Origin: an uncultured Bacilli bacterium
Lineage (GTDB): Bacteria; Bacillota_I; Bacilli_A; RF39; UBA660
Assembly: GCA_934101115.1 (NCBI GenBank)
Contig: CAKOPW010000005.1
Location: 18,697 to 82,696 of the forward strand
Direction of reading: 5' to 3'
DNA: 64,000 bases
In this document: one piece after another, positions 1-64,000 of the stretch
Layout of the letters: every line of letters starts with the position of its first letter
How positions within the stretch are numbered: the first letter of the stretch is position 1
Program-made: the position numbers and the translations under genes
Notes under the pieces: generated by a model
Seen by the model: only the letters and a program-made list of their open reading frames with translations
The model's database searches: none
Told to the model about the DNA's origin: nothing

Positions 1-627
1 TTATTAGAAATATAAACGTTTATATCTTTCATAAAGTTATTACGATAATCATAAAGTTTAAGTCCTAAATCAACTAACTGCTCGGTTAAGATATCCAAAT
101 AACTTATCGGAGCTGTTCCATTTAAATAAAGAGTTTTTAAATATAAATTTCTTTGTTTTAAAACTTTATTATAAAGAGTTAAAACTTTCAAATAATCATT
201 GCTAAATTGGCTTAATTCAATATTAATAAGCTTTCTTCTAACACTAGGAGTATCTTTTATTAACAATAGATCATGTGAAGTAAATAAAACTATATTGATT
301 TTCGATAAATAATCGCTTAATTTATCTATCTTATTGTTGTTTATCTTAACAGTCTTATCATTTTCTTTAACGATTACCTTATAATCGTTTTTATACTTTT
401 CCTCTACTGTTCCTTCTACTCTAGTTAAATCAGTATTATATCTTATTATTACATTTTCTTTTGTTCCTCTAAAGGACTTTGTAAATGCAAGAACATAGAT
501 AGCTTCAACAATATTGGTTTTCCCCATACCATTTTTACCAATAATTAAATTTTTCTTAGGGTCAAAATCCAAACTTAATTTTTCATAGTTACGAAAATTC
601 AGTAACTTCAAATTCAAAATTTTCATT
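1..627 (-). CDS. recF: DNA replication and repair protein RecF (C-terminal part cut by window edge)
   Basis: Minus-strand translation starts MKILNLKLLNFRNYEKLSLDFDPKKNLIIGKNGMGKTNIVEAIYVLAFTKSFRG, a RecF N-terminus with a Walker A motif. It lies downstream of dnaN in the canonical origin order. Confidence 0.8.
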
Positions 628-730
628 TTTACCCCCTAATTTCAATTTTAAAAGATTTTTAGCATTTTGTGTACTCCTATACACATATTAATTATACCAT
701 AATTTAAGGTACAAAAAAAGAAAAAGTATC

Positions 731-1183
731 CTAATTTAGGTGTTTTTTCTTATATTCAGCTACTAATCTAAGCGTGTTATTATATTGATTATTTAAAATA
801 TAAAAAGATATATCGGCCTCAAAAAATATTCCATTAGAAAATTCAATTATTCCCCTATTACTTTCACTATCTTTTAAGATATTTTTAATATTAATAAAAT
901 TAATCCAAATACAAGATCTAAGCCTTGGAGATTTGGTTGGAAATAATATAATATCGTTAATTTCACTGATAACCAATGGTTGTTTATATTTATGTCCAAC
1001 GTGGTAATTAGTGCTTTCTAATCTACCGTCTAATGAACTACCATACATAAGTGAATTTTTATTTATAATAGTTCTTGGACTGATTTCAACATCAAAAGTA
1101 CTATTTTTTTCAATAATTGTTGCTTTACCCTTTCCATTTGGACATATCGCCAAAGTATCATCTGTAATCATATAATCTTTCAT
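731..1183 (-). CDS. hypothetical protein between dnaN and recF
   Basis: 150-aa ORF at the position where small S4-domain or DUF proteins usually sit in Firmicutes. No motif recognised. Confidence 0.4.
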   Translation of the reverse strand: MKDYMITDDTLAICPNGKGKATIIEKNSTFDVEISPRTIINKNSLMYGSSLDGRLESTNYHVGHKYKQPLVISEINDIILFPTKSPRLRSCIWINFINIKNILKDSESNRGIIEFSNGIFFEADISFYILNNQYNNTLRLVAEYKKKHLN

Positions 1184-1287
1184 AAAACCCTCCTGACGAG
1201 GTTGTATACTAGCATACGTTTTTCAAAAAAATTGTCGAAAAAAAAAGAAAATTACAAAAAATTGCAATTTTCCTTAAATTTATCGGC

Positions 1288-2409
1288 TTAATAAGTCTTT
1301 ATAGGTAATATTAATTGAATTAATGACTCATCAGTAGCTGATTTCAATATAATAGGTTTTGAATCTCCATTCATAAATATTGTTATATCATCACTTGAGA
1401 AAGTTTTTAATGCATCCATCATATATTTAGCACTGAAAGATATTGAAATATCCTCAGAAGTATTCTTATCTATTTCAATATAATCCTCAACTTTTCCAAT
1501 TTCAGAAGCAAATGATGATATTTCTAACATATTTTCTTTAGTTTCCATCTTTATAATATTTTTTTCTTTGCTTTGAGCAAGTAAAGCAGCACGATCAATA
1601 GATGAGAATAAATCATTAAGTTTAGTAGTAATTATAAATATGAAATCATTTGGAATAAATGATGAAGTATTTGGATAAGTTCCATTTAATAAGTTAGATT
1701 GGAAGTCAACATGCTCATATCTAAACAATATTTTGTTATTAAATACATGGATTTCAACATTTTCTTCATTATCTTCTAATATTTTATCTAAATTATCAAC
1801 ATTTTTTCCAGGAATAACGATATCCACTGGTTCACTTATAGTTTGATCTAAAATAATTGTCTTTTTAGCTAAACGATATGAATCAGTTGCAATTGCTTCT
1901 AAGACATTGCCATTAACTTTAATATTAATACCTGTAAGTAATGGACGTGATTCTTGAGTTGATATAGCAAATATTACTTGTTTAATTAATGTTTTTAATT
2001 CTGTTGCTTTTAAATTAATATATTCATCCTTTGTTTCTATATCTATTTGTGGATAATCTAAACTATTTAAACAATTTAAGTTATATTTACTATGTTCAGT
2101 GTAAATCATTATCTTTAAATCGTCAATAACTTCAAAGTTTACAACATCACTTGGCATTTTTCTAATGATATCTATTAAAAATTTACTTTGAATAATGATT
2201 GTTCCTGTAGAATCAATGCTTTCTATTTTATCACTTGGGATAAACGATTTAATAGTTAAATCTGTATCACTTGCCATTAATGTAAGTCCTTCATTAGTAA
2301 GTTCAAACTTTATTCCATTAAGTATTGGGATAATATTTCTACTTGATATTGCTTTGCTTACATTCACTAATTGGTCTAAAATAATATTTTTCTTAATTTT
2401 AAATTTCAT
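1288..2409 (-). CDS. dnaN: DNA polymerase III beta sliding clamp
   Basis: 373 aa. N-terminus MKFKIKKNIILDQLVNVSKAISSRNIIPILNGIKFELTNEGLTLMASDTDL is typical DnaN. Lies immediately downstream of dnaA. Confidence 0.92.
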   Translation of the reverse strand: MKFKIKKNIILDQLVNVSKAISSRNIIPILNGIKFELTNEGLTLMASDTDLTIKSFIPSDKIESIDSTGTIIIQSKFLIDIIRKMPSDVVNFEVIDDLKIMIYTEHSKYNLNCLNSLDYPQIDIETKDEYINLKATELKTLIKQVIFAISTQESRPLLTGINIKVNGNVLEAIATDSYRLAKKTIILDQTISEPVDIVIPGKNVDNLDKILEDNEENVEIHVFNNKILFRYEHVDFQSNLLNGTYPNTSSFIPNDFIFIITTKLNDLFSSIDRAALLAQSKEKNIIKMETKENMLEISSFASEIGKVEDYIEIDKNTSEDISISFSAKYMMDALKTFSSDDITIFMNGDSKPIILKSATDESLIQLILPIKTY

Positions 2410-2550
2410 ATAATATTCCTTCTTTCTTTTTTTATATTATTTTTATTATTAGTGTTGAAAATGTTGAAAACTATGTTTACACCTTTATTTCCATACATTT
2501 TACACATTATTTTTCACTTTTAAGTGTTAATAACTTACAACTTATTAACA
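2410..2550. promoter_or_regulatory. oriC DnaA-box cluster between dnaA and dnaN
   Basis: Tandem TGTTGAAAA 9-mers at 2454-2462 and 2462-2470 (complement TTTTCAACA) in an AT-rich spacer. Confidence 0.5.
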
Positions 2551-3900
2551 TTAATTCATGATTTTATCTTTAATTTTATTAATTTCTTCTCTTAGTTCTT
2601 CATCTTTTTTAAATGATTCCCCTATCTTATCACATGCATGGATAACTGTTGCGTGATCTCGGTTGAATTCAAGTCCTATTTTATCCAGTGTTTCCTCAGT
2701 TGTCATTTTACATAAGTAAATAGCAACTTGCCTTGCATGATTGATAATCGCGGTTCTTTTCTTGCTTTTTAATGATTCTACTGTCAAGTCATAATACTCA
2801 GCAACAGCTTTTTGAATCTTTTGTATATTATTCGTGATATACACGGAAGAACCTATATAATCTTTTAAAGCATCTTTTGCAAATTCTAAGTTGATTTCTT
2901 TTGGTGAGTACATTGCTGTTACAGCATATAAACGATTAATCGCACCTTCCAAGTGTCTTACGTCATTTTCACAGTTATTTGCAATATACTCTAAAACTTC
3001 CGGAGCTATAAGTTTACTAACTTCATGCCCAGCAATCTTATTTTTAACTATCTTTAATCTAAGTTCATAATCTGGAGGCATTATATTAACTGTAAGTCCC
3101 CAAGTAAACCTTGTTCTCAAACGCTCTTCTAGTACTTTTAAGTCATCTGGACTTCTATCCGAAGATATAATTATCTGTTTATTTAAGCTATATAATTCAT
3201 TAAAAGTATTAAAAAATTCATCTTGAGTTTTATTTGCACCACCTAAGAATTGAATATCATCTATTATTAAAACATCAACACTTCGATATTTTTCCTTAAA
3301 ATGAGCAATCAGATCTAAATTATTATCATCTTTTCTATTTATCTGTGTAAAATCGGTAATAAAGCGTTCACTAGTAACGTAAAGCACGGTTTTATTAAGA
3401 TTTTCCTTAACAAAATTACCAATTGCATGCATTAAATGTGTTTTGCCTAACCCACTCTTTCCATATATAAAAAGCGGATTATAAAGTTTTCCAGGCTGCT
3501 CAGCAACAGATAAACCAACTGTTTGAGCAAGTCTATTTGAATTTCCTACCACAAAATTATCAAAAGTATAATTCGGATTTAAATTGCTATTATTATCTTT
3601 AAACTTCGGAATATCTATAACCGGTTCTTCAATAATAACCTCTTCTTCTTTAATATCATCCTTACAAATTACTTCAAAATCAAATTCATCATCACTTATT
3701 TCTTTTAAGACATCTTTAATAATATTTTCATAATAATTATTAATGTAGTCCTTTTTATACTTATTTGCTGCACATATCACCAAATTATGGTTATCCAAAC
3801 TAATAATTTCAGCATCTTTAAACCAAGTGTTAAATGAAATATTATTTAACTTACTGCTAAGGACATTCAAAAAATTGTTCCAAAAATTCTCCTTCTCCAT
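2551..3900 (-). CDS. dnaA: chromosomal replication initiator DnaA
   Basis: 449 aa. AAA+ Walker A GKSGLGKTHLMHAIGN and a C-terminal DNA-binding domain. Flanked by DnaA-box clusters. Confidence 0.95.
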   Translation of the reverse strand: MEKENFWNNFLNVLSSKLNNISFNTWFKDAEIISLDNHNLVICAANKYKKDYINNYYENIIKDVLKEISDDEFDFEVICKDDIKEEEVIIEEPVIDIPKFKDNNSNLNPNYTFDNFVVGNSNRLAQTVGLSVAEQPGKLYNPLFIYGKSGLGKTHLMHAIGNFVKENLNKTVLYVTSERFITDFTQINRKDDNNLDLIAHFKEKYRSVDVLIIDDIQFLGGANKTQDEFFNTFNELYSLNKQIIISSDRSPDDLKVLEERLRTRFTWGLTVNIMPPDYELRLKIVKNKIAGHEVSKLIAPEVLEYIANNCENDVRHLEGAINRLYAVTAMYSPKEINLEFAKDALKDYIGSSVYITNNIQKIQKAVAEYYDLTVESLKSKKRTAIINHARQVAIYLCKMTTEETLDKIGLEFNRDHATVIHACDKIGESFKKDEELREEINKIKDKIMN

Positions 3901-4174
3901 TTAACCACCCTAATTCAAATTCGATTTTGTCTAACTAAGTAAATTGTAAATCACTTTTGTTGAAAAATAAAGTACAATATTAAAAAATTATGTTATCAAC
4001 ACGTTATCAACAAACTTATTAACAATTTATGTACTATAATAACGTAAAAAAATTGACTTTTCAACACTTTCAACAAATTATTTAAAAAAGTTTTCAAACG
4101 GTGGAAAAAGTTTTAAACAATTAACGTTGAAAAGTTGAAAACTGCTAAATTTACCGAAAATAACGCAAAAATAA
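3901..4174. promoter_or_regulatory. oriC region upstream of dnaA with DnaA-box-like 9-mers and AT-rich unwinding region
   Basis: TTATCAACA at 3993-4001 and 4004-4012. TTTTCAACA at 4058-4066 and CTTTCAACA at 4068-4076. GTTGAAAAG and GTTGAAAAC at 4126-4143. Confidence 0.6.
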
Positions 4175-4237
4175 TTGACTTATACAACCTATTATTATAT
4201 AATAACCTTGCTTTTGAGATGTGGAGGTGGAACAAGA

Positions 4238-4360
4238 ATGAAAAGAACATTTCAACCAAATAATCGTAAAAAATCAAAAAAACATGGATTCTTTGCACGT
4301 AAAAATTCTAAGATACTAAAAACTAGAAGAGCAAAAGGAAGAAAAATTTTAAGTAGATAA
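4238..4360 (+). CDS. rpmH: 50S ribosomal protein L34
   Basis: [40 protein letters not shown]. The ORF-track start is upstream; the internal Met matches the L34 N-terminus. Confidence 0.9.
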
Positions 4361-4363
4361 TAT

Positions 4364-4386
4364 AAGCCACTTTTGTGGCTTTTTAT
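4364..4386 (+). terminator. hairpin plus T-run after rpmH
   Basis: aagccacttttgtggctt followed by ttttt. Confidence 0.45.
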
Positions 4387-4411
4387 TCTATATAAAAAAA
4401 GGAGGGTAATT

Positions 4412-4729
4412 ATGAAAAAATATGAAACAATTAAAGAACATAAGGAATTTGATTATATAATCCATAAATGCCCTTACAAAAAAAGTAATAGTTTTATTAT
4501 ATATAATAAGGAAAGCAATTTTAATTATCCACGATTTGGTATAGCTGTATCAAAAAAACTTGGAAATGCGGTTACACGTAATCGAGCTAAAAGGGTAGTT
4601 AGAGAATTAATTCATAATAATAAAAAGTTGTTTAAAAATAATAAAGATTATATTATAATAATTAAAAAAGGTCTTCTTGATTTATCTTATAAAGAATTAA
4701 CTGATGAATTGATTAAGACATTAAGATAG
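4412..4729 (+). CDS. rnpA: ribonuclease P protein component
   Basis: Basic small protein with RFGIAVSKKLGNAVTRNRAKRVVRE (the RNase P protein RNR motif region). Position after rpmH. Confidence 0.85.
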   Translation: MKKYETIKEHKEFDYIIHKCPYKKSNSFIIYNKESNFNYPRFGIAVSKKLGNAVTRNRAKRVVRELIHNNKKLFKNNKDYIIIIKKGLLDLSYKELTDELIKTLR

Positions 4730-4737
4730 GTGGGAAT

Positions 4738-5667
4738 ATGAAAAAGAAGATATTTATTATAGTTGCAATCGTGTTAGTAACGTTGACTGGTTGTAATAAA
4801 ACTTTAGTTGATGGAGACAAGAAAAGAGTAATTGATGAAAAAACTGGACAAAGCTTATCAGCAAATATTCTATGTTTACCAGAAAACGAAGAAATCCTAG
4901 CAAATTATCAAAAATATGAAGAATACATGGATGTTAAATTAAGTGATTTACCTAAATGTTCAGCAATGAAAGTTTACGATAAAAAAGCTTATAACGGACT
5001 TTGGGTACAATTATTTGTCCGTCCACTTGCTTGGGTAATAATTAATCTTGGTAAGCTTTTAGGAAATTATGGTGTATCTGTTATGGTAATCGGTATTATC
5101 ATTAGATTAATAATGATGCCATTCAGTGCCAAAACAATTAAACAACAAGAAAGCTTAAAGAAAGCTCAACCAGAACTAGAAAGAATTGAAAGAAAATATA
5201 AAGATTGTACAGATCAAGAAGCTATGATGCAAAAGAGTCAAGATACCTTAGCAGTTTATAAAAAATATAATATAAACCCAATGAGTAGTTGTTTAGTATC
5301 GTTTATTCAATTACCTTTATTCTTTGCATTCCTAGAAGCAATAAATAGAGTACCTGCAATATTTGAAAACAACTTCTGGAAATTCCAATTGGGAACAACA
5401 CCACTTGTTGGTATCAAAGAGGGAAATTATTATTACATAATTTTAATAGTTTTAATTGTATTGTTTACAGCTTTATCATTTAAAATGACAATGTCTCAAA
5501 CAAGTGCTACTACAGAAAGTGGTATTCAATCAAAATACATGATGATATTCATGACAGTGTTTATTGGAATAGCATCAATTCAACTACCATCTGCTATTGC
5601 ACTATATTGGGTAGTAACAAATGCATTTAATGTATTCCAAACAATATTGTTTAAGAAAGTAGGTTAA
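4738..5667 (+). CDS. yidC: membrane protein insertase YidC/SpoIIIJ family (lipoprotein)
   Basis: Lipoprotein signal ending LTGC, multiple TM segments, conserved position after rnpA. Confidence 0.85.
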   Translation: MKKKIFIIVAIVLVTLTGCNKTLVDGDKKRVIDEKTGQSLSANILCLPENEEILANYQKYEEYMDVKLSDLPKCSAMKVYDKKAYNGLWVQLFVRPLAWVIINLGKLLGNYGVSVMVIGIIIRLIMMPFSAKTIKQQESLKKAQPELERIERKYKDCTDQEAMMQKSQDTLAVYKKYNINPMSSCLVSFIQLPLFFAFLEAINRVPAIFENNFWKFQLGTTPLVGIKEGNYYYIILIVLIVLFTALSFKMTMSQTSATTESGIQSKYMMIFMTVFIGIASIQLPSAIALYWVVTNAFNVFQTILFKKVG

Positions 5668-5671
5668 AATT

Positions 5672-6286
5672 ATGAAGTATGAAGTATTTGAAGGAAAAAC
5701 AGAAGAAGAAGCAAAAGAAAAAGCATTAACTGAATTAAATATAAGTGAAAATGAATGTTTAACTCGTGTAGAAAAAATTCATACAGGACTTCTAAAAAAA
5801 GAATCAGTTAAGTTATATGTCTACAAACTAACAGATATAGTTGATTATTTAAAGGAATACCTTGAATCAATTATAAGTGGTATGGGAATAAAAGTTACTT
5901 TTGAATCAAAGATTAGAGATGAACAAATAACTATAAAGATGTATTCTGATAATAATAAAATACTTATCGGTCATAATGGTCAAACATTAAACTCTTTAAC
6001 AACTATTTGTAAACAAGTAGTTATGAATGAAATAAAAAGTTATCCATATTTAATATTAGATGTAGAAAACTATAAAGAAAAACAAGTTAAATATTTAGAA
6101 AGACTTGCAAAAAATATTGCACGTGAAGTTAAATCAACTCATGAACCAGTTGAACTTGAAAATATGAATTCTTATGAAAGAAGAGTAATTCATAATATTT
6201 TAACTGATGATAAATATGTTTATACTGAAAGTACTGGAGAAGAACCAAATAGACACGTAGTAATTAAACCTAAAGAGAATAAATAA
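5672..6286 (+). CDS. jag: Jag/KhpB KH-R3H RNA-binding protein
   Basis: 204 aa. R3H-like C-terminus YERRVIHNIL. Follows yidC as in other Firmicutes. Confidence 0.75.
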   Translation: MKYEVFEGKTEEEAKEKALTELNISENECLTRVEKIHTGLLKKESVKLYVYKLTDIVDYLKEYLESIISGMGIKVTFESKIRDEQITIKMYSDNNKILIGHNGQTLNSLTTICKQVVMNEIKSYPYLILDVENYKEKQVKYLERLAKNIAREVKSTHEPVELENMNSYERRVIHNILTDDKYVYTESTGEEPNRHVVIKPKENK

Positions 6287-6347
6287 TTCTCTTTTTTTTT
6301 TCAATTGTAAGTGTTAAAATATGAGTGTGTTTGAAGGAGGCCAAGTT

Positions 6348-7703
6348 ATGAACGAAAATATATGTGCAATATCCACTGCTTTAGGTGTTGGAGCAATTTC
6401 AATAGTTAGATGTTCTGGACCAGATGTAATAAGTATTGTAAATAAAATATTTAAGGGAACAAATTTAGAAAATGTCTCCAGTCATACTATTCATTATGGA
6501 CATATCGTTGACGGTTATGATGTAATTGATGAAGTACTTGTAAGTGTAATGCGCGCTCCTAAAACTTTTACTAAGGAAGATGTAGTAGAAATAAACTGTC
6601 ATGGTGGAATTTCTACAACAAACAAGGTATTAGAATTATTACTTGTGAGTGGTTGCCGTATGGCTACTCCTGGTGAATTTACTAAAAAAGCTTTTTTAAA
6701 TGGTAGAATTGATTTAACTGAGGCTGAAGGAATTCAAGAACTTATTTCTTCAGAAGGAGAAGAAGCTAGAAAATATGCCATGAATAAAGTAGAAGGAAAT
6801 CTAAAAAATATTATAAAATCCATAAGAGAAGAACTTGTTAATTTAAGTGCTGTTCTTGAAGTTAACTATGATTACCCAGAAGAAACTGATAATCCAGAAA
6901 TGACTTATGATTTATTAAGTACTAAATTAAAAGATATTGATACGTCTTTAAAGTCTTTAGTGAGTTCAACAGAAAACATTCAATTTGTCTCAAATGGAAT
7001 AGATTTAGCAATAATTGGAAAACCAAATGTAGGAAAAAGTAGTATTTTAAATCATTTAACTAATGAAAATAAAGCAATAGTTACCAATATTGCCGGAACA
7101 ACAAGAGATGTTGTGTATGGATCCATATTTTTAAATGGGGTTAAATTCAACTTAATCGACACAGCTGGAATAAGAGAAAGTGATGATTTAGTAGAACAAA
7201 TAGGTGTAACACGTAGTAAAGAAGCGATTATGTCTTCAGATTTAGTTGTTTTTGTTTTAAACAACAATGAACCAATAACTCAAGAAGAATTAGATGTTAT
7301 TAACACTGAAACTTCTGCTAAAAAAATAATTTTTATCAACAAATGTGATCTTGAAGAGAAAATCAATTTGGATAAATTAAAGGATTATACGATTTGCTAT
7401 GGAAATACAGTAGAAGCAAATGGTTTGGATTCATTAAAACAAACTATAATAGAATTGTTTAATCTTGATGAATTAAAAAGTAAAAACTATAATTATTTAT
7501 CAAATGCAAGACATATTGCTTTAGTAAAAGAAGCCGTTTCCGCTGTGGAAAACGGAATAGAATCTGCAGAAAATGGACTTCCATTTGAAATGATTTCAGT
7601 CGATATAAATGAAGCATATGATCTTTTAGGAGAAATAATTGGAGCAGTTTATAAAGATGAATTGTTAGACACTTTATTTTCTAAATTTTGTCTAGGAAAG
7701 TAG
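6348..7703 (+). CDS. mnmE: tRNA modification GTPase MnmE
   Basis: G domain GKPNVGKSSILN and DTAGIRE, C-terminal CLGK. Confidence 0.9.
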   Translation: MNENICAISTALGVGAISIVRCSGPDVISIVNKIFKGTNLENVSSHTIHYGHIVDGYDVIDEVLVSVMRAPKTFTKEDVVEINCHGGISTTNKVLELLLVSGCRMATPGEFTKKAFLNGRIDLTEAEGIQELISSEGEEARKYAMNKVEGNLKNIIKSIREELVNLSAVLEVNYDYPEETDNPEMTYDLLSTKLKDIDTSLKSLVSSTENIQFVSNGIDLAIIGKPNVGKSSILNHLTNENKAIVTNIAGTTRDVVYGSIFLNGVKFNLIDTAGIRESDDLVEQIGVTRSKEAIMSSDLVVFVLNNNEPITQEELDVINTETSAKKIIFINKCDLEEKINLDKLKDYTICYGNTVEANGLDSLKQTIIELFNLDELKSKNYNYLSNARHIALVKEAVSAVENGIESAENGLPFEMISVDINEAYDLLGEIIGAVYKDELLDTLFSKFCLGK

Positions 7704-7712
7704 GAATGACTT

Positions 7713-9587
7713 ATGAAATATGATGTAATAGTAGTTGGAGGCGGACATGCCGGTTGTGAAGCTGCATCTGCAGCCGCAAGATGTGGATGTCTTACAGCGC
7801 TTATCACTTCCAATTTAAAAAATATAGCTGATATGCCTTGTAATCCAAGTATTGGTGGAACAGCAAAAGGAATTGTTGTAAGGGAAGTAGACGCTTTAGG
7901 TGGTTTAATGGGACGTGTAGCTGATATGTCTCATTTACAAATAAAAATGCTAAATTCTAGTAAAGGTCCAGCTGTTAAAAGCCTTCGTGCTCAAGGAGAT
8001 AAAATTACTTATCCTAAAAATATGGTAAATGAATTAAAAAAATTAGAAAACCTTGAAATAATAGAAGGAATGGTTGAGGATTTAATTGTTGAAGATAATT
8101 CTATTAAAGGAGTAATCTTGGATAATGGAGATAAATACTCTTGTACATCTTTAGTATTAACAACCGGAACATACTTAAAAAGTAAAATTTTAGTAGGGGA
8201 TACTCATAAATACGAAGGACCTCATGGAGAAGTTAGTAGCAAACATCTTTCTGATAAATTAAGAGCCCTTGGATTAGAAATTCAAAGATTAAAAACTGGA
8301 ACTCCTCAAAGAATAGACCCAACAACAGTTGATTATTCAGTTTTAACTGAGGAATTAGGTGATGATGAATTACTTGCATTCTCTTTTGATAGAAAACCGG
8401 ATTATGATCCTAAAAAGCAAAGAAAATGTTATTTAGTTTACACAAATGAAGAAACTCATAAAATAATAAGAGATAATTTGGAAAAATCAGCAATGTATGG
8501 TGGTTATGCTGAAGGAATAGGTCCACGTTACTGTCCAAGTATTGAGGATAAAGTAGTTCGTTTTAAAGATAAAGAAAGACATCAATTATTTCTAGAACCT
8601 GAAAGTGATTTTTATCCAGATTTATATTTACAAGGTTTTTCAACATCTATGCCAATAGACGTTCAAGAAAAAATGGTTCATAGTTTAAAAGGGTTAGAAC
8701 ATGCTAAAATATTAAAATATGCTTATGCAATTGAATATGATGCAATCAATCCGTTACAAATGAAACCATCTTTGGAATCTAAGGTTATAAATGGATTATT
8801 TACAGCTGGTCAAATAAATGGTACAAGTGGGTATGAAGAAGCTGCTGGTCAAGGTATAATTGCTGGAATTAATGCAAGTCAAAAAGTAAAAGGTGAAGAA
8901 CCTCTAATTTTAAAAAGAAATGAAGCTTATATCGGTGTATTAATTGATGATTTAGTAACAAAGGGAACAAAAGAACCTTATAGATTATTAACTAGCCGTG
9001 CTGAATATCGTTTAGTTTTAAGACATGATAATGCTGATTTAAGATTAAGAAGTATTGGCTATAAATATGGTTCTGTAACCGAAGAACAAATGAATAATTT
9101 AAATCGAAAGAAAGAAAGTATTGCTTGTTTAAAAGATGAGCTTGCAAGCATTAAAGTTAATGCTCATAATGTTACAAAAGAAATACTAGAATCTTTAGAA
9201 ACTGATACTTTTGAAGTAGGAATGAGCCTTTTAAATTTACTAAAAAGACCACAAATAAAAATAAGTATGTTAAAACCATACTTAGAAAACACTTATACTG
9301 ATGAAGTTCTTGAAATAGTTGAAGTAGAAATTAAATATGCTGGTTATATTGAAAAAACAAATCGTGAAATAGAAAAAATGTTAAAGTTAGAAAGTAAACA
9401 AATTCCTGATGATATTGATTATGACAAAGTATCAAATATTGCCAGTGAAGCTAAACAAAAATTAAAACAAATTCGTCCTCAAACTTTAGCTCAAGCAACA
9501 CGTATAAGTGGAGTAAATTTAACGGATATATCTGTACTTTCAGTTTATCTAAAAAAACATTATAGTAAGGATTTAAAAGATGAATAA
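7713..9587 (+). CDS. mnmG: tRNA uridine 5-carboxymethylaminomethyl modification enzyme MnmG (GidA)
   Basis: FAD motif VIVVGGGHAGCEAA. 624 aa. Confidence 0.95.
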   Translation: MKYDVIVVGGGHAGCEAASAAARCGCLTALITSNLKNIADMPCNPSIGGTAKGIVVREVDALGGLMGRVADMSHLQIKMLNSSKGPAVKSLRAQGDKITYPKNMVNELKKLENLEIIEGMVEDLIVEDNSIKGVILDNGDKYSCTSLVLTTGTYLKSKILVGDTHKYEGPHGEVSSKHLSDKLRALGLEIQRLKTGTPQRIDPTTVDYSVLTEELGDDELLAFSFDRKPDYDPKKQRKCYLVYTNEETHKIIRDNLEKSAMYGGYAEGIGPRYCPSIEDKVVRFKDKERHQLFLEPESDFYPDLYLQGFSTSMPIDVQEKMVHSLKGLEHAKILKYAYAIEYDAINPLQMKPSLESKVINGLFTAGQINGTSGYEEAAGQGIIAGINASQKVKGEEPLILKRNEAYIGVLIDDLVTKGTKEPYRLLTSRAEYRLVLRHDNADLRLRSIGYKYGSVTEEQMNNLNRKKESIACLKDELASIKVNAHNVTKEILESLETDTFEVGMSLLNLLKRPQIKISMLKPYLENTYTDEVLEIVEVEIKYAGYIEKTNREIEKMLKLESKQIPDDIDYDKVSNIASEAKQKLKQIRPQTLAQATRISGVNLTDISVLSVYLKKHYSKDLKDE

Positions 9588-10302
9588 AGAAGAATTTGTA
9601 AATGAATTATCTAAATTTGATATCAAAATAGCTGCTGAAACATTAGAAAAATTTAATATTTATATAGAAGAACTCTTAAAATATAATGAACACACAAACT
9701 TAACAGCAATAAGAGATTATGATTCAGTTTTACTAAAACATTTTTTTGATTCTCTTATGATAGAAAGATTTTATGACTTTTCATCAGTAGAAACCTTACT
9801 TGATATTGGAACAGGTGCTGGTTTTCCAGGCATGGTTTTAGCTATAATGCATCCAAATATTAAAGTAACTTTATTGGACTCAAATAATAAAAAGTTGAAA
9901 TTTCTAGAGTTATTAACAATAAAATTAGGTATAAAAAATGTTGAAATAGTTCACGAAAGAGCTGAAGAATATGCGAATAAACGAAGAGAATATTATGACG
10001 TTGTTACATCCCGTGCTGTAAGTGACTTACAAATTTTATCTGAACTAAGTATACCTTTTTGTAAGTTAAATGGATATTTTATACCTCTTAAAGGTAATAT
10101 TGAAGAAGAATTAAAAAGAAGCAACAAAATAATAGCTACGTTGGGTGGAAACATTGAAAAAACATTTACTTATAAATTAATAAAAGAGGATTCTCTTAGA
10201 AATATTATTTTAATTAAAAAGATAAAGAAAACTCCTGATAAGTATCCTCGTGCATATTCAAAAATTAAAAATGATGTTGAAAAAAGTAGTAAAATAAAGT
10301 AA
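9580..10302 (+). CDS. rsmG: 16S rRNA (guanine527-N7)-methyltransferase RsmG (GidB)
   Basis: SAM motif LDIGTGAGFPG. Follows mnmG. Confidence 0.9.
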   Translation: MNKEEFVNELSKFDIKIAAETLEKFNIYIEELLKYNEHTNLTAIRDYDSVLLKHFFDSLMIERFYDFSSVETLLDIGTGAGFPGMVLAIMHPNIKVTLLDSNNKKLKFLELLTIKLGIKNVEIVHERAEEYANKRREYYDVVTSRAVSDLQILSELSIPFCKLNGYFIPLKGNIEEELKRSNKIIATLGGNIEKTFTYKLIKEDSLRNIILIKKIKKTPDKYPRAYSKIKNDVEKSSKIK

Positions 10303-10323
10303 TATTAGTATAGAATAATTGGG

Positions 10324-11442
10324 GTGAAGAACATGAAAATGGAATCACAAATACAACTTATTAATATGGAAGATATAATTCCCAATAGATTTCAACCAAG
10401 ACTTCGATTTTCTGAAGAAGGATTAGATGAACTTGCTGAATCTATAAAAGAACATGGAATTATTCAACCACTTGTTTTAAGAAGAGTTGGAAATAAATTT
10501 GAAATAATAGCTGGAGAGAGAAGATTTAAAGCATCAGAATTAGCTGGATTAACTGCAGTTCCTGCAATAATAACTGATTTAGATGATAATGAATCGGCTG
10601 AAGTAGCTATAATTGAAAATACACATAGAAGAAATTTATCAGCAATCGAAGAGGCTAGATCTTATAAAAAACTTTTAGATAGAAAATATGTAACTCAAGA
10701 TCAACTTGCCAAACGTTTAGGTACAAGTCAATCAACTTTAGCCAATAAAATTCGTCTTTTAAGCTTGGCTCCAGAAGTTCAAGATGCTTTGATGAATGAA
10801 AAGATAAGTGAAAGACATGCAAGAAGTTTGCTTAAAGTAACCGATAAACTAAAACAAGTTGAATTATTAAATAAAATCATTAATGAGAGATGGACAGTAA
10901 AAAGACTTGATGATGAAATTCAAGATATTTTATCCAGTTATCAAAACAACAAGAACATAACTGGTGAGGTTCATGCCAACAGCCAACTTGATGTTAATGT
11001 TAACAATATTTTAAACAATTCTACTGATATTGGTACATCTAATGAAGTAAACTACTCATATACAAATGATTTTAGTAATCAAACATCTGGAAAAAAATCT
11101 CTTTTCTTTAACAATTTAGAAAACGAATCTGTTAATATGAACCCTGAAGCATCAATTGGATTCAATCCATTTAAAACAAGTGGAGTTAGCACAAATCCTC
11201 TTTTGAGCGAATTAGACGTTATTGATATAGATGAAGATGAAGAAAATGAAACTAAACCTAAAGAAGAACAAAAAACTAAAGTATATGGTGAACCAATAGT
11301 TGAAACAACCGACGAAATTGAAAATGAATTAAAGAAAATTATTAATCTTGCTAATAAAAAAACTCAAAAGGTTAGATTTGAAGAATTTGATTTTGGAGAT
11401 ATGTATCAAATAGTTATTAAAGTAGACAAAAACGGCCATTAA
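10324..11442 (+). CDS. parB: ParB/Spo0J-family partition protein with long low-complexity C-terminal tail
   Basis: ParB N-terminal motifs IIPNRFQPR and GERRFKA, plus an HTH. No adjacent parA/soj ORF. Confidence 0.8.
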   Translation: MKNMKMESQIQLINMEDIIPNRFQPRLRFSEEGLDELAESIKEHGIIQPLVLRRVGNKFEIIAGERRFKASELAGLTAVPAIITDLDDNESAEVAIIENTHRRNLSAIEEARSYKKLLDRKYVTQDQLAKRLGTSQSTLANKIRLLSLAPEVQDALMNEKISERHARSLLKVTDKLKQVELLNKIINERWTVKRLDDEIQDILSSYQNNKNITGEVHANSQLDVNVNNILNNSTDIGTSNEVNYSYTNDFSNQTSGKKSLFFNNLENESVNMNPEASIGFNPFKTSGVSTNPLLSELDVIDIDEDEENETKPKEEQKTKVYGEPIVETTDEIENELKKIINLANKKTQKVRFEEFDFGDMYQIVIKVDKNGH

Positions 11443-11450
11443 GGTCGTTT

Positions 11451-13367
11451 TCATTTTATATAAGGAGTTTGAGTTCCATCAATAAAGTAAAATAATTCTT
11501 TAGATTTAGCATCATATTTTCCTGTTTTAGGATTCATCGGAATTGCGATAACATTTTCTGGTAAAGAATACCATTCATCATCTATTATATCTTCAGTAAA
11601 TGCATTAACGCTTCGAAGCCATATATCTTTTATTATTTTAGAATAAGCTTTAGGTGTATCTTCATTTTGATCATTTCCCGCCCAAAATATCGATAAAACA
11701 TTGTTGTTATAACCACTTATCCAGTAATCATTATCGGTAGTTCCGCTTTTTAAAGCATACTTTTGATTTAATTTTCCATTTAGATAAATAACGGTAGGTG
11801 AGTTATAATCAACATAATTATAGTTATATGTATTTCTCATCATTTCATTTAAAATATATAAAGCATCATCATTTAAAACTTTTTCTTCTTTATTTTTATG
11901 AATATATAGGACATTACCATCAACATCTTCAATCTTATTTATAAAATAAAGTTCTCTTTTGTAGCCATTGCTTGCAAGTGTTGTGTAAGCTGTTGCATAA
12001 TCTAACATATTGATTTCACTTGCACCTAAAGCAAGAGAAGGATTAGGAGCAAGAGTTTCTTTTAACCCACAAGTTTTTAAAGTATCAACTAAAGTATTTT
12101 CTCCTAAAAATAAATGTGTTTTAACTGCATAGATATTATCAGAATAAGCTAGTGCTAAAGCCATAGATATATCTTTATTCGCGTATTTATTTCCATAATT
12201 AGTTGGATTATAAACCTTATTTTCTTGAAATACAAAAGAAGTTTTTTCTGACTTAAAGGTTGATGCTTCCGTCATACCACTATTTAAAGCTGCATAATAT
12301 AGAAAAGGTTTTATCGTTGATCCAACTTGACGTTTTGATTTTAACACACGATTATATTGGCTTTTAGAATAATTTTTACCACCAGCTAAAGCAACCACCT
12401 TACCATTTCTTGGATTAACAACAATTCCAGCAACTTGATTATCATCATCAAGTGTTTTAGCTTCTATTTCCTCATCCATCGCCTTCTGAGTATCTAAATC
12501 TAAATTAGTATAGATTCTAATTCCTCCGGAATTTATTAATTTTTCTGGAATTGAAGTAATTTTAGAAAGTTCATCCATAACCGCATCTTGATAATACATT
12601 AGAGTATTTAGATTATTTGTACTCTTTTTTCCATATAAATTCAAGTTATCAAAATTAAGATTATTATATAAATCGTCTGTTATAGTACCGTTTTCTTTTA
12701 ACACACTTTTTACTACATTTACTCTTTTCATACAAGCTTCCATATTGGAAATAGGATTATAGTTATTTGGACTTTTAGGAATACCTGCTAAAATAATTGC
12801 TTCTTCATCTGTTAAATCATTAGGTTCTTTATTGAAATAATAGTTAGCTGCATTTTTTATTCCATAAACTCCTTCTCCAAAATAAATTGTATTTAAATAA
12901 CCCTCTAAAATTTCATCTTTAGAATAATGAGTTTCTAATTTTATTGTTAAAAAAGCTTCCTCAATTTTTCTTTCCCAGGTCTGATCAAAAGTTAAGTATA
13001 AGTTCTTTACATATTGCTGACTTATAGAAGAAGCTCCAGCCAGTATTTTTCCTGATTTTATATTAGTAAATAAAGTTTTTAAAATTCTTGGAACATCAAA
13101 TCCTAAATGATGATAAAAATGTTGATCCTCTATAGAAATAATATATTTTAAAAATTTAGGATCTATTTCTTTTAAAGATACCCAGGCACTTTTATTACTT
13201 CCTTGATAAACAACATTATCTTTATTATCATACAAGTAATAAGAATTAGCCGAATTTAAGGACATTGCTGGCATAAAATATGAATAAACATATATTCCAA
13301 TAATTATAACTAAAGTACTGATGAAAAGAAGAATAGATATTTTAAATAGGTTTTTTATATGTTTCAT
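11451..13367 (-). CDS. class A penicillin-binding protein (transglycosylase/transpeptidase)
   Basis: N-terminal TM. Glycosyltransferase motif EDQHFYHHLGFD and SISQQYVKN. Transpeptidase STIKP. Confidence 0.8.
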   Translation of the reverse strand: MKHIKNLFKISILLFISTLVIIIGIYVYSYFMPAMSLNSANSYYLYDNKDNVVYQGSNKSAWVSLKEIDPKFLKYIISIEDQHFYHHLGFDVPRILKTLFTNIKSGKILAGASSISQQYVKNLYLTFDQTWERKIEEAFLTIKLETHYSKDEILEGYLNTIYFGEGVYGIKNAANYYFNKEPNDLTDEEAIILAGIPKSPNNYNPISNMEACMKRVNVVKSVLKENGTITDDLYNNLNFDNLNLYGKKSTNNLNTLMYYQDAVMDELSKITSIPEKLINSGGIRIYTNLDLDTQKAMDEEIEAKTLDDDNQVAGIVVNPRNGKVVALAGGKNYSKSQYNRVLKSKRQVGSTIKPFLYYAALNSGMTEASTFKSEKTSFVFQENKVYNPTNYGNKYANKDISMALALAYSDNIYAVKTHLFLGENTLVDTLKTCGLKETLAPNPSLALGASEINMLDYATAYTTLASNGYKRELYFINKIEDVDGNVLYIHKNKEEKVLNDDALYILNEMMRNTYNYNYVDYNSPTVIYLNGKLNQKYALKSGTTDNDYWISGYNNNVLSIFWAGNDQNEDTPKAYSKIIKDIWLRSVNAFTEDIIDDEWYSLPENVIAIPMNPKTGKYDAKSKELFYFIDGTQTPYIK

Positions 13368-13439
13368 TTCATCACCTTTTATTATAATGAGACAAAATAA
13401 AAAAAATATGATAAAATATCGGCAAGTAAGGAAGATTTT

Positions 13440-13775
13440 ATGGAAAAACTAAAATTTGTTCTTCAAAGTGATGGAGTAGATGCCATTAATCGTGAAGTAA
13501 ATTATTATATAAAAGATAATGTAATTAAATTTAAAATAGATAAAACTTTATATGAATATGACTTAAATAAAGATGTACTTAAAAAAAGTGATGAAAGCTT
13601 GTTAACAATGGATTTTCAAAATCCTTTAATCATTGTAACTTTAAAAGAAAACAATTATAGCTTCGATATTCCTATAATTAATGTTTTAATTGAAAAAGAG
13701 GAGCACATAATAAAAATTAGTTATGATATAGAAGAGGATAAAATGACTAATAAACGTATAATTATAGAATATTAA
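13440..13775 (+). CDS. hypothetical protein (possibly DUF1934/YwiB-like)
   Basis: 111-aa ORF immediately upstream of rpoE. Assignment by context and size only. Confidence 0.35.
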   Translation: MEKLKFVLQSDGVDAINREVNYYIKDNVIKFKIDKTLYEYDLNKDVLKKSDESLLTMDFQNPLIIVTLKENNYSFDIPIINVLIEKEEHIIKISYDIEEDKMTNKRIIIEY

Positions 13776-13886
13776 TCATTTATATTGACAAGCAATAATT
13801 ATATGATAAAATTATTATTGTTTTAAGTATTAATGACAAATTATTTTATTCCTGCATATAATGCAAGTGAATATAAGGAGGAAAAT

Positions 13887-14318
13887 ATGAAAACAATAAA
13901 ATTAAGTGATGAAGAATTAGAAACTATGTCACACACTGATGTAGCATATATGATATTAAAAGAAAATGGAAGTAAAATGACTATTCAAGACTTATTTAAA
14001 TCAGTTATTGAATTAATGCATCTTCCTGAATCTTATTTTGAAAGTAAAATAGCTGACTTTTTTGGTCTTCTTACTACTGATAAAAGATTTATAATGTTAG
14101 AGAAAGGTTATTGGGATCTTTCAGATAATCATTCAAAGAAAGTAGTAATTGAATCTGACGATGACGATGAAGAAGTAGTTGCAGATGAAGAAGATGATGA
14201 ATGCTTAGATGAAGACGATGTTAACTATGATGAAGCAGTAGTTGACGACGATGATGAAGATGATGATTTAAAGGATTTAGTTATAATAGATGATGTAGAA
14301 GAAACAGAAGCAATGTAG
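13887..14318 (+). CDS. rpoE: DNA-directed RNA polymerase delta subunit
   Basis: N-terminal HARE-HTH-like region followed by a long Asp/Glu-rich acidic tail (DDDDEEVVADEEDDE...DDDDEDDD). Confidence 0.75.
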   Translation: MKTIKLSDEELETMSHTDVAYMILKENGSKMTIQDLFKSVIELMHLPESYFESKIADFFGLLTTDKRFIMLEKGYWDLSDNHSKKVVIESDDDDEEVVADEEDDECLDEDDVNYDEAVVDDDDEDDDLKDLVIIDDVEETEAM

Positions 14319-14336
14319 AAAAATTTAGGTGGGTAT

Positions 14337-15392
14337 ATGATAGATAGATTAAATATAATAGTTAGTAGATATAATGAAATTCAAGAAGAGTTATTAAAGC
14401 CTGAAATACTAGGAGATTACTCTAAAATGAAAACATTATCTAAAGAAAAAAGTGATCTTGAAGAAATCGTAAAAAAATATGACGAATATAAAGAAACACA
14501 AAAAAGAATAGATGATGCAAAAGCATTAATAAATGATCCAGAGATGCATGATTTAGCTGAAATGGAATTAGATGAAGCAACTGAAAGTTTAAAAACTATC
14601 ACTCACGAACTAGAAATCCTTTTAATTCCTAAAGATGAAAATGATGGAAAGAATATTATTATGGAAATTCGTGGAGCTGCTGGTGGAGACGAAGCTAATA
14701 TATTTGCCGGAGATTTATTTAGAATGTATTCTAGATATGCTGAAAAACAAGGCTGGAAAATTGAAGTAACAAATGAAGTTGAAGGTACAGCTGGAGGATA
14801 CTCACAAATTGAATTTATGATTAAAGGTGAAAATGTTTATTCCAAGTTAAAATTTGAAAGTGGTTCTCACCGTGTTCAAAGAGTTCCTGAAACGGAATCA
14901 CAAGGAAGAATTCAAACATCAACAGCTACTGTTGCTGTAATGCCAGAAGCTGAAGAATTTGATTATGAATTGGATATGAATGAAATTAGAATTGATATAA
15001 CTCGTTCAAGCGGATGTGGTGGACAAGGAGTAAATACTACTGACTCTGCCGTTAGACTTACACATATTCCAACAGGTATAATTGTTTATAGCCAAACAGA
15101 GAGAAGTCAAATCAGAAATAAAGAAAAAGCTATACAAATTATGAAGACTCGTTTATATGATTTAAAACTTCGTGAAAAAGAAGAAGCTGAAGGACAAGAT
15201 AGAAGAAATAAAATTGGAACTGGGGATCGTTCTGAAAAGATAAGAACATATAATTATCCACAAAATCGTGTAACTGATCATAGAATAGGTTTTTCTGTTA
15301 TGAATCTTGATCGTGTAATGGACGGAGACTTAGATGCCATAATCGATGCTTTAATAACTGAAGATCAAAGAAGAAAACTAGAAAATAATTAA
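14337..15392 (+). CDS. prfA: peptide chain release factor 1
   Basis: GGQ motif SGCGGQGVNTTDSAVRLTHIPTG. RF1-type tripeptide region RVQRVPETESQGR. Confidence 0.93.
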   Translation: MIDRLNIIVSRYNEIQEELLKPEILGDYSKMKTLSKEKSDLEEIVKKYDEYKETQKRIDDAKALINDPEMHDLAEMELDEATESLKTITHELEILLIPKDENDGKNIIMEIRGAAGGDEANIFAGDLFRMYSRYAEKQGWKIEVTNEVEGTAGGYSQIEFMIKGENVYSKLKFESGSHRVQRVPETESQGRIQTSTATVAVMPEAEEFDYELDMNEIRIDITRSSGCGGQGVNTTDSAVRLTHIPTGIIVYSQTERSQIRNKEKAIQIMKTRLYDLKLREKEEAEGQDRRNKIGTGDRSEKIRTYNYPQNRVTDHRIGFSVMNLDRVMDGDLDAIIDALITEDQRRKLENN

Positions 15393-15397
15393 TTTTA

Positions 15398-16210
15398 TTG
15401 GGACTGATAACTTTGAAAATAAGTGAATATAAAAAATTAAAAGCGAATGAAATAAGTTCAACGTTGTTAAATACACTTATTTCAGCACATTTTTATAAAA
15501 AAGATGATAACTATGAATTAACAGAAGAAGATATAACTCTTTTAAATAGCAAAATAGAAGAAATAAAAAGCGGAAAACCAATACAGTATGTTATTGGAAA
15601 TGTTGATTTTTATGGTTATATTTTTGATGTTAATGAAAACGTTTTAATTCCACGATTTGAAACTGAAACATTAGTTGAAAAAACAATTAACTATATAAAA
15701 AAGTATTTTAATAGAAAAGTGGATATAGTAGATTTAGGAACTGGTTCAGGGTGTATTGCAATTACTTTAAAGAAAAAAATTGATTGTAATGTTGATGCCG
15801 TTGATATTTCTTCCTCTGCTTTAAAGGTGGCTAAGTCAAATGCCAACAAAAATAATGTTGATATCAATTTTATTGAAGGAGATATGTTAAAGCCTTTAAA
15901 CAAAAAATATGATGTGATCATTTCAAATCCACCATACATTGATCCAGAAGAAGAAATTATGGACATTGTTAAAAATAATGAACCTAGTTTAGCATTGTTT
16001 GCTTTAGATCATGGAACATATTACTACAAGGAAATAATAAAAAATGCTAAAAAATATTTAAATGAAAGCTTTATAATTGCTTTTGAAATTGGATATAAAC
16101 AAGGTGAAGAACTCCAAATGTTTGCCAAAGAATATTTTTCAGATGCGATTATTTCCGTAGAAAAAGATTTATCAGAAAAAAATAGATATTTATTCATTAT
16201 AAGTGAATAA
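15398..16210 (+). CDS. prmC: release factor glutamine N5-methyltransferase
   Basis: DLGTGSGCIAI SAM motif and catalytic NPPY (ISNPPYI). Follows prfA. Confidence 0.9.
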   Translation: MGLITLKISEYKKLKANEISSTLLNTLISAHFYKKDDNYELTEEDITLLNSKIEEIKSGKPIQYVIGNVDFYGYIFDVNENVLIPRFETETLVEKTINYIKKYFNRKVDIVDLGTGSGCIAITLKKKIDCNVDAVDISSSALKVAKSNANKNNVDINFIEGDMLKPLNKKYDVIISNPPYIDPEEEIMDIVKNNEPSLALFALDHGTYYYKEIIKNAKKYLNESFIIAFEIGYKQGEELQMFAKEYFSDAIISVEKDLSEKNRYLFIISE

Positions 16211-16243
16211 ATTTTTTTATTTTACCTCATATAGATAGTAGAG

Positions 16244-16780
16244 GTGGAAATAATGAAGAAAATATTAATTATAGTAGCTGTATTCATGATTTTAATTGTA
16301 AATAATAAATCAAAGGACGAATTAATAATACCAGATGCATCAATACGCTTTAGAGTTATAGCTAATAGCAACACTTTAGAGGACATAAGTGAAAAAAATA
16401 AATTGAGTAATTATTTAGATTCTAAAATATTTGAATTTATTAAAAATAGTAGTTCAGTAACAGAAGCTAAACAAACATTAACTGCAAATAAGACTAAAAT
16501 ATCATCAATTATCGATGAATATTTATTGAATAACAGGATAGATTATGGATATGACTTATCAATTGGAGAAAATTATTTTCCAACAAAATATTATAAAGGA
16601 GTAAAATATAATGCCGGATATTATGATTCTGTTGTAGTAAAATTAGGAGAATCAAGTGGAATGAATTGGTGGTGTGTAATTTATCCTCCTCTTTGCTTAA
16701 TAGATGAAGAAAACAATGAAGATATTGAATATACATCTTTAATAAAAGAAGTAATGGAAAAGTACAAAAATCGTTTATAA
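16244..16780 (+). CDS. spoIIR: stage II sporulation protein R-like
   Basis: Signal/TM N-terminus, IRFRVIANSNTLEDI and NWWCVIYPPLC motifs characteristic of the SpoIIR family. Confidence 0.65.
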   Translation: MEIMKKILIIVAVFMILIVNNKSKDELIIPDASIRFRVIANSNTLEDISEKNKLSNYLDSKIFEFIKNSSSVTEAKQTLTANKTKISSIIDEYLLNNRIDYGYDLSIGENYFPTKYYKGVKYNAGYYDSVVVKLGESSGMNWWCVIYPPLCLIDEENNEDIEYTSLIKEVMEKYKNRL

Positions 16781-16865
16781 TTGACAAATTCATTCATCAT
16801 ATTCGTCTTGAATAATAAATATATTAATAATATAATTATATTAAGATGAAATTAGGTGAAAAATA

Positions 16866-18119
16866 TTGAAAAAATTAGTTATCGAAGGTTGTAAAGATAT
16901 AAGTGGCACAATAAAAATAAGCGGAGCAAAAAATTCGATAGTTGCTCTTATCCCTGCAAGTATACTAACCAATGGAAAATGTGTTATCACAAATGTTCCA
17001 GATATATCTGATGTTAGAATACTTATTGATATGATGAAAGAATTAGGCTCAATTATTACATTTGAAAATGAAACTATCACGATTGATAACTGTAAAGTTC
17101 AAAACAAAAAAATAACTGAAGAATACGCTAGTAAGTTACGTGCTTCTTATTACTTTATGGGTTCTTTAATAGGAAAATACCATGAAGCTGAAATTGCTTA
17201 TCCTGGAGGATGTGTCATTGGGTCAAGGCCAATTAATTACCATATAGAATCTTTTAAGAAGATGGGAATAAATGTTAAAAATGTTGACGATCATTACATA
17301 ATGAAAACAGATGAATTAAAAGGCAATGAATTTTATTTTGACTTTCCATCAGTTGGAGCAACCATAAATATAATGTTAGCAGCAGTATTAGCAAAAGGTA
17401 AAACAATTATTTATAATGCTGCTAAGGAACCTGAAATCGCAAATGTTGCCTCATTCTTAAATTCTATGGGTGCAAAAGTATTTGGTGCTGGAACATCAAC
17501 AATTGAAATAACTGGAGTAGAAGAATTGCATGATGGTTTTGTCGAGGTTATACCTGATAGAATAGAAGCTGGAACATATATCATGATTGGTGCTTTAATT
17601 GGTAATAATTTAAAAATAGAGAATATAATTGAAAAACATCTAGAGTCATTGCTTTATAAATTAAAAGAGGCAGGAGTAAAATACGAAATAAAGGATAATT
17701 CAATCACATTATCAAGAGTAGAACATTTAAAACCGGTTAATATAAAAACAACGGTTTATCCAGGTTTTCCAACAGATTTAGGTCAACCAATGTCAACATT
17801 CTTAACTCAATGTGAAGGTGAGTCTTTATTTGAAGAAACAATCTATGAGAATAGATTAAGACACGTACCACATTTAAATTCTATGGGAGCTAAAATTCAG
17901 GCCTTTGATAAGAAAGCTATTATTTCTGGTAAGACACCACTTATAGGTCGAAAGGTAAAAGCAACAGATTTACGTGCAGGAGCAAGTATGTTAGTTGCTG
18001 GACTTATTGCTGATGGAACAACCGAAATTCAAAATATCGAACATCTTTTAAGAGGGTACGAAAGAATCGTTGAAAAACTTGAAAGTGTTGGTGTAAACAT
18101 AAAGCTCATAGATGAGTAA
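16866..18119 (+). CDS. murA: UDP-N-acetylglucosamine 1-carboxyvinyltransferase
   Basis: 417 aa with an apparent TTG start. ISGAKNS N-terminal motif and EPSP/MurA fold features. Confidence 0.92.
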   Translation: MKKLVIEGCKDISGTIKISGAKNSIVALIPASILTNGKCVITNVPDISDVRILIDMMKELGSIITFENETITIDNCKVQNKKITEEYASKLRASYYFMGSLIGKYHEAEIAYPGGCVIGSRPINYHIESFKKMGINVKNVDDHYIMKTDELKGNEFYFDFPSVGATINIMLAAVLAKGKTIIYNAAKEPEIANVASFLNSMGAKVFGAGTSTIEITGVEELHDGFVEVIPDRIEAGTYIMIGALIGNNLKIENIIEKHLESLLYKLKEAGVKYEIKDNSITLSRVEHLKPVNIKTTVYPGFPTDLGQPMSTFLTQCEGESLFEETIYENRLRHVPHLNSMGAKIQAFDKKAIISGKTPLIGRKVKATDLRAGASMLVAGLIADGTTEIQNIEHLLRGYERIVEKLESVGVNIKLIDE

Positions 18120-18209
18120 AAAATAGTTGAAAATTATTTCATTTATGTTATACTATTAACTAGTGAATTTCTATAACTATGTTTTAGTTATGGCGGAAGG
18201 AGGATTTAA

Positions 18210-18416
18210 ATGAAAGCAAATTTGCATCCAAAACAAGTTAAATGTACTTTTAAATGTGCATGTGGAGCTACATTTGAAGCAATGAGTAACAAAGAAGAAC
18301 AATTACTAGAAGTATGTTCTGAATGTCATCCATTCTATACAGGAGCTCAAGGAAATCGTAAAAGAAAAGGTAAAATTGAACAATTTAACAAAAAATATAA
18401 TATTAATAAAGATTAA
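18210..18416 (+). CDS. rpmE: 50S ribosomal protein L31
   Basis: MKANLHPK... with zinc-ribbon cysteines CxxC...CSECHPFYTG. Confidence 0.9.
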   Translation: MKANLHPKQVKCTFKCACGATFEAMSNKEEQLLEVCSECHPFYTGAQGNRKRKGKIEQFNKKYNINKD

Positions 18417-18427
18417 TTGTAAAGAAT

Positions 18428-18453
18428 TAGACACTTATGTGTCTATTTTTTTA
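18428..18453 (+). terminator. rho-independent terminator after rpmE
   Basis: tagacacttatgtgtcta followed by tttttttt. Confidence 0.6.
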
Positions 18454-18475
18454 TTGTATGGTAAAATATGGATAG

Positions 18476-19480
18476 GTGATTATTTTGAGTAAAGTAACAT
18501 ATTTAATTAAAAGAATAAGAAAAATGAACTTTGGTAATATGTTTAAAACAATAGATATGGTTCATGAAAAAAATCATAAGTTTAAACCTTTTATCTTTTT
18601 TGATGTTGTTTGGTGTGGTTTAAAGTATCAAGCTGGTTATGTAGATTATTATCAATTTGAGATGTATAAAATGAATGGTAAAGAAAGAAAAACGATTATT
18701 ACTAGAGGAATCAACAATGCCATTTGTAAAAAATATAATGATCCATCATCAATCTATAAATTTGAGGATAAATGTGTATTTAATGAAATATTTAATGAAT
18801 ACTTAAATCGTGATTGGTTAAAACTAACAGGAGATAATCTAAATGAATTTAAAAAGTTCATAAGGAAACACTCAACTATCATTGTAAAACCTGTTGGGCT
18901 ATCTTGTGGTAAAGGTGTCGAAAAAATCGATACTACTAAGTTCAGTGCTGAAGAATTATACAATAATTTATTGAAAAATAATCAAATATTAGTGGAAGAA
19001 GTAGCTAAGCAAAACAAAGTTTTAAATGATTTATATCCGCTTTCAGTTAACACTTTAAGAGTGGTAACATTAAATAAGAAAGTAGTTACCGCATACCTTA
19101 GAATTGGAAATGCTGGTAATGTAGTAGATAACTTCAATCATGGTGGAATGGTTACTGCAGTTGATGTAGAAACTGGTGTAATAAACTATCAAGCTATCGA
19201 TAAAAGTAAAAATGTTTTTTCGGTTCATCCATACACTAATAAGAAAATAGTTGGAGTAAAAATACCAATGTGGGAAAACGTAAAAAAGCTATGTGTAGAT
19301 GCTTGTGAAAAAGTTCCTGAAGTAGGATATATAGCTTGGGATGTTTGCTTAGGAGAGGATAAACCATGTTTAATAGAAGGAAATGATTTTCCAGGACACG
19401 ATTTATACCAACTACCAGTTCACAGAGATGGTAATATAGGACTATTACCAGTATTTAAAAAAGCAATGGAGGAAAAATAA
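18476..19480 (+). CDS. ATP-grasp domain protein (sugar-transfer-associated TupA-like)
   Basis: ATP-grasp-like STIIVKPVGLSCGKGV. The true start may be the internal Met (MNFGNMF). Confidence 0.45.
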   Translation: MIILSKVTYLIKRIRKMNFGNMFKTIDMVHEKNHKFKPFIFFDVVWCGLKYQAGYVDYYQFEMYKMNGKERKTIITRGINNAICKKYNDPSSIYKFEDKCVFNEIFNEYLNRDWLKLTGDNLNEFKKFIRKHSTIIVKPVGLSCGKGVEKIDTTKFSAEELYNNLLKNNQILVEEVAKQNKVLNDLYPLSVNTLRVVTLNKKVVTAYLRIGNAGNVVDNFNHGGMVTAVDVETGVINYQAIDKSKNVFSVHPYTNKKIVGVKIPMWENVKKLCVDACEKVPEVGYIAWDVCLGEDKPCLIEGNDFPGHDLYQLPVHRDGNIGLLPVFKKAMEEK

Positions 19481-19920
19481 TGAAAATAGGAATTGCCACA
19501 GATCATAATGGAGTAAATGAAAAAAAAGTAATAATTGATCACTTAAAAAGTTTTGGAATAGATGTTGTTGATTATAGTAAAGAAAATTATCCAACTGATG
19601 ACTATCCCGTTTTTGCTTTTAAAGTAGCAAATGCTGTTAAAGATAAAGAAGTTGATTTAGGTATTTTATTATGTGGAACAGGAATAGGTATGAGTATTGC
19701 TGCCAATAAAATACATGGAATTCGTTGTGCCAGAGTTTGCTCTGTAAGTGATGCCCATTTAGCAAAATTTCATAACAATGCCAACATAATTGCAATGAGT
19801 TATAAAGAACCAATGGCAAACATCTTGGATATGATAGATGAATTTATAAAAACAGACTTTGCCGGAGAAGAAAGACATGTTAGAAGAATAAAAATGATTG
19901 AGGATATTGATCATGACTAA
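19480..19920 (+). CDS. rpiB: ribose-5-phosphate isomerase B
   Basis: MKIGIATDHNG and LLCGTGIGMSIAANK motifs typical of RpiB/LacAB. Confidence 0.9.
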   Translation: MKIGIATDHNGVNEKKVIIDHLKSFGIDVVDYSKENYPTDDYPVFAFKVANAVKDKEVDLGILLCGTGIGMSIAANKIHGIRCARVCSVSDAHLAKFHNNANIIAMSYKEPMANILDMIDEFIKTDFAGEERHVRRIKMIEDIDHD

Positions 19921-20104
19921 ACTAATGCTTTATGCCATTTCTATTCTTGCATCAACTTTTGCAGTATCAGGAATTAACTTTGATCCACTAATAAAAAAGA
20001 ACCATATTTGGGAAGCAAGATTTTTGTCGATCATTTTTATTCTATGTTTAAGTTATATTTTAGCATCTTTTTTATATGATTTAATGAGTATATCAATTAT
20101 ATAG
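19898..20104 (+). CDS. small hydrophobic protein
   Basis: 68 aa with two predicted TM segments. Overlaps the rpiB end. Confidence 0.3.
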   Translation: MRILIMTKLMLYAISILASTFAVSGINFDPLIKKNHIWEARFLSIIFILCLSYILASFLYDLMSISII

Positions 20105-20108
20105 GAGG

Positions 20109-21020
20109 ATGCTTATGAAAATATTAACTTATTCGTCAGTACCAATCTTAGTAGTATATCTAGGGTTGTTTTTTTATAATTACAATGCTTCATTTAAAAA
20201 AGATGATTTCTTTGAAAGTATGCCAAAATTAGAAGAAAAAGTAAAAGACACAGAAAAAACTCCAGTAGTAGATGAAACATTAGAAAACTATATCATTGGT
20301 GTAGTTTCTTGTGAAATGCCAGCATCTTTTAATATCGAAGCTTTAAAAGCCCAAGCAGTTGCTGCAAGAACATTTGCTTATTATAAAATAAATAAAGAGA
20401 ATTTTAATGAGGCAAATCTAACAACAGCAACCGATCAATGCTATATCGATGAAAATGCAATGAAAGAAAAATGGGGAGATACTTATGATAAGTATAAAGA
20501 AATAGTTGCATCAGCTGTAAAAGCTACTGAAGGAGAAATCATAAAGAAAAACAACGAGTTGTTTAAAACATATTACTTTTCAACATCAAATGGCTATACA
20601 GAAGATGCTTTAACTGTATTTAAAAATAATGATATTACATCAGTTTCTTCTCCATGGGATAAAGATACAAGTGGATATAAAAAAGTAACAACATTTACTA
20701 AAGAAGAGTTAACTCAAAAACTAGGATCATTTAATACAATAACTATTCAAAAAAGAAATAAAACTAATCATGTTGAACAAGTTTCTGTTGATTCTAAAAC
20801 CTATACTGGTATCGAATTCAGAAAGCTACTTGGCTTAAGAAGTACTGATTTCACGATTGAATTTAGTGAAGATAAGATAAATATAACTACATATGGTTAT
20901 GGACATGGAGTTGGTATGAGTCAAACTGGAGCCAATGAACTTGCCAAACAAAATAAAGATTATAAGTATATTTTAAGTTATTATTATAATACTCAAGAAT
21001 TTTCCAATATTTATGTATAA
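20109..21020 (+). CDS. spoIID: SpoIID/LytB-domain protein
   Basis: ALKAQAVAARTFAYYK motif of the SpoIID family. N-terminal TM. Confidence 0.8.
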   Translation: MLMKILTYSSVPILVVYLGLFFYNYNASFKKDDFFESMPKLEEKVKDTEKTPVVDETLENYIIGVVSCEMPASFNIEALKAQAVAARTFAYYKINKENFNEANLTTATDQCYIDENAMKEKWGDTYDKYKEIVASAVKATEGEIIKKNNELFKTYYFSTSNGYTEDALTVFKNNDITSVSSPWDKDTSGYKKVTTFTKEELTQKLGSFNTITIQKRNKTNHVEQVSVDSKTYTGIEFRKLLGLRSTDFTIEFSEDKINITTYGYGHGVGMSQTGANELAKQNKDYKYILSYYYNTQEFSNIYV

Positions 21021-21055
21021 TTTTTAAATATTCGCGAACACTTTCTATTAGGAAG

Positions 21056-21697
21056 GTGGAAAATATGAAGAGAAGAAGATTAAAATCTTGGGTTGTAACT
21101 AGCTTATTTATTTTACTTATTGCAGGGTTAGTAGGAATAACTATAGGAGTATCAAGAAGCATTATCAAATCAATGAATGTAGATAATAATTCATATGTTT
21201 TAAGAGATATTGCTAACTACTATTTACCAGTAAATTCAGAAATTGAAAATATAATTAAACGTCCATTCAGTGATGAAAGTGTAAAAATACACATCAATTT
21301 CTACGATGCAAATAGTGATGAAGAAACTAAAAGCCAATCTCTAATAAAATATGAAAGAACATATTTACCAAATACTGGTGTATTATATGGAAGTGAACAA
21401 TCATTTGATGTACTTGCCGTATTTGAAGGTGAAGTAATAAAAGTTGATGAGGATGAAATGTTTGGTAAAACAGTCGAAATCAAACATAAAAACAATTTAA
21501 CTAGTAAATATTCAAGTCTTTCAAGTGTAAATGTTAATGTTGGAGATACAGTACAAACTGGAGAAGTAATAGGTAAAAGTGGAAACAATAAAATCGTTTC
21601 AGTAAGTCAAAATATGTTATTATGTGAATTAATATATAATGGTGAGTATGTAAATCCAGAAAAATACTTCAATACTAAAATTGAAGAGATGAACTAA
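21056..21697 (+). CDS. M23/LytM-family protein with degenerate active site (SpoIIQ-like)
   Basis: N-terminal TM and an M23 fold (GKTVEIKHKNN...GDTVQTGEVIGKSG). The usual HxH has become LLCELIYNG, so it is probably non-catalytic. Confidence 0.55.
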   Translation: MENMKRRRLKSWVVTSLFILLIAGLVGITIGVSRSIIKSMNVDNNSYVLRDIANYYLPVNSEIENIIKRPFSDESVKIHINFYDANSDEETKSQSLIKYERTYLPNTGVLYGSEQSFDVLAVFEGEVIKVDEDEMFGKTVEIKHKNNLTSKYSSLSSVNVNVGDTVQTGEVIGKSGNNKIVSVSQNMLLCELIYNGEYVNPEKYFNTKIEEMN

Positions 21698-22414
21698 TAT
21701 AAAAAATATATATGTAAAACTAACTGATAAATACATATATACATACTCCGATAAAATAAAAAAATATGATTCTAAATACATTAAAAATGGAACTGTTGAT
21801 GACGTATTTAAACTGATAGACTATTTAAATAAAATATTAGAAAAAAATATCTTTAAGATAAAATATACTTTTATTTTAGATACTCTTCTTTCCAACAGTG
21901 ATCTTTTCACTTTTAAATATGTATTTGAATCTATGGGATTAATTAACTATAAAATAATAAATGACTTAGATATAATAAAAAATCATGTAACAGATAATAA
22001 TATAATAATTATGAATTGGTCTAGTTCTATAAATTATTGTTTTAAATTAAAAGATGAAATAGTTGTAAATAAATATAATACTAATGTAATAAATAGTTTG
22101 GATAAAGATTATATTTTAATGATTGGAGATACAAATATTTCAACTAAAATAAAAAAGCCCATATATAAATATGAGCATGAAGAATTGGTAATATTTAATT
22201 ATTTATAAATATTATCTTTTTTTTGGTATAATAATTATAAACAAAAAAACGAAGCAGTCCCCCTGAGAACTGCTTCAAAGAATAAAAAGGGGTTGGCTAG
22301 TGTGATACTAGCACCAATTCGCCTGTAAGTGAATTGGTACTACATATACTAATCGATTTGGGTATTTTTGTCAACACTTTTTTGACTTTTTTTAAAAAAT
22401 TTTATGGAGGAAAT

Positions 22415-24400
22415 ATGGAACTAGAAAATGTGAAAGGAATTGGTCCAAAAACAAAAGAATTATTGAACAAATTAAACATATATAATGTGGATGAATTAGT
22501 AAGATATTATCCTTATCGTTATAACGTTTATAGTCCAACTAATATACTTGATCATGAAGATGAACAAATATGTATAACAGGGATTATTGAAAGTGTTCCA
22601 AAGTTAAGTTACATAAAAAGAAACTTAAATAAAATTGGATTCACGTTTTTAACTTCAAATATTAGATGTAATGTTGTTATTTTTAATCGAGCTTTTATAA
22701 ATAGATTTTTAACAGTTGGAAAACCTATTACTTTAATAGGTAAATATAAAAAAGATAAAAATCAATTTATTGCTAGTGATATAAAACTTACACCAATATA
22801 TAAAACAGAAGTAGAACCAGTATATCATTTAATAAATGGATTAAAAACATCAACACTTGAAAATAGTATAAAATCAATTCTTCAAAGTGATATAAAAATA
22901 AATGAAATAATACCTGAATATATAAACGAAGAATATAATTTTATTTCAAGTAAAGCTGCTATTAAGGAACTACACTTTCCAACAAGTTTAGAAGAAACAA
23001 AGAAAGCAAATTTAAAATTGAAATACGAAGAATTATTTGAATTCTTATTTAAAATAAATATTATCAAATATCGTGATCAATTATTTAATGATTATGTGAT
23101 AAAACACGTTGATGATGAAATGCTTGCCAATGTAAAAAAAATGATTCCTTTTAGCTTAACAAAAGATCAAGAAGAAGCTTTAAATGAAATAGTAAAGGAC
23201 TTTAATAGTTTTAAAAGAATGAATAGACTTGTTATGGGTGATGTAGGTTGTGGTAAAACTATAGTTGCTTTTATAGCAGTTATTTTAAATCTAGAATGTG
23301 GATATCAAAGTGCCATTTTAGCTCCAACAGAAGTTTTAGCAGTTCAACATTATGATAACTTTAAAAAACTTTTTCCAAATGTAAAAACTGAATTGCTTGT
23401 TGGAAGTAAAACAAAAAAACAAAAGGAAGTAATAAAAGAAAAACTTAAAAATGGAGAAATAGATGTCCTTATTGGAACTCATGCCATGTTAGAAGATGAT
23501 GTAGAGTTTGAAAACATTGGATTAGTTGTAACTGATGAACAACATCGTTTTGGAGTTAATCAACGAAAAAGTTTACAAAACAAAGGTGAGTTTGTTGATG
23601 TGCTTTATCTTTCTGCAACACCAATACCAAGAACCTATGCTTTAACTATATATGGAGATATGGATATATCTATAATTAAAGAAAAACCAGCAGGAAGAAA
23701 AGAAATAAAAACTACTGTTTTGAAATTTAGTGAGTTAGATAAAGTCATATCTTCAATCGAAGAAGAAGTAAAAAATGGACATCAAGTGTACGTTGTTGCT
23801 CCTTTAATTGAAGAAAGTGAATCAAATCTTAATGATGTAAATACAATATATGATTTATTAAGTAAAAATTTAAAAGACATAAGAATTGATATATTACATG
23901 GTAAAATGAAAAATGTTGATAAAGATAAAGTTATTAACAATTTTAAAGAAGGAAACTTAGATTTAATAATTTCTACAACGGTAATTGAAGTGGGAGTAGA
24001 TGTTAAAAATGCAACACTAATGGTTATATTTAATGCTGAACGTTTTGGACTTGCAACTTTACACCAATTAAGAGGAAGAGTTGGAAGAAACAGTTTGGAA
24101 TCAAAGTGTATTTTAATAAGTGATCAAGAGAAGGAAAGACTTCATGTACTAGAAGAAAGCAATGATGGCTTTTACGTATCTAAAATGGATTTTAAAATGC
24201 GTGGAAGTGGAGATTTATTTGGTATTAGACAAAGTGGAGATATGATATTTAAAATAGCTGATATTAAAAAAGATTATAAAATTCTTGTTCAATGTAAAAA
24301 AGATGTTGATGCTTTTATTTTAGATAACATTGAAAATAGTTTTAGAAATTATAAATACTACAATACCATTTTAAATAGTTTAATGAACAATAATGATTAG
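22415..24400 (+). CDS. recG: ATP-dependent DNA helicase RecG
   Basis: Wedge domain, Walker A GDVGCGKT, DEQHRFG, QLRGRVGR. Start taken at the internal MELENVKG. Confidence 0.9.
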   Translation: MELENVKGIGPKTKELLNKLNIYNVDELVRYYPYRYNVYSPTNILDHEDEQICITGIIESVPKLSYIKRNLNKIGFTFLTSNIRCNVVIFNRAFINRFLTVGKPITLIGKYKKDKNQFIASDIKLTPIYKTEVEPVYHLINGLKTSTLENSIKSILQSDIKINEIIPEYINEEYNFISSKAAIKELHFPTSLEETKKANLKLKYEELFEFLFKINIIKYRDQLFNDYVIKHVDDEMLANVKKMIPFSLTKDQEEALNEIVKDFNSFKRMNRLVMGDVGCGKTIVAFIAVILNLECGYQSAILAPTEVLAVQHYDNFKKLFPNVKTELLVGSKTKKQKEVIKEKLKNGEIDVLIGTHAMLEDDVEFENIGLVVTDEQHRFGVNQRKSLQNKGEFVDVLYLSATPIPRTYALTIYGDMDISIIKEKPAGRKEIKTTVLKFSELDKVISSIEEEVKNGHQVYVVAPLIEESESNLNDVNTIYDLLSKNLKDIRIDILHGKMKNVDKDKVINNFKEGNLDLIISTTVIEVGVDVKNATLMVIFNAERFGLATLHQLRGRVGRNSLESKCILISDQEKERLHVLEESNDGFYVSKMDFKMRGSGDLFGIRQSGDMIFKIADIKKDYKILVQCKKDVDAFILDNIENSFRNYKYYNTILNSLMNNND

Positions 24401-24408
24401 GTGAATTT

Positions 24409-24852
24409 ATGAAAGAGATAGAATTGGAAATAAATGACTATAGAAATAGATTAGAGGAATATTTACTATCAATTGATGGAATATTAGATGTCAAAATAAA
24501 AAATAAAGAATATAATTTTTTTGTTACAATTACATATGATGAAACAAAGATGTTTATTGAAAGAATAGAAAAAGAAATTAAATTATATATTGATAGATTG
24601 AATGAACCAATAGTAGTATCTTTTAATAAGTTTGAGGATAATGAAACAATAAAAGAAATAGTAATTGAAGATGTCTGTTGTGAATATTGCATGGAAGGTA
24701 GTGTAGAAAAATTATTACAAATAGATGGAATAGGTTCGTTTTCATTTGATCAAGATACTAACTATCTAAATATCCCTGCTAAACTTGGATATAATCCAGA
24801 TAAAATAAGTAAAGAAAAATTAAAAGAGATAGAAGCAAGTTTAGAATCTTAA
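24409..24852 (+). CDS. hypothetical protein with C-terminal HMA-like CxxC region
   Basis: VCCEYCMEGSVEKLLQIDGIGSFSFD resembles a heavy-metal-associated fold signature. Confidence 0.35.
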   Translation: MKEIELEINDYRNRLEEYLLSIDGILDVKIKNKEYNFFVTITYDETKMFIERIEKEIKLYIDRLNEPIVVSFNKFEDNETIKEIVIEDVCCEYCMEGSVEKLLQIDGIGSFSFDQDTNYLNIPAKLGYNPDKISKEKLKEIEASLES

Positions 24853-24995
24853 CGTCAATAAGAATAAAATAGTTGTTAAACATATTGACAGATTTTTAAA
24901 ATTTGTATATCATTATATATAGCATGATAGTCTCCCTATCGTGCCGATATATCTAACGATTTTAACAATGTTAGTATATCAACCAAAACCCCCTG

Positions 24996-25027
24996 GCCAT
25001 CCTTTATGGATGGCACTTTTTTTTTTA
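24996..25027 (+). terminator. rho-independent terminator
   Basis: gccatcctttatggatggc followed by a run of ten T residues. Confidence 0.65.
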
Positions 25028-25465
25028 AAATAATTTATTTTGTAGTGTAATATATTTTTGGTCACTACTTTATTCAATGAAAAAATAGGAATTAATTTAA
25101 TTCAATATTTATATGGGTTTACAAGCATATAGGAGAATGAAAACAATTCTTGGAAACAACTTGGGAACGAGTTTTGTTAAAAAAGTATAGTATAATATAA
25201 TTAATAGAGGTGTTTCACGTGTGTAAATGGGAAGATATTCAAACTAAAACTGAATTAGAATTTGTATTTGAGATTATAAAAGAAAAAAATAGGAGATAGT
25301 AGTATTAAAAGAATTTTTTCCTTTGATGATGCTATTCCTAGAAAAAATAATAATAAAATAGAATATAACACATTAGAAGAACCATTATATATTTTATTTG
25401 ATAATGATTATTGCTTAATAATAGAGTTTACTAATTATTCAAACATCTACCTTGATTATAGAAAA

Positions 25466-25876
25466 ATGACACCAGAAAAAATAAAACAAGCTATTGGAAG
25501 TGTTTCAAATAAAGATATTGATTATTTAAATAATTATCATAGAATTCACGGATGGGATTTTGATGATAATCGAAATAGAATTGAAGATAGTTTTGGAATG
25601 AAAGAAATTATTGAAATACATGGAAACTATGATAAGATAAGGGATATTCAAATAGATGGATTCAATGATTCATATGAAAAATGGATAAGTGATGGTAGTA
25701 GTTCATCAATGATTACTATTCCGGCTGGTGGTGATTATTTTAAGTCCATAAAATTTATATTAAATAATGGCATTAAAATAAAAATGGGTCCTCAGGATGC
25801 TGAAATGGATGGATATTATGATTTAATAATAGAAGATGGTAATAACATAATAAAATATAGAAGTGATGAAATATAA
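25466..25876 (+). CDS. hypothetical protein
   Basis: 136-aa ORF. The frame is open upstream without an ATG and a poly-A tract nearby suggests a possible frameshifted longer gene. Confidence 0.3.
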   Translation: MTPEKIKQAIGSVSNKDIDYLNNYHRIHGWDFDDNRNRIEDSFGMKEIIEIHGNYDKIRDIQIDGFNDSYEKWISDGSSSSMITIPAGGDYFKSIKFILNNGIKIKMGPQDAEMDGYYDLIIEDGNNIIKYRSDEI

Positions 25877-25957
25877 CATATCGTAAAAAACAAAACTAAA
25901 ACTATGTTTTAATTGCCTATCTGATAGTTCTGTAGTATTCTATAAGACAGGTGAAGG

Positions 25958-26150
25958 TTATAGAATCTCATGACCTAAAAATGCTTTTTTGTTGGCAATT
26001 GAGTTGGCAAGCTGTAGTGCGAATAATGATTTACCGACTTTAGGTTTAGATACTAATAAGTAAACACCTTTAGACCTCATTATCCCATCGATTATGATGT
26101 CTTTTTTTTATGGTTTCTTTTAGTTCTTCAAAAGCCTTCATATCTATATG
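25958..26150 (-). pseudogene. fragment of a P-loop (AAA_25/RepA-type) replicative helicase or primase-associated ATPase gene
   Basis: Minus-strand reads DIIIDGIMRSKGVYLLVSKPKVGKSLFALQLANSIANKKAFLGHEIL followed by a stop. Only a Walker A fragment survives and the rest is truncated or frameshifted. Confidence 0.4.
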
Positions 26151-26159
26151 TCTCCTTTA

Positions 26160-26390
26160 TTTGATTAGCTCTAGCTTCTAAGTATGGAATATCTATATTT
26201 AAGTATTTAACAACCTCTTGCATTAGTACTGCATTATTTGGAACATAATATTTTTCACTTTCTAATTTTTTCTTTATAGTGCTTTTAATAACTAATGCAT
26301 TATTTCAACCAACACATGCTAGTTTCATTAAATCACTTAAATTACACCATTGTTTTGCTATTAATTTTAATGATTCACTTGCTGTCACAT
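26160..26390 (-). pseudogene. fragment of a DNA-binding (excisionase/HTH-like) gene with an internal stop
   Basis: MTASESLKLIAKQWCNLSDLMKLACVG, a stop, then NNALVIKSTIKKKLESEKYYVPNNAVLMQEVVKYL in the same frame. Confidence 0.3.
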
Positions 26391-26407
26391 ATTATCACAT
26401 CCTTTCC

Positions 26408-26657
26408 TATAATTCGTATTCTTCTTCATTCCATTTATCGTATGGAACAGCATTTGCTTCTAACATATTAGTTTCTGAGTTATATCTTATATACTTAGCG
26501 ATTCTTAATTCCAATAAAGCATCTTTAATATCTTCTTTTGTATCAGAACAATATTTTTTACTTCAAATTTAGTAGTAATATTATTAGTTAATACCATTGT
26601 TAAGAATCCTTTGGCTCTTAAAGATATATTTGGATCTTTTAAAAATTTATCAAAAAC
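26408..26657 (-). pseudogene. RepA_N-like replication initiator fragment, frameshifted
   Basis: FLKDPNISLRAKGFLTMVL... and IKDALLELRIAKYIRYNSETNMLEANAVPYDKWNEEEYEL lie in two different frames. Confidence 0.35.
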
Positions 26658-26866
26658 TATATAAATGCTTTAAAGTTTCCCGTTTTATTACTTCCTTTCT
26701 TCTAAAATAGAGTAGAGTTATCCCTGGGTTCGCCCATATATTCGAAATTTTAGTTATTTCGTAACTTCCGTGCCAATAGGGTTATCATTTCGATCTTGCA
26801 TTTTTATAAGTTCAACATATCGGTGATTTTCACAACTACTAAGTTATAATTAATCATCTCCTCTCT

Positions 26867-26942
26867 GAACGATAACATCAATCGTTGCAAATATAACATT
26901 CAAAAAAGTTTAAGTTGATGATTTTGAACGAAAAATTCGTTC
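26867..26942. promoter_or_regulatory. pair of related palindromes (candidate C-box operators) plus promoter upstream of the controller gene
   Basis: GAACGATAACATCAATCGTTGC at 26867-26888 and the perfect palindrome GAACGAAAAATTCGTTC at 26926-26942. The second lies just upstream of -35 TTTACA (26948-53) and an extended -10 TGgTAAAAT (26969-77). Confidence 0.4.
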
Positions 26943-27020
26943 TTTTTATTTACAATAATTTTTTTTAATGGTAAAATGGTTATAGAAGAGAATAGAAGGT
27001 TTTTAAAAAGAGGTGTAATT

Positions 27021-27542
27021 ATGGCATTAAATGATTTTAAAGATATGGTTGAGAATGCTAGAAAAATAAAAGGTTATTCACAACGAGAATTAGCTAAAAT
27101 GATTGGAATGAGCCAAAGTACATATAATGATACAATTAATGGTAAAATTAAAAAACCAGATATAGATATATTAAAAAAAATTGCTGAGGAGTTAGATTTA
27201 TCTTTAGATTTAATGCTTAAAGAATCAGGATATGGTGAATCATTTTCTATATACGGAATTGATAAATATAAAAATAAATCCACTAAGGATTTAAAAAATT
27301 TAATTGATGAATATAAGAAGTCAGAACTTAAATTATTAGAATTTGATAAACAAAAAAGAGATGTTACTAGGAAAGCAAGGCAAAAAATGTTCACTACAAT
27401 TGAACATATGAAAATAATAAAAGATAGTAAAGATGGTTTATATACAATTGATAAAGCAATTGATGATGTTCAATCTGCATTTGATCAATTAGAAATGGTA
27501 GAACATAAATATGATTATAAAAAGCTACCTAAAGACTTATAA
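27021..27542 (+). CDS. XRE-family HTH regulator (candidate R-M controller protein)
   Basis: HTH GYSQRELAKMIGMSQSTYNDTINGK. First gene of the R-M operon, with a coiled-coil C-terminal extension. Confidence 0.7.
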   Translation: MALNDFKDMVENARKIKGYSQRELAKMIGMSQSTYNDTINGKIKKPDIDILKKIAEELDLSLDLMLKESGYGESFSIYGIDKYKNKSTKDLKNLIDEYKKSELKLLEFDKQKRDVTRKARQKMFTTIEHMKIIKDSKDGLYTIDKAIDDVQSAFDQLEMVEHKYDYKKLPKDL

Positions 27543-27556
27543 TCAGGAGGTACAAC

Positions 27557-29605
27557 ATGAAAAAGAAAAAATATAATGTAATTGATTTATTTGCAGGATG
27601 TGGGGGATTATCAGAAGGATTTCTACAATCCGAAAGATTTAATTTTTTAGCTCATATTGAATGGGAAATGCCAATGGTTGAAACTTTAAGGAATAATCTT
27701 GTTAAAAGATGGAACTACTCAAAAGAAGATGCTGAAAAATCAGTAATAAGATTTGATATACAAAAAACTGAGGAATTATTTAAAGGTAATTGGTCAGACG
27801 ATTCAATAAAAGATTATGGTGAAGATAATAATAAAGAAATAGTTGAAAAAGGAATGGATAACTTGATTGGTGATAAGAAAGTTGATGTTATTATTGGTGG
27901 ACCGCCTTGTCAAGCATATTCACTAGCAGGAAGAGCTCAAAGCCCAAATTCAATGAAAGATGATTATAGAAATTACTTATTTGAGAGCTTTGTTAAAGTA
28001 GTTGATCATTATAAACCTAAAGTTTTCGTTTTTGAAAATGTTCCAGGAATATTAAGCGCAAAGCCAGGAGATAAATTAGTAATAGATAGAATTTATGAAG
28101 CATTTGAAAAGATAAATTATGAAATAAGAAATCCAAAAATGCTTAAAAATGCGATTTATTCTGCTGCAGATTTTGAAACGCCTCAAGATAGACATAGGGT
28201 CATTATAATAGGAGTAAGAAAAGATTATAAAGATAATCCGGAAGATTTTTATCTAGCTTTAGATGAATTAAAATCAAAGCATCCAAAGAAAACAGTTAGA
28301 GATGCCATTGGAAATTTACCTAAATTCAAGCCTTTGGTCGAACCTAGAAAAGGTAAAAATGGTAATATATCACATGAATTAATTGGTAATGAAATTATTC
28401 CTGATCATGAAGCAAGATATAATAATTTAAGAGATATTGAAGTATTTAAAAAATGGATTAAAAATAATATGAATTCTTATACTACTGAAGAAAAGCTTAA
28501 ATTTTATACAGAAACAACTGGTAAAAAGAGCAACCATAATAAATATAGAAATTTAGATTGGGATAAGCCATCTCCAACAATTGTATCTCATTTATATAAA
28601 GATGGTTTAATGTTTATACATCCAGATGAAAAACAAGCTAGATCAATAACTGTTAGAGAAGCTAGTTTACTACAAGGATTTCCTATAGATTTTGAATTTC
28701 TTGGTTCAAATGCATACAAATACAAAATGATAGGAAATGCTGTACCTGTTCAATTTGCTAAAAATATTTCATTAGCATTATGTAATGTTCTTGATGAAGA
28801 TGATTCTAATAATATTTGTTGTGCAAAAAAGAAAGATGATGTTTTAACACTAAAAAATAATAGACCAAAAAGAGTATTAAACGTTTTGGTTGCATGTGAA
28901 GAAAGTCAAAGAGTTTGTACAGAATTTAGAAGATTAGGACATAATGCATATAGCTGTGACTTACTTAATTGCAGTGGTGGACATCCTGAATGGCATTTTA
29001 ATATGGATGTTTTAAAGGTAATTAAAGATAAAGGTGGAATTTTAGAAAATGGTGAAAAGGTAAAAATAGATGGTGATTGGGATTTAATGATAGCTCATCC
29101 ACCCTGCACGTTCTTAGCTGTAAGTGGTGCAAAATGGTATTATCACCCTGATGATAAAGGTTTACCAATTGAACAAAGAAGACCTCATCCCAAATTTCCA
29201 AATAGAGCTCAAGATAGAGAAGATGGTGCTAATTTCTTTATAGCATTAGCTACTGCTAATATAAAATATATTGCAGTGGAAAACCCTATAGGTATAATGA
29301 GTAAAAGATTTAGAAAACCGGACCAAATAATTCAACCATATTGGTTTGGTGATCCATTTTCCAAAGCAACATGTCTATGGTTGAAAAATCTTTCGCCATT
29401 AAAGCCAACAAAAATGGTTGATAAAGGTGAATATGTGGAATTAAAAAGTGGTAAAAGATTACCAAAATGGTATTCAGATGCATTAACAAAAGCAAAAACA
29501 CCAGAAGAAAGAAGAACTTTAAGAAGTAAAACATTCCCAGGCTTTGCTAAAGCTATAGCAGAACAATGGAGTAAGGAGATATTAGAAAATGAAAGTATAT
29601 GTTAG
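27557..29605 (+). CDS. DNA (cytosine-5)-methyltransferase with a second, minimal C5-MTase-like catalytic core fused at the C-terminus
   Basis: Domain 1 (aa 1 to about 410) carries motif I DLFAGCGGLSEGF, IV GGPPCQAYSLAGR, VI FVFENVPGIL and X IGNAVPVQFAK. Domain 2 (aa about 440 to 682) carries DLMIAHPPCTFLAVSG, IAVENPIG and FPGFAKAIAEQW. Confidence 0.85.
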   Translation: MKKKKYNVIDLFAGCGGLSEGFLQSERFNFLAHIEWEMPMVETLRNNLVKRWNYSKEDAEKSVIRFDIQKTEELFKGNWSDDSIKDYGEDNNKEIVEKGMDNLIGDKKVDVIIGGPPCQAYSLAGRAQSPNSMKDDYRNYLFESFVKVVDHYKPKVFVFENVPGILSAKPGDKLVIDRIYEAFEKINYEIRNPKMLKNAIYSAADFETPQDRHRVIIIGVRKDYKDNPEDFYLALDELKSKHPKKTVRDAIGNLPKFKPLVEPRKGKNGNISHELIGNEIIPDHEARYNNLRDIEVFKKWIKNNMNSYTTEEKLKFYTETTGKKSNHNKYRNLDWDKPSPTIVSHLYKDGLMFIHPDEKQARSITVREASLLQGFPIDFEFLGSNAYKYKMIGNAVPVQFAKNISLALCNVLDEDDSNNICCAKKKDDVLTLKNNRPKRVLNVLVACEESQRVCTEFRRLGHNAYSCDLLNCSGGHPEWHFNMDVLKVIKDKGGILENGEKVKIDGDWDLMIAHPPCTFLAVSGAKWYYHPDDKGLPIEQRRPHPKFPNRAQDREDGANFFIALATANIKYIAVENPIGIMSKRFRKPDQIIQPYWFGDPFSKATCLWLKNLSPLKPTKMVDKGEYVELKSGKRLPKWYSDALTKAKTPEERRTLRSKTFPGFAKAIAEQWSKEILENESIC

Positions 29606-31172
29606 AAAAATTGATGATCAATGTGTAACTCATCAAATTAGTTTGAAAAATATTGTATTTAAGGAATTCTTTAATGAGTTAAATAAATTCGAAGTTTCAG
29701 GAGTAAAAAGTGGTTATAGTGAAATGGTCAGTATTTTACCAGCAACTGATTTGAGATTTGATTCTGGATTGAAACATGTAATATCAAGAGAAGGTAATCT
29801 AGAAGTTGGCGATGTTATTGTTTTATATAAAGAAGCTGATAAGTATGAATTAGAGCTAATTAAGCCTACTGATTCAAAGTATACTTTTGTACAAGAATTA
29901 TGTGAGAGAGACAAAAGACATACTTTGCTTGATATTGAATCCAATGAAATCAAAAATGTTGATAGAAAAGAAGAATATAAAAATTGGTTAGTCAATAAAG
30001 GTAAATATACTGATGAAACTATAAAGAATTATGTAAGATATATATCTTATATTTATGATAAAGGTTTAAGCGATAAAGATTTATATACAATTAAGGATAC
30101 ATTAATCATTGATGAATTATTATCAAAATTTAAAAATCAAGAAGAATATATTCAATATAATGAACAAAATAACAGAAATCCATATTATGCTTTGTTACAA
30201 TATAAAGAATTTATTGAAAATACAAATACGCATAAGATTGATGATGTTGATAGATTAGTTGGAGCATATAATAAAATTTATTATGGAATTCCTGGAAGTG
30301 GAAAAAGCTATACCGTTGATGCTAAATTTAATGAAGAAGAATATAAAGTATTTAGAACTACTTTTCACCCTGAATATACAAATAGTGATTTTGTAGGGCA
30401 AATTATTCCTATGGTAAAAGATGATAAAGTAAAATACGAATTTCATCCTGGATCATTTACGCTTGCATTAAAATATGCATTAGAGAATAAAAATAAAAAA
30501 GTATGCTTAATAATAGAAGAAATTAATAGAGGTAATGCTTCTGCAATCTTTGGTGATATATTTCAGTTGCTAGATAGAACAGAAAAAGGAAGAAGTAAGT
30601 ATGAAATATATAACGGTCCTATTCTAGATTATTTTGAAAAAAATGGTATTAATATGAATAAAATATATATTCCATCTAATATGTGGATTATATCTACTAT
30701 GAATACAAGTGATCAAAATGTATTTACTTTAGATACTGCATTTAAACGTAGATGGAAAATGGAATATATAAAAAATGTATTTGCTGATGATGAAAAATCA
30801 AAAGAATTAAGAAATAAGGTTATTCCTTTAGGAGAAAAATATCCTAATGTAACATGGGAGAAATTTGTTAACAAAATAAATAATCATATTATTTCTGATA
30901 CATCAGGAATAAATGGTGAAGATAAACAGCTTGGTATGTATTTTGTTTCTGTTGAAGAAATTAATGATCCAAAAGAATTTGCTGAAAAAATTTTGTCTTA
31001 TTTATGGGAGGATGTTGCAAAATTAAATACTTCATATTGGTTTGGATCAATATCTTCCTATGATGAATTAATCGATTTATTTAACAAAAATTCTTTAGAT
31101 ATATTCAATTCACTATTTGATGATGAAATTAAAGTAACAGAAGAATATACAATTAAAACCGTAGGAGAATAG
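29589..31172 (+). CDS. McrB-family AAA+ GTPase restriction subunit (LlaJI R1-like)
   Basis: GIPGSGKSYTV Walker A, IEEINRGNASAIFGD, and the McrB signature WIISTMNTSDQNVFTLDTAFKRRW. About 230 aa of N-terminal DNA-binding region is unassigned. Confidence 0.8.
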   Translation: MKVYVRKIDDQCVTHQISLKNIVFKEFFNELNKFEVSGVKSGYSEMVSILPATDLRFDSGLKHVISREGNLEVGDVIVLYKEADKYELELIKPTDSKYTFVQELCERDKRHTLLDIESNEIKNVDRKEEYKNWLVNKGKYTDETIKNYVRYISYIYDKGLSDKDLYTIKDTLIIDELLSKFKNQEEYIQYNEQNNRNPYYALLQYKEFIENTNTHKIDDVDRLVGAYNKIYYGIPGSGKSYTVDAKFNEEEYKVFRTTFHPEYTNSDFVGQIIPMVKDDKVKYEFHPGSFTLALKYALENKNKKVCLIIEEINRGNASAIFGDIFQLLDRTEKGRSKYEIYNGPILDYFEKNGINMNKIYIPSNMWIISTMNTSDQNVFTLDTAFKRRWKMEYIKNVFADDEKSKELRNKVIPLGEKYPNVTWEKFVNKINNHIISDTSGINGEDKQLGMYFVSVEEINDPKEFAEKILSYLWEDVAKLNTSYWFGSISSYDELIDLFNKNSLDIFNSLFDDEIKVTEEYTIKTVGE

Positions 31173-31173
31173 T

Positions 31174-32433
31174 ATGAAATTTTCCGATAAAGTAATTTTC
31201 AAAAATGGATATGAAGAAGACAATTTTGTTGGTATAAAATATAGAAAAGATAAAATTAATATCTTTTTACCTATCGGATATAACAAGGATTATTTTAGCA
31301 CAGATGATGAGTTAAGTCCTGAACAAAAAGTGGATTTATTATTATTACTAAAGACTATTACACTAGTTAAAAATTCTAATAATGAAAAAACTGATTTTGG
31401 TGATGATATAGGGAATAACGATGAAGTCCCATATAATTCATTAATATGGATTATAAATGACTATTTTAACAATGGATTATATCAAGAAATCGAAAAAAAA
31501 TACTCTCAAAAAAGTCATGGTAAAATTAATTGGAAAAAAACACTTAATTCAGAGCATTACTTTGAAAACAATAGTGTTACATATATTAATCCTTATTATG
31601 AATCAAATATACAAAGGAGTACTTTAATAACTGAACTTAATAATTATTGTGTTCATAAAAGTTATAAATATATAGGATTTCTATTTGGAAAAGTATATCT
31701 TCCGGAATGTAATATTAGAGAAGAAAGAATTAAAGATAATATTAAATACTATATTGATGTTATTAATAAAGAATTAGCAAAATCTTTTAATGATAGAAAA
31801 AAAATGTTGTTAACTAATATGAAAAGGATTTTTGAAATGTCTTTTGAAGATAGTTTTGAGAATCAACCAACATATGGAACAAGGCGATATGAATATGCTT
31901 GGGAAAAAATGGTAAATGAAACTCTTGGATCTAAAATTGATATTAGTAAGTTTTTTCCTAATGCTTTTTGGAATATACAAGGTAAGATTGAAGAAGATAA
32001 ATCAAAATTAAGACCAGATTCTATTTTGATAGATAATAATTCAAAAAAATTATATATACTTGATGCAAAGTATTATAAATATGGAATTACTAGTAATATT
32101 TCTGATTTACCACATACTGATTCAATTCAAAAACAAATAACATATGGGGATCATATATCAAATAATCCGCACACATATGGTTTTGAAAAAAATAATATAT
32201 ATAATGCATTTATTATCCCATTTAATAAAAACAAAGAACCTTTTAAATGTGATGAGAGCATAAAATATATGGGATTTGCAAATAGTGCATGGAGAGATAA
32301 AAAGGAAACATATAATTATGAACGAATTTCTTTATTATTAATTGATACAAAATATATGATAGATTGTTTTTATCAAAAAGAACGTGCTAATCTTGAACAA
32401 TTAATTGAATTGATAGAAAAATCTTCATTATAG
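31174..32433 (+). CDS. McrC-like PD-(D/E)xK nuclease subunit (LlaJI R2-like)
   Basis: LRPDSILIDNNSKKLYILDAKYYK, a PD..D-x-K motif. Translationally coupled to the McrB-like gene. Confidence 0.7.
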   Translation: MKFSDKVIFKNGYEEDNFVGIKYRKDKINIFLPIGYNKDYFSTDDELSPEQKVDLLLLLKTITLVKNSNNEKTDFGDDIGNNDEVPYNSLIWIINDYFNNGLYQEIEKKYSQKSHGKINWKKTLNSEHYFENNSVTYINPYYESNIQRSTLITELNNYCVHKSYKYIGFLFGKVYLPECNIREERIKDNIKYYIDVINKELAKSFNDRKKMLLTNMKRIFEMSFEDSFENQPTYGTRRYEYAWEKMVNETLGSKIDISKFFPNAFWNIQGKIEEDKSKLRPDSILIDNNSKKLYILDAKYYKYGITSNISDLPHTDSIQKQITYGDHISNNPHTYGFEKNNIYNAFIIPFNKNKEPFKCDESIKYMGFANSAWRDKKETYNYERISLLLIDTKYMIDCFYQKERANLEQLIELIEKSSL

Positions 32434-32624
32434 ATGTTTTGCGTCACTCGCGTCACTTAAATGTATAGGGTGCTCACCTAAAAATAAGTGTCATAAAAAA
32501 ATAGATATGTTAAAAAAACATAACATATTTAATAAGTACGTTAAAAAAGCATATATAAGATTAATTTATATATGTTTTTATATGTTATAATATATATAAT
32601 TATTTATTCTTAGGGGGAATTTGT

Positions 32625-35345
32625 ATGGATGAAAGTATTAACTTCATTAATCGGAAAATTAATGATTTGAATATTAAGATAGAAAAAAATATAGACGATT
32701 CTGTTGATAATAGGGGCTATATGTCTCAAAATATCATAAAGAGTTTAAGAGATTTAGTAGAATATATAGCATTTAAAGTATATGTAATTGAGAATAGAAA
32801 GTGTTATCTTGATTATAATCATGTTAATACTGGCTTAGCAATAAAATATATTAAATGTTTAAGTAAACATGAAATACTAAAGAACTTTCATGCTTTATTA
32901 GAAATTGGTCCTTCACATAATAGTTATAGTGAGGATGGCTCAATTAGATTAATGGTTAAATATCAAGAGTATCTTATTGATCTAAAAAGATATTATTTTG
33001 ATTTGTTTAAAGAAAAAATATTAACAAATTTATATAAATTTCCCATATTTAAAATAGACTCATCTTTATACGATTATTATAAAGAAATATATAATAAGTT
33101 AATTCAAATAAAATTTGATAATAGTGAACGAGTTTTAGGTAACGCATATTATATTAAGAAAACAAAACCTGTCGCAATAGAAGATAGAGTTTTTTATGAA
33201 TTAACATTAACACCAGCTACCGACTATGTTAATAAATTTAATAGAATTATTTTTTATTCCCCAGTTAGAATTCCGGATAATTATGCTATTAAAATAGGCT
33301 ATGTAAGGAAAAATATAAAATCATTTAAATCAGAAGTAGAAATCAAGATAATTAATAATTATGAGATATTTATCAAACCGGCCGAAATAAATAGTTTGTA
33401 CAAAATATTTGGTATTAATAAAAGAGTATCATATCGTGCAAATGAATATGATTATTTTATGCGATTATTAAAAAATAATCGTTGGACATTAAATCATATT
33501 ATTAATTTGAATGATGATGGATTTGAAATAATTAGACAGGAGTCATCAGTTTATAATACTCATCATTTGTTTGAATTGTTAGAAATGATAAGAAATGTTA
33601 TTACTAACAATAAACCTGGTCACAATGTTTTAAACTACTTAATACATGTATTGAGAAATTCTGTAGTTATTGATCAAATAGGTGATGAGCAATGTAAAAT
33701 ACTATCAGATTTATATCTAGAGTATGGATGTAATGTTTTTGAAACTATGCCATATGCTTCTTCATTAAATGGTCATAAAATATCTGTATCAGATTTATTT
33801 GAAATAATTGATCCAGTAAATAGAGAACATGAGTTCTTTGGAAGAAAGATAACTGATTTATGCAATTCGACAAATAGGATTTATTTTTCTTTTAAGGAAT
33901 TAGGTTATGATTCAGAATATGGTAAAAAACTTATAAAAGAATTTAATAAGCGCGTTTATTACAAACATACAGATAGATATTTAGAAACAATTGGAAATAA
34001 AGTCTATATAAGAGGATTTGAAGAAAGTACGATAAAAATTATAGATGTTTTAAAAAGTAAAACTAATGAAAAATATTCTGATTATAAAAATATGTATGAT
34101 ATGTTTTCAATTTTTAGCGATTATGAATTTACTGATAGTATCAAGAAAAATATTTCTGAAAAAATATATATTAATTCAAAAGTTGGTTTAATATATGGCT
34201 CTGCAGGAACAGGCAAAACTGAAATGATTAAAATAATATCTAAAATATTTGATGGTAAAAGAATTGCTTTTTTAGCCAAAACTAATGCTGCTCTAAACAA
34301 TATTAAAATTCGAGTTGGTAAAGAAGCAATGGATAACTATGAATTTTATACTATTGATAAATTTATTGATGATTCTATAAGAGATAGTTATGATTTAGTT
34401 GTTGTGGATGAGTGTAGTATGGTAGAGAATGATATAATGCTTCAAATGTTAAAGAAAAACAATTATGATTGCTTACTATTAGTTGGTGATATATATCAAA
34501 TTGAAGCAATTGAGTTTGGTAACTGGTTTAGATTTGCAAAGGAATTGATTCCTGAAAATTCATATGAACTAACTGAAAATTTTCGAACTACGAATCATGG
34601 ATTAAAGAATTTATGGTCTAAAGTAAGAAATTTAGATGATGGCATTACCGAGAAAACAATTGATGAAGCTTATTCAGAAATATTAAGTGAATCAATATTT
34701 GAAAATAGAGAAGATGAAGAAATTGTTCTATGCCTTAATTATGATGGCCCATATGGGATTAATAATATAAATAGATATTTGCAGATGACAAATAGAAATG
34801 AACCAATAGAATGGGGAATAAATACATATAAGGTTGGAGATCCAATTATATTTAGTGATGTAAGGAGATTTTCTAATGTTTTATATAATAATCTTAAAGG
34901 AAAAATTCTAAAAATTGAAAAGAATGAAGACAGCATAACTTTTGAATTATTTGTGGAAAGAAGAATTTCTGATTTCGATGCCTTTGCAAATAACATTAAA
35001 GTTATTTCTAGGGAAGATGATGGATCGGTTATAGAAATAAAGGTATTACGAAAGGATGATGATGATAAAGATGATGAAGTAGGATATATTGTTCCTTTCA
35101 CGGTATCCTATGCTACATCTATACATAAATCGCAAGGTTTAGAATTTGATTCTGTTAAAATTATTATTTCTGATGAGTCCGAAGAATTAATTACTAAAAA
35201 TATATTTTACACTGCAATAACTAGGTCTAAAAATCATCTTAAAATATATTGGAGTCCAGAATGTCAAAATAAAGTAATAAAGAACATGAGGGATTATACT
35301 TTAAAAGATGATTTAATTATTATAAAAAATAAAATGAAAAACTAA
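32625..35345 (+). CDS. SF1 helicase (RecD/TraA-like, AAA_30 plus UvrD_C) with about 500-aa uncharacterised N-terminal region
   Basis: Walker A GLIYGSAGTGKTEM, Walker B LVVVDECSMV, and C-terminal motif VSYATSIHKSQGLEFDSV. Nothing recognised in aa 1-500. Confidence 0.7.
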   Translation: MDESINFINRKINDLNIKIEKNIDDSVDNRGYMSQNIIKSLRDLVEYIAFKVYVIENRKCYLDYNHVNTGLAIKYIKCLSKHEILKNFHALLEIGPSHNSYSEDGSIRLMVKYQEYLIDLKRYYFDLFKEKILTNLYKFPIFKIDSSLYDYYKEIYNKLIQIKFDNSERVLGNAYYIKKTKPVAIEDRVFYELTLTPATDYVNKFNRIIFYSPVRIPDNYAIKIGYVRKNIKSFKSEVEIKIINNYEIFIKPAEINSLYKIFGINKRVSYRANEYDYFMRLLKNNRWTLNHIINLNDDGFEIIRQESSVYNTHHLFELLEMIRNVITNNKPGHNVLNYLIHVLRNSVVIDQIGDEQCKILSDLYLEYGCNVFETMPYASSLNGHKISVSDLFEIIDPVNREHEFFGRKITDLCNSTNRIYFSFKELGYDSEYGKKLIKEFNKRVYYKHTDRYLETIGNKVYIRGFEESTIKIIDVLKSKTNEKYSDYKNMYDMFSIFSDYEFTDSIKKNISEKIYINSKVGLIYGSAGTGKTEMIKIISKIFDGKRIAFLAKTNAALNNIKIRVGKEAMDNYEFYTIDKFIDDSIRDSYDLVVVDECSMVENDIMLQMLKKNNYDCLLLVGDIYQIEAIEFGNWFRFAKELIPENSYELTENFRTTNHGLKNLWSKVRNLDDGITEKTIDEAYSEILSESIFENREDEEIVLCLNYDGPYGINNINRYLQMTNRNEPIEWGINTYKVGDPIIFSDVRRFSNVLYNNLKGKILKIEKNEDSITFELFVERRISDFDAFANNIKVISREDDGSVIEIKVLRKDDDDKDDEVGYIVPFTVSYATSIHKSQGLEFDSVKIIISDESEELITKNIFYTAITRSKNHLKIYWSPECQNKVIKNMRDYTLKDDLIIIKNKMKN

Positions 35346-35479
35346 TAAGTATATACATATGTATGTGCTTTTTTGTATTAAAATATATTCATTGAATATT
35401 ATAATAATATACCGATAGCGGTATAAATATATTGAAAAATCATACTGGCAACGGTATAATGTAATTAGAGGTGAAAATT

Positions 35480-36406
35480 ATGGAATTTATGACTACAAAA
35501 GAAGCTGTACAAAAATGGAATGTTAGTGAAAGAAGAATACGAAAATTATTACTAGATGGAAGAATTGAAGGTGCTGTAAAAGTAGGTAATAATTGGAATA
35601 TTCCTATTAATGCTAATAAACCAGCTGATAAAAGAAGCATGAAATTAGATAATACTGAATTTAAATTTGATTTACCTGATAATTATTTTGATAAAGTTGA
35701 TGAATTAAATAAAGAATTAAATTCTAAAAGACCTATATCAAAAGAAACATTAAAATCTTTAAAAGAATCTATAAATTTAGAGTGGACTTATAATAGTAAC
35801 GGTATAGAAGGAAATACACTAACTTTAAGAGAAACACAAGTCGTTTTAGAAGGTATTACAGTTGGTGGTAAATCTTTAAAAGAACATTTGGAAGCTATTA
35901 ATCATGAACAAGCAATATTATTCTTAGATGATCTTATTAAGGATAAAGAACCAATCACAGAATGGAATATTAAAAATATTCATCAATTAGTATTAAAAGA
36001 AATAGATAATGATAACGCTGGTAAATATAGAGATGAAAATGTAAAAATAAAAGGTGCTACACATATTCCACCAGATTATTTAATTGTTCCTGAATTAATG
36101 GAAAAATTAATTATTAAATATGAAGATTGGAAAAAATATCATCCAATTATTAGAGCAGCATTATTACATGGAGAATTAGTTAAAATACATCCATTTGTTG
36201 ATGGTAATGGCAGGACTTCAAGATTAGTTATGAACTTATCTTTAATGAATAGCGGATATCTTCCAGTAATTGTAAAAAAAGAAAAAAGATTAGAATACTA
36301 TAATGCTTTAGATAAAGCACATACTACTGGGAATTATACAGATTTTGTTAAATTAGTTAATGAATTAGAAATTGAAATGTTAAATAAATATTTAGAACTG
36401 TTATAA
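35480..36406 (+). CDS. Fic/DOC-family protein with N-terminal HTH
   Basis: Fic motif HPFVDGNGRTSRL. N-terminal excisionase/MerR-like HTH KEAVQKWNVSERRIRKLL. Confidence 0.85.
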   Translation: MEFMTTKEAVQKWNVSERRIRKLLLDGRIEGAVKVGNNWNIPINANKPADKRSMKLDNTEFKFDLPDNYFDKVDELNKELNSKRPISKETLKSLKESINLEWTYNSNGIEGNTLTLRETQVVLEGITVGGKSLKEHLEAINHEQAILFLDDLIKDKEPITEWNIKNIHQLVLKEIDNDNAGKYRDENVKIKGATHIPPDYLIVPELMEKLIIKYEDWKKYHPIIRAALLHGELVKIHPFVDGNGRTSRLVMNLSLMNSGYLPVIVKKEKRLEYYNALDKAHTTGNYTDFVKLVNELEIEMLNKYLELL

Positions 36407-36817
36407 AAAATAGCGAGAAAAAATATTTCTTGCTATTTTTTTAAATAAACAAAACAAATGTTCTGATACATGTTGCTTAAAACTAATTTGTGTGTTAATA
36501 TGATAGTGTTATAAGCGGACACGAAAAAAACATGTTATAAACATGTTCGCTTGTACTGGTAGCTGGTAACTACCGATAAGAATTAAATTGCCTTTCGGCT
36601 TACACAAAACGAGAACAATGAATTGATTAACAACACGACTCCTATTCTCATTTATAATGATACACAAAAAATGTTTTTGTGTCAATGGGTATAATAACAG
36701 AAGTTTACATATTAGTCAATTCTGAAAGGAGGATTAATATGTTTTTTAATTATTTATTATAGTATTTAGGTAAAGTAGTTACCAGTTATCTCAAATTTGA
36801 AGTAAGGAGAGATAAAC

Positions 36818-37567
36818 ATGACAAGAAAAATTTTAAAAAATATTTTTGATAACTTAGAACAGTCATTATTTAATGATATGAATATACGTATTGAGCATGA
36901 TTTAGAGGATGGTAAATATAGAGAATATTTAGTTAAAAATGTCCTTGAAAAAATTATACCTTCAAAATATAGTATTACAAATGGTTTTATTATTGATAGT
37001 GATAATAATATATCCGATGAAATGGATATAATTATATATGATAGAAATTATGTGCCACCTTTTTTTGATGAAACTTATACTGTAGTACCAATAGAGGCAG
37101 TAATTGTAGTAATACAGGTTAAAACCACACTAACTGCATCTACATTAAAAAATAGTATCACAAATTTAAACTCAATTGATAAACTTAATGCTAAAACTGG
37201 TGGAAAAATAATATCTGCAACATGTGACTTAATTGAGGAAAAGAGATATATTTGTCCATACAAAGTTATAGTAGCTTCTAAGACTGATTATGTTGATGAA
37301 CATGATTTTGCAAGTGATATGAAAAATATTGATATTATTTATATTGTTGAAAAAGATAAATCATTAACCGTAAAGCATAAAAAAAATATAAAAGCTGTTG
37401 TTTGTGAAAATAAAGAAGAACTAATAAAAAATCAAAGCAACTATGAATTAGAAGTGATTAAAGAAAGTAGATTAGCATTTTTTGCTTTGAATTTATTGGA
37501 AAAGATGAAACTAATAAATAATTCAATCATAATTAATTATGAAGAATATATAAAGGGGGCTAAATAA
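36818..37567 (+). CDS. PD-(D/E)xK-like nuclease-fold protein (candidate effector)
   Basis: DIIIYD...IEAVIVVIQVK resembles a restriction-endonuclease-like core. About 130-aa C-terminal region is unassigned. Overlaps the next gene by 1 nt. Confidence 0.35.
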   Translation: MTRKILKNIFDNLEQSLFNDMNIRIEHDLEDGKYREYLVKNVLEKIIPSKYSITNGFIIDSDNNISDEMDIIIYDRNYVPPFFDETYTVVPIEAVIVVIQVKTTLTASTLKNSITNLNSIDKLNAKTGGKIISATCDLIEEKRYICPYKVIVASKTDYVDEHDFASDMKNIDIIYIVEKDKSLTVKHKKNIKAVVCENKEELIKNQSNYELEVIKESRLAFFALNLLEKMKLINNSIIINYEEYIKGAK

Positions 37568-38490
37568 TGAGTAATTCATTGACTGAAGATTTTAATAAGT
37601 TTGTAGAAATTATTTCGCTAAATAGTAAAGAAGAAGAGGATATTAAAAGTAAACATAATAGTCTTATCAATATGATTATTGCTGATCCACCAAAAGGCTA
37701 TAATATTGTTAAAACAAGGCTTAGTGGTTCATATGCAAAGCATACAGTTTTAAATGAATATAACGTGGATAAACTACCAGATGTTGATATTATTACAATT
37801 ATAGATTCTTGTGATAAAAGTGTAGATGAGATAAATGCTGATTTTTTAAACTATTTTGAAGATAAAAAAGGTAAAGTAACTTCAAATATTAGGCAGCAAT
37901 CTAATTCTATTGGAATAATATATTCTAATATAAGCGTTGATATGGTAATTGGTATTCTTAAAGATGACAAATTAAAAATATGTTCTAATAAAAAACATGA
38001 TTGGATATCATCGAATGCCTTGATACATATTGATTACATGATAAAAAAGAATAAAGAATATGAAGGATTCAGTTATTATAGTTTAATGAAACTTTTCAAG
38101 TATTTAAATAAAGAACAATTGAATAATAAATTAAAGTCATATACATTAGAACAATTGATTCATAAATGTTGTCCAATTCCAACAGTAGGATTAAGATTAT
38201 ATCAAGCATTTGCTAAGACACTTGATAATATAAAAGAAATATCATTAATTACGGAAATTAGAGATTGTTGCGATGAAGATAAGGATGGTTATGATGAAAA
38301 AGATGTATTGATATTTGATTCCTTTAAAGAAGAAATTGCAAATTACTCTAGTTTAGCAAAAGAAGCATTAGATGGTAACAGAAAAAAATGGCAAGAGATA
38401 TTTGGAGATAGGTTTCCATGCCAACCAAATGAAATAGTAAAGAATGAGGCAAATTATGACAAAAGTCATACACCATGGTGTTATAAATAA
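37567..38490 (+). CDS. SMODS/CD-NTase-like nucleotidyltransferase
   Basis: Pol-beta NTase signature LSGSYAKHTVLNEYNVDKLPDVDIITII, i.e. GS...DxD. Confidence 0.5.
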   Translation: MSNSLTEDFNKFVEIISLNSKEEEDIKSKHNSLINMIIADPPKGYNIVKTRLSGSYAKHTVLNEYNVDKLPDVDIITIIDSCDKSVDEINADFLNYFEDKKGKVTSNIRQQSNSIGIIYSNISVDMVIGILKDDKLKICSNKKHDWISSNALIHIDYMIKKNKEYEGFSYYSLMKLFKYLNKEQLNNKLKSYTLEQLIHKCCPIPTVGLRLYQAFAKTLDNIKEISLITEIRDCCDEDKDGYDEKDVLIFDSFKEEIANYSSLAKEALDGNRKKWQEIFGDRFPCQPNEIVKNEANYDKSHTPWCYK

Positions 38491-38941
38491 AAAAAATATA
38501 GAAATATCTATAAAAAAATATGACTTTAAGATTCTTGATTATAATGAAAATAATGAATACATAAAAACAATTATTGAAAAAGATTACGCAAAAAGTTTTA
38601 ATATAGATTTTAATGGGATAATTAAAGTAGAATGTATAATAATGCGTAAGATGTATGATATGTTTTGTGTTTATACGTATCCAAAATTTAAAGAAATATC
38701 TAATATAATTCCAAAGAAGGCATTTTATCATATGTACGAAGATGGTAGTATTTGTTATGCGCCTCCTAAAAGACCATTGGTTGAAAAATGGAGTTTAGAA
38801 GATTTTATAAGTTCTATAGATTCCTTTTTTCATAACTATTTTTCGATTGAATATATTGGAGAAGGCGAATTATTTCAACTTGAACATGGTGAAAAAGGAT
38901 TAATACAATATGAATTTATTTATAGAGTTTCAGAAAATTAA
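38444..38941 (+). CDS. small E2 (UBC-fold)-like protein
   Basis: HMYEDGSICYAPP resembles the E2 HPN...G.IC active-site region. 165 aa. Overlaps the upstream gene. Confidence 0.4.
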   Translation: MRQIMTKVIHHGVINKKNIEISIKKYDFKILDYNENNEYIKTIIEKDYAKSFNIDFNGIIKVECIIMRKMYDMFCVYTYPKFKEISNIIPKKAFYHMYEDGSICYAPPKRPLVEKWSLEDFISSIDSFFHNYFSIEYIGEGELFQLEHGEKGLIQYEFIYRVSEN

Positions 38942-38949
38942 GTGTTGAT

Positions 38950-38998
38950 AAAAAAAGAGCATATATAGCTACGTGAGCTATATATGCTTTTCTTATGT
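38950..38998 (+). terminator. rho-independent terminator after the three-gene cassette
   Basis: agcatatatagctacgtgagctatatatgct followed by tttctt. Confidence 0.55.
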
Positions 38999-39402
38999 CT
39001 GCTCAGTTTCTGCACAACAATTTAGTTACATTTTGCTGTGCAAGATTGAATATTTTTAAACTATTTATCTTGAAGCAGTTGATTTTAAAGGGATTATACA
39101 GGTATGATTTATCCATTGCATTATGCCCATTGGAGAGAGCGAAAACTCTCATTTTGGAAGTATAATTTCTTCTTTTATTTATATAAACAACCATATTTTT
39201 ATCATTTAAAGAAACAAGAATTATTATAAAATTGTTCAATTTTTAGAAAGTCATTTTTTTTTACACTATATTCCGAGTTTCTAACTTGCTTATATCTTGC
39301 TTAAATTCTATCTAAAGTACAATATTCCATATCTATTGCTATGTTTATACGTATTTAAATAATGACTTTTTGCTAAAAAATTGATACAATAAAATTAGAA
39401 AG

Positions 39403-39657
39403 TTGGTTATTATGAGAGAAATACAAATTAACAGAATTTATAAACATTTTAAAGGAGACTATTATTTAGTTGTTGGTGTTGGAACTTATTCAGAAACACA
39501 AGAAAAATGTGTTATTTATAGAAAATTATATGAAGATGGCTCTTTATGGATTAGACCAATGGACATGTTCTTAAGTGAAGTTGATCATGAAAAATATCCT
39601 GATGTTAAACAAAAATATAGATTTGAACTTCAAAATATTAAAAGTGTAGCTAAATAA
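39403..39657 (+). CDS. DUF1653-like small protein
   Basis: YKHFKGDYYLVVGVGTYSETQE...WIRPMDMF pattern. Confidence 0.45.
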   Translation: MVIMREIQINRIYKHFKGDYYLVVGVGTYSETQEKCVIYRKLYEDGSLWIRPMDMFLSEVDHEKYPDVKQKYRFELQNIKSVAK

Positions 39658-39669
39658 AGAGGTAAAAAT

Positions 39670-39978
39670 ATGAAAACAATTACAGTATGTGGAAGTTTAA
39701 AATTTTATAAAGAGATAGTGGAAATAGCTTTAAAAATGGAATTAGAAGGAAATTGTATGTTAGTTCCAATATACAATCCATACAATACGGACAAAGATGC
39801 ATTTACTGACGAAGAAATAAAGATGATTTCAAAAATGCATTATGAAAAAATAAAACTGTCCGACGCAATTTTAGTTGTAGATGTTGATGGTTATATCGGT
39901 AGCAGTACAAGTAAAGAGATAGAATACGCTAAATCACTTAATAAAGAAATCCTTTACTATAGTGATTTAACTAAATAA
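39670..39978 (+). CDS. hypothetical protein (possible nucleoside 2-deoxyribosyltransferase-like fold)
   Basis: TVCGSLKF...ILVVDVDGYIGSSTSKEIEYA. Weak pattern only. Confidence 0.25.
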   Translation: MKTITVCGSLKFYKEIVEIALKMELEGNCMLVPIYNPYNTDKDAFTDEEIKMISKMHYEKIKLSDAILVVDVDGYIGSSTSKEIEYAKSLNKEILYYSDLTK

Positions 39979-39995
39979 TGAAAGAGTGAGTTTAT

Positions 39996-40760
39996 ATGAA
40001 TAAAAAAAATTTAGAAACAATAATTTTATTAATAATTATACTTGTCTTAATTTCAATTATTTTTGTTTTAATTAAAAATAAAAATGATAATAAGCAAGAA
40101 CCAAAACAAGAAACATATGTTGCATACGTAAAAATTAATCCTTTGGTAAAACTTACATTTGATGTGAATTATGAATGTAATAAAGAAAATAAATGTGAAC
40201 CAGTAGATAATAAAATCACTAACATTGATTTACTAAACGATGATGCTAAAAATATATACTCTGATTTAGAATATAAGAATAAAAGTTTAGAATTAGTAAT
40301 TGCATCATTAATAGATGTTGCAGATCAAAACAACAAAGATATCAGTAAAGTAACTGTTACTTCAAATTATGAATTTGACAAAGAAGATTTAACAAAAAAA
40401 ATATTAGATAATTTGACATCGACTAAAAGTGTTGAAATAGGTTATAACTATCAAAAAAATATTGATGAAAGCAGTTTGATGGAAAAAACTTCTGCAAAAA
40501 CAACTACAACAACTACAGAAAAAACTACAACTAAATGTGTAAGTAAAAAATTTAAAAAGAAATTCACTTATGCTTATAAAACACAAGAAGAATGTAAAAA
40601 GCAAGGAAATAATGACTTCAATAATATGACTGACAATGTTGATGATAGCATTTTCTCATATGGATGTGAAGCTGTTAAAGATGACTGTGGAAACACATGG
40701 TATGGAGTAGTTTTCTATAAATGGTCAGAAGAAAAAGGAGAATATCCATATTATTACTAA
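39996..40760 (+). CDS. membrane-anchored secreted protein with Thr-rich linker
   Basis: N-terminal TM, TTTTTEKTTTK tract, C-terminal Cys-containing domain. Confidence 0.4.
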   Translation: MNKKNLETIILLIIILVLISIIFVLIKNKNDNKQEPKQETYVAYVKINPLVKLTFDVNYECNKENKCEPVDNKITNIDLLNDDAKNIYSDLEYKNKSLELVIASLIDVADQNNKDISKVTVTSNYEFDKEDLTKKILDNLTSTKSVEIGYNYQKNIDESSLMEKTSAKTTTTTTEKTTTKCVSKKFKKKFTYAYKTQEECKKQGNNDFNNMTDNVDDSIFSYGCEAVKDDCGNTWYGVVFYKWSEEKGEYPYYY

Positions 40761-40827
40761 AATTAGCTTAATCGCTAATTTTTTTATATTTTTATGTTAT
40801 ACTCTAAATATAAAAGGAGAATCATAA

Positions 40828-41268
40828 ATGAAAAGTGTCGAATTAAGGAAAGAACCAAATGACAATTTTAGAAATTGGATTATAGAAGAGTGGAAGCATC
40901 ACAATACGGTTGATCCATTTTATCAATTAAAAATAATAAAACCACAGGATTTAACTTTTAATGATAATGAAGAATATTATAAAATCATATATGAGAAACA
41001 AGAAATTGGGTTTATAGGCTTAAAAGTATATGATGATGAGATTTATATATATCGTTTTCTTATTGATAAAAAATTTAGAGGAAAAGGCATTGGAACCGAA
41101 GTATTAAATTTAATAATTGATCGCGCAAGGTATGAAAACAAAGATATTTCATTAGATGTATTTGAAAAAAATGAAGCAAAGAAATTATACGAACGAGTTG
41201 GATTTAAGAATCGTTATACAAACATGGTAATAAAAGTTAATGATAATATTGAATATAAAGAAAGGTAA
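40828..41268 (+). CDS. GNAT-family N-acetyltransferase
   Basis: FRGKGIGTEVLNLIIDRA acetyl-CoA binding motif. Confidence 0.7.
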   Translation: MKSVELRKEPNDNFRNWIIEEWKHHNTVDPFYQLKIIKPQDLTFNDNEEYYKIIYEKQEIGFIGLKVYDDEIYIYRFLIDKKFRGKGIGTEVLNLIIDRARYENKDISLDVFEKNEAKKLYERVGFKNRYTNMVIKVNDNIEYKER

Positions 41269-41271
41269 AAT

Positions 41272-42351
41272 ATGAAAAAGAATATATTAATAATAATTAT
41301 AGTTTTAGTAATTCTAGTTGGAGGTATTTATCTAGTCTTTATTTCAAAAAAACAACATGCTAATACAGAAACCACTGGAGTTTTAGTAGTACCAACATTT
41401 ATTGATAAAATAGATAATGATGCTGCTTGGTGTGCAACTTTTAATTTAATATGGAATGATTTGAAAAATGATCTAGTGAAACAAGACATTAAATTTGAAC
41501 AAGATAATACTTATGTTAACAATTTAAATAAAGAACTTTTTAAAGAAAGCGATATTTCAAACGACTACTATTATAAAGTATATGGAAAGAAGACATTAAA
41601 ATTAAAAAGTGAAATAGAAAAGAACATTAAAGAAAAGTTTGATCAAACTAGTGATATATTAGATAAATTTGATTGGAGTGAAGATTCATTAGATAATGGT
41701 AGCAGCGGTCTTGAAAGATATATTTTCTACACTATGCTATATCGTGAATTTAAATATAAAACAAAGTTTGTGAAGTTGAACGAAGATAAATTTAATAATG
41801 TAGAAAATGTTAAATATTTTGGTGTTAAAGATAATAAAGAGTCTTATAAGAATCAAATAAACATTATTTACTACAATAACGAAGATGATTTTGCAATTAA
41901 ATTAACTACAACAAGTAATGATGAAATTATTATAAATAAAAATCCAAAAGGAGATAATTTTGAAGAAATTTATAACAACATTATAATCACAGGTTCAAAA
42001 TATAAAGGAAATAAAGAATTTACTAAATTAGATAATTTTAAAATGCCATATATTAATTTAAATGTATTAAAAGAATATAATGAGTTAGAAAATAAAAAAT
42101 TTTATGACAAAGATAATAATACCTTAATCATAGATAAAGCTTTACAAACTATAAAATTTGAACTTGATGAAAATGGTGGAAAAATTAAAAGTGAGGCAGG
42201 CATGGATGTTGTTAAATTTTCGGCATCGAATCCTAAAGAAAAATCAAAAAATTTAAATGTTACTAAAACATTTGCAATATTTTTAAAAGAAGATTCTAAA
42301 GATAAACCATACTTTGCAGCTAAAATAGGTGACATTAGCAAATACCAATAA
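41272..42351 (+). CDS. membrane-anchored protein, possibly serpin-like
   Basis: N-terminal TM. C-terminal ...KTFAIFLKEDSKDKPYFAAKIGD resembles the serpin C-terminal signature. Weak. Confidence 0.3.
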   Translation: MKKNILIIIIVLVILVGGIYLVFISKKQHANTETTGVLVVPTFIDKIDNDAAWCATFNLIWNDLKNDLVKQDIKFEQDNTYVNNLNKELFKESDISNDYYYKVYGKKTLKLKSEIEKNIKEKFDQTSDILDKFDWSEDSLDNGSSGLERYIFYTMLYREFKYKTKFVKLNEDKFNNVENVKYFGVKDNKESYKNQINIIYYNNEDDFAIKLTTTSNDEIIINKNPKGDNFEEIYNNIIITGSKYKGNKEFTKLDNFKMPYINLNVLKEYNELENKKFYDKDNNTLIIDKALQTIKFELDENGGKIKSEAGMDVVKFSASNPKEKSKNLNVTKTFAIFLKEDSKDKPYFAAKIGDISKYQ

Positions 42352-42481
42352 TACCTTAATTTATAAACAATTGTAAGTAGTCTTTACATTTTAGTATAAA
42401 TATGATAATTTAATATTGACGACGAGAGCAATGCAAAAAGCATTTATGTTTTGCATGCTCTCTTTTTTGTGAGGTAAAAGT

Positions 42482-43267
42482 ATGTTGATTATATTGTTTT
42501 TATTTATAGTTTTTTCTATTTTTTTTATAAAGTATGTAAAAAGATGTGATTATATTGAAAGGTTAATAGCATTAGCGCTTGTTTTTTCTACGCTTGTTCC
42601 TCTAGCAATATATTATTCAGATTGGTTTAATTTACCTGGCAGATTAGGTTTTTTAGACAATATTGATTCAAATCGATGGTTTAATTTAGCTTCAGACTAT
42701 ATCATAACAATAATTGGAACTATTCTGAGTAGTTCTGTTGTAATTTTAACGACAATTCATCAGTTTCAAAAACAAACTGAAGAAAATAATAACAATAACA
42801 GAATAGCAAACATGCCTTTATTCAGATATGAGATAATGAATAAATATGAAAGTAATAAAGTAAATAGTGTTGACATTACTAATGAATCAAGTGATGAAAT
42901 AAAACTTTATTATTTAAACATAAATGTAAATAACGTAGGCCTAAATCATGCTAGAAATATAAAATATATTATATATTTAGATGATAAAGAAAAGACTCAA
43001 AATAATCTAATTAATCCACAATCAATTTTAAAAAACAATGATGATTGGAATTTAAATATAGTATTAAATCTTCCATTTTATAGAAAAAATAGTACAAACG
43101 AACATAAGGCAAAAATTATTTTTTATTATGAAGATTTACTTAGTAATAGATATAGTCAAGAGTTAACTTTGTATGTGGAAACCACCTTAGAATCGGCATC
43201 CTCATTTTCTGGATATTTGTTGTATATAACAAATATAGTAATAGAAGAAGAAAAGTATTTAAAATAA
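42482..43267 (+). CDS. membrane protein, hypothetical
   Basis: Three predicted TM segments at the N-terminus. No motif recognised. Confidence 0.35.
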   Translation: MLIILFLFIVFSIFFIKYVKRCDYIERLIALALVFSTLVPLAIYYSDWFNLPGRLGFLDNIDSNRWFNLASDYIITIIGTILSSSVVILTTIHQFQKQTEENNNNNRIANMPLFRYEIMNKYESNKVNSVDITNESSDEIKLYYLNINVNNVGLNHARNIKYIIYLDDKEKTQNNLINPQSILKNNDDWNLNIVLNLPFYRKNSTNEHKAKIIFYYEDLLSNRYSQELTLYVETTLESASSFSGYLLYITNIVIEEEKYLK

Positions 43268-43298
43268 GTATAAATAATAATAAAAGAAGGGTAAAAAA

Positions 43299-44966
43299 AT
43301 GAAAAAAATTGATAAATCAAAATATGTTGTTTTGGATGTTGAAACAAATGGACTATCATCAATAAATTGTGATCTATTATCAATCTCAATTTATAGCCCA
43401 GATAATCAAAAAAAGTATAATAGATTTTTACCACTGGAATTAAATGATTGTGTTTTAACAACCGGAATTAACGGAATAACAGAAGAAATGTTATTAAATA
43501 AATCTGCAATGAGTCAAGAAGAATTTAATATACTTATTAAGGATTTTGACTTAGAAAATCGTATAATTCTTCATTATGGTTCTATAGACGAAAAGTTTAT
43601 AAAAAATTATTTAAAAAGGAAAAAAATAAAAGGTTTTGAAAAATTAAAATTTTATAATATTAAACACAATATTATCTCTTCTAAGTTTTCAGAAGGTAAT
43701 ATTACAAAAGATAATCTTTGTGAACTTTATAGTATAGAAAATGTAACAAAAGTTCATTCAGGAATTAATGATTGTATTCTGGAGTGGAAACTTTTTGAAA
43801 AAATGAATGATAATAAGCTATTGGTAACAGGAAATAATGTTTATGAGTTTAATGAAGATTATATAATCCCAGCAAACTTTTTGCAAAATTATCCGAATTT
43901 TAAGTATCAAATTAAAAATTATCCTTGTATATATTATAATCTTGAGAAACTTGAGTCATTTATAGTTGATTCTAACCTTGTAAAAAAATTTAGTACAAAT
44001 ATAAGCGGTATAACAATAGAACATTTAATTAATAGCATGTTACATGTTGATGATAAAAGTTATGAAAATTTTGAATTTCTTGTGAATAATAAAACTAAGT
44101 TAAAAAAAATTGGAAATTTAAAATCCAATATAAAAACTATTTATATTATGAAAAATGAAGATGGTACAATTTCCGCACAAAATAAAAAAGATGGAAAAGA
44201 AGTAGAACAAATAAATCATGTTACAAACATTATTAAAGAGCAAATTGAGCCGTTAATTGATTATATTAAAATAAATATTTTTAACAATAAAAAAGTAATG
44301 TCTCAAGAATTAGTAATTAATTATGAAGATAATGTATTAGCAATGTGTGATTTATCAACGGATGACAAAATTTTAGAAATAAAAATTAGTAATATGGATG
44401 TAGATAAAATTAGATATCAGTTATTTTATGAGTCAAAGGGTAGAGAAATATTTTTATTGAAAACAAATTGGGAATTTTCATCAAAAAATAGACTAAAGTT
44501 TGTTATATATAAAGCTATACCTGTTTACAATAAAGTATATACAACTAAAAAAAATAATAATAAACTAAGACGTCAATTAGAATCTAAAATTAGAAATAAA
44601 AACGTGGAAATTGTTGAATATACAAATCAGCATTCAAATATAAAACTAAAATGTAAATTATGTGGAAATGAGTGGATATCATCTTATGACAAAATTTTAA
44701 AAAAACCATATTGTTTAAATTGCATTGAGGTAACGCGACCATCAAATTATGAAGAGCGATTAATAGCAACTGCAGAAAAAGGTAAAAAAGGGTTATTAAA
44801 GTATCAAAATGAATTAAAATATAAAACTAATGGAAATTTAATAGCTATTAATTATCACGGTGAAAAAGAAAAACTAACAGTTTTCTGTAATAAATGTGGA
44901 AACTATTGGAAAGCAAAGGCTAACAAATTATTAGAAGATCCAAATTGTCCAAAATGTAAAATTTAG
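43299..44966 (+). CDS. DnaQ-like (DEDDh) 3'-5' exonuclease domain protein with two C-terminal C4 zinc ribbons
   Basis: Exo I VLDVETNG and Exo III HSGINDCILEW. C-terminal CKLCGNEW...CLNC and CNKCGNYW...CPKC. Confidence 0.6.
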   Translation: MKKIDKSKYVVLDVETNGLSSINCDLLSISIYSPDNQKKYNRFLPLELNDCVLTTGINGITEEMLLNKSAMSQEEFNILIKDFDLENRIILHYGSIDEKFIKNYLKRKKIKGFEKLKFYNIKHNIISSKFSEGNITKDNLCELYSIENVTKVHSGINDCILEWKLFEKMNDNKLLVTGNNVYEFNEDYIIPANFLQNYPNFKYQIKNYPCIYYNLEKLESFIVDSNLVKKFSTNISGITIEHLINSMLHVDDKSYENFEFLVNNKTKLKKIGNLKSNIKTIYIMKNEDGTISAQNKKDGKEVEQINHVTNIIKEQIEPLIDYIKINIFNNKKVMSQELVINYEDNVLAMCDLSTDDKILEIKISNMDVDKIRYQLFYESKGREIFLLKTNWEFSSKNRLKFVIYKAIPVYNKVYTTKKNNNKLRRQLESKIRNKNVEIVEYTNQHSNIKLKCKLCGNEWISSYDKILKKPYCLNCIEVTRPSNYEERLIATAEKGKKGLLKYQNELKYKTNGNLIAINYHGEKEKLTVFCNKCGNYWKAKANKLLEDPNCPKCKI

Positions 44967-45121
44967 TTATTCTAGTTAAATCAAAAATATAAAATATTTT
45001 TAAAAACTTGCATTATAAAAAATGCATGATATAATTTAATTGTAAAAGAAAGCGCTAGTATAGGCTTCCCTTAAAGGACTTATACTGCGCTTTTTTTGTT
45101 GTAGTAAGGAGGTGTAAAAAT

Positions 45122-45328
45122 ATGTATGATTTTAAAGATGTTGATTCTAGCAATTTGCAATCAATTGCTATATCAGGTAACGACTTAATAATAAGATTCG
45201 TTAATGGAAGAATATATAGATATTATGGAGCAGCAAAAGAATATAACAATCTTTTAAACGCAAATAGCAAGGGAACCTATTTTGCAAATTATATAAAAAA
45301 TGAATATAAACCAAAAGAAGAAAAATAA
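45122..45328 (+). CDS. KTSC-domain protein
   Basis: SSNLQSIAISGNDLIIRFVNGRIYRYYG...SKGTYFANYIK pattern. Confidence 0.5.
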   Translation: MYDFKDVDSSNLQSIAISGNDLIIRFVNGRIYRYYGAAKEYNNLLNANSKGTYFANYIKNEYKPKEEK

Positions 45329-45336
45329 GAAAGTTA

Positions 45337-47244
45337 GTGAAGTATATGATTTTATTTAATAGTAATAATTTTGAAAGTCCAGACGTTGATTATTTAAGAT
45401 TTGATACAAATTTTTCAGTTGAAGTTAATACCGATAAAATAAAAATAATATTGGGACCAAATGGAATTGGGAAGTCTTCAATTTATAGAAATATTCAAGC
45501 AAGGCACCCTGAATATAGCTATATTGACTACGACAAAGTTGAGGAAGCAGTTTTAAAATCTAAAAATAGTATTATTGTCGCCTCTAAAATTTCGAAAATA
45601 GAAGAAAAAACTAATGAGTTAGAATCTATTAAAAATGTTATAGGAATAAAAGATTCATTTAGTTATTTTAATTTGGGAAATGCCACTAAACGAGCAAAAC
45701 AATTTAAAGATTTGAAAGGTGATCAAATAAATTTAATTACCGAATTTGATGATGAAAAATTAGAAGACTTTTTTGAATTAGGAAATAATTTAAGCCTGTT
45801 TATAGTAAAATACGGTAAAGATCTAATTGATCAAGTACAAGAAGAATTAAAAATTGAGGAAATAAGAGATTCATACAAAAAGAAATGCTTAAATTTAATT
45901 GATAACTATCTTTTAGATGATGAGCATATATGTCCAGTGTGTAACACAAAATTTGATGTTCCTATAAAAGAAAAAATTAAAGAAACACTTAGTAAAATAC
46001 AGGAGTCTAGTAATAAAATTGTAAATGACTATATTGCTGAGAATCCTAATGAAAGACCAACGGAAGTTTTTAATAATATCACTAAGCTCAAAAACGTAAT
46101 AGCCAACAATAAAATTACTATAAAAGATTTAGAGAACTTTATTATTTGTGGAGGAAACAGAGAAACTGCACAGTATATCAAAAATAATAAAGAAAGAATT
46201 ATTAGTTTAAATATTGAAATTAAATCTTTAAAAAGTGAAAAGGAAAAATTTTATAAGAATATTAAAAATATAGAAGATAGAATAAGGAGCATATTTGAAG
46301 GTCAGCTAAAAATACCACGCGAATCTATTATTTTTGATGATGAAAATAGTGAATTAATAATAAAATTGACTAGAAGTATTTCAAATTATAGTACAGGAGA
46401 GATTAACTTAATAACATTTATAGTTACTTTATTAAGTTTTATAAATAGTGATCAAGATACCATTATAATTGATGATCCTTTAAGCAGTTATGATATACCA
46501 AATCAGTATAAAATAATGTATGAAATAACTAAAGCAAATAGTAATAAAAATTTTCACATTCTAATTTTAACCCATAATATTGATTGCGTAAATATTGCCA
46601 ATTCACAAGATAAAAAATCTTATTCTATGGAACTTATGGATAAAATTGATGGAACAGTTTATTTAAACTCAATTAGTAGATTAGGAGACAATGGATTTCA
46701 AATTGAATATTTGTTAAAACAATTAGAAGATAGAAATGATTACAAATATACAGAATATTTGAAATTGTTGTCTAAAAAAGATGAGCTAGATAGAAATAAT
46801 GAAATTCACCAATTATTTCACTATGATGCCTTTTATGAAACTCCTAACGGTTTATGTAGTAATGAAGAATTAGTAAAAATTATAGAAAATATTGATAAAT
46901 CAAAAATAAAAAATAATGATTCGGTAATAAATTCTGCTAATAAAATTCTTTATCTGGCTGCATTGAGGGTTTGGATTGAAAAACAACTTTATGATAACAC
47001 TGATGACAAAGAAGGACTAAAAGCAAAAAAATATTTAGCTGCAAAAATTTCCTTTATCTTAGATGAAAATCATTGGACTGGTTCAAAAAAAATAAGCAAA
47101 GAATTTTTAATGAGTAAAAAAGTCCTTCTTAATCAAAATGATCATGCTACTAGCCAAAAAGAGCCTTTCTATTATGCTTTAAGTATATCTATGGATGAAA
47201 TTCAAAATGAATTAGTGGAAATAAAAAATCATTTTAATCCCTAA
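45337..47244 (+). CDS. ABC/Rad50-like ATPase with coiled-coil insertion carrying a CxxC zinc-hook and about 200-aa unassigned C-terminal domain
   Basis: Walker A ILGPNGIGKSSI, Walker B TIIIDDPLSSYD, H-loop ILILTHN. HICPVCNTKF sits in the middle of a long helical insertion. Confidence 0.6.
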   Translation: MKYMILFNSNNFESPDVDYLRFDTNFSVEVNTDKIKIILGPNGIGKSSIYRNIQARHPEYSYIDYDKVEEAVLKSKNSIIVASKISKIEEKTNELESIKNVIGIKDSFSYFNLGNATKRAKQFKDLKGDQINLITEFDDEKLEDFFELGNNLSLFIVKYGKDLIDQVQEELKIEEIRDSYKKKCLNLIDNYLLDDEHICPVCNTKFDVPIKEKIKETLSKIQESSNKIVNDYIAENPNERPTEVFNNITKLKNVIANNKITIKDLENFIICGGNRETAQYIKNNKERIISLNIEIKSLKSEKEKFYKNIKNIEDRIRSIFEGQLKIPRESIIFDDENSELIIKLTRSISNYSTGEINLITFIVTLLSFINSDQDTIIIDDPLSSYDIPNQYKIMYEITKANSNKNFHILILTHNIDCVNIANSQDKKSYSMELMDKIDGTVYLNSISRLGDNGFQIEYLLKQLEDRNDYKYTEYLKLLSKKDELDRNNEIHQLFHYDAFYETPNGLCSNEELVKIIENIDKSKIKNNDSVINSANKILYLAALRVWIEKQLYDNTDDKEGLKAKKYLAAKISFILDENHWTGSKKISKEFLMSKKVLLNQNDHATSQKEPFYYALSISMDEIQNELVEIKNHFNP

Positions 47245-47349
47245 ATAAAATTGTGTAGACCTATTTACTATAGTATTATTATATACTTTTTCTTGCACCA
47301 CTCATGACTTTGATATATAATGAGTACACGATAATGAAAGAGTGGTATA

Positions 47350-47898
47350 ATGTTTGAATTAGTTAAAGTAAGTCCCGATGATATAAGAAGTATAGAATTA
47401 CTAATTAAATATAGAGGTAAAGATTTTAGAAATAAATATCTTTACAAATGTGTTCGTGCTCATTATAACGATCCAAAATCTGATTATTTAAATCAACTAT
47501 CCGATATAGAAGCGATGATTTATATCGTAAATAAAGAGAATAATTGGAAGTATACACCAATTGAATATTTGTTATTACATGATGGCGTTCCTGTATCTTC
47601 ATGTGTAATAAGATTTGTAAACTCTTTAACTGGTGATGCTGATTTTGAAACCATTGAAAGTGAAAGACATAAAGGATATGCTCTTGAATGTTTAAAAAGA
47701 GTTGAAGAAGATTTATTTAAAAATACCGATCTTGTATTTTTAACAATGAAGGATTTAACAACTACTGGTGCCTCTACTAAAATAGCTATCTCTTTAGGAT
47801 ATAAGCTTGCAAATACAGGTTATTATATAAAGATGAATCCTTATATTTCTTTAGAAGAGGCAAAAGAAAGAGCTAAGTCTAATAGAAAAGCTATGTAA
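47350..47898 (+). CDS. hypothetical protein
   Basis: 182-aa ORF. No motif recognised. Confidence 0.3.
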   Translation: MFELVKVSPDDIRSIELLIKYRGKDFRNKYLYKCVRAHYNDPKSDYLNQLSDIEAMIYIVNKENNWKYTPIEYLLLHDGVPVSSCVIRFVNSLTGDADFETIESERHKGYALECLKRVEEDLFKNTDLVFLTMKDLTTTGASTKIAISLGYKLANTGYYIKMNPYISLEEAKERAKSNRKAM

Positions 47899-47974
47899 AT
47901 AAAAAAAAGATAAACATTTTTGTTTATTATTAAAAAAAATATAGTATAATATTTATAGAAAAGGAGTTTATATA

Positions 47975-48430
47975 ATGGCAAAGAATGAAGAAAAATCTTT
48001 TATGGATGTAAAAGATGAAACTAATAACTTTGATAAAAAGGATATCCAATCTGGAAAGGGTATGTCAGTTCTTTCTTACTTAGGAATTTTATCTTTAATT
48101 CCTTACTTTACAGAAAAGAAAAATGCGTATGTTAGATTTCATGCAGTTCAAGGATTAAACTTATTTATTTTTGAAATGATTTATTCAGTTCTTTATGGAA
48201 TTCTTACATCAGTTATCAAAGTTAATGGTAGTTGTGGAGCAGGATATTATGGAAGTCTTGCAGATGTACTTGGTGTAACTTGTAAAGTGACTCCATGGTG
48301 GGTAACACTTTCACTTTCTATAATTGGACTTGGATTTACTGCACTTGCTATTGTTGGTATCGTTAATGCTTGTCAAGATAAAGCAAAAGAATTACCAATA
48401 GTAAACCAAATTAAAATTATTAAAAAGTAG
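47975..48430 (+). CDS. DUF4870-like membrane protein
   Basis: SVLSYLGILSLIPYF...VRFHAVQGLNLFIF pattern. Confidence 0.5.
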   Translation: MAKNEEKSFMDVKDETNNFDKKDIQSGKGMSVLSYLGILSLIPYFTEKKNAYVRFHAVQGLNLFIFEMIYSVLYGILTSVIKVNGSCGAGYYGSLADVLGVTCKVTPWWVTLSLSIIGLGFTALAIVGIVNACQDKAKELPIVNQIKIIKK

Positions 48431-48520
48431 TTATACTTTTTAGACAACTGTAAAAAGTTGTTTTTTTATACTTTATAGCAGTAAATTTATGCTATAATAA
48501 TTCAAGAAAAGGAGAAAATT

Positions 48521-49060
48521 ATGGAATTAAAAGGAAGTAAAACAGAACAAAATTTAATGACTGCTTTCGCAGGAGAAAGTCAAGCAAGAAATAAATATAC
48601 ATATTTTGCAAGCAAGGCTAAAAAAGATGGTTATGAACAAATTGCAGCTATTTTTGAAGAAACTGCTAACAATGAAAAAGAACATGCAAAATTATGGTTT
48701 AAAGAATTAAATGGAGGTAATATTCCTTCTACACTTGAAAACTTATATGCAGCAGCTGAAGGTGAAAACTATGAGTGGACTGATATGTATGATGAATTTG
48801 CTAAAACAGCAAGAGCTGAAGGTTTTGATAGAATTGCTGAATTATTTGAAGGTGTAGCAGCAATTGAAAAAGAACATGAAGCTAGATATAGAAAACTTAT
48901 TGAAAATATTGAAGGTGGTTTAGTATTCTCTAAAGACGGAGATCGTATTTGGAAATGTAGAAACTGTGGACATATTTGTATTGGTTCATCAGCTCCAGAA
49001 GTTTGTCCAGTATGTAATCATCCACAAAGCTTCTTTGAAATTAAAGCTGAAAATTATTAG
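48521..49060 (+). CDS. rbr: rubrerythrin
   Basis: Ferritin-like diiron E..H motifs plus a C-terminal rubredoxin-like CRNCGH...CPVCNH. Confidence 0.9.
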
Positions 49061-50427
49061 AATGGTTCGCCATTCTTTTTTATTGTAATAAATTCTTTAT
49101 AATTTTTTCTTAACTCGCGAACAAATATACTTTCATGATTACTAACCATGATATAAATCTTTTTCTTGGTTCTTGTAAGAGCAACATAAAAAAGTCTTCT
49201 TTCTTCAGGATATTTAATTCCTTCATTGGTTTTTAAAAAATAGTCCAAAAGTACATGACTTTTATGTTTAAAAGGAATATTATCTGAATTAACAAGTATT
49301 ACATTATCTGCTTCAAGTCCTTTTGATTTATGAATTGTATATTTGTTTTCCCATTTAATGTTTTCTATGTCTTTATTACATCTTCCAATAATCATGGTAT
49401 CTTCAGTTATGTATTTTAAAACCTCAGTAAGTTGATAATTATATAAAATAACAATTGGTCTATCTTCATGGATACGTGATATAATATCTTTTCGAAGTTG
49501 ATACTTATTTCTCATAACAAATTTGCCACTTGCAGTAATTAGTTCTTGAGAATTGCGGTAAGTATACTTGAGTTGACGATAACTAACATTATCTAAATAA
49601 TCTTTTATATTAACAAAAATATCTAAAGTGCATCCAGAAAAAGCATAAATGCTTTGCCAATCATCGCCAACTAAAAATAATTTTATATCATTATATTTCA
49701 TAATATTTCTAATCAGATTTAGTCTTAATACGCTTGTATCCTGAAATTCATCAATAATTATATATTTATAATTAACATAAACTTTTTTACATGATGAATT
49801 CTTTATCATATCATCAAAATCTATTTTGCCGCTTGAACTTAATTCTTCAGTATATATTATATATATTTCTAATATCATTCTTAATATTTCCCGATTTATA
49901 TAACCAAAATTTTTAAACTTTAAATTTCTAATATCTAAATCATTACTTTTAATATATTTAATAAAGGTGATAATAACTTTTTTTAATTCTAAATAATCAT
50001 GCGTTTTCATGATTTTTTCCATATTACTTTCAGTAAAAAATATTCTTTTAAATATTTTATTTCTTAGTTTGTTATTCCTTATAAATGAAAGCATATATTC
50101 ATCAATTATATAGCTTAAATAGTCATCACTTACAATGCTTACTTTTTCATCCATTAAAGATAAACCTAATTTATGAAAAGTCATTACATTAACTTTATAG
50201 TTCATTTTTTCTAGTTTAACTTTTAAATTATTAACAGTTTCATTGGTTAAAGATATACACAAAATTTCATTTTCTTTTATATCTTTTTCTTCTATTAAAT
50301 ATTTTACTTTACCCAAAATTGTTTGGGTTTTACCAGAACCAGCACCAGCTGAAACTATAACTGTTTTAGCTTCATCTTTAATTGCACTCACTTGAGCATC
50401 GTCTAAATTAACTCCAAATATTTCCAT
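49057..50427 (-). CDS. UvrD/Rep-family helicase (short)
   Basis: Start taken at MEIFG, which follows a [23 protein letters not shown] Walker [11 protein letters not shown], motif [11 protein letters not shown]. Confidence 0.7.
49060..49082. terminator. hairpin plus T-run shared by convergent genes
   Basis: gaatggttcgccattc followed by ttttttt. Overlaps the last codons of the convergent helicase gene. Confidence 0.5.
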
Positions 50428-50479
50428 TGGATATCCTCCTAATAAATATATTAACAAAAAAAAGAAGAATTTCTTCTTC

Positions 50480-53400
50480 TTAATCAAGTTTCTTAAATAC
50501 GTCTTTATTTATTGAATATAAATAAATATTTGTTGGTTTTGAATAATTTTCTTCTATATATTTTTTATATCCATCAAGTTGAATTTTATATTCATCGCTT
50601 TCAAGATTAGAAAGTTTGTAATCTATTATATCAAAATGATCATCATATTCTAAAAGTAAATCAATAAATCCGTGATATGTATTTTCACCATCAGTAAAAC
50701 GAATTTCATGTTCTTTATATATTTTAGCATTTTTTATATTTTTTACTTCGTCATGTTTCAAAAAGTTCATAACCTTATTCTTTTCAACATCTCCAATTGG
50801 AAGAGTATCTAAATTGTCATTTTTAAAATCGTATACTTCAAAGACATAGTGCATAAAAGTACCAAAATCAAGTTTCTTTCTTAAGTTATCATCAATTATA
50901 GTATTTATTGCTTTTGAAAAATGCTTAGTTTCTAACATTTGATTATCAATGCTTAAATTTTCTGTATGAATTAGTTTATCACTTCTAGGAATCATTTCTT
51001 TATAATTGCTTAGTTTAATAACATTATAATTCTTATTAACATCTAATGTCTCTATATCTTTTTTTTCTTCTAATTCAGATAATCCAAGAGAATTTATAAT
51101 CTCTGCAAAACTTTTAAATTTTAATAATGATGATACTTCATTGATATTTGGAACTTCCAACTTTGGAGAAACCATTATAACTTTCTCTTTAGCTCTTGTC
51201 AAAGCTACATAATATAATCTAATTTTCTCAGAAAGTGTTTCTTTCATTTCATTAACAGCTGAAGCTGTAGAAACAAAGGAAGTACCAACACCATTATTAT
51301 AAAATGGCAAAAGTATACCGTAGTTACTTGATAAACTAAATAGATCTTTACTTGGCGATTTATAAAAATTAGATGTTAACATTGGGAGATATACATATGG
51401 AAACTCCAATCCTTTAGAAGTATGAATTGTCATAATCTTAACTGAGTTATCATCGCCAGAACTAATCTTCATTTTTATCTCACTTTTATCTTCAAGTATT
51501 TGATCAAAATAGTCATTTAAGGCATAGATATTCATACCAAATTTGTTTAAATCTGTTGAGTTATTAACAAAATATTCTATCTTTATAAGACGTTCATTGA
51601 TATTATCAACTCTTAAAAGCTTTGTATAAAAATCAAAATCAGTTATTATTCTACTAAGAATATCACGATTAGATAATGCATCTATTTCTTTAGAAATATT
51701 TAAACATTTAAAATAAATATCAGTTTCTTCATATTTTTTATTTGTAATGATATCAAATAATTCATCGTCATCCATTTCATAAAGATATGATCTTGCAATA
51801 CTAGCAAAAGCATGACTAAAATCCGAATCAAATACGCGTTTTTTTATTTTTATAATCAAAGTAATAATATTTTTAAGTAAATGAATTTCATCTTCATCTT
51901 TAATGTTGATATCTTTTTTTATTGTAGTAGGAATATTATTTGCTTCCAATATCTTTTTAAAATCATCAAATGATGTTGATTTATCAATTAATATGGTAAA
52001 ATCTTTAAAATCAATATCTCTAGTACACATCTTATCATCTTTATAATAAGTAACTTGTTCTTTATTTTTTATATGTTTTTTTATATCATCAGCAATGATA
52101 AATGCTTCTTTTTCAACACGAGAATATTTACCCTTATCCTCATATGTTAAAATAGATGTTGAGTAGTAATCATTGTTTGATGCTTCATAAGCTTTATTTC
52201 CATACACCATCATATGTTCTCTCTTATAGTCACATCCACCTATATCATCAGACATAATGTTAGAAAATATGTTATTGATAATTGTAACAACGCTATTTCG
52301 TGAACGAAAGTTTTCCATTAAATCTATTTTAAAACCATTATTTCCAATCTTATAATTATCATACTTAGTTTTAAATATATATGGATTGGCATTTCTAAAA
52401 CGATAGATAGATTGCTTAATATCTCCAACCATATAAACATTATTGTTTTGAATATAAGAAATAAATTCTTCTTGAATATCATTTGTGTCTTGATATTCAT
52501 CAATCATAATTTCTTTAGTTTTATACTTAATTTCATTTCTTACATCTTCATGGTCTCTTACTAATTCAATTGCTTTTAAAGCTATATCAATAAACTCATA
52601 AGCATTTTTTTCTTTCTTATACTCTTGTAGTTTTTCATGTAATGTCTTTAAAATATCAATAACACAATAAGCATAATCTTTTGTTGATAAGTAATTGTTT
52701 ATCAACATTTTTTTATCACCAAAAGAACAAGCTAGTTTTAATTTCTTTCGAGCATCAGCTATTTTTGGTGAAATTTCTTTAGCTTCATCATCATAAGCAC
52801 CATTTCGATTTTGAGCTAGTCTAAATGATAAAGTATCAAGAAGTTCATCATAAGAACTTGCAGCTGCAAATTCAACAATAGACTTTTCATTTTTTTCAAC
52901 TGTCTCCGGTAAGGCATAATCGTTAAGCTTGTTAATTAGTTCCAATACATCATCTCTTAAACTGAATATATAGTCTTCAAAAGAAGTAAATGTTTGATTT
53001 ACAAAATCCTCACTATAAAAAGTATCTATATAGCTATCTAAAAATCCTTCTAAATCTATTTTATTTTGAATACTTTTATAAACAGATTTAATACTGTTTC
53101 TTATTTGTTTGTCATTTTTTAAAGTTTGTTCACGAATAAACTTACAGAAGTTTTCATCACTTACATATTTGTTTTCAAATATTTCATCTATGATTTTATC
53201 AATCTCTAAATTAACAATATTGGCATCAATTATAGTAAAGTGATCGCTCATATTTAAAACATTAGCATATTTTTTAACCATACTTTGAGCAAATGAATCA
53301 AAAGTAGTTATATAAGCTGAATCAACAAACTCTTCCATATGAGCAATACTTTTATTTTTCTTTATAACTTTTCTTATACGATCTTTCATTTCAGCAGCAG

Positions 53401-53578
53401 CCGCGTTAGTAAATGTTAATATGATAAGTTCATCTATATTAACTCCCTCAGTAAGCAGTCTTTCAACTCTAGTTTTTAAAACTGTTGTTTTACCAGAACC
53501 AGCTCCAGCGGATACGATGATGTTAGTATTACTTTTATTTACGGCTAAACTTTGTTTCTCTGTTAAATTTGGCATCAC
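50480..53578 (-). CDS. addA: ATP-dependent helicase/nuclease subunit A (AddA/RexA)
   Basis: UvrD N-terminus [13 protein letters not shown] and a C-terminal RecB-type nuclease GFIDLLLEYDDHFDIIDYKLS. Confidence 0.85.
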   Translation of the reverse strand: MMPNLTEKQSLAVNKSNTNIIVSAGAGSGKTTVLKTRVERLLTEGVNIDELIILTFTNAAAAEMKDRIRKVIKKNKSIAHMEEFVDSAYITTFDSFAQSMVKKYANVLNMSDHFTIIDANIVNLEIDKIIDEIFENKYVSDENFCKFIREQTLKNDKQIRNSIKSVYKSIQNKIDLEGFLDSYIDTFYSEDFVNQTFTSFEDYIFSLRDDVLELINKLNDYALPETVEKNEKSIVEFAAASSYDELLDTLSFRLAQNRNGAYDDEAKEISPKIADARKKLKLACSFGDKKMLINNYLSTKDYAYCVIDILKTLHEKLQEYKKEKNAYEFIDIALKAIELVRDHEDVRNEIKYKTKEIMIDEYQDTNDIQEEFISYIQNNNVYMVGDIKQSIYRFRNANPYIFKTKYDNYKIGNNGFKIDLMENFRSRNSVVTIINNIFSNIMSDDIGGCDYKREHMMVYGNKAYEASNNDYYSTSILTYEDKGKYSRVEKEAFIIADDIKKHIKNKEQVTYYKDDKMCTRDIDFKDFTILIDKSTSFDDFKKILEANNIPTTIKKDINIKDEDEIHLLKNIITLIIKIKKRVFDSDFSHAFASIARSYLYEMDDDELFDIITNKKYEETDIYFKCLNISKEIDALSNRDILSRIITDFDFYTKLLRVDNINERLIKIEYFVNNSTDLNKFGMNIYALNDYFDQILEDKSEIKMKISSGDDNSVKIMTIHTSKGLEFPYVYLPMLTSNFYKSPSKDLFSLSSNYGILLPFYNNGVGTSFVSTASAVNEMKETLSEKIRLYYVALTRAKEKVIMVSPKLEVPNINEVSSLLKFKSFAEIINSLGLSELEEKKDIETLDVNKNYNVIKLSNYKEMIPRSDKLIHTENLSIDNQMLETKHFSKAINTIIDDNLRKKLDFGTFMHYVFEVYDFKNDNLDTLPIGDVEKNKVMNFLKHDEVKNIKNAKIYKEHEIRFTDGENTYHGFIDLLLEYDDHFDIIDYKLSNLESDEYKIQLDGYKKYIEENYSKPTNIYLYSINKDVFKKLD

Positions 53579-55920
53579 TCATCATCTCCTTTAATTTCTT
53601 TTATTTCATAATCGCTTGGTACTTTAAAACATATATCTTTATATGGACAGAAGTTACATCCATCAACTAGCTTTTCGATTTTAACTGGTTTTATTTCAAA
53701 ATTACCATTGCTTACATTATTTATACATTCTTCTATACGATTTTTAACTAAAAGCTTAAGCTCTTCTTTTTCTTCTACAGTTTTAACTCTAGCTCCATAT
53801 TTTAAATCACATTCATCTTTATCATAAGCAAGTCCTTTAATAACACTTGATTTTTCATACGTATCATCCATATCTTTAATATTTTCAAGTGGACCAAAGG
53901 TGATTCCATCAAGACGTAAACTTTGTTCTTTTGGCTCTGAATTACCAAGAGAGAATACTTTCTTTTGGCTTAAAAGATGTTGTAAATAAATTCCTTGAAC
54001 AGACGTATCTGCTTCAAGTTCATTCAATAAGTATAAATAAATTGGTAATTGTAGATTAAGACCGAATTCAAATAATTTACTATTTATTTTATCTCCACCG
54101 GTTTTATAATCAATTATAAAAGCTTTATTATCCATATAAATAATTTTATCTACGAATCCTTTAATAGTTGTATTGAAAGGATGTTTTACTTCTAAAACCT
54201 TACTTGCCTCAAATTTTTGTCTAGTTATATTAAAATGTTCGTATTGTTTTTTTATAACATCATAAATAAACAATATTTCTTCTTTTAAAGTACTAATGAA
54301 AAATTTATCTTTATTGTTAAGTGGCATATCAACATTTTTTACATATTCATCATATATAAAACCTGGATCAACATCATCTCTTAAAGAAACTTCTAAAGTA
54401 TGATGAAAGGTATTTCCAATTAGAGTATCTAACGTATCATTATATTCATCAATTTTAAGAACACTTTTTAAATAAAATTTAAAGGGACATTCATAATATT
54501 TTTCAATATTAGAATATGAAAAATTAAGTTTACCATCTATAACATTTATTAACTTATCTTTGCTTACATTTTTGTACTTATGATTATATTCATTGTAAGG
54601 AATATTATAGTTATTGCTTAAAGCAATCGTATTATCATCAAGTTCGTTAAATTTTATCAATTTATCCAGTTTATTAGCAAGAATAATTTTGTTATTTAAG
54701 TCCGAATATGCAGATATAGTCGTGAATCCCTTAATAACTGAAATATTTTCACTTTCAATTAAAGGAGATGGAAGTATCTCTCCAGAAACTGTATTCTTTT
54801 TATATGTAATAGTTAAATTTTTTATATTAGATATACTATTCAATAAAGAAACTTTTATATCACGATTGTATTCATAACTTTTACTTAAAAAAGCTGGCTT
54901 TATATCGTCATTTAAGTAATCAATATCTTTCTTTATTTTTGGAATACTTCCTTGATTAAAGTTTATTAAGAAGACGTATTCATCATCCTCAAATATATTA
55001 TTAAGAAGTTCCGTGGTAGTGATTTCTTTTTCATAATGATTAACTCCTATACGAGCTCTTTTGGTTTCTTCGATAAATAAATCTAATATATCTTCGTCTT
55101 TAACCCAATAATAAGTATCAAGAATACTTTTTATTTTTAAATATACTTTATTATTAAATTCATTGTTATCAACATCAAATCTAAGTTTTATTTTAGCAAG
55201 CAAAGAATAGAAATTATTACTAAAATTATTTATGGCATATTCTCCAATAGCTGTATCATAAACACAGGTTTCACTTTTTAAATAATAAGGGATTCCTAAA
55301 CAACCAAATATTCTTTTCATAGTAAAAAAGTATGAATCATCAACATTTGCAATATATATTTTATCCAAGCTAACACCAGAAGAAATAAGGTCAGCAATCC
55401 TTTCTCCAACATATGAAATTTCATCTTGTATATTGTTAAATTCTATTGCTTCATGTGTAATCTTTTTACAAGGATGCTCCATAATAGTGACGTCTTCTAG
55501 CATACTCAACATATATCTATTAAAAGAATCAATATAATCAAAACCATATACATATATTTTTTTATTTGCCAACAAAGATTTAAATAAAGGATCTTTAATA
55601 AGCAAGTTCAATTCATTTAAAAAGTCTTTGATATCACATAAAAACTTATATTTAGGATTATCATATGTTTTATTCTCTAAATAATAAAGATTCATAATAT
55701 ATTTTCTTGCAAGATCATAATCAAGATTAAATTTTCTCATAACACGAAATATTGCTTCATTTGAATAATCAAAAAACAAGCCTTTTTTTAACTCTGTAAA
55801 ACTCATAATTTTTATTGATTTTAATATTTTATGTTCATTGATATAATCTAATACTTTAAATTTTATATTGTTATCTATAATTAGAATAGAATTATCTTCA
55901 ATTGAGTTTAAAAAGTCCAT
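53575..55920 (-). CDS. addB: ATP-dependent helicase/nuclease subunit B (AddB/RexB), compact form
   Basis: C-terminal PD-(D/E)xK with Fe-S cysteine cluster (CNFCPYKDICF). Coupled to addA. 781 aa. Confidence 0.75.
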   Translation of the reverse strand: MDFLNSIEDNSILIIDNNIKFKVLDYINEHKILKSIKIMSFTELKKGLFFDYSNEAIFRVMRKFNLDYDLARKYIMNLYYLENKTYDNPKYKFLCDIKDFLNELNLLIKDPLFKSLLANKKIYVYGFDYIDSFNRYMLSMLEDVTIMEHPCKKITHEAIEFNNIQDEISYVGERIADLISSGVSLDKIYIANVDDSYFFTMKRIFGCLGIPYYLKSETCVYDTAIGEYAINNFSNNFYSLLAKIKLRFDVDNNEFNNKVYLKIKSILDTYYWVKDEDILDLFIEETKRARIGVNHYEKEITTTELLNNIFEDDEYVFLINFNQGSIPKIKKDIDYLNDDIKPAFLSKSYEYNRDIKVSLLNSISNIKNLTITYKKNTVSGEILPSPLIESENISVIKGFTTISAYSDLNNKIILANKLDKLIKFNELDDNTIALSNNYNIPYNEYNHKYKNVSKDKLINVIDGKLNFSYSNIEKYYECPFKFYLKSVLKIDEYNDTLDTLIGNTFHHTLEVSLRDDVDPGFIYDEYVKNVDMPLNNKDKFFISTLKEEILFIYDVIKKQYEHFNITRQKFEASKVLEVKHPFNTTIKGFVDKIIYMDNKAFIIDYKTGGDKINSKLFEFGLNLQLPIYLYLLNELEADTSVQGIYLQHLLSQKKVFSLGNSEPKEQSLRLDGITFGPLENIKDMDDTYEKSSVIKGLAYDKDECDLKYGARVKTVEEKEELKLLVKNRIEECINNVSNGNFEIKPVKIEKLVDGCNFCPYKDICFKVPSDYEIKEIKGDDE

Positions 55921-55981
55921 AGTATCACCTAATAATAATTATAACATAAAGGCAAAATAAAAAGTGATACAAATGTACCAC

Positions 55982-57019
55982 TTATTCACTATATTTGCTT
56001 GTTAAACCAAAGTATGATTCCATTGTTATCCAATCTCCGTTGTTATATAACTTATATGAAAGATCAGTTCCAACATATCTTAGATGCCATGATTCATATT
56101 TATAACCTGTTTCATTATTTTTATTTTTTGGATAACGTATAATAAATCCATATTTATAAGCATTTTCGTTAACCCAACGACCTTCAGCAGTATTAGCAAA
56201 AGCATCAGTTATTGAATTTAGATCAAAGCATAATCCTGTTTGATGCTCTGAACTTCCAGGTCTTGCTGAATAAGTATCAGCTTTTTCTTTTCCATCACGA
56301 GCAACATATCTGTTATATATTGTATTTTGAGTTTGATAAGGTCTATAACCAGAAGTTATTCTTATATTTAAACCTAAACTTGCAGCATCAGCTTGCATAA
56401 CTTTCCAAGCACTATAAACTGTATTATTTATACAATCATTACATGTATTTGTTTTTCCTTCACTTGGTTTATAAGTATCCTTTGGAACAAAGTCTGATGA
56501 TACTGTATATGTTTTATTAACAATCATATATCCATCAACATATGTAACTCCATTGATCGTATAAATCGTATAACCTTTGCTAGAAACTCCAACATCTTTT
56601 CTCTCACCATCAATTTCTTTTACCATACCATAAGTAACTTTACCACCATTTGTTTTTTTAGTAGTCGTAGTTTTACTTGTAGTTGAAGTGCTAACAGTTG
56701 AAGTTATTCTATCATTTGTTGTTGTACTAGCTGTAGTAGTTGTAGTTGATGTTGTTAAATTATCATATTTCACATTATCTTCCTTACATACATTATTTAT
56801 AATACAATTTATGCATTCATCTTTAAAAAAATATTTAACAATGTATTTAGGAGTAAATAAAACTAGAAAGATTATAACCATCCTTATAAAACAAACACCA
56901 TAATTTTTATTCTTCTTAACTTTATTTCTATAATATATATAATATAGAATTGGAATTGCCAAACATAATATTAAATATGTTATAGTTGTAAATTCAGAAA
57001 GTACTGAACTCTTACACAT
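55982..57019 (-). CDS. M15-family D-alanyl-D-alanine carboxypeptidase (VanY-like), membrane-anchored
   Basis: SGYRPYQTQ, SEHQTG, SWHLRYVG zinc-peptidase motifs. N-terminal TM and Thr-rich linker. Confidence 0.75.
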   Translation of the reverse strand: MCKSSVLSEFTTITYLILCLAIPILYYIYYRNKVKKNKNYGVCFIRMVIIFLVLFTPKYIVKYFFKDECINCIINNVCKEDNVKYDNLTTSTTTTTASTTTNDRITSTVSTSTTSKTTTTKKTNGGKVTYGMVKEIDGERKDVGVSSKGYTIYTINGVTYVDGYMIVNKTYTVSSDFVPKDTYKPSEGKTNTCNDCINNTVYSAWKVMQADAASLGLNIRITSGYRPYQTQNTIYNRYVARDGKEKADTYSARPGSSEHQTGLCFDLNSITDAFANTAEGRWVNENAYKYGFIIRYPKNKNNETGYKYESWHLRYVGTDLSYKLYNNGDWITMESYFGLTSKYSE

Positions 57020-57027
57020 ATTAACCC

Positions 57028-57726
57028 CTAATATTTTCTAATTGAATTAACAATAATAACAATGATACCAAAAGCTTCTATAACAAGTGAAAGTATAACT
57101 AAAATATTTGTTACTAATGAACTTAAAGTAAGTGCTTTAGAAAAATATGTTGTAATTACAAGAAGGAAAAGTCCCATAACTACAATTAATATACCTAAAT
57201 CAATACTTTTATCTTTTTCTTTAGAAATATTGCTTTTTGAAACAATTGGTTTAACCTCTTCAGCTTTTTCTGCTTTAACTTCTTCAATCTTTTTTTCTTC
57301 TTTAACCATTTCTGGTTCTTCTATAACTTTTTCAGTTTCTACTTCTTTAACTATTTCCTCTTCAACAGGAATTTCATTGGCCTTTGTTTCTTCAACAATT
57401 GGTTCTTCTACAACAACAGACTCAATGATTTTAATTTCTTGCTCTTTAGTTTCTACGTTAGTTGGCTCTGCTTTTTTAGCAGTTGTCTTCTTTGTAGTAC
57501 TAGTTTTCTTAGCTCCAGTAGTTTTTTTGCTAGCTCCTGTACTTTTGCTGCTAGTAGATTTTTTAGCTGCGCTAGTTTTAGTTCCAGTAGCTTTAGAACT
57601 TGATTTACTAGTTGTACTTCTCTTAGTTGTAGTAGTCTTTTTAGAAGCACTTGCAGTTTTTTTAGTACCAGTAGACTTTTTAGCTGTACTAGTTTTTGTA
57701 GTAGTTTTCTTTTCTTCTTTTTCCAT
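57028..57726 (-). CDS. low-complexity Lys/Thr/Ser-rich protein with C-terminal TM anchor
   Basis: Repeated TKKST-type units, then an acidic Glu/Val-rich region, then two TM helices. Opposite-strand ORFs here are shadows. Confidence 0.5.
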   Translation of the reverse strand: MEKEEKKTTTKTSTAKKSTGTKKTASASKKTTTTKRSTTSKSSSKATGTKTSAAKKSTSSKSTGASKKTTGAKKTSTTKKTTAKKAEPTNVETKEQEIKIIESVVVEEPIVEETKANEIPVEEEIVKEVETEKVIEEPEMVKEEKKIEEVKAEKAEEVKPIVSKSNISKEKDKSIDLGILIVVMGLFLLVITTYFSKALTLSSLVTNILVILSLVIEAFGIIVIIVNSIRKY

Positions 57727-57840
57727 AAATCCACCTCTTATAAATTATTATATACCAATTATAACATAAAATAATAAATATATTACTACATAATTTACTT
57801 TATCAAAATATTTTTATATAATTTTATTGGTGAGTAAAAA

Positions 57841-58467
57841 ATGAAAAAAACTTTATTGATAATTTTAACATTTTTAATGTGCACATCGTTTGTAAAAGCT
57901 GATGAAACTCGTGAATCTGTTACTTTAGTTTCCTGTGATTCAGCTGTATCGATGTGGGTGAATACAAGCACAGGTATAAAAAGAATAAGACTTTTAATGA
58001 TGGATACATCTGATGGAACTTTAAATAAAGAAATAAATGATTATGCATGTTCATTAGTTAAGAATGCAAAGAGTTTAGAAATCGAAAAAGATGAATTAAG
58101 TGATGAAAAAAACAAATATAATGAATATTTAGTTTATCTTTACGTTGATGGTAGTTTACTTCAAGAATCTTTAGTATCAAAAGGATATGCTCAAGTAAAT
58201 TATGTTTATAACGATTATAAGTGGTCAACTAAATTATGTGAGTTGCAAGCAGGAGCTATCAACAAGAATTTAGGTATATGGACTTATTCTGATATTAAAG
58301 AAGAATATTGTCAAAGTGGAATAGAGATAAAAAACGAAACTAAAAAAGAAGAAAAAGCAGAAGAAAAATCATACGACTACGAATACTTAAAGAAAATGGT
58401 TTTAATAAACTCTATAATAGTTGTATTTTTATTATTAGTGATGAAGAGGAAAAAAGATGAAAAGTAA
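57841..58467 (+). CDS. thermonuclease (SNase) family protein, signal peptide and C-terminal TM
   Basis: IRLLMMDTSD, LVSKGYAQV, NKNLGIW correspond to micrococcal-nuclease motifs. Confidence 0.7.
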   Translation: MKKTLLIILTFLMCTSFVKADETRESVTLVSCDSAVSMWVNTSTGIKRIRLLMMDTSDGTLNKEINDYACSLVKNAKSLEIEKDELSDEKNKYNEYLVYLYVDGSLLQESLVSKGYAQVNYVYNDYKWSTKLCELQAGAINKNLGIWTYSDIKEEYCQSGIEIKNETKKEEKAEEKSYDYEYLKKMVLINSIIVVFLLLVMKRKKDEK

Positions 58468-59110
58468 AAAAATGGATATCATATATGAGGACAAAGAACT
58501 CCTTGTTGTAAATAAACCTGCAGGTCTTTTATGTGTAGGTACTGATAAAGAAAAAGTTCGTACACTTTATCATGAAGCATATGAATATGTGCACAAGAAA
58601 AATAAAAATAACCGTATATTTATTGTTCATAGACTTGATCGTGATACCTCAGGTATAGTTTTATTTGCAAAATCTGAAAAACTAAAAAGATATTTTCAAG
58701 ATAATTGGAATAATATAGCAAAGACTCGTAAATATTATGCAGTAGTAGAAGGATGTGTAAAAAATGATTCCGGACATATTCAAGAATATTTAACTGAGGA
58801 TAAAACACTTCATACTTATGCGACTGATAAACTTCATGGGTCTCTTGCCATAACTGATTATAAAGTTTTAAAGAAAAGTAAAAACTATTCAATTTTAGAG
58901 ATAAATATTAAAACTGGAAGAAAGAATCAAATAAGAGTTGCTATGTCCAATTTAGGGCATCCAATTATTGGCGATAAAAAATATGGCTCAACCAAAAATC
59001 CTATACGTCACATGTGTTTGCATCATCAAACTCTTATAGTTTTGCTTCCAAACGGAAAAGAACAAACTTTTGAAGCTAAAATACCTTCATACTTTTCGAT
59101 ATTCAAATAA
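58457..59110 (+). CDS. RluA-family pseudouridine synthase
   Basis: Catalytic motif HRLDRDTSGIVLFAKS. Confidence 0.85.
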   Translation: MKSKKMDIIYEDKELLVVNKPAGLLCVGTDKEKVRTLYHEAYEYVHKKNKNNRIFIVHRLDRDTSGIVLFAKSEKLKRYFQDNWNNIAKTRKYYAVVEGCVKNDSGHIQEYLTEDKTLHTYATDKLHGSLAITDYKVLKKSKNYSILEINIKTGRKNQIRVAMSNLGHPIIGDKKYGSTKNPIRHMCLHHQTLIVLLPNGKEQTFEAKIPSYFSIFK

Positions 59111-59124
59111 AAAAGGGTTGCTTA

Positions 59125-59349
59125 TTAAAGCAATCCTTTTACATCGTCTTCAACATATTCAAGAATATCAGCAGGTTGACATTTTAAAGTTTTACAAATA
59201 GCTTCTAAAGTAGAAAATCTTATAGCTTTAGCTTTACCAGTTTTCAAATTGGAAAGATTAGCAACCGTGATTCCAACATCTTCGGCTAACTTATTTAAAC
59301 TCATTTTTTTATCGACCATAACTTTATCCAAATTAACTTTAATTGCCAT
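59125..59349 (-). CDS. XRE-family HTH regulator (YozG-like)
   Basis: MSLNKLAEDVGITVANLSNLKTGKAKAIRFSTLEAICKTL. Confidence 0.8.
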   Translation of the reverse strand: MAIKVNLDKVMVDKKMSLNKLAEDVGITVANLSNLKTGKAKAIRFSTLEAICKTLKCQPADILEYVEDDVKGLL

Positions 59350-59405
59350 AAAACACTCCCCTAACTTAAAAACATAATACCATAAAATTTACTGAATATC
59401 AATAA

Positions 59406-59657
59406 TTATTTGTTGTAATTCTCATAATAATCACGTTCAGATAATATATCTAACAAATTTTCTAAAACATCATCATCGTTTTCTTCAATCTCTTCCATTA
59501 GTTCATGAATTAAATCTTTTAGATTATTAAATTTCATATAATCTATATTATAACTTTTTAATATTTCCATTTGTTCTTCAGAAAGATATAAATTACCATT
59601 TACTTTCTTCATCATTGTATAATCAGGATTTATCTCAACATCAATATCGTCAAACAT
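59406..59657 (-). CDS. small acidic hypothetical protein
   Basis: 83 aa, between a membrane protein gene and the HTH regulator. Confidence 0.3.
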   Translation of the reverse strand: MFDDIDVEINPDYTMMKKVNGNLYLSEEQMEILKSYNIDYMKFNNLKDLIHELMEEIEENDDDVLENLLDILSERDYYENYNK

Positions 59658-59664
59658 ATTAACC

Positions 59665-59973
59665 TCATTTTAAAATAGAAGTAAAGTCAAAGTTATTTAA
59701 AAAGTAATAACCAGCTAATGTGATAATTGCAAAAATAAGAACAAAGAATAATACAGGAATAAAATCTTTAATAGATGCTTTCTTTCCAATTCTTTCAGGT
59801 TTTATAACAGCATCTTTTTTCTTAACAATTGTTTCTTCTGGAACAATGAATTCTTCATCTATATCAAAATAACTATCACCATGAACCTCTTTTAAAACAC
59901 TTTCAACAACTTGATCAAAATCTTCAGTAAGTTCATTATTAGCATCAAAAATTTTAATTGTATCCGTATTCAT
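59665..59973 (-). CDS. small membrane protein
   Basis: C-terminal TM helix. Start taken at the internal Met. Confidence 0.3.
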   Translation of the reverse strand: MNTDTIKIFDANNELTEDFDQVVESVLKEVHGDSYFDIDEEFIVPEETIVKKKDAVIKPERIGKKASIKDFIPVLFFVLIFAIITLAGYYFLNNFDFTSILK

Positions 59974-60121
59974 AACTTCACCTTTATTTCTATATTTCCT
60001 ACTATAATTGATAATATCACAAAAAAGGCCACAAAACAACAATATTTATGCTGCCAAATAGCCAAAAGAACCTTTACATAAACATATAAAATATGCTAAA
60101 ATTAGAGAGAATAAGGAGGTC

Positions 60122-61405
60122 ATGATGAGTAACGTTGTTAATGGAAAAATCAAAAAAAGTGTTGATATTTTTGTTGAAGAACTTAGAAACAAGATAAAAG
60201 ATTTATCTGACATGAGAGAACAAAATAAAAAATTAACTTCAGATTATGAACATATATGTGAAATAATTAATCGATACATTATTGTTGGATCTCCTTTAGG
60301 TCTTAGAAAAGGAGATATAATCTTTGAAGATATTCCAAAGTTTAATCCCAAAGATTTAAAAGAAATATTAGAACTTATCGGTTGTAATGATAAAAAGATA
60401 ATTGAAAGTTACGCCGAAAAAAGAACTGAATATCAAAATACAAGAAACTCTGCAAAAAAAGAAGAACTAGCAAACTATTTTAGAAATATTCTTGCTATGA
60501 TTGACCACTATATTGAAGAATATAATATTAGATTTACAAACCAAGTAAATTTTGAAAATTTTAAATTAGAAAAATATAATAGATATATAGAAATGTTTAC
60601 ATCAGAGGAGTTTTCTTATTCTTTTGGCGAAAAAGAATTAAGTGAATTAAGACAACTTGTGAGTGAATGTTCATTGGATTCTTATACAAAAGCTCAAATT
60701 TTAGAGTATGTTAATATAAAAGCTATAGACTTTGCTCTAAAAGGAAATAAAACAATCGATGATTTTGATTTTAAAAGTCATGTATATTATCTAGTTGCAA
60801 ACTATTTAAAAGATGAAAAGTATGTAAATATTGTAAGAAAAGAAATGTCTCCAATTGATTATAAATCACTTGTATTTATAAAAGAGGAAGGTGAAAGAAT
60901 AGCCGCTAAACATGGCCTTGATCCATCAAAAACAATAAATACATTAGTTGCTTTAGCAATAAACAGTCTATATATAAAATATGAATATTGCAGAGAAAAC
61001 AGTGGCGAAAATGAAAATTTAGATATTGAAACAGCGCCATTAAAAGAAGCAATAAAAATGTTAGAAGGTTTTTTTGTAAATGCAGAACAAGAAACTATCA
61101 ACATGGCGACTTCTTTGGTAGTTGAATATGAAACTGATTTAGAAGAGCATAAAGATGATGCTGATACCTTTTTAGACAAAACTATGGAAGAAATTTTAGA
61201 CCTTGGCTATCCAAAAGAAAAGGCTGTGGTTTTAAAAACATTACCAATAATAAAAGGTATAAAAGAATCAATTGATATTCTTGCAAATTTAGAATATGAA
61301 GAGGAAATAAAGGAAAGAACTACATATTTAGTAGAATTAATGAATATGTATTATGAAACAAAAATGTTGGCAGAACAAAGAGTAAATAATATGATGAATA
61401 AATAG
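60122..61405 (+). CDS. hypothetical protein (alpha-helical, no recognisable motif)
   Basis: 427-aa ORF, first of three consecutive coupled ORFs. Confidence 0.4.
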   Translation: MMSNVVNGKIKKSVDIFVEELRNKIKDLSDMREQNKKLTSDYEHICEIINRYIIVGSPLGLRKGDIIFEDIPKFNPKDLKEILELIGCNDKKIIESYAEKRTEYQNTRNSAKKEELANYFRNILAMIDHYIEEYNIRFTNQVNFENFKLEKYNRYIEMFTSEEFSYSFGEKELSELRQLVSECSLDSYTKAQILEYVNIKAIDFALKGNKTIDDFDFKSHVYYLVANYLKDEKYVNIVRKEMSPIDYKSLVFIKEEGERIAAKHGLDPSKTINTLVALAINSLYIKYEYCRENSGENENLDIETAPLKEAIKMLEGFFVNAEQETINMATSLVVEYETDLEEHKDDADTFLDKTMEEILDLGYPKEKAVVLKTLPIIKGIKESIDILANLEYEEEIKERTTYLVELMNMYYETKMLAEQRVNNMMNK

Positions 61406-62773
61406 GTGATGAGTGTGAATACTAGCAATGAATTATTATTATCAATAATTAATTCAAGGCTAAAGGAATTAACCGATAAAGATAAAATAAAAGTATATTA
61501 TGACGATATCGATTTAGTAAGGTTAATAAAAGGCATTGAAGAAAATAATGATAATATGAAATATTTGACAGATCCTTTAATTGAAGGAATAATATCTACT
61601 TCTAAGGTTAGAAATAAAGAAAAATTTATCAGTCAAATAAAAAGCATAAGAGATGTTTTTATAGGAAAACAAAAATACAAATTAAAAGTTGAATTTAATC
61701 CAAAATACATTAAAGACATAAATACTTTTCTAACAATGCTAAGAGATTATGTTGAAGAATCAGAAAGTGGATTAATAGATAATGAAAATTATATAAATGA
61801 GTTAAAAGAGTTAAAAGAAAAGATGTTCAGTAATGAATTAATTATTAACTTCTCATTTATTGAAAAAGTATTAAATGATTACAATTCTGTAGAGTTTGAA
61901 TCCAATCTATATAAAGTAATGGAGTATATTTCCTTACACAATTTAAATATATTAAAAACTCCGGATAGTATTTTACCGGTAGTTGAGACAAAATCAATTA
62001 AAACAATTGATGAAGATGAAAATATTAAAGCTGTTCTAGATAAACTAGAAATCGATTATAAAAATCTATCTAGTGAATTGATAGGTGGTCTAGTAACTGT
62101 CAATCATGAGACATTTATGGATAATTTTGGCCTTATAAGTAAAAATAAAGCTGAAAATTATGGTATTCTACACTTATTTAGCAAAGAAAATTACAAAGCT
62201 AAACTTATTGTTCTTTTGTATTCTGATGTTGAAACAATTAAAGAGGTAGTCGATTTAACAAAAGATGTTAAAGGTAAGATAAATATTCCTCTATTAAAAT
62301 CCATATGCAATAATGTTGCAACATGTTTTATAAAAAATGAAAATCCAAAATATAAACCAATGTTTGAAAATTTCAAAAAAAATATGGAACAATTAAAATC
62401 ACTTGAAGTTAATTATCCGTTGTTAATAAAAAATTCTCCATTATTTATGGTTGCTAGTGCAAGCGATATTAACTTTGCTTTAAATCATTTAGCAATGATG
62501 GGATTTGATAAAAAACAAGTTGTCAATAAATGTTATAAAACTCTTTCAATTAATCCAAGCCTTATTGTTAAAAATTCCAATGTTTTAAAAAGTAAAATCG
62601 TTGATTTAGATATGTTTATTAAAGAAAGCAAAAACTATGTCTTGCTTAAAGTTGAAAACTTGGAAGATAAAATTAATTATTTGGTAAAACAAAATAAAGA
62701 AACAACAACACATAAAAAGTTAACTAAAAATATAGAAGAATGCGTAGTAGACGCTTTAAGAAATGGTGATTAA
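61406..62773 (+). CDS. hypothetical protein
   Basis: 455-aa ORF that begins immediately after the previous stop. Confidence 0.4.
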   Translation: MMSVNTSNELLLSIINSRLKELTDKDKIKVYYDDIDLVRLIKGIEENNDNMKYLTDPLIEGIISTSKVRNKEKFISQIKSIRDVFIGKQKYKLKVEFNPKYIKDINTFLTMLRDYVEESESGLIDNENYINELKELKEKMFSNELIINFSFIEKVLNDYNSVEFESNLYKVMEYISLHNLNILKTPDSILPVVETKSIKTIDEDENIKAVLDKLEIDYKNLSSELIGGLVTVNHETFMDNFGLISKNKAENYGILHLFSKENYKAKLIVLLYSDVETIKEVVDLTKDVKGKINIPLLKSICNNVATCFIKNENPKYKPMFENFKKNMEQLKSLEVNYPLLIKNSPLFMVASASDINFALNHLAMMGFDKKQVVNKCYKTLSINPSLIVKNSNVLKSKIVDLDMFIKESKNYVLLKVENLEDKINYLVKQNKETTTHKKLTKNIEECVVDALRNGD

Positions 62774-63074
62774 TATGATAAGTTATATTAAGAATTATGG
62801 AATAAGCAACATTCAATATGAGTATATTCTAAGAGATTTAAAAAAAGAATATCTTGATATTTTGGATATTGAAGAAGAAAGCATAAAAGAAGTCCTAGCT
62901 TATTATAATGAACTAGGTATTAAAGAAAGTATATATAATATAATAATGAAAAGATTTGATCTAATTATAAATACTAAAGCTGAACTAGAAACTAAGTTAG
63001 CTGCAATAGATATAAAATTATTAAGAAAAATAGTAAAAAATAATGTGGACTCATTAGTAATGTTTGGTATATAG
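62763..63074 (+). CDS. hypothetical protein
   Basis: 103 aa. Overlaps the upstream gene by 11 nt. Confidence 0.35.
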   Translation: MVINMISYIKNYGISNIQYEYILRDLKKEYLDILDIEEESIKEVLAYYNELGIKESIYNIIMKRFDLIINTKAELETKLAAIDIKLLRKIVKNNVDSLVMFGI

Positions 63075-63154
63075 GGCAAGTTATCTTGTCCTTTTCTATT
63101 TTTGTATTGAATTAAGTATATCAAACGTGTTAAAATAAATATACATTTGTAATT

Positions 63155-63231
63155 GGTCTGTTGGTGAAGTGGTTTAACACATAACCCTCTCAAGGTTACA
63201 TACATGGGTCCGAATCCCATACAGATCACCA
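63155..63231 (+). tRNA. tRNA-Glu-like with CUC anticodon, encoded CCA
   Basis: Hand-folded cloverleaf. Acceptor stem GGTCTGT/ACAGATC, D-loop with GG, anticodon stem TAACC/GGTTA with loop CTCTCAA, T-arm ATGGG-TCCGAAT-CCCAT. It follows the recalled B. subtilis tRNA-Glu pattern but carries C34 and C55. Confidence 0.55.
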
Positions 63232-63242
63232 TTTTTAAATAT

Positions 63243-63268
63243 AAACTCCGTTGGAGTTTTTTTTATAA
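63243..63268 (+). terminator. rho-independent terminator after the tRNA
   Basis: aaactccgttggagttt followed by tttttt. Confidence 0.6.
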
Positions 63269-63389
63269 AAAATTATATATTTTGCATAATATATATTAGC
63301 AAGTATAAATTTGACATAACCTCATATATTATGTTAATATATCTTGCAACACAGAAAGAAATGTGTTTATAATTAATTAGAAAATCTAA

Positions 63390-63530
63390 TTTTTCTAATT
63401 GACGGGAGATTGTAGCCCCAGCCTATCTTCGGCGGCCACTTCGGTGGTAAAACACAAAGTAGAAGGAAATTTTGCCTATTCAGTATAGGCTGCTACTAGG
63501 GAACTTGTCGTTGATAAGTTCCTTTTTTAT
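63390..63530 (+). promoter_or_regulatory. structured 5' leader with intrinsic terminator immediately before the RBS of the downstream ORF
   Basis: Hairpins ccacttcggtgg and gcctattcagtataggc. Then ggaacttgtcgttgataagttcc plus tttttt ends 2 nt before a GGGGGA RBS and the ATG. Confidence 0.3.
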
Positions 63531-63532
63531 TC

Positions 63533-63763
63533 TTGGGGGAGATGGAATATATGTTGGATAATTTAATTAGTACTTATGAAGAATTGAAAAAATATAAGTT
63601 TATAATTGATAGAGGTGTTAAAGGCACGCTTGTTTTTAATTTTTCTAATGACAATTTTTTTCACTTAGTAGGATTACAATATTTAAATGTTACTATGTTT
63701 ATTCCTAGTTATATAAAAACTAAAGATAAGCAATACAAATACATCAAAAAAAATATAAAATAA
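63533..63763 (+). CDS. hypothetical protein (frame may continue after an in-frame stop, cut by window edge)
   Basis: 76-aa ORF. Another frame stays open from about 63770 to the window end, so the gene may be frameshifted, or a second gene may start there. Confidence 0.3.
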   Translation: MGEMEYMLDNLISTYEELKKYKFIIDRGVKGTLVFNFSNDNFFHLVGLQYLNVTMFIPSYIKTKDKQYKYIKKNIK

Positions 63764-64000
63764 TTTAATTATATTATTGAAAATCAAATTCAAGAAAAAG
63801 ATTCATTATATTTAAGAATGCAAACGTTCAATAATATAATTGATTTATTAAATGGTGAAAAAACAAATTTGTATGATATAAGAGGAAAAAATGATGGTAG
63901 TTTAATAAAAGGAGACTTTGGCTTATTAAAAATATATGAAGAAATATATTGCTTTTTAGGACTAAAAAAAATTGATTCTCCAACAAATGAGGATCTAGTA

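Follow-up and report, generated by a model that had tools for sequence, protein, structure and literature searches.

The operon that ends at 32433 of the window (the whole 64-kb stretch of DNA that was analysed) very probably encodes a LlaJI-family restriction-modification (RM) system, Type II and modification-blocked. The system would be the cargo of an integrative mobilisable element that has since decayed, and it lies within a defence island on the downstream side of recG in a low-GC gut Firmicute. The operon is real yet fairly ordinary, an anti-phage RM system of known LlaJI type, and as far as the window is concerned, the outcome is largely a cleaner annotation of a known defence-system type inside a defence island. 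Its 682-aa methylase fuses a canonical Dcm-type C5-cytosine methyltransferase (MTase) to a ~240-aa 'mini' module that may possibly represent—we put this forward tentatively—a minimal C5-MTase class of its own, essentially uncharacterised and without a recognisable target-recognition domain (TRD), serving in a widespread clade as the obligate partner of Dcm in a two-headed enzyme for McrBC/LlaJI-type restriction. The features of the locus are given here; L101 is an intact int/Mob_Pre element whose cargo is unrelated to the RM operon.

25889-26388, minus strand: pseudogene remnants of the mobile-element backbone, an AAA_25 protein and an 84-aa protein (tblastn of L101 proteins)
26866-26886, unstranded: palindrome O1, TGAACGATAACATCAATCGTT, putative operator of the HTH regulator; also in L101
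26925-26943, unstranded: palindrome O2, TTGAACGAAAAATTCGTTC, putative operator abutting the -35 box; also in L101
26949-26977, plus strand: promoter-like site, TTTACA, 17 nt, TAAAAT, with TG before the -10 box (10 of 12 matches, consensus only)
27021-27542, plus strand: XRE-family HTH regulator, 173 aa (HTH_3, 8e-15)
27557-28831, plus strand: M module 1, canonical C5-cytosine MTase (Dcm), aa 1 to ~425 (PF00145, 1e-60)
28871-29605, plus strand: M module 2, minimal C5-MTase-like, aa ~439-682, ~240 aa (PHROGs and fold comparison)
29589-31172, plus strand: R1, McrB-like AAA+ (GTPase-type) specificity/motor subunit, 527 aa (AAA_5, 2e-9; NCBIfam McrB, 3e-16)
31174-32433, plus strand: R2, LlaJI-family McrC-like PD-(D/E)xK nuclease, 419 aa (Pfam RE_LlaJI)

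An ORF survey of the window agreed with the preliminary description that HTH, M, R1, and R2 are four co-oriented, tightly packed genes, all on the plus strand: 14 nt separate HTH from M, M overlaps R1 by 17 nt, and the R1-R2 gap is 1 nt. The span first assigned to the operon, 26867-32433, is exact at its end, but its first position lies inside palindrome O1 and is no gene start. Metagenome gene callers and homologues place the HTH start at 27021, with GAGGTG as ribosome-binding site; if translation began at an alternative in-frame ATG, 26976, the protein would be 188 aa long. The same four ORFs, the 682-aa one included, are intact in six independent metagenome assemblies (98.7-100% nucleotide identity), so the operon is no assembly artefact, and they are likewise intact in the 77%-identical L015 locus; together these recurrences ruled out an assembly or frameshift origin for the operon or the 682-aa ORF. 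Scanned against Rfam at E ≤ 1, the stretch 24800-27050 gave no match. The gene next downstream of R2 is an unrelated SF1 helicase (PADLOC PDC-S53).

The assignment to the LlaJI family holds because R1 and R2 are homologous to R1.LlaJI and R2.LlaJI, and because the R1 N-terminus matches the B3 domain of Helicobacter pylori LlaJI.R1. R2 matches Pfam RE_LlaJI (PF09563; 3.9e-33, 115.6 bits against a cutoff of 23.6) and is 30% identical to R2.LlaJI of pNP40 over 98% of its length. It has the PD...DxK active-site motif that the preliminary description had reported in the fourth gene and that, with RE_LlaJI membership, marks a LlaJI R2, in the form RPD (aa 280-282) plus LDAK (aa 296-299), i.e., D282 ... 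D297-A-K299. A PDB sequence search with R2 gave no match. R1 is 40% identical to R1.LlaJI over aa 134-504 and matches McrB structures at 5e-16, with 6HZ4 and 6UT6 aligned over aa 221-485. Its AAA+ domain (aa ~218-500) carries Walker A GIPGSGKS (aa 233-240), Walker B IIEE (aa 308-311), and the signature MNTSDQ (aa 371-376); the Walker A and MNTSD motifs originally read in the third gene are thus both present, giving the Walker A and MNxxD of the McrB-type AAA+ in LlaJI R1, and the NCBIfam McrB and AAA_5 matches listed above confirm its McrB affinity. The proposal that the RM operon pairs a McrB-like NTPase with a McrC-like PD-(D/E)xK nuclease therefore stands.

R1 begins with a B3-type DNA-binding domain: aa 1-125 (29589-29963) align with the entire solved domain of H. 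pylori LlaJI.R1 (PDB 6C5D; E 1e-13), which passages in PMC7680126 and PMC12707154 describe as a site-specific B3 domain. Given this whole-domain alignment, the R1 reader is most likely a B3 pseudobarrel for site-specific unmodified DNA, and site-specific binding is predicted; the identity between R1 and 6C5D is low, so that the same target sequence is not to be assumed.

The LlaJI system of Lactococcus lactis plasmid pNP40 comprises M1, M2, R1, and R2 and recognises GACGC/GCGTC. All four genes are required, R1 is the specificity subunit, and unmethylated DNA is restricted; neither cleavage nor GTPase activity was ever reconstituted in vitro (PMC1459862). Clostridium cellulovorans has a LlaJI-like system of four genes that poses a genuine barrier to transfer (PMC11779793). 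The present locus resembles LlaJI in gene order and orientation, in its two predicted C5-MTase modules, in its carriage on a mobile element, and in having a full-length R2 homologue and an R1 AAA+ domain with the common signature MNTSDQN. It differs in that BLAST finds no relationship between the N-terminal domains of the two R1 proteins; that both LlaJI methylases are full-size Dcm enzymes, whereas here the second is a ~240-aa module of another family, and fused; and that LlaJI is controlled by its own methylases, as summarised in a passage of PMC11779793 (citing O'Driscoll 2005), whereas here an element-borne HTH gene heads the operon. The preliminary description had also classed the system with BsuMI and called it methylation-dependent-like, and both labels had to be dropped. 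BsuMI and LlaI are likewise McrB-like NTPase-based Type II systems with cognate methylases, but they have three R genes and a McrB-like subunit of ~340 aa without a DNA-binding N-terminus (PMC1459862); this locus has two R genes, its 527-aa R1 has the B3 reader, and the downstream helicase gene is unrelated. LlaJI, for its part, is modification-blocked and cuts unmethylated DNA (PMC1459862, PMC3874153). E. coli McrBC shares the AAA+ GTPase-type motor and the PD-(D/E)xK partner, but it acts without a cognate methylase, uses a DUF3578 domain to read methylated cytosine, and has the signature MNxxDR as against MNTSDQ in R1.

The methylase gene had been taken to encode a single C5 MTase. Its 682-aa product (27557-29605) is instead two MTase modules, a Dcm and a C5-MTase-like mini module, joined in frame through a linker of ~15-20 aa. 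Related species loci keep the two as separate neighbouring genes in 59 of 60 cases; among these relatives, the Dcm-mini fusion is confined to this lineage and one Bacilli MAG. The Pfam DNA_methylase match covers aa 1-405 only. This first module has FAGCGG (aa 12-17), PPCQ (aa 116-119, with Cys118), ENV (aa 160-162), and GNAVP (aa 393-397), and is 25-26% identical to M1 and M2.LlaJI and 50-79% identical to stand-alone Dcm genes at related loci. For the C-terminal module, Pfam, NCBIfam, and PDB sequence searches gave no match, and it was identified solely through PHROGs (phrog_757, 2.9e-62) and fold comparison, in which its fold matches C5-MTases. It has ACEESQ (aa 446-451), SCD (aa 466-468), PPCT (aa 515-518, with Cys517), ENP (aa 575-577), and RSKTFPGFA (aa 656-664). 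ACEESQ stands where the glycine-rich motif I (FxGxG) is expected and the TRD position holds only ~45 residues, so that the module's sequence specificity is putative and so, too, is its use of a cofactor. Since the Dcm and mini modules are fused, the locus keeps the M1-M2-R1-R2 logic and the two-methylase rule of LlaJI: two predicted C5-MTase modules with intact catalytic motifs stand upstream of, and co-oriented with, R1 and R2. A 239-aa database protein (P0001), encoded on a 2.3-kb contig, is 100% identical to the C-terminal module and is probably a truncated gene call.

The preliminary description regarded such systems as rare. The Dcm-mini pair occurs in about 60 species genomes from several phyla, more than 8000 close mini-MTase proteins are found in metagenomes, and the order Dcm, mini, McrB-like AAA_5, nuclease recurs in about 50 species loci. 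Cultured carriers are Lachnobacterium bovis DSM 14045, Eubacterium oxidoreducens DSM 3217, Actinobacillus indolicus 46K2C, and Prevotella disiens JCM 6334; in E. oxidoreducens (L022) the two modules are naturally separate. In many McrB-motor restriction systems, the conserved pair would thus provide the cognate methylation, alongside at least four different kinds of nuclease; the mini half lacks a Pfam model, and automated annotation of such systems picks up a single methylase. Also in this minimal C5-MTase family are the small phage 'Dcm-like' C5 MTases (phrog_757; Drexlerviridae phages, retron Ec86 trigger), which differ in being orphan, stand-alone, anti-restriction-type enzymes, whereas the clade found here is an obligate Dcm neighbour in restriction systems. 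A protein of phage FritzSarasin is 26% identical to the module (8e-16), with equivalent catalytic Cys and Glu, and its annotation places this distant relative in the 'Dcm-like' phage gene type, to which a 711-bp gene that produces 5mC in vivo also belongs (bioRxiv 10.1101/2023.08.16.553469).

The HTH regulator had been read as a dedicated controller (C) protein of the RM system; it is better described as a mobile-element backbone regulator that heads a cargo operon. It has a five-helix HTH at its N-terminus and a long helical hairpin at its C-terminus, a tail of ~90 aa whose length is kept across the family. The paired palindromes upstream of the gene, putative operators, are conserved and track the mobile-element backbone: in L101 the counterpart of O1 is TGAACGATAATATCGTTCA, at an identical distance from the HTH start (-155), that of O2 is TTGAACGAAAAAATCGTTCAA, at -97, and the arrangement of operators, -35, and -10 recurs as well. 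O2 additionally scores as a terminator-like hairpin. The GAACGA palindromes were also considered as RM target sites, as in the LlaJI promoter, and rejected, since L101, whose cargo is unrelated, conserves them too. Of the backbone itself, L101 proteins used as tblastn queries recovered an AAA_25 remnant in which only aa 15-84 of 318 are left, with two in-frame stops (61% identity, E 1e-19), and an 84-aa protein remnant with one stop (71% identity, E 1e-32); neither the integrase nor the relaxase that L101 possesses remains here.

Several other readings of the locus deserve weighing. R1 and R2, being homologous to McrB and McrC, might form a McrBC-like Type IV nuclease against foreign methylated DNA while the methylases serve another purpose, and true McrC partners (PF10117) do occur at some loci with the same M pair. 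This is extremely unlikely: the methylases are translationally coupled to R1 through the 17-nt overlap, in an order kept at about 50 loci; the R1 reader is of the site-specific LlaJI.R1-type B3 class rather than DUF3578, YTH, or another methyl-reading domain; LlaJI itself is blocked by modification (PMC1459862, PMC3874153); and a relative with the same R chassis and a different reader (HTH_73) has different methylases too, reader and methylases switching together as expected if they share a target. The mini module, in turn, might be a non-catalytic accessory—a DNMT3L-like scaffold or a specificity or processivity factor for Dcm—leaving one methylase activity and perhaps a symmetric site. Consistent with this are the missing Pfam DNA_methylase match, ACEESQ in place of the FxGxG SAM loop, the very short stretch where a TRD should be, the constant linkage to a Dcm gene in the clade of this locus, and the stronger conservation of the mini proteins there (59-86% identity) than of their Dcm partners (50-79%). 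We nevertheless judge an accessory role distinctly improbable, given that PPC, ENP, the acidic residue of SCD, and the C-terminal RSKTF.G.A are invariant in 52 mini sequences down to 41% identity, that remoter family members are solitary in phages and prophage-like contexts with no Dcm neighbour, and that one enzyme of the phage branch reportedly produces 5mC unaided (bioRxiv 10.1101/2023.08.16.553469).

Unlikely too, if somewhat less so, is a genuine C-protein that times R expression after M. An HTH_3 fold directly 5' of co-oriented RM genes, two palindromes before its own promoter, and an HTH gene (54% identity) in L015, the closest fused-M relative, would suit that role. C proteins are usually co-transcribed with R while M is expressed independently; here the regulator precedes both M and R, and the classical delay of R relative to M is unworkable as drawn. 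Moreover, the protein is twice C-protein size (173 aa vs ~70-100 aa) with a coiled helical tail, the gene is lacking in about 60 other Dcm-mini loci, its relatives (60-94% identical) head a Dam-like MTase cluster, a Dcm/N6A-fusion LlaJI system, and an unrelated 321+1022-aa cargo, the palindromes go with the backbone and not with the cargo, and canonical LlaJI has no C-protein. The regulator and its operators thus appear to be part of a mobile-element chassis that carries interchangeable defence cargo, a caution against calling every RM-adjacent HTH gene a C-protein. Because the carrying element has decayed, loss of RM function is possible, as judged from sequence alone, and the locus could be a functionless relic in which a methylase survives alone beside inactive restriction genes within a decaying element. 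The pseudogenised backbone upstream would fit, as would a neighbouring 136-aa ORF with 10 non-synonymous vs 2 synonymous codon changes between strains. A relic is very unlikely, however, with four full-length ORFs and intact catalytic motifs in six assemblies; R2 differs from its L004 counterpart by five synonymous and no non-synonymous changes, counts too small for a formal test and too few to make the dN/dS comparison useful.

Homology, domain content, intact motifs, conserved gene order, and the mobile-element setting are what the sequence analysis shows. On the LlaJI-family reading that we favour, a single promoter (26949-26977) would drive HTH-M-R1-R2, with an HTH dimer probably bound to both TGAACGA-N5-7-TCGTT palindromes and autoregulating the operon. 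The 682-aa protein would contribute two C5-cytosine MTase active sites, Cys118/Glu160 and Cys517/Glu575, which may methylate the two strands of an asymmetric site, like M1 plus M2 of LlaJI, and so protect host DNA. By analogy with McrBC and LlaJI, the R1 B3 domain would read the unmethylated site, an AAA+ ring would form and recruit R2, and NTP hydrolysis would power translocation, the PD-(D/E)xK site of R2 cutting the foreign DNA.

Were the mini module a catalytic class of its own, it could take its specificity from the Dcm half or from DNA distortion, or else modify the other strand of an asymmetric site by means of a minimal reader, and the natural fusion would be direct genetic evidence that both methylases work as one physical unit. 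As a Rosetta-stone fusion, it argues for their joint action, and it offers a single-polypeptide route to how a ~240-aa C5-MTase without a TRD gains specificity. Counts of candidate sites in the window are close to expectation (GACGC, 5 observed vs 6.3 expected; CCWGG, 20 vs 22.8) and uninformative on the recognition site.

The operon consists of four plus-strand genes; 14 nt lie between the first two, the second and third overlap by 17 nt, and 1 nt lies between the last two:

27021..27542, + strand, HTH gene (gene 1, 173 aa)
27557..29605, + strand, fused methylase gene (gene 2, 682 aa)
29589..31172, + strand, R1 gene (gene 3)
31174..32433, + strand, R2 gene (gene 4)

The HTH start is that of the metagenome gene calls and of all homologues; another possible ATG lies at 26976. 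Profile searches backed the labels HTH, C5 MTase, McrB-type and McrC-type nuclease given in a preliminary description: gene 1 matched HTH_3 (8e-15), gene 2 the C5 DNA_methylase family (1e-60), gene 3 AAA_5 and also NCBIfam McrB (3e-16), and gene 4 RE_LlaJI (3.9e-33, far over the Pfam cutoff). The motifs named there (Walker A, MNTSD and PD..DxK) were found as GIPGSGKS, MNTSDQ and PD...DAK. Genes 3 and 4 also matched PADLOC Type II REase models (6e-64 and 5e-49, respectively), which have exactly the same lengths as R1 and R2.LlaJI. The operon recurs in six independent human-gut metagenome assemblies, and is thus real.

The annotated M1-M2-R1-R2 cassette of Lactococcus lactis plasmid pNP40, found by tblastn of plasmids, served as the LlaJI reference. 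Over 98% of its length, window R2 shares 30% identity with R2.LlaJI. Window R1 is 40% identical to R1.LlaJI across residues 134-504, a region containing MNTSDQNVFTLDTAF(K/Q)RRW, whereas its first ~130 residues are unrelated to R1.LlaJI. The first 125 residues match a domain of known structure, the N-terminal one of H. pylori LlaJI.R1 (PDB 6C5D; E 1e-13), which two papers describe as a B3 domain that specifically binds an unmodified site (PMC7680126; PMC12707154), and cryo-EM structures of McrB align with the AAA+ part. Judged by these homologies, assignment to the two-subunit LlaJI type is sound. The earlier grouping as LlaJI/BsuMI-type thus holds for LlaJI but not for BsuMI, which like LlaI has three subunits (PMC1459862), and 'methylation-dependent-like' was a misnomer, since LlaJI cuts unmethylated DNA and methylation blocks cutting (PMC1459862; PMC3874153). 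The LlaJI system type is already known, and in a Clostridium one LlaJI-like system has been demonstrated to act as a genuine barrier (PMC11779793).

Gene 2 does encode a C5-cytosine MTase, but not a single enzyme as had been described. The Pfam match spans aa 1-405 only; the remaining ~240 aa, which had no match in Pfam, NCBIfam or PDB sequence searches, matched PHROG 757 'DNA methyltransferase' at 2.9e-62. The protein is therefore a fusion of two methylase modules, a Dcm module (aa 1-~425) and a minimal, or mini, C5-MTase-like module (aa ~439-682). At E<=1e-3 and 50% identity the mini family forms 4479 clusters, nearly all of 190-280 aa, and it takes in small 'Dcm-like' genes of Drexlerviridae phages. 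A 711-bp phage gene annotated 'Dcm-like' is reported to make 5mC and trigger retron Ec86 (preprint, bioRxiv 10.1101/2023.08.16.553469); its tie to the mini module rests on common annotation and family.

The mini module has over 8000 matches among database proteins, and the best 120 of these are all stand-alone (239-281 aa, 74-100% identity). Both stand-alone neighbourhoods inspected contained, in this order, Dcm (414 aa), mini (248-259 aa), AAA_5 and RE_LlaJI genes. A scan with one genome per species sampled 80 mini loci, 60 of which had a Dcm gene directly upstream, mostly overlapping mini by a few bases; in these, Dcm was 50-79% identical to the window's Dcm module and mini 59-86% identical to its mini module. 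Among the scanned loci, only the closest relative, L015 of a Bacilli MAG, had both in a single ORF as in the window; by this sampling the fusion is lineage-specific, unlike the gene pair. The pair was nearly always followed by a McrB-like AAA_5 gene and then by a nuclease of varying type: RE_LlaJI (close in 8 loci, divergent in 19), classical McrC (PF10117; 6 loci) or DUF2357/PDDEXK_7 (about 11 loci). The restriction genes were far less conserved than the pair, the R1 AAA+ domain being 28-48% identical and R2 25-38% identical or undetectable. The window thus appears to retain the 'two methylases for one site' logic of LlaJI, with the difference that its M2 counterpart is of another, minimal family and is joined to M1 in one protein. 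In the searchable literature, we found no account of Dcm and a minimal MTase jointly forming the methylation module of McrB-motor RM systems, of a natural Dcm-mini fusion, or of the element-borne regulator of the window operon.

Most probably, the window operon is an RM system of LlaJI type that is blocked by modification. Its two-headed methylase would guard both strands of a site that is probably asymmetric; R1 would read the unmethylated site via its B3 domain, build the AAA+ motor and activate R2 for cutting. All of this past homology, motif integrity and synteny we infer. Distant mini homologues (38-47% identity) had no Dcm neighbour in the 80-locus scan, and ACEESQ, S-C-D, PPCT, ENP, QP..FG and RSKTF.G.A.A..QW are invariant in an alignment of 52 homologues reaching down to 41% identity; an inactive or accessory mini module is improbable. 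A dead relic is very improbable: the backbone of the carrying element is reduced to remnants, which speaks for it, but the operon's own motifs are intact. R1 resembles McrB in its AAA+ part and a reader of unmodified sites at its N-terminus, and Type IV behaviour of R1 and R2 is very improbable.

The preliminary description had taken the HTH protein for the system's controller, and a dedicated C-protein now seems unlikely. The 173-aa family numbers 493 database proteins of uniform length, and among the 80 loci it was present in L015 only. It heads a LlaJI-type system whose methylase is a Dcm/N6A fusion and whose R1 has an HTH_73 reader (L099/L100), but also a Dam-like MTase cluster (L096-98) and two unrelated proteins, 321 and 1022 aa long, in the intact element L101. 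There the HTH gene is divergent from genes for an integrase, a Mob_Pre relaxase, AAA_25 and two small proteins. Traces of such an element adjoin the window operon:

25889-26388, - strand, stop-interrupted remnants of the AAA_25 gene and an 84-aa gene (61% and 71% identity to L101)
26866-86 and 26925-43, two palindromes upstream of the HTH gene, with sequence and spacing kept in L101

A promoter-like site after the palindromes is also conserved in L101. Since the HTH is rare among the loci, heads varied cargo, lies beside remnants of L101-type genes and shares its palindromes with L101, we conclude that it is the regulator of the cargo slot of an integrative mobilisable element; it very probably controls the window operon. 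An AF2 model has an HTH domain and a long helical hairpin, plausibly for dimerisation.

A second HTH subgroup (L015, L096, L099) carries, in place of the TGAACGA palindromes, TTGTCCGAAAATnTAGAC ~80 nt before the HTH start, overlapping a -35-like box; the family seems to have split in operator specificity. The L099/L100 locus (Firmicutes bacterium CAG:884, 7001-13532) has the same HTH and helicase, with R1 AAA+ 50% and R2 40% identical. Its methylase set is wholly different (an 804-aa fusion of Dcm with a gamma-class N6A (NPPF) enzyme, plus an unrelated 254-aa protein) and HTH_73 stands in place of B3, so that reader and methylases appear to have been swapped together on a constant motor/nuclease chassis.

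The operon lies in an 11.07-kb block (25338-36406) downstream of recG, comprising element remnants, HTH, methylase fusion, R1, R2, helicase and Fic genes. Other metagenome contigs (L004, L006) carry it at 98.7% identity, but with neither flank the same; the block is therefore exchanged as a unit in a defence island, and other cargo occupies this place in relatives. The further features are:

25466-25876, 136-aa ORF, no family match
32625-35345, 906-aa SF1 helicase, near end-to-end match to PADLOC candidate system PDC-S53 (1.6e-292)
35471-36406, Fic/SoFic-like protein with N-terminal HTH
36818-38941, DUF6602 protein, SMODS nucleotidyltransferase and small ORF

The last group is a putative CBASS-like or related signalling defence module; sister strains have a Gabija-like pair (OLD/AAA_15 and UvrD) and AbiEii in its place, and the region downstream of recG is a variable defence island. 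The 136-aa ORF, in which strains differ by 10 non-synonymous versus 2 synonymous codon changes and which is called at 92 aa in L004, is probably not a functional gene. In L099/L100, which are more distant, the SF1 helicase likewise lies 3' of the LlaJI-type operon, and so may be functionally tied to the RM system. Three related genomes share, just past the recG region and at the island's edge, a conserved CAACCAAAACCCCCTG motif followed by a hairpin and T-run (window ~24975-25030; L015 ~4855-4905; L099 ~6781-6835); the site had no Rfam match, and may mark where the island inserts or be a conserved terminator. GATC is scarce across the window (101 observed, ~173 expected from a Markov model); a restriction system specific for GATC, encoded elsewhere in the genome, may be the reason.

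Follow-up and report, generated by a model that had tools for sequence, protein, structure and literature searches.

We find that a single open reading frame of 682 aa in the window (i.e. the whole 64,000-nt stretch of DNA, of 25% GC, from an uncultured Bacilli bacterium that was analysed here) encodes two modules with the fold of C5 DNA methyltransferases, and lies in a restriction-modification operon of the LlaJI type. The protein probably unites two methylases that serve opposite strands of an asymmetric site. The N-terminal module (M1) is canonical. The C-terminal module (M2) is a miniature, and in most relatives the two are encoded by separate, adjacent and often overlapping genes. As a Rosetta stone, the fusion ties a canonical C5 methylase to the small M2-type protein, and would mark the latter as the component that supplies the second modification in the widespread LlaJI systems of Helicobacter pylori type. 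This should make it easier to annotate restriction-modification systems and to interpret the methylomes of gut bacteria and pathogens.

The operon and its relatives

The features are listed in order along the window, with coordinates and strand.

26976..27542, +, HTH_3 (Cro/C1-type) protein of 188 aa, directly upstream of the methylase (Pfam HTH_3, 8e-15)
27557..29605, +, fused M1-M2 methyltransferase ORF, 682 aa (ATG start; stop codon 29603-29605)
27557..28801, +, N-module, aa 1-415, canonical C5 DNA methyltransferase, M1-equivalent (PF00145, TIGR00675)
27584-27607, +, N-module motif I, DLFAGCGG, aa 10-17
27902-27913, +, N-module motif IV, PPCQ, aa 116-119
28034-28042, +, N-module motif VI, ENV, aa 160-162
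28184-28198, +, N-module motif VIII, QDRHR, aa 210-214
28733-28747, +, N-module motif X, GNAVP, aa 393-397
28805..28867, +, inter-module linker, aa 417-437, containing CCAKK (aa 421-425); pLDDT below 50
28868..29602, +, C-module, aa 438-682, small C5-methyltransferase-like module, M2-equivalent (phrog_757, AlphaFold, Foldseek, hhalign)
28892-28906, +, C-module ACEES, at the position of the Gly loop
28952-28960, +, C-module SCD
28982-28996, +, C-module HPEWH
29093-29128, +, C-module motif IV, AHPPCTFLAVSG, aa 513-524 (Cys517 at 29105-29107)
29273-29287, +, C-module motif VI, AVENP, aa 573-577
29360-29380, +, C-module SKATCLW
29522-29560, +, C-module RSKTFPG and FAKAIA (FAKAIA aa 663-668)
29589..31172, +, R1, McrB-like AAA+ GTPase subunit (AAA_5; NCBIfam McrB, 3e-16; PADLOC REase_II, 6e-64)
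29589-29963, +, R1 N-terminal B3-like DNA-binding domain, aa 1-125 (match to PDB 6C5D)
31174..32433, +, R2, LlaJI-family (McrC-like) nuclease subunit (PF09563; PADLOC REase_II, 5e-49)

The N-module matches Pfam PF00145 (1e-60, 206.2 bits, cutoff 22) and NCBIfam TIGR00675 (dcm; 8e-53, 180.1 bits, cutoff 100.65), and its sequence matches in the PDB are M.HaeIII, DNMT1 and M.HhaI. Its stand-alone orthologues are proteins of 412-429 aa with 69-80% identity. The first-pass annotation had described the first 410 aa as a complete m5C methyltransferase, and the Pfam score and the presence of motifs I, IV, VI, VIII and X bear this out.

The first 17 nt of R1 are also the last 17 of the methylase gene. 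Sequence matches make R1 a McrB-like GTPase whose N-terminus carries a B3-type DNA-binding domain: the PDB search returned McrB (6hz4/6ut6, with McrB at 5e-16), and aa 1-125 match PDB 6C5D, entitled 'LlaJI.R1', at 4e-13. R2 matches PF09563 RE_LlaJI at 3.9e-33 (115.6 bits, cutoff 23.6). The HTH gene ahead of the methylase, which PADLOC matches to HTH_VI and capH-like models, is from its position a candidate controller of the operon. The closest relative (locus L017) has a copy with 53% identity ahead of its fused gene; tblastn found none in the split-gene loci. On these assignments 26976-32433 is an operon of the H. pylori-LlaJI-like kind, comprising HTH regulator, fused M1-M2, R1 and R2, with both methyltransferase-fold modules upstream of R1 and R2 in one ORF.

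LlaJI needs two methylases for its asymmetric site (PMC1459862; PMC12707154); in the Lactococcus system each modifies one strand, and unmodified DNA is cut (PMC1459862). The LlaJI system of Lactococcus lactis pNP40 (site GACGC/GCGTC) has the gene order M-M-R1-R2, as in the window. R1.LlaJI, likewise a McrB-like GTPase, is 40% identical to the window R1 over the AAA+ part, and R2.LlaJI is 30% identical to the window R2 over the full length (422 aa; PF09563). The methylases differ: in LlaJI, M1 (465 aa) and M2 (379 aa) are separate canonical proteins, paralogues with 50% mutual identity, whereas in the window both methylases are in one polypeptide, with the HTH gene ahead. [quoted passage not shown] Orthology of the C-module with M2.LlaJI, a canonical protein of 379 aa, can therefore be set aside (E > 0.1). 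Since M2 is not its orthologue, the model of one strand for each module rests on operon position and not on homology. The earlier suggestion that the two LlaJI methylases are here fused thus holds for the methyltransferase fold, the downstream R1 and R2 and the synteny, but not for descent of the second module from M2.LlaJI.

The closer counterpart is in H. pylori, where the locus (L049) reads M(414)-small(256)-R1-R2 and R1 matches 6C5D at 4.5e-71; 6C5D is the N-terminal B3 domain of the H. pylori LlaJI R1 (Hosford & Chappie 2018, as cited in PMC7680126 and PMC12707154). The H. pylori M1 (414 aa) is 64% identical to the window N-module and its mini M2 (256 aa), labelled 'hypothetical protein' by NCBI, is 70% identical to the C-module. 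There the two are separate genes overlapping by 14 nt, whereas those of the window are fused. A genome scan using an alignment of closer relatives placed an M2-type gene directly after a separate M1-type gene in 74 of 80 related genomes from many phyla, H. pylori included. A McrB-like gene comes next in most of the 74 loci, and about one third also have an R2 of LlaJI type detectable by tblastn. The order M1-M2-R1 is kept in Bacillota, Bacteroidota, Spirochaetota, Fibrobacterota, Actinomycetota and Pseudomonadota, and in the split operons the stop codon of M1 and the start codon of M2 overlap. We therefore assign the window system, on gene order and sequence identity, to the H. pylori LlaJI type, with M1 and M2 fused.

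On this basis a mechanism can be suggested in which the canonical M1 and the miniature M2 are joined by a flexible linker of ~20 aa. M1, with a recognition domain of ~150 aa, would find the asymmetric target and methylate a cytosine on one strand. The tethered M2, with a recognition insert of only ~40 aa, would flip and attack a cytosine on the other strand, with Cys517 as the nucleophile and Glu575 as the proton donor to N3. The fully modified site would then be ignored by the complex of R1 (B3 domain and McrB-like GTPase) and R2 (LlaJI nuclease), which would cut unmodified DNA. Such a division of the two strands between the modules is suggested by analogy with LlaJI. Fusion would set a 1:1 ratio of the two methylase activities and keep them together.

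The small C-terminal module

The C-module matches the phage family phrog_757, 'DNA methyltransferase', at 2.8e-62 over profile positions 12-226 of 247, so that the resemblance to motifs IV (AHPPCTFLAVSG), VI (AVENP) and X (FAKAIA) noticed at first reading is not due to chance. The H. pylori M2 and the Dcm of the T1-like phage SH2 match the same family at 1.2e-64 and 1.1e-82 respectively. The AlphaFold model of the C-module has a pLDDT of 96.4 and a pTM of 0.91, and every one of the best 50 Foldseek matches in the PDB is a C5 DNA methyltransferase (E 3e-7 to 1e-4); the BFVD matches are C5-methyltransferases too. In an hhalign comparison with C5-methyltransferases (E 2.9e-5) the PPC (aa 515-517) and ENP (575-577) of the module fall on PPCQ and ENV. 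We conclude that the C-module is predicted to have the Rossmann-type catalytic fold of the C5-methyltransferases and belongs, as judged by its profile match, to the 'mini-Dcm' family (phrog_757). The structure prediction thus sided with the methyltransferase of the first-pass annotation and not with a non-Rossmann fold.

This family is very abundant, and is not modelled by Pfam, NCBIfam or PADLOC. Clustered at 90% identity, homologues of the C-module fall into at least 8000 groups; at 50% there are 4482 representatives. Sequence and profile searches of the module against Pfam, NCBIfam, PADLOC and the PDB gave no match, and none was found to PF00145 even at E up to 10.

Activity is known for a phage member. 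The Dcm of phage K42 makes 5mC in vivo, on msDNA (by LC-MS), and is linked to CCWGG, and its C82A/E128A/K175A/K176A mutant is inactive (bioRxiv 10.1101/2023.08.16.553469). The KarlJaspers counterpart of K42 Dcm (236 aa) has C82, E128, K175 and K176 at the K42 positions, and the residue numbering of the SH2 protein is that of K42 Dcm also. The KarlJaspers protein aligns with the C-module by blastp at 8e-12 with 26% identity, placing C82 on C517, E128 on E575 and K176 on K603. The phage Dcm proteins of phrog_757 and the C-module are of like size and have in common PPCT, ENP, K-x-TCLW and R-S-x-T/P-x-GFA-x-A. However, the phage proteins are stand-alone orphans that keep a glycine loop (LFDGSG), whereas the window module reads VACEESQ and is fused within a restriction-modification operon. 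The cofactor-side half of the C-module could not be aligned with phage Dcm, the blastp alignment beginning only at motif IV.

Conservation was counted across 65 diverse relatives of the C-module. The catalytic Cys and the Glu of ENP are each kept in 64 of them, and Lys603 and Thr605 are invariant. The Gly-rich SAM loop (motif I, FxGxG) is absent, as had been remarked from the sequence at the outset; VACEESQ (aa 445-451) stands at its position, and both glycines are replaced in the window protein (by Glu at 449 and Gln at 451). Where the first glycine would stand, 49 of the 65 have Glu; at the second position 54 have Gln and the other 11 Gly. Glu448, Ser466, Asp468 and His480 are invariant, and Cys447, Ser450 and Cys467 nearly so. 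Conservation over module residues 12-55, the cofactor half, is 0.66-0.73, compared with 0.68 for motif IV and 0.62 for motif VI. By these counts the cofactor side of the module has not decayed.

The Cys-rich N-terminus that the first-pass annotation ascribed to the second module does not survive this analysis. CCAKK is in the disordered linker, which varies in length, and the only conserved cysteines, C447 and C467, are in strands of the Rossmann core. A reading of this region as a zinc finger or metal cluster is therefore not favoured.

The C-module is probably active as a methylase that depends on SAM, although in the clade of the window protein a conserved Cys-Glu-Glu-Ser-Gln takes the place of the glycine-rich loop. 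It is conceivable, if unlikely, that the module is an active enzyme of C5-methyltransferase fold but makes no conventional use of SAM, and that the mark on the second strand is not a simple methyl group. A pocket formed by Cys-Glu-x-Ser, Ser-Cys-Asp and His would then bind another cofactor or promote a different chemistry at the flipped cytosine. The lost glycines and the invariant or near-invariant residues around them (Glu448, Ser466, Asp468 and His480; Cys447 and Ser450) are as this would require, and the cofactor half cannot be aligned with the phage Dcm that bears a SAM loop or with the C5-methyltransferase profile. Conservation of the pocket equals that of the catalytic motifs, so something binds there. 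However, the motif I variants in the family form a graded series (FDGSG, CDLTG, CEYSG and CEESQ) with the acidic residue kept in all, which suggests drift of one binding site and not the origin of a new one. Moreover Asp468, the invariant acidic residue that ends strand 2, is at the classical ribose-binding position of SAM enzymes, and no cofactor-biosynthesis gene accompanies the operon. In some split operons a gene for the mismatch-repair protein Vsr overlaps the start of M1. Vsr would be expected where genuine 5mC is produced, and fits ordinary 5mC here.

A more specific proposal is that the 'CEES' clade, which comprises the standard M2 of the H. pylori-type LlaJI systems and the C-module of the window, has a rebuilt cofactor pocket, no longer uses SAM conventionally, and makes a different modification of the second strand at C5 (or derived from the C6 adduct). 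We regard this as quite unlikely; if true, this restriction-modification system would protect DNA with two marks of different chemistry. With a C5-methyltransferase fold and the catalytic cysteine kept but the glycine SAM loop absent, the clade offers a clean test of how far SAM binding can do without motif I, or of whether the fold now serves another chemistry. For such a test the fused protein, encoded by one gene, is a convenient reagent.

The pairing of M1 and M2

Close relatives of M2 without an M1 are present in mobile elements of Bacteroides and in the early regions of phages, where they lie beside other orphan methylases. M2 can therefore act without M1. This could be taken to mean that both modules are active but on different, unrelated sequences, M2 being an independent short-motif methylase that travels with M1. 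Besides the Bacteroides relatives, the family members that work alone in phages and the link of K42 Dcm to CCWGG agree with this, as does the full-length AlphaFold model. The latter has a pTM of 0.63 with the linker disordered (pLDDT below 50), so no fixed interface between M1 and M2 is predicted, although as to the existence of such an interface the model gave support neither way. Against independent targets are the retention of the order M1-M2-R1 across six phyla with a LlaJI R2 in many loci, the stop/start overlap in the split operons, the recurrence of fusions, and the parallel between this arrangement and the requirement of LlaJI for both M1 and M2 (PMC1459862). Taken together these make unrelated targets improbable, and we prefer the reading in which M1 and M2 serve the two strands of one site.

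The C-module might instead be a non-catalytic partner like DNMT3L, which would aid the binding or orientation of M1 on DNA or regulate M1, and itself modify no DNA. The missing canonical SAM loop, the very small recognition insert, the strict pairing and repeated fusion with M1, and the presence of DNMT3A-DNMT3L complexes among the PDB Foldseek matches could all be read in this way. Yet the Cys (64/65), the ENP Glu (64/65), Lys603 and Thr605 are conserved, unlike the corresponding residues of decayed paralogues, and the cofactor half is constrained equally strongly. In almost every fusion pair M1 is less conserved than the module, and the relatives carried by Bacteroides elements and by the early regions of phages have no M1 to assist. 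The near-invariance of the catalytic Cys, the Glu of ENP and the residues on the cofactor side speaks against an inactive domain, and against the regulatory one that the first-pass annotation had offered as an alternative; with the catalytic residues kept and the constraint on the cofactor pocket not relaxed, a dead partner of DNMT3L type seems to us very unlikely.

The fusion

That the fusion is an artefact of assembly, scaffolding or a frameshift uniting two genes can be ruled out: two genes are the rule in most relatives and one public scaffold has the C-module as a separate gene of 239 aa, but that scaffold, the sole 'split' copy of the 682-aa gene, is interrupted exactly at the linker by 10 N, with the flanks duplicated, and the identical uninterrupted ORF is on at least nine independent contigs from different samples and studies. 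The 90% cluster of the fused protein has 97 members on tens of contigs, and variants with 54-92% identity are also fused, with linkers of differing length. The only internal start for a separate M2 is a TTG at 28886, with a weak AAGAG upstream. The suspicion of an assembly artefact that accompanied the original observation is thus removed.

Fusions are present in ~60 protein clusters, with linkers from ~0 to ~70 aa. At least seven changes between the fused and split states are needed on the tree of N-modules, as estimated by UPGMA/Fitch on a crude tree, so that several fusion or fission events lie behind the distribution. The fusion is therefore real, but as a variant of a system already known it is only moderately unusual, and less exceptional than was first supposed.

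Two-domain methylases are familiar from type IIS systems. In M.FokI, M.Alw26I and M.Esp3I two fused methyltransferase domains each modify one strand of an asymmetric site; such fusions combine two m6A domains, or m6A with m5C, of normal size and with canonical SAM motifs. By contrast both domains of the window protein are of C5 type, and the second is minimal and has no glycine loop.

The fused reading frame and the fold of its C-terminal module

The open reading frame at 27557-29605 on the + strand starts with ATG and encodes 682 amino acids, exactly as the first-pass annotation had placed it. A complete m5C methyltransferase had been assigned to the N-terminal part, and this is borne out by family matches, by the location of the canonical motifs and by a PDB sequence search in which the N-module (M1) matches M.HaeIII, DNMT1 and M.HhaI. 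Every string that this annotation gave for the second module was located, and the Gly-rich SAM loop is absent from it as described, with VACEESQ at the loop position.

Features of the fused protein
N-module, aa 1-415, + strand: PF00145 206 bits (cutoff 22), TIGR00675 180 bits
N-module motifs: DLFAGCGG aa 10-17, PPCQ 116-119, ENV 160-162, QDRHR 210-214, GNAVP 393-397
C-module (M2, aa 438-682) and preceding segment: CCAKK aa 421-425, AHPPCTFLAVSG 513-524, AVENP 573-577, FAKAIA 663-668

A model of the full-length protein (pTM 0.63) has two well-folded domains connected by a disordered linker (aa 417-437), and predicts no rigid interface between M1 and M2. Searches with the C-module gave no match in Pfam (with E values of up to 10 allowed), NCBIfam, PADLOC, or PDB sequences and profiles. 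Libraries built for cellular proteins thus miss this module, while the phage library recognises it; the match to phrog_757 'DNA methyltransferase' (E = 2.8e-62) spans almost the full profile. The AlphaFold2 model of the C-module, calculated from an alignment of 65 diverse relatives, is very confident (pLDDT 96.4, pTM 0.91), and its strands and helices follow one another as in a Rossmann methyltransferase. The best 50 Foldseek matches in the PDB are all C5 DNA methyltransferases (E 3e-7 to 1e-4, TM 0.4-0.5), including DNMT1, DNMT3A/B, M.HaeIII, M.HhaI, ZMET2, MET1 and 3G7U, and a search of a viral structure library agrees. In profile-profile comparison PPC(T) and ENP of the C-module align on the canonical PPCQ and ENV (E 2.9e-5). 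The model, the structural matches and the profile alignment therefore uphold the earlier proposal of a second methyltransferase core, i.e. none of them gives a fold other than the Rossmann methyltransferase.

The family is very large, with at least 8000 clusters when grouped at 90% identity and 4482 representatives when grouped at 50%. Almost all members stand alone, with 200-260 aa, and the closest relatives are 75-84% identical despite belonging to different phyla. We note that two BFVD matches from uncultured phages, A0A6J5NPY6 (1126 aa) and A0A6J5SE15 (1397 aa, with a helicase/UvrB N-terminal part), carry the same mini methyltransferase-like module inside a very large multidomain protein.

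Active site and cofactor pocket

The profile phrog_757 also covers a 'Dcm-like C5 cytosine methyltransferase' that is encoded by T1-like phages and by numerous other coliphages; the SH2 protein is matched by 1518 phage records. The Dcm of phage K42 (711-bp gene) triggers retron Ec86, makes 5mC on msDNA as detected by LC-MS, and is inactivated by C82A/E128A/K175A/K176A substitution (bioRxiv 10.1101/2023.08.16.553469). In phage KarlJaspers, which is 95% identical, a 711-bp gene encodes a 236-aa product with C82, E128, K175 and K176 at the same positions. This product matches the window C-module at 8e-12 by blastp and at 1.5e-20 with the profile of the 65 relatives, pairing C82 with C517, E128 with E575 and K176 with K603. 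The alignment indicates that the catalytic half of the C-module is shared with an enzyme proven to form 5mC.

The alignment with the KarlJaspers protein ends at motif IV, however, and the 65 residues on the cofactor side differ. In the phage enzyme this part includes LFDGSG, which can be recognised as FxGxG, whereas the loop reads (A/G)-C-E-x-S-(Q/G) in the window C-module, in the M2 of H. pylori and in many proteins of marine and soil phages; the intermediate loops CDLTG, CEYSG and CEQFG connect the LFDGSG and CEES extremes. The 65 diverse members show no variation at Glu448, Ser466, Asp468 and His480 (numbered as in the window protein), and conservation is 94% or higher at Cys447, Ser450 and Cys467. 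The first classical glycine position is Glu in 49 of the 65 and the second Gln in 54, the remainder of the second being Gly. The cofactor-side half is conserved as strongly as motifs IV and VI, which argues that it is a working site and not a decayed one. The invariant Asp468 lies at the end of strand 2, where class I methyltransferases usually have the ribose ligand for SAM. The conserved half, the intermediate loops and the invariant Asp together favor an unusual but functional SAM site as most likely. Loss of the glycines might instead reflect a pocket rebuilt for non-SAM chemistry, which on the same evidence we think improbable; the chance that the altered pocket hides a different chemistry is small.

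System type, relatives and probable function

Downstream of the fused gene lie an R1 and an R2. The core of R1 is of the AAA_5/McrB kind and its N-terminal domain matches PDB 6C5D 'LlaJI.R1' (E 4e-13), and R2 is PF09563 RE_LlaJI; LlaJI of the Lactococcus plasmid pNP40 has R1 and R2 that are 40% and 30% identical to them. The H. pylori loci of the set analysed have the order M(414)-small(256)-R1(448)-R2(404), and the N-terminus of their R1 matches 6C5D with E = 4.5e-71; order and match identify them, by sequence, as the 'H. pylori LlaJI' system. The R1 of that system is described as binding DNA site-specifically via its B3 domain (PMC7680126; PMC12707154). By its gene content the window system is assigned to the same type, plus an upstream HTH gene. 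Lactococcus LlaJI uses two methylases, one for each strand of GACGC/GCGTC (PMC1459862). Both are canonical enzymes, paralogous to each other and 465 and 379 aa long, and the C-module has no significant similarity to either M1.LlaJI or M2.LlaJI. The suggested analogy with a fused LlaJI pair is thus correct as regards place in the operon and probable role, but does not extend to orthology.

Scanning one genome from each species gave 80 loci. In 74 a small gene of C-module type lies directly downstream of a 412-429-aa N-module orthologue (52-80% identity), followed in most by an McrB-like gene and in many also by a LlaJI-type nuclease; a Bacilli MAG, the closest relative, is the only one with a fusion. 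On longer contigs, gene calling confirmed the four-gene order M-small-AAA_5-RE_LlaJI, with overlapping stop and start codons in split operons. In one lineage (Alphaproteobacteria MAG loci L014-L016) a gene for the very-short-patch repair endonuclease, vsr, overlaps the M1 start of the split operon from upstream (e.g. L014 6351-6773); there is none in the window. Fused and split forms are interleaved in a crude N-module tree, requiring at least seven state changes. This is the classical Rosetta-stone pattern, and indicates that M1 and M2 act together. Across the 80 loci M1 and M2 are 52-86% identical to those of the window, while the B3-like N-terminal domain of R1 (window 29589-29963) is detectable in only 24, at 27-41% identity, so the methylases are much more conserved than the DNA-binding domain of R1. 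In some operons (L009, L014) an HTH_73 domain takes the place of B3 on R1.

We propose that M1 would recognise an asymmetric site by its large recognition domain and methylate one strand, and that the tethered M2 would modify the other through Cys517 and Glu575. The insert of M2, which comes after the K-x-TCLW strand and before the C-terminal helices, is only ~40 aa long. R1 and R2 would spare modified host DNA and cut unmodified invader DNA, and fusion would keep the two activities equal in amount and close to each other.

Mini enzymes 62-66% identical to that of the window occur without M1, R1 or R2 in Phocaeicola, Bacteroides and Flavobacterium (L070-L073, L065). They sit among small unknown genes, in L071 also close to a tubulin/FtsZ-like fragment and a protein of the UDG family, and resemble cargo of prophages or mobile elements. 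The occurrence of M2 relatives on their own, in mobile elements of Bacteroides and in phage early regions, shows that the module can work without M1, and M2 may have a short specificity of its own. Two independent specificities for M1 and M2 are nonetheless disfavored by the strict synteny and recurrent fusion, and we consider them unlikely. The same stand-alone relatives argue against a purely regulatory role, the alternative offered earlier; a DNMT3L-like helper, disfavored by the conserved catalytic residues, is a little less likely again. An assembly artefact can be dismissed, since the identical 682-aa protein occurs with the same neighbors on at least nine contigs from independent metagenome studies, and ~60 protein clusters of 650-733 aa retain the fusion at 54-92% identity. 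The 90% cluster has 97 members, on tens of contigs of up to 284 kb; the fusion clusters include NCBI proteins of Acinetobacter faecalis, and their linkers vary from ~0 to ~70 aa. The sole split entry, a 239-aa C-module protein (P0001), is spurious, as its source scaffold (L006, positions 760-776, window ~28809) has ten Ns and a duplicated flank 'taatatt' right at the junction of the modules, possibly caused by branching of the assembly graph at the highly conserved C-module.

All components are of known kinds, i.e. a canonical C5 methylase, a phage-type mini-Dcm and a LlaJI/McrBC-like restriction pair, and the literature already has the operon in its H. pylori form. What is new is that such systems have as their regular M2 a small unannotated protein (a 'hypothetical protein' in H. 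pylori), that this is a C5-MTase-fold enzyme lacking the glycine loop, and that it has repeatedly been fused to M1.

The defence island

The operon is part of a defence island (26976-38941), in which it is followed by a helicase, a Fic protein and a CBASS operon.

Features downstream of the operon
32625-35345, +: SF1 helicase-like protein, 906 aa, directly after the restriction genes; PADLOC PDC-S53 (candidate defence family), full length, E 1.6e-292
35471-36406, +: Fic/DOC protein with N-terminal HTH; SoFic and PDC-S04 families, E ~1e-33
36818-38941, +: CBASS-like operon
36818-37567, +: NucC/DUF6602 nuclease
37567-38490, +: SMODS oligonucleotide cyclase
38444-38941, +: E2-like protein

The PDC-S53 helicase accompanies the operon on other contigs, and is truncated or rearranged in one locus (L003). 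Upstream, the island may have its boundary at 24853-26975. Neither a tRNA nor an Rfam element was found there, the sole tRNA in the window being tRNA-Glu at 63155-63231. This stretch of ~2 kb lies between the HTH gene and a 147-aa ORF that follows recG (22334-24400); its only ORF is a family-less one of 136 aa (25466-25876), which is also present with the operon on contig L001.

Follow-up and report, generated by a model that had tools for sequence, protein, structure and literature searches.

What does a lone helicase gene do in the middle of a defence island? The question is raised by the window, the 64,000-nucleotide stretch of DNA from an uncultured Bacilli bacterium that we analysed, in which a first-pass annotation had pointed out a 906-aa SF1 helicase with an N-terminal half of no recognisable family and had suggested that it might be a single-gene anti-phage system. 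The open reading frame (Table 1) has 906 codons, opening with ATG and closing with TAA at 35343-35345, in surrounding DNA of 25% GC. It is not a chance ORF, given that it extends for 2.7 kb in DNA of this composition and that the 906-aa protein has more than 80 full-length homologues at 28-95% identity. The AT-rich spacer that separates it from the preceding RE_LlaJI gene is 191 nt long, and a generic promoter scan was uninformative in such DNA (34 sites against 32 expected). Past the 3' end, the palindrome ATACATATGTAT and its T6 run are possibly a weak terminator and the end of a mobile cassette; a terminator scan requiring at least 3 G-C pairs made no call at this palindrome. An Rfam scan of positions 24000-46000 returned no match, and the sole tRNA of the window, found by a tRNA scan, lies at 63155-63231, far outside the island.

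Table 1. Coordinates of the helicase gene, of the parts of its protein and of nearby signals, numbered from the first nucleotide of the window.
Feature	Position	Strand	Basis
Extended -10-like element TGTTATAAT (TGnTATAAT), in AT-rich spacer	32583..32591	+	Read from sequence
RBS GGGGG, 7 nt before ATG	32613..32617	+	Read from sequence
Complete gene, PDC-S53 family, 906-aa protein (N-terminal module and SF1B helicase)	32625..35345	+	ORF, translation, PADLOC
All-helical domain (predicted), aa 1-165, six helices	32625..33119	+	Model secondary structure
Five-stranded beta domain (predicted), OB-fold-like, aa 171-250	33135..33374	+	Model, conservation
Alpha/beta linker region (predicted), aa 252-512	33378..34160	+	Model secondary structure, conservation
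SF1B (RecD2/Dda/Pif1-type) helicase core, aa 513-906	34161..35342	+	Pfam, NCBIfam, PHROGs, Foldseek
Walker A GSAGTGKT, aa 525-532	34197..34220	+	Translation
Walker B DECS, aa 595-598	34407..34418	+	Translation
Helicase motif V SIHKSQG, aa 832-838	35118..35138	+	Translation
AT-rich palindrome ATACATATGTAT, then T6 run	35353..35374	+	Read from sequence

The protein matched the PADLOC profile PDLC05035 (PDC-S53) almost from end to end, with aa 8-905 aligned to profile positions 4-895 of 900 (E 1.6e-292, 970.9 bits). Judged by this profile match it is a full-length member of PDC-S53, a family that has already been catalogued, and it shares with PDC-S53 the single-gene layout and the R-M and other defence neighbours, without any structural difference. 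The PDCs are a set of 145 'phage defence candidates' that their authors call untested; the genes nominated for it lie within BREX, DISARM and type I R-M systems (Payne et al. 2024, bioRxiv 10.1101/2024.01.29.577857). S53 was not found by name in that paper or its accessible supplements, 'PDC-S53' is absent from searchable paper text, and we found neither a published domain description or mechanism for it nor, in a literature search, any paper on RecD-like single-gene defence.

The C-terminal half is the RecD-type SF1 helicase that the first-pass annotation had described. Matches to Pfam AAA_30, Viral_helicase1, AAA_19 and UvrD_C_2 were confined to aa ~508-880, and the helicase half also matched the PHROGs family phrog_325 'Dda-like helicase' (E 3.4e-39). 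The SF1B motifs are all intact, with key residues invariant and others near-invariant among 83 homologues: G525, G528, G530 and K531 of Walker A, D595, E596 and S598 of Walker B, and I833, H834, K835, Q837 and G838 of motif V do not vary, while motif III (GDxxQ) reads GDIYQ (aa 621-625) and motif VI (TAxTR) reads YTAITR (aa 862-867). When the helicase part was compared with known structures using Foldseek, the top match was RecD2 (3gpl_A, E 3.4e-21, TM 0.67), followed by E. coli RecD, Pif1 and Dda, all at probability 1.0. The C-terminal ~390 aa thus have the SF1B motor fold in common with Deinococcus radiodurans RecD2 (3gpl/3e1s), RecD, Pif1 and T4 Dda, and across these SF1B structures E ranged from 3e-21 to 1e-12. 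The invariant motif residues suggest that the motor is active, and a motor of this sequence type is expected to translocate 5'->3' on ssDNA.

Since the best matches of this half, in sequence and in structure, are RecD2 and RecD, and since source databases label the homologues 'ATP-dependent RecD-like DNA helicase', the gene might be read as a housekeeping DNA-repair helicase, either a RecD2 paralogue that has diverged or the RecD component of an exonuclease V. Its scores, however, fell far under the equivalog cut-offs and involved only aa ~457-889: TIGR01448 (RecD2) gave 126.3 bits against a 500-bit cut-off, pairing aa 457-889 with model positions 267-701 only, and TIGR01447 (RecD) gave 109 bits against 310. 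RecD2 and RecD have no detectable counterpart of the 500-aa N-terminal module, and the gene studied here is sporadic and island-borne rather than core. It is scattered across phyla, and copies that are 95% identical have different flanks, unlike a vertically inherited core gene. In addition, the window encodes an AddAB-like pair at 50480-55920, which argues against a role as RecD partner, and there is no recB or recC adjacent to the helicase gene. We therefore rejected the housekeeping explanation, on account of the sub-cut-off scores, the AddAB-like pair and the sporadic, cassette-like gene, and regard it as highly improbable.

We also considered and set aside a relaxase or TraA-type identity. 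TraA_Ti and TraI have a similar helicase core (TraI 5n8o, Foldseek E 2e-9), but their N-terminal HUH relaxase was not found in the PDC-S53 protein by Pfam, NCBIfam or Foldseek, and the match to TIGR02768 (TraA) was restricted to the helicase (aa 512-642 only; E 1.5e-13, 49.9 bits against a 590-bit cut-off). An N-terminal relaxase or housekeeping accessory domain, which the first-pass annotation had named as evidence that would count against a defence role, was recognised in none of Pfam, NCBIfam, PDB sequences or Foldseek.

The N-terminal half proved as hard to place as had been claimed. Its ~500 aa had no Pfam match even at E<=10 when eight N-termini of the family were searched, no match in NCBIfam or PHROGs, and none among PDB sequences in single-sequence and profile searches; PDC-S53 was the only PADLOC model to match it, the other PADLOC matches lying in the helicase half alone. 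A profile of aa 1-251 retrieved only fragments of the same family and no other architecture, and among the 150 best of 947 profile matches the full-length relatives were ~905 aa long with the same architecture, the rest being shorter pieces. AlphaFold modelled the N-terminus in three parts with high confidence (pLDDT 89, pTM 0.82) and the full-length protein nearly as well (pLDDT 86.3, pTM 0.80), and in the model the N-terminal module and the helicase fold as one compact body. A Foldseek comparison for a nuclease or sensor fold, which the first-pass annotation had recommended, gave nothing above threshold for the N-terminal model in either PDB or BFVD, and no nuclease or other effector fold was recognised.

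Of the three parts, the beta domain (strands 171-185, 188-197, 208-212, 222-233 and 236-248 in the model) is the best-conserved portion of the N-terminus, with a mean identity to distant homologues of 40% against 29-32% in the other N-terminal parts and with Y191, K204 and Y220 invariant. Foldseek aligned it over ~85-105 aa, below threshold, with SSB, PriB, Rim1, LEF-3, RPA and TPP1; those in BFVD reached a probability of up to 1.0 with TM 0.56-0.57 and rmsd 3.1-3.3, yet all of these matches had E of at least 0.05. The model places a short helix between strands 2 and 3; in the canonical OB fold the helix lies between strands 3 and 4. The modelled domain may be OB-fold-like and weakly resembles ssDNA binders of that fold. 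On either side of it, Pfam, PDB and BFVD yielded nothing for the all-helical domain, and for the alpha/beta region (aa 252-512) these three resources gave no significant fold or sequence match. Among the 83 homologues, conserved positions of the former include R42, E46, H89, S97, H98, Y113, D145 and Y152, whereas G332, Q351, F372, H384 and N441 are invariant in the latter, which also carries the conserved motif F-x-x-M-P-Y-A-S-S-L-x-x-H.

Conservation of this kind could point to a helicase-nuclease defence protein comparable to Nhi and Hna, in which a cryptic nuclease or RNase in the N-terminal half would degrade invader or host nucleic acid upon engagement of the helicase, possibly in an abortive response. 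The helical domain holds a near-invariant polar cluster (R30, S34, N36, R42, E46, H89, S97, H98 and R108), of which the His/Arg/Glu group R42, E46, H89 and H98 could be catalytic, and the alpha/beta region adds near-invariant E254, E274, R400 and E403 to its invariant Q351, H384 and N441; an active site could be built from clusters of this kind. However, no nuclease was matched in Pfam, NCBIfam, PADLOC or PHROGs, lax thresholds included, the confidently predicted model showed no nuclease fold in Foldseek searches of PDB and BFVD, and inspection by eye of the conserved positions revealed no PD-(D/E)xK, HNH, GIY-YIG, PLD or Rx4-6H HEPN motif. We consider a hidden nuclease unlikely. The idea of a single-gene anti-phage helicase with which the first-pass annotation had begun stands in its anatomy, though no effector fold was recognised to complete it and the family already had a place in PADLOC.

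The surroundings of the gene are those of a defence island, as had been noted from the R-M operon on one side and the Fic gene on the other. Upstream in the window lie an HTH gene, a C5 methylase gene, an AAA_5 gene and RE_LlaJI (LlaJI-like R-M), and downstream a Fic gene (Fic/SoFic-like) is followed by a CBASS operon (NucC-cyclase-E2). DNA similarity to the relatives L001, L003 and L004 begins at 32542-32581, which implies that the spacer travels with the gene, and similarity to L001 and L003, which share the PDC-S53 gene alone with the window, stops at 35333-35364. Among near relatives the shared DNA consists of the gene and about 45-85 nt upstream only, and their flanks vary, with other type II R-M genes, a GmrSD/HEC-06-like gene, and Fic or CBASS present or absent. 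The gene is a discrete cassette in a variable, recG-adjacent chromosomal hotspot whose R-M, Fic and CBASS cargo can be exchanged, and there is no integrase within the recG-adjacent block.

The reading as a stand-alone gene with its own AT-rich upstream region was likewise upheld by a search for partners, which found no conserved partner gene across 80 loci. The commonest neighbour family, the serine recombinases/integrases, occurred at 11 of these loci, in variable positions, and tyrosine integrases were also present; other recurrent neighbours were type I R-M subunits, DNA methylases, Fic, MADS and components of Lamassu (LmuB). The 29 closely spaced neighbours on the same strand had no relationship to one another, except between near-identical lineages and in a single weakly matching pair (E 1.8e-9). 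Fic was examined as a candidate partner and rejected: it adjoins the gene in three independent lineages only, in differing positions and orientations, and the Fic proteins are ~30% identical, so that we take the two to share a niche rather than a system. As an argument for a defence function, the link between PDC-S53 and defence islands is guilt by association.

The family is patchily but widely distributed. A search with the N-terminal profile gave 947 clusters at 50% identity, and relatives are encoded in at least 599 species genomes, spread over many bacterial phyla and one Nanoarchaeota MAG; the 80 loci kept for comparison came from Bacillota, Bacteroidota, Actinomycetota, Pseudomonadota, Patescibacteria, Melainabacteria and this one Nanoarchaeota MAG. 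Searches of 50,697 phage records and 72,556 plasmid records found PDC-S53 in only 2 and 5 of them, respectively. Both phages are temperate, and in both the gene adjoins methylase or R-M genes, with the replication module (genes for primase, polymerase, exonuclease and SSB) encoded on the other strand. A 278-aa gene found upstream in the two phages had no homologue at the 80 loci. One phage record has a small downstream HTH gene annotated as a transcriptional repressor.

These settings bear on whether the gene instead belongs to mobile elements, as a helicase for the replication, transfer or maintenance of ICEs, plasmids or prophages, or as an anti-defence factor, and sits in islands only through the mobility of the islands themselves. 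On a 10.7-kb Lactiplantibacillus plantarum plasmid (NZ_CP137848) it sits directly downstream of a replication initiator gene and a DUF536 gene, and, with the recombinases so frequent among its neighbours, this placement would fit a role in element maintenance equally well; the two temperate phages are further carriers. The scarcity in phages and plasmids would nevertheless be unexpected of a core element-replication function, and in both phages the gene is transcribed against the replication module and not with it. Furthermore, the protein has no fused relaxase, Rep or primase domain, and none lies consistently adjacent at family loci; there are no transfer genes beside the helicase gene in the window, and close relatives exchange the gene on its own, as a cassette next to recG with R-M, CBASS and Fic cargo around it. 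A mobile-element function appears to us quite unlikely.

Taken together, we see about an even chance that this gene, a candidate of the PDC-S53 family, acts alone as a single-gene defence against phages or mobile elements. It forms a cassette complete with upstream spacer, RBS and 3' end, seated in a variable defence hotspot, and it joins a family-specific N-terminal module to an intact RecD2-like SF1B motor in one polypeptide. From these features we infer both the defence activity of the PDC-S53 protein and its entire mode of action. The OB-like barrel, with its many conserved Tyr and Lys residues, would bind ssDNA, and the N-terminal module would detect ssDNA-containing replication or recombination intermediates of the invader, or a protein bound there, and place the motor on the invader's DNA. 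Driven by ATP, the motor would then move 5'->3' and unwind or strip these intermediates, so that phage replication would be aborted or the DNA left open to attack by nucleases of the host, for example AddAB or the restriction enzymes encoded nearby. Because no nuclease or killing domain was recognised, the motor activity itself is taken as the effector. That the N-terminal module represents a new architecture, an invader sensor and loader for an SF1B motor that would by itself take apart phage replication or recombination intermediates and confer a widespread immunity free of nuclease, partner and cell killing, is a speculative extension that we think rather unlikely.

Known systems offer precedents for parts of this scheme. 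Nhi (Staphylococcus) and Hna are reported to combine a helicase and an accessory module in a single polypeptide that acts as a stand-alone anti-phage defence (PMC10732053; PMC13381803). Nhi, Hna and Hachiman, all of which contain helicases, respond to phage SSB or replication complexes (PMC10732053), and for Nhi and Hna this is the behaviour proposed here for the PDC-S53 protein. Nhi and Hna differ from it in carrying a recognisable nuclease domain, whereas none was detected in the PDC-S53 protein. The Hna helicase belongs to SF2. [quoted passage not shown] Druantia III-A is, however, a two-protein system, and we detected no sequence relationship between it and the PDC-S53 protein.

As PADLOC had already flagged the family, the discovery is a modest one. 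The N-terminal half of the protein is unlike the structures in PDB or the predicted viral-protein library, and yet is predicted to fold with high confidence. The window supplies an intact PDC-S53 member in an uncluttered natural setting, the hotspot beside recG, and the domain map provides candidate residues for mutagenesis in the motor (K531), the beta domain (Y191, K204 and Y220) and the possible catalytic clusters (H89, H98 and H384). If the family does defend its hosts, a single-gene system without a recognisable nuclease would join the immune repertoire, and it would offer a tractable model of the way in which an SF1B motor is directed to foreign DNA.

The helicase gene reads as a single open reading frame of 906 codons, from an ATG start to a TAA stop, with a 191-nt AT-rich spacer directly 5' of it, in line with the first-pass annotation of a stand-alone gene with its own AT-rich upstream region. 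Its composition is unremarkable against the window, where GC content is ~25%. Pfam assigned only SF1 helicase domains to the 906-aa protein (AAA_30, Viral_helicase1, AAA_19 and UvrD_C_2, aa ~508-880), NCBIfam matches of the helicase half to RecD2, RecD and TraA were all sub-threshold, and RecD2, RecD and Pif1 matched the same half in a search of PDB sequences. The Walker A, Walker B and SIHKSQG motifs noticed on first pass were all located in the translation, every testable SF1B-class feature is present, and the helicase shares 44% identity with distant homologues. The SF1B motor is intact. In PADLOC-DB v2, one model, PDC-S53, matched over the whole protein (aa 8-905, E 1.6e-292), and all testable features of PDC-S53 membership were found. 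In contrast, the features that mark RecD2 and RecD orthologues, relaxase-helicases and helicase-nuclease defences did not hold for this protein. Since it combines PDC-S53 and SF1B features and lacks those of the other groups, it is a further member of a known, uncharacterised candidate family and not a new kind of protein. PDC denotes a phage defence candidate; the 145 single- and multi-gene PDCs of Payne et al. 2024 trace back to genes located within BREX, DISARM and type I R-M systems; they were put into PADLOC and are called untested (bioRxiv 10.1101/2024.01.29.577857). The string 'PDC-S53' is absent from all searchable paper texts and supplements, and no RecD-like single-gene defence with a known activity emerged from the literature searched.

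Features of the helicase gene, its protein and its surroundings (window coordinates in nt unless stated otherwise)
Feature	Position	Strand	Remark
HTH regulator (HTH_3)	26976-27542		
C5 methylase	27557-29605		682 aa
AAA_5 (McrB-like) subunit	29589-31172		
RE_LlaJI	31174-32433		
TGnTATAAT element	32583-32591	+	read in AT-rich spacer upstream of helicase gene
GGGGG ribosome-binding site	7 nt 5' of helicase ATG	+	sequence
Helicase (PDC-S53)	32625-35345	+	
AT-rich palindrome and T-run	3' of helicase stop codon		sequence
Fic (SoFic/PDC-S04-like)	35471-36406		adjacent to helicase gene
CBASS NucC	36818-37567		
CBASS cyclase	37567-38490		
CBASS E2	38444-38941		
Six helices	aa 1-165		AlphaFold2 model
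Five long beta strands	aa 171-250		AlphaFold2 model
Mixed alpha/beta	aa 252-512		AlphaFold2 model
Walker A	aa 525-532		translation
Walker B	aa 595-598		translation
SIHKSQG	aa 832-838		translation
Adjacent Fic in relatives	L004 10842-11774; L008/L012/L013/L016 ~6953-7885; L020 212-1138		loci of family members

The first ~500 aa had been described as fitting no family, and searches of Pfam, NCBIfam, PHROGs and PDB sequences likewise returned no match to them. AlphaFold2 models built with an 83-sequence alignment reached a pLDDT of 89.1 and a pTM of 0.82 for aa 1-512, and 86.3 and 0.80 for the full-length protein, which the model suggests to be a single compact body and not a chain of separate domains. 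When the N-terminal model was compared by Foldseek with the PDB (350,542 chains) and BFVD, nothing was found at E<=1e-3. The sole recurring signal came from OB-fold ssDNA binders (SSB, PriB, Rim1, LEF-3, RPA, CST and TPP1), matched over 85-105 aa with TM up to 0.57 and probability up to 1.0, but with E at or above 0.05 throughout. Among the N-terminal segments the beta domain is the best conserved, with 40% identity to distant homologues compared to 29-32% for the adjoining segments; Y191, K204 and Y220 are invariant and Y176 and K179 near-invariant in the homologue alignment, a Tyr/Lys pattern that would be typical for ssDNA-binding surfaces. Conserved residues also occur in the helical domain (a polar cluster of R42, E46, H89, S97, H98 and Y113) and in the alpha/beta region (invariant Q351, H384 and N441), none of which form an assignable motif. 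An N-terminal nuclease in cryptic form, similar to those of Nhi and Hna, is possible but unlikely. A profile of aa 1-251 recovered fragments of the PDC-S53 family only and no other architecture. The N-terminal module is confidently folded and, among the matches listed, exclusive to the family. Of the helicase-effector fusion in a defence island proposed on first pass, the helicase and its setting stand, whereas the effector fusion was not borne out and the family was already catalogued.

As a single query in a word-indexed search, aa 1-500 gave 12 matches, mostly fragments, while an N-terminal profile searched in the same way gave 101 proteins (28-93% identical), nearly all of which, above fragment size, have 900-920 aa and the same N-terminus plus helicase. 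Exhaustive HMMER searching of 1.84 billion representatives with this profile yielded 947 clusters at E<=1e-3 and 380 at E<=1e-30, the best 150 of the 947 being ~900-aa proteins or shorter pieces. When one genome per species was scanned, a relative was encoded in at least 599 species, and 80 loci were retained. These fall in Bacilli, Clostridia, Bacteroidota, Actinomycetota, Gamma- and Deltaproteobacteria, Patescibacteria, Melainabacteria and one Nanoarchaeota MAG, a patchy distribution across many phyla. Some members look split or truncated within long contigs, namely P0002 and P0098 on one 14,796-nt contig, P0012 (288 aa, on a 22.6-kb contig) and P0003 (385 aa), which suggests frameshifted or decaying copies. 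Decaying copies are common among costly defence genes.

In the window, the helicase gene lies downstream of recG within a run of defence genes, and the gene table agrees with its first-pass placement between an R-M operon and a Fic gene. The R-M operon is of LlaJI type with the HTH_3 regulator upstream (26976-32433). A compact CBASS operon (36818-38941) follows just 3' of Fic, encoding a NucC-like endonuclease (DUF6602; PADLOC NucC E 1e-35) and a SMODS cyclase, plus a short ORF that overlaps and matches E2 models. Further 3' (39996-47244) are ORFs of 254, 359, 261, 555 and 635 aa with no or weak Pfam/PADLOC matches, which could be further island cargo; that of 555 aa is DEDDh-like at its N-terminus and ends in a DUF4379 zinc-finger tail. 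On the minus strand, 49057-55920 holds an AddAB-like pair (a 1032-aa UvrD-type helicase and a 781-aa PDDEXK_1 protein) adjoined by a separate 476-aa UvrD-like helicase, which are probably housekeeping genes marking the far side of the island.

We compared the window with the loci of close relatives. In L001 and L003 (85% identical), DNA similarity covers only 32547/32581..35333/35364, the gene and its upstream spacer, and in L004 (94.6%) it covers 32542..36405, taking in both the helicase gene and Fic. At 38949-39117, a terminator hairpin with intergenic DNA forms the right-hand border, which recurs directly after the helicase in L003 and after a different 933-aa ORF in L004. Close relatives carry different R-M systems in place of the LlaJI-type operon: upstream cargo is another C5-methylase and REase pair in L004, and a methylase, an REase and a GmrSD/HEC-06-like gene in L003. 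The CBASS operon is missing from the same hotspot in both. This hotspot downstream of recG (window 32542-39117; L003 7046-9985; L004 7917-14751) keeps the helicase cassette and right-hand border, with variable cargo between and upstream. Because DNA similarity is limited to the gene and spacer, with or without Fic, and the cargo varies, the helicase gene behaves like a self-contained cassette within a hotspot of variable defence cargo. This behaviour, the below-cut-off scores and the presence of AddAB in the window make a housekeeping RecD2 or RecD very improbable.

No neighbour family occurred in more than 11 of the 80 loci. Serine recombinases reached that number, followed by type I R-M subunits (~10), Fic (8), C5 methylases (7) and N4/N6 methylases (5); the nearest large neighbours also included MADS and LmuB components, integrases and HTH regulators. 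Of the 29 same-strand neighbours at close spacing, only those of near-identical lineages and one weak pair were related to each other, and the helicase has no partner gene across the 80 loci. In three independent lineages, a Fic/SoFic-like gene directly adjoins the PDC-S53 gene, either 3' of it in the same orientation or 5' of it in either orientation. These Fic proteins share only ~30% identity, and a common niche may account for their adjacency, or else a loose functional link.

Family members are very rare in phage (2 of 50,697) and plasmid (5 of 72,556) records. In both phages the gene is carried on the opposite strand to the replication genes, adjoins methylase or type IIS R-M genes and has a small HTH gene 3' of it, annotated in one record as a transcriptional repressor. 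Such a position is the usual site of prophage-borne defence cargo. Terrisporobacter phage TPDSL_ph1 (L081, 5137-9004) and Erysipelothrix phage phi1605 (L083, 5122-8985), both temperate and with different hosts, have in common a three-gene cassette of a 278-aa hypothetical protein (83% identical between them), the PDC-S53-like helicase and a 67-72-aa HTH protein (78% identical). The 278-aa protein weakly matches phrog_6948, and none of the 80 bacterial loci encodes a homologue of it. On the mobilizable 10.7-kb L. plantarum plasmid NZ_CP137848 (L082, 1251-7320), the family gene directly follows a replication initiator and a DUF536 gene and precedes a 502-aa ATP-binding protein and a YafQ/Phd toxin-antitoxin pair. 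Here alone do the surroundings suggest plasmid maintenance more than defence. A role in element maintenance or anti-defence is quite unlikely for the family protein.

Taken together, the intact motor, the family-exclusive N-terminal module, the lack of a partner, the cassette among defence genes and the patchy spread lead us to infer a stand-alone anti-phage or anti-mobile-element protein. A defence role, whether nuclease-free or with a cryptic nuclease, is likely overall, and a nuclease-free stand-alone defence helicase has roughly even chances. The N-terminal module would engage ssDNA-containing replication or recombination intermediates, or protein on them, most plausibly through the OB-like domain, and the 5'->3' motor would then unwind or strip these intermediates, so that replication would be halted or the DNA passed to the AddAB encoded in the window or to restriction enzymes. 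Confidence in these steps of sensing and stripping is far lower than in the overall readings, with or without a nuclease. Precedents are Nhi, Hna and Hachiman, which are triggered by phage SSB and replication complexes (PMC10732053), and compact Druantia, which is reported to clear phage through ssDNA recognition and directional unwinding (bioRxiv 10.64898/2026.05.13.724758). The 500-aa module is thus far without a solved or annotated relative, although it is widespread.

Follow-up and report, generated by a model that had tools for sequence, protein, structure and literature searches.

The three-gene cassette described here, carried in the window (the whole 64,000-nt stretch of DNA that was analyzed), is very probably a self-contained 2.5-kb anti-phage module of the type II-short (E2-only) CBASS class, for which a mechanism is proposed below. 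It encodes a NucC-family nuclease, a CD-NTase cyclase and a small E2 protein with the UBC fold, and neither an E1 nor a JAB domain was detected within ~10 kb of the cassette or in any related locus; therefore, the trio was assigned to type II-short CBASS, in agreement with the preliminary description, which had proposed a minimal CBASS system with E2 as the only ancillary protein. The same description called the effector and the E2 divergent and poorly characterized; for the class as such this no longer holds, since E2-CBASS has now been studied (Yan et al., bioRxiv 10.1101/2022.05.25.493364; Xiao et al., PMC12948482). The class is known, but judging from its sequence the cyclase lacks both the terminal glycine and the E2-binding docking motif. 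Since the public entries for these uncultured gut Bacillota label every component 'hypothetical', the annotation given here is of use.

Cassette architecture and the leader

The features of the module are listed in Table 1. The preliminary description correctly located three open reading frames on the forward strand and a strong terminator behind them, and the strings it quoted were all found: MD...E...QVK in the first gene, GSYAKHTVL...DVDIITI in the second and HMYEDGSICY in the third. Its overlaps were right only in part: the nuclease and cyclase genes do share 1 nt (TAATG), whereas the 47 nt given for the cyclase and E2 genes stem from a longest-ORF call. All E2 homologs (21/21) begin with MTKV, which corresponds to position 38456 and is preceded by GAGG 6 nt upstream; the true E2 start is therefore probably 38456 and not 38444, the overlap probably 35 nt and the protein 161 aa long.

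Table 1. Features of the CBASS module in the window.
Feature	Position	Strand	Remarks
Structured leader	36450-36817	+	conserved, travels with the cassette
Candidate promoter	TTGCTT 36473-36478, 17-nt spacer, TAATAT 36496-36501	+	putative, from reading of the sequence
Long-range helix arms, leader	36560-36573 and 36775-36788		inverted-repeat arms
Palindromic hairpin, leader	36662-36682
Hairpin and T-run, leader	36707-36742, then T-run 36742-36747		contains invariant AAGGAGG 36726-36732
Mini-ORF, leader	36739-36762	+	MFFNYLL, then stop
Nuclease gene	36818-37567	+	249 aa; NucC family
Cyclase gene	37567-38490	+	307 aa; clade-D-like CD-NTase
E2 gene	38456-38941	+	161 aa from homolog-supported start; ORF opens at 38444 (165 aa)
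Intrinsic terminator	38955-38991	+	16-bp stem, 5-nt loop, T-run; readable on both strands

The three genes show translational coupling, the NucC effector with the cyclase included, and the trio recurs in 13 or more loci, spread over at least five genomic contexts, of uncultured gut and rumen Bacillota. Gene order and overlaps (1 nt; 32-35 nt) are the same across the 13 fetched loci while the flanking genes differ; the three-gene arrangement is far beyond chance, and the operon architecture is conserved and mobile. Together with a structured leader of ~370 nt the trio forms one module with boundaries at 36450-38950, and similarity to loci in other genomic contexts begins at 36449-36471. A terminator scan returned three terminator-like sites in 4.4 kb compared to 0.7 expected. 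In the window, the cassette is part of a chromosomal defence island, in which it follows an LlaJI-type R-M system, a PDC-S53 helicase and an HTH-Fic protein.

The long-range helix of the leader is maintained by four different arm sequences, each at p<=0.016 compared to dinucleotide shuffles; the consensus fold includes one compensated pair, and the RNA fold has a z-score of -2.56. An Rfam search with leader and cassette returned no credible family. As a structured mRNA element or attenuator, the leader may control the module. Its inverted-repeat-flanked segment additionally holds a strong promoter-like sequence on the minus strand (TTGACA-17-TATCAT). Phase variation by an invertible promoter was considered and found unsupported: none of the six window-type loci (two of them from a metagenome scan) was inverted, and the polarity was the same in all eight subfamily leaders, the assemblies showing the majority orientation only.

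The cyclase, its tail and the E2 protein

The preliminary description had placed the second gene product near the SMODS/CD-NTase nucleotidyltransferases, and the protein indeed matched solely such models: Pfam SMODS at 1e-13 (above cut-off), the PADLOC CBASS cyclase at 9e-35, with 15 PADLOC CBASS cyclase models matched full-length, and B. cereus CdnD (BcCdnD; PDB 9sa4) at 5e-16. The top 16 Foldseek matches were all CdnD (best 3e-15), while CdnG reached just 1e-9. The NCBIfam CBASS cyclase models scored 75 and 54 bits as compared to an equivalog cut-off of 200, and the protein therefore does not count as an equivalog of these curated families. The motifs SGSY (53-56), PDVDI (71-75) and VDM (124-126, with D125) as well as Lid1 S149 and Lid2 H154 were recognized; SGSY is invariant in all 54 cyclase family members (54/54), as are PDVDI, G54, S55, D72, D74 and D125. 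By its nearest structures and motifs the enzyme is classed as a clade-D-like CD-NTase, and its intact GS...DxD...D active site, together with the coupled, presumably nucleotide-sensing effector, places the cassette in CBASS. According to the rules for clades C and D, Ser or Thr at the first XGSX position combined with a Lid2 His leads to cAAA (PMC13424991), and the specificity motifs thus predict that the product of the window cyclase is most likely 3'3'3'-cAAA. The signal may differ within the family, since 31 of the 54 members (~57%) carry a Lid2 Gln, which under these rules points to cAAG.

The cyclase core ends with FGDRFP (279-284), leaving 23 residues. These include the conserved tail Y297-D-K-x-Q/H301-T302-P303-W304-C305-Y-K, which has no terminal Gly; across the family the tail reads QTPW[C/S/Y/N]x1-3, with W304 invariant and a Cys often adjoining it, and none of the 54 members has a Gly among its final 8 residues. 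The tail is under purifying selection in the cyclase frame: in the overlap with the E2 gene, 56/181 changes are synonymous in the cyclase frame as compared to 15/181 in the E2 frame, and the variants at E2 residues 6/7 (H, R, L, P) come from third-position substitutions in the codons of cyclase T302 and P303. As only ~23 residues follow the core, the cyclase cannot hold the 47-aa E2-binding motif, a helix with a three-stranded sheet, and beyond residue 282 the model has no more than a short turn and a one-residue strand.

The third gene encodes a UBC-fold, E2-only ubiquitin-conjugating-like protein, as had been surmised for the 165-aa reading. Neither result that the preliminary description had named as refuting it, an NTase of the AbiEii or MNT families or a small protein without UBC fold, was thus obtained. 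H92, G97, C100, a PPxRP motif and H144 are invariant, with C100, H92 and H144 present in 20/20 E2 sequences. The S. marcescens E2 (SmE2) is described as requiring C101, H87 and H152, and from order, spacing and fold rather than from a residue-level superposition we infer that C100/H92/H144 are the equivalents of these residues. An AF2 model of the concatenated cyclase and E2 chain, built from unpaired alignments with an artificial junction, gave a pTM of 0.86, whereas a confidently folded cyclase alone would account for ~0.66 at most, so that a defined packing of cyclase and E2 is implied. A programmed frameshift yielding a cyclase-E2 fusion was rejected: the A-rich run that some loci have in the overlap is not conserved, with only AAAA in the window, and in loci L012 and L013 the E2 can start at a downstream ATG overlapping the cyclase stop.

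We propose that the E2 protein controls the cyclase through the conserved C-terminal tail by means of its Cys100/His92/His144 centre. In S. marcescens, the E2 acts as protease and ligase; this mechanism cannot simply be transferred because the terminal Gly and the ~47-aa motif are missing, and because the tail reads QTPW[C/S]x1-3 instead of Gly-x, the chemistry or the site of attachment and cleavage would have to differ. There is nevertheless a real chance, if short of an even one, that the E2 works exactly as SmE2 does, clipping the last 1-3 cyclase residues and linking the new C-terminus first as a thioester, then as an isopeptide; the small residue 305 (Cys or Ser) would take the place of Gly406. 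This is at odds with the loss of linkage caused by G406V and G406L in the S. marcescens system, with the Tyr or Asn found at residue 305 in three family members, with the missing helix/beta-sheet docking motif and with the K159-equivalent Lys, which is not conserved (Ile in the window E2, Lys in most relatives). Quite conceivable too, though short of being favoured, is an E2 that acts as a non-covalent clamp, binding the tail and either holding off or priming the cyclase, or that employs other chemistry such as a C305-C100 disulfide. The absence from all 54 cyclases of the Gly used in all studied type II CBASS conjugation, the Cys often located beside the invariant W304 and the confident domain packing of the fusion model are in line with such a role, whereas the invariant Cys/His/His centre argues for catalysis and C305 is not invariant.

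Gut phages carry ~85-aa homologs of this E2 (131 clusters, 19 viral contigs; hhalign 98.5%, E 2e-15), which share 43% identity with this CBASS E2 subfamily over 82 columns. They are devoid of the Cys loop, of either catalytic His, of helix 1, strand 1 and the C-terminal helix; no match was found in the GenBank phage genomes (INPHARED) or in PHROGs. UEV proteins such as Mms2 and Tsg101 are catalytically inactive E2 variants, and the phage mini-E2 likewise presents an E2-derived scaffold without catalytic Cys, but it is far smaller (85 aa), and its specific relationship is to this CBASS E2 subfamily. It is a candidate anti-CBASS decoy: temperate gut phages may have captured this E2 and hollowed it into a UEV-like protein that would have a dominant-negative effect by binding the cyclase or the cyclase tail. 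These catalytically empty fragments are a testable candidate for a new anti-CBASS class; if the decoy reading is true, they would be the first anti-CBASS protein directed against the ubiquitin-like regulatory step and not the nucleotide signal, and would show phages turning a regulator of host immunity to their own use. The wider proposal of a distinct E2-CBASS branch that combines a Gly-less, Trp-centred tail, a phage decoy E2 and control by a leader/attenuator is tentative and, taken as a whole, rather unlikely.

The NucC-family nuclease and the proposed mechanism

The first gene product matched DUF6602 in Pfam (7e-32), NucC in PADLOC (1e-35; residues 2-246 on model positions 10-237 of 243) and, in the PDB, the NucC proteins of Serratia, Vibrio and E. 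coli (5e-17 to 1e-9, with 5e-17 for Serratia NucC), and these matches identify it as a NucC-family PD-(D/E)XK endonuclease effector. The nuclease-like character seen in the preliminary description thus gains a family, while its unassigned C-terminal region is covered by the full-length PADLOC match; this half follows the NucC model, but does not align residue by residue with the solved NucCs. D70, E93 and K102 are conserved, and the core reads MD-x29-QVK. In E. coli NucC, the active site is ID-x30-EAK (D73, E104, K106), the cAAA pocket consists of R53, Y81 and T226, and H136 and Y141 form the gate loop. In the alignment to this protein, D70 and K102 match and Q100 takes the place of the Mg ligand E104; among the cAAA-contact positions, Y78 corresponds to Y81 and K50 replaces R53. 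The Gln aligned with a metal-binding Glu might indicate a decayed system with a catalytically dead NucC-like protein, which is, however, very improbable: Q100 is invariant throughout the subfamily of the window nuclease, Gln occupies this position in 23/139 diverse representatives of the DUF6602 superfamily (17%), each retaining D70, E93 and K102, and the three genes are all intact and under purifying selection (sequences at 46-97% identity). This reading was rejected because QxK recurs as a natural variant.

The nuclease activity of NucC is switched on by cAAA (bioRxiv 10.1101/694703). We therefore propose, by analogy, that the clade-D-like CD-NTase responds to infection by making a cyclic trinucleotide, which for the window protein would most likely be 3'3'3'-cAAA, and that this signal binds the NucC-family nuclease and shifts it from trimers to hexamers; non-specific DNA degradation would follow and end in abortive infection. 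It is scarcely credible that the locus has no part in cyclic-nucleotide defence and is instead a toxin-antitoxin or Abi module of the NTase type (AbiEii/MNT-like) whose small protein is unrelated, as the Pol-beta GS...DxD signature on which this would be based is generic and common to these families, no AbiEii or MNT model matched the NTase, its structural neighbours are all CD-NTases and its partners NucC and E2, and the SMODS, full-length PADLOC, PDB and Foldseek results already refute it.

Comparison with known systems

The one model in which E2-only CBASS has been dissected is that of S. marcescens, a clade-G system signalling by cGAMP, in which the C-terminal glycine is central. The cassette shares with the type II-short class an E2 protein in the absence of E1 and JAB and, as far as the motifs indicate, the Cys and two His of E2-only systems, but it has neither a Gly at or near the cyclase C-terminus (0/54) nor a long clade-G cyclase with a C-terminal E2-binding motif. 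Clade alone does not exclude membership, since 26% of E2-CBASS cyclases lie outside clade G (Xiao et al., 2026, PMC12948482). A family that keeps Cys/His/His without the glycine tail and docking motif probes the generality of the 'one-enzyme ubiquitin cascade', and could reveal another attachment chemistry.

Compared to the S. marcescens E2-CBASS, composed of CdnG and E2 (PDB 8hsb/8yjy; Yan et al.; Xiao et al., PMC12948482), the window cyclase is clade-D-like and 307 aa long instead of clade G and ~400 aa, has no room for the 47-aa E2-binding motif (SmCdnG 352-398: a helix and three strands), carries a QTPW[C/S] tail instead of the conserved C-terminal Gly and is predicted to make a cyclic trinucleotide instead of cGAMP; moreover, the two E2 proteins are too distant for HMMER to join. 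The closest cyclases are those of the type II CBASS of B. cereus and Enterobacter cloacae, which consist of CdnD, Cap2 E1-E2, Cap3 JAB and Cap4 (9sa4 in sequence, 5e-16; 7d4o in structure, 3e-15, TM 0.71). With these the window cyclase has in common the SGSY, PDVDI and Lid2-His motifs that predict cA3, whereas the cassette lacks both an E1 adenylation domain and JAB, its effector is NucC instead of the SAVED-nuclease Cap4, and the cyclase tail does not terminate in Gly/Ala. The effector family, finally, is that of the type III CBASS of E. coli MS115-1 and P. aeruginosa (CdnC/CdnD, HORMA, TRIP13 and NucC) and of the type III CRISPR-associated NucC of Serratia and Vibrio metoecus. In contrast to these systems, the regulator is an E2 protein and not HORMA/TRIP13 or Cas10, and the window nuclease has Q100, K50 and a divergent C-terminal half; it resembles the NucC of these systems in the core D-x30-(E/Q)xK, in Y78 matching Y81 and in the predicted logic of cAAA signalling.

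Composition of the three-gene cassette

The preliminary description had proposed, within the AT-rich window (~25% GC), a minimal CBASS with an E2-only ancillary protein. Its three open reading frames were found on the + strand exactly where it had placed them, each preceded by a Shine-Dalgarno sequence, and the strong terminator said to close the cassette was recovered as a 16-bp-stem hairpin followed by a T-run (terminator-like sites in a scan of 4.4 kb: 3 observed, 0.7 expected). The claimed overlap of one base between genes 1 and 2 (TAATG) stood, whereas that of 47 nt between genes 2 and 3 probably did not: since all 21 database homologs of the gene 3 protein begin with MTKV, encoded from window position 38456 and preceded six bases 5' by GAGG, the E2 most likely starts there, giving 161 aa and an overlap of 35 nt.

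Features of the cassette, its surroundings and related loci
Feature	Location	Strand	Remarks
HTH regulator and LlaJI-type R-M system	26976-32433		left part of defence island
SF1 helicase, PDC-S53	32625-35345		906 aa; PADLOC 1.6e-292, almost end to end
HTH-Fic protein	35471-36406		Pfam Fic 1e-23; PADLOC SoFic/PDC-S04 ~1e-34
Structured leader	36450-36817		~370 nt, upstream of gene 1
Long-range leader helix	36560-73 / 36775-88		two arms
Promoter-like TTGACA-17-TATCAT	36657-36685	-	near-consensus; points away from cassette
Gene 1, NucC-family nuclease	36818-37567	+	249 aa
Gene 2, CD-NTase	37567-38490	+	307 aa
Gene 3, E2	38444-38941	+	165 aa as longest ORF
Terminator	38955-38991
Two small genes	39403-39978		downstream of terminator
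Mini-E2, phage-like loci	L015:5998-6252; L016:790-1044; L017:4089-4343; L018:2548-2802; L019:5998-6252
Further mini-E2	viral contigs L020-L038; L041:6001-6258

The upstream gene, previously called nuclease-like, matched Pfam DUF6602 (7e-32), the PADLOC NucC model throughout its length (1e-35; residues 2-246 aligned to positions 10-237 of the 243 in the model) and the solved NucC structures of Serratia, Vibrio and E. coli (5e-17 to 1e-9), and its product is by sequence a NucC-family nuclease. In the alignment, D73, K106 and Y81 of E. coli NucC correspond to D70, K102 and Y78, while R53 is replaced by K50 and the Mg ligand E104 by an invariant Gln (Q100). Decay of the nuclease via Q100 is very unlikely: a whole-library phmmer search yielded 139 diverse DUF6602 representatives, of which 23 have Gln at this site, and all 23 retained D70, E93 and K102, so that Q100 is a natural variant.

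The SMODS/CD-NTase-like reading of the middle gene was borne out by Pfam SMODS (1e-13, above cut-off) and by 15 PADLOC CBASS cyclase models (best 9e-35). NCBIfam CBASS cyclase models matched with scores under the equivalog cut-offs. The nearest solved relative was 9sa4, a clade-D cA3 synthase from Bacillus cereus (5e-16), followed by the CdnD enzymes of E. cloacae and P. aeruginosa; Foldseek with the cyclase model likewise ranked CdnD enzymes at the top (3e-15, TM ~0.71), with CdnG far lower (1e-9, 12% identity). Grouping with AbiEii or MNT families, named beforehand as the outcome that would speak against this reading, was not seen in profile searches, and the product is accordingly classified, from these matches, as a CD-NTase. 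Among 54 cyclase homologs (alignment A3), there is no variation at SGSY (53-56), D72, D74 and D125 and virtually none in PDVDI. At Lid1 the residue is Ser or Thr; at Lid2, 23 homologs, including the window protein, have His and 31 have Gln. The clade C/D rules that have been summarised for BcCdnD assign cAAA to Ser or Thr at the first XGSX position combined with Lid2 His, and cAAG to Lid2 Gln (PMC13424991). Because the window cyclase combines the first-position Ser of SGSY with Lid2 His, its product should be 3'3'3'-cAAA, the molecule that activates NucC (bioRxiv 10.1101/694703). With SGSY invariant, the subfamily may be split into cAAA and cAAG makers; the same NucC-like effector partners all members despite the Lid2 split.

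Gene 3 had no sequence match in Pfam, NCBIfam or PDB and matched seven PADLOC CBASS E2 models (best 2e-10). Its AF2 model, built with 20 homologs (pLDDT 76, pTM 0.71), showed an alpha-beta4-loop-alpha-alpha layout, which is the arrangement of a UBC domain, and returned nothing significant in Foldseek; the E2/UBC-like assignment thus held, the absence of a UBC fold having been its declared counter-evidence. Neither an E1 (ThiF) nor a JAB domain was found near the window cassette or in any related locus, as had been claimed. The cassette is a genuine E2-only CBASS whose effector is of the NucC family, in agreement with the E2-only system that the preliminary description had proposed.

Mobility, defence island and leader

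Thirteen fetched loci carry the cassette; they come from metagenomes and MAGs of the human gut and the rumen and are labelled uncultured Bacilli, Erysipelotrichaceae or Firmicutes. Gene order and overlaps are identical in all of them, with at least five different sets of flanking genes. At the nucleotide level, loci in other contexts are homologous to the window from ~36450 to ~38950, and on this basis the mobile unit is ~2.5 kb, leader included. Within the window, recG and addAB bracket the defence island that houses the cassette. The LlaJI-type R-M system (27557-32433) comprises a C5 methylase (682 aa), an AAA_5 McrB-like subunit and an RE_LlaJI endonuclease, and the helicase of the candidate defence family PDC-S53 directly precedes the Fic gene and the cassette; the HTH-Fic protein, which stands between helicase and cassette, is possibly a further defence or toxin element made up of one gene. 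Of the two small genes, one encodes a DUF1653 protein (84 aa, 2e-23) and the other a protein of 102 aa with a weak similarity to nucleoside 2-deoxyribosyltransferases (E 0.02); they are not conserved beside the cassette in other loci. In one related locus (L001:1910-3942), a GmrSD-type restriction enzyme and a truncated phage-integrase fragment adjoin the cassette, a neighbourhood consistent with movement between defence islands.

The leader is more conserved than the genes behind it, has no Rfam match and folds with z = -2.56. Its long-range helix covaries: four subfamilies retain it, each with arm sequences of its own (p 0.001-0.016 each against shuffles). The leader further has a hairpin with one compensated pair, a hairpin that with a U-run encloses AAGGAGG, invariant in 8/8 leaders, and a hairpin covering the NucC Shine-Dalgarno sequence. 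The leader also contains a 7-codon mini-ORF (MFFNYLL*), left intact by an in-frame insertion in the related locus L010. Possibly, the leader is an attenuator or riboregulator. The minus-strand promoter-like sequence, also conserved in L001, lies inside the repeat-flanked part of the leader; an invertible promoter (inverton) was unsupported, no inverted copies being found.

Phage-borne mini-E2 proteins

A genome scan for E2 relatives also detected five loci with an ORF of ~85 aa in phage-like surroundings (consensus MIKVTFEKDYSKDFNIKFYGLIKV...DDVITIIDMYFANYFNIEYIGKPLF). Profile-profile comparison by hhalign aligned this mini-E2 with residues 35-137 of the E2 family (98.5% probability, E 2e-15, 43% identity, 82 columns). 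The catalytic Cys loop DGSICYAPPKRPLVEKW is cleanly deleted, Asp, Gly, Asn or Ser occupies the H92 position, and the H144-bearing segment as well as the N- and C-terminal helices are absent. Mini-E2 proteins, all of 83-97 aa, occurred in 19 IMG/VR viral contigs and 131 protein clusters, one entry being labelled Caudoviricetes. In temperate gut phages, their genes sit with other small genes, upstream of terminase, in the region that separates the replication/integrase module from the terminase/portal genes, and the viral loci contain neither cyclase nor NucC. Since E2-mediated modification activates the cyclase of the Serratia marcescens (Sm) E2-CBASS (Yan et al. bioRxiv 10.1101/2022.05.25.493364), it is plausible by analogy that the catalytically empty mini-E2 is a dominant-negative factor, making it a candidate anti-CBASS decoy; a non-exhaustive literature search found no such decoy-E2 mechanism described.

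Cyclase tail and comparison with the Sm system

In the Sm system, C101 and H87 of the E2 clip the residue after cyclase Gly406, a thioester and then a K159 isopeptide follow, and H152 is specific to E2-only systems (Yan et al. bioRxiv 10.1101/2022.05.25.493364; PMC12948482). This Gly is highly conserved, G406V and G406L abolish linkage, and the cyclase docks the E2 via a C-terminal helix-plus-three-strand motif, residues 352-398 (bioRxiv 10.1101/2022.05.25.493364; PMC12948482). E2-CBASS cyclases, 74% of which belong to clade G, exceed other type II cyclases in length (PMC12948482). The window E2 family is alike in keeping invariant catalytic-type residues (C100, H92 and H144), whereas its cyclase is clade-D-like and only 307 aa long, with a core ending at FGDRFP (279-284) and a tail that carries a Gly in 0/54 homologs.

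Instead, the tail follows the consensus Y-D-K-x-Q-T-P-W-[C/S/Y/N]-x1-3, the residue after W being C in ~43, S in ~7, Y in 2 and N in 1 of the 54. Its coding sequence shares bases with the opening codons of the E2 gene, and the differences there fall at the third cyclase codon position in 103 cases and at the other two in 22 and 56; 56/181 changes are synonymous in the cyclase frame and 15/181 in the E2 frame, and the H, R, L and P variants at E2 residues 6 and 7 correspond exactly to wobble-position substitutions in the codons for cyclase Thr302 and Pro303. In two cassette loci (L012 and L013) the E2 starts further downstream and TPW is still kept. Third-position bias, cyclase-frame synonymy and this retention of TPW mark the tail as a functional part of the cyclase. 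When cyclase and E2 were modelled by AF2 as one concatenated chain, the model, made from unpaired homolog rows and with a low-confidence artificial junction, reached pLDDT 87 and pTM 0.86; as ~0.66 would be the maximum were the cyclase alone confidently placed, the model implies a defined packing of the two proteins.

E2-only CBASS is already known as a class. Taken together, the window subfamily is a new variant of it, because it departs from the Gly tail and docking motif of the studied system yet keeps the E2 catalytic centre, with the phage mini-E2 and the leader as further novel, testable elements.
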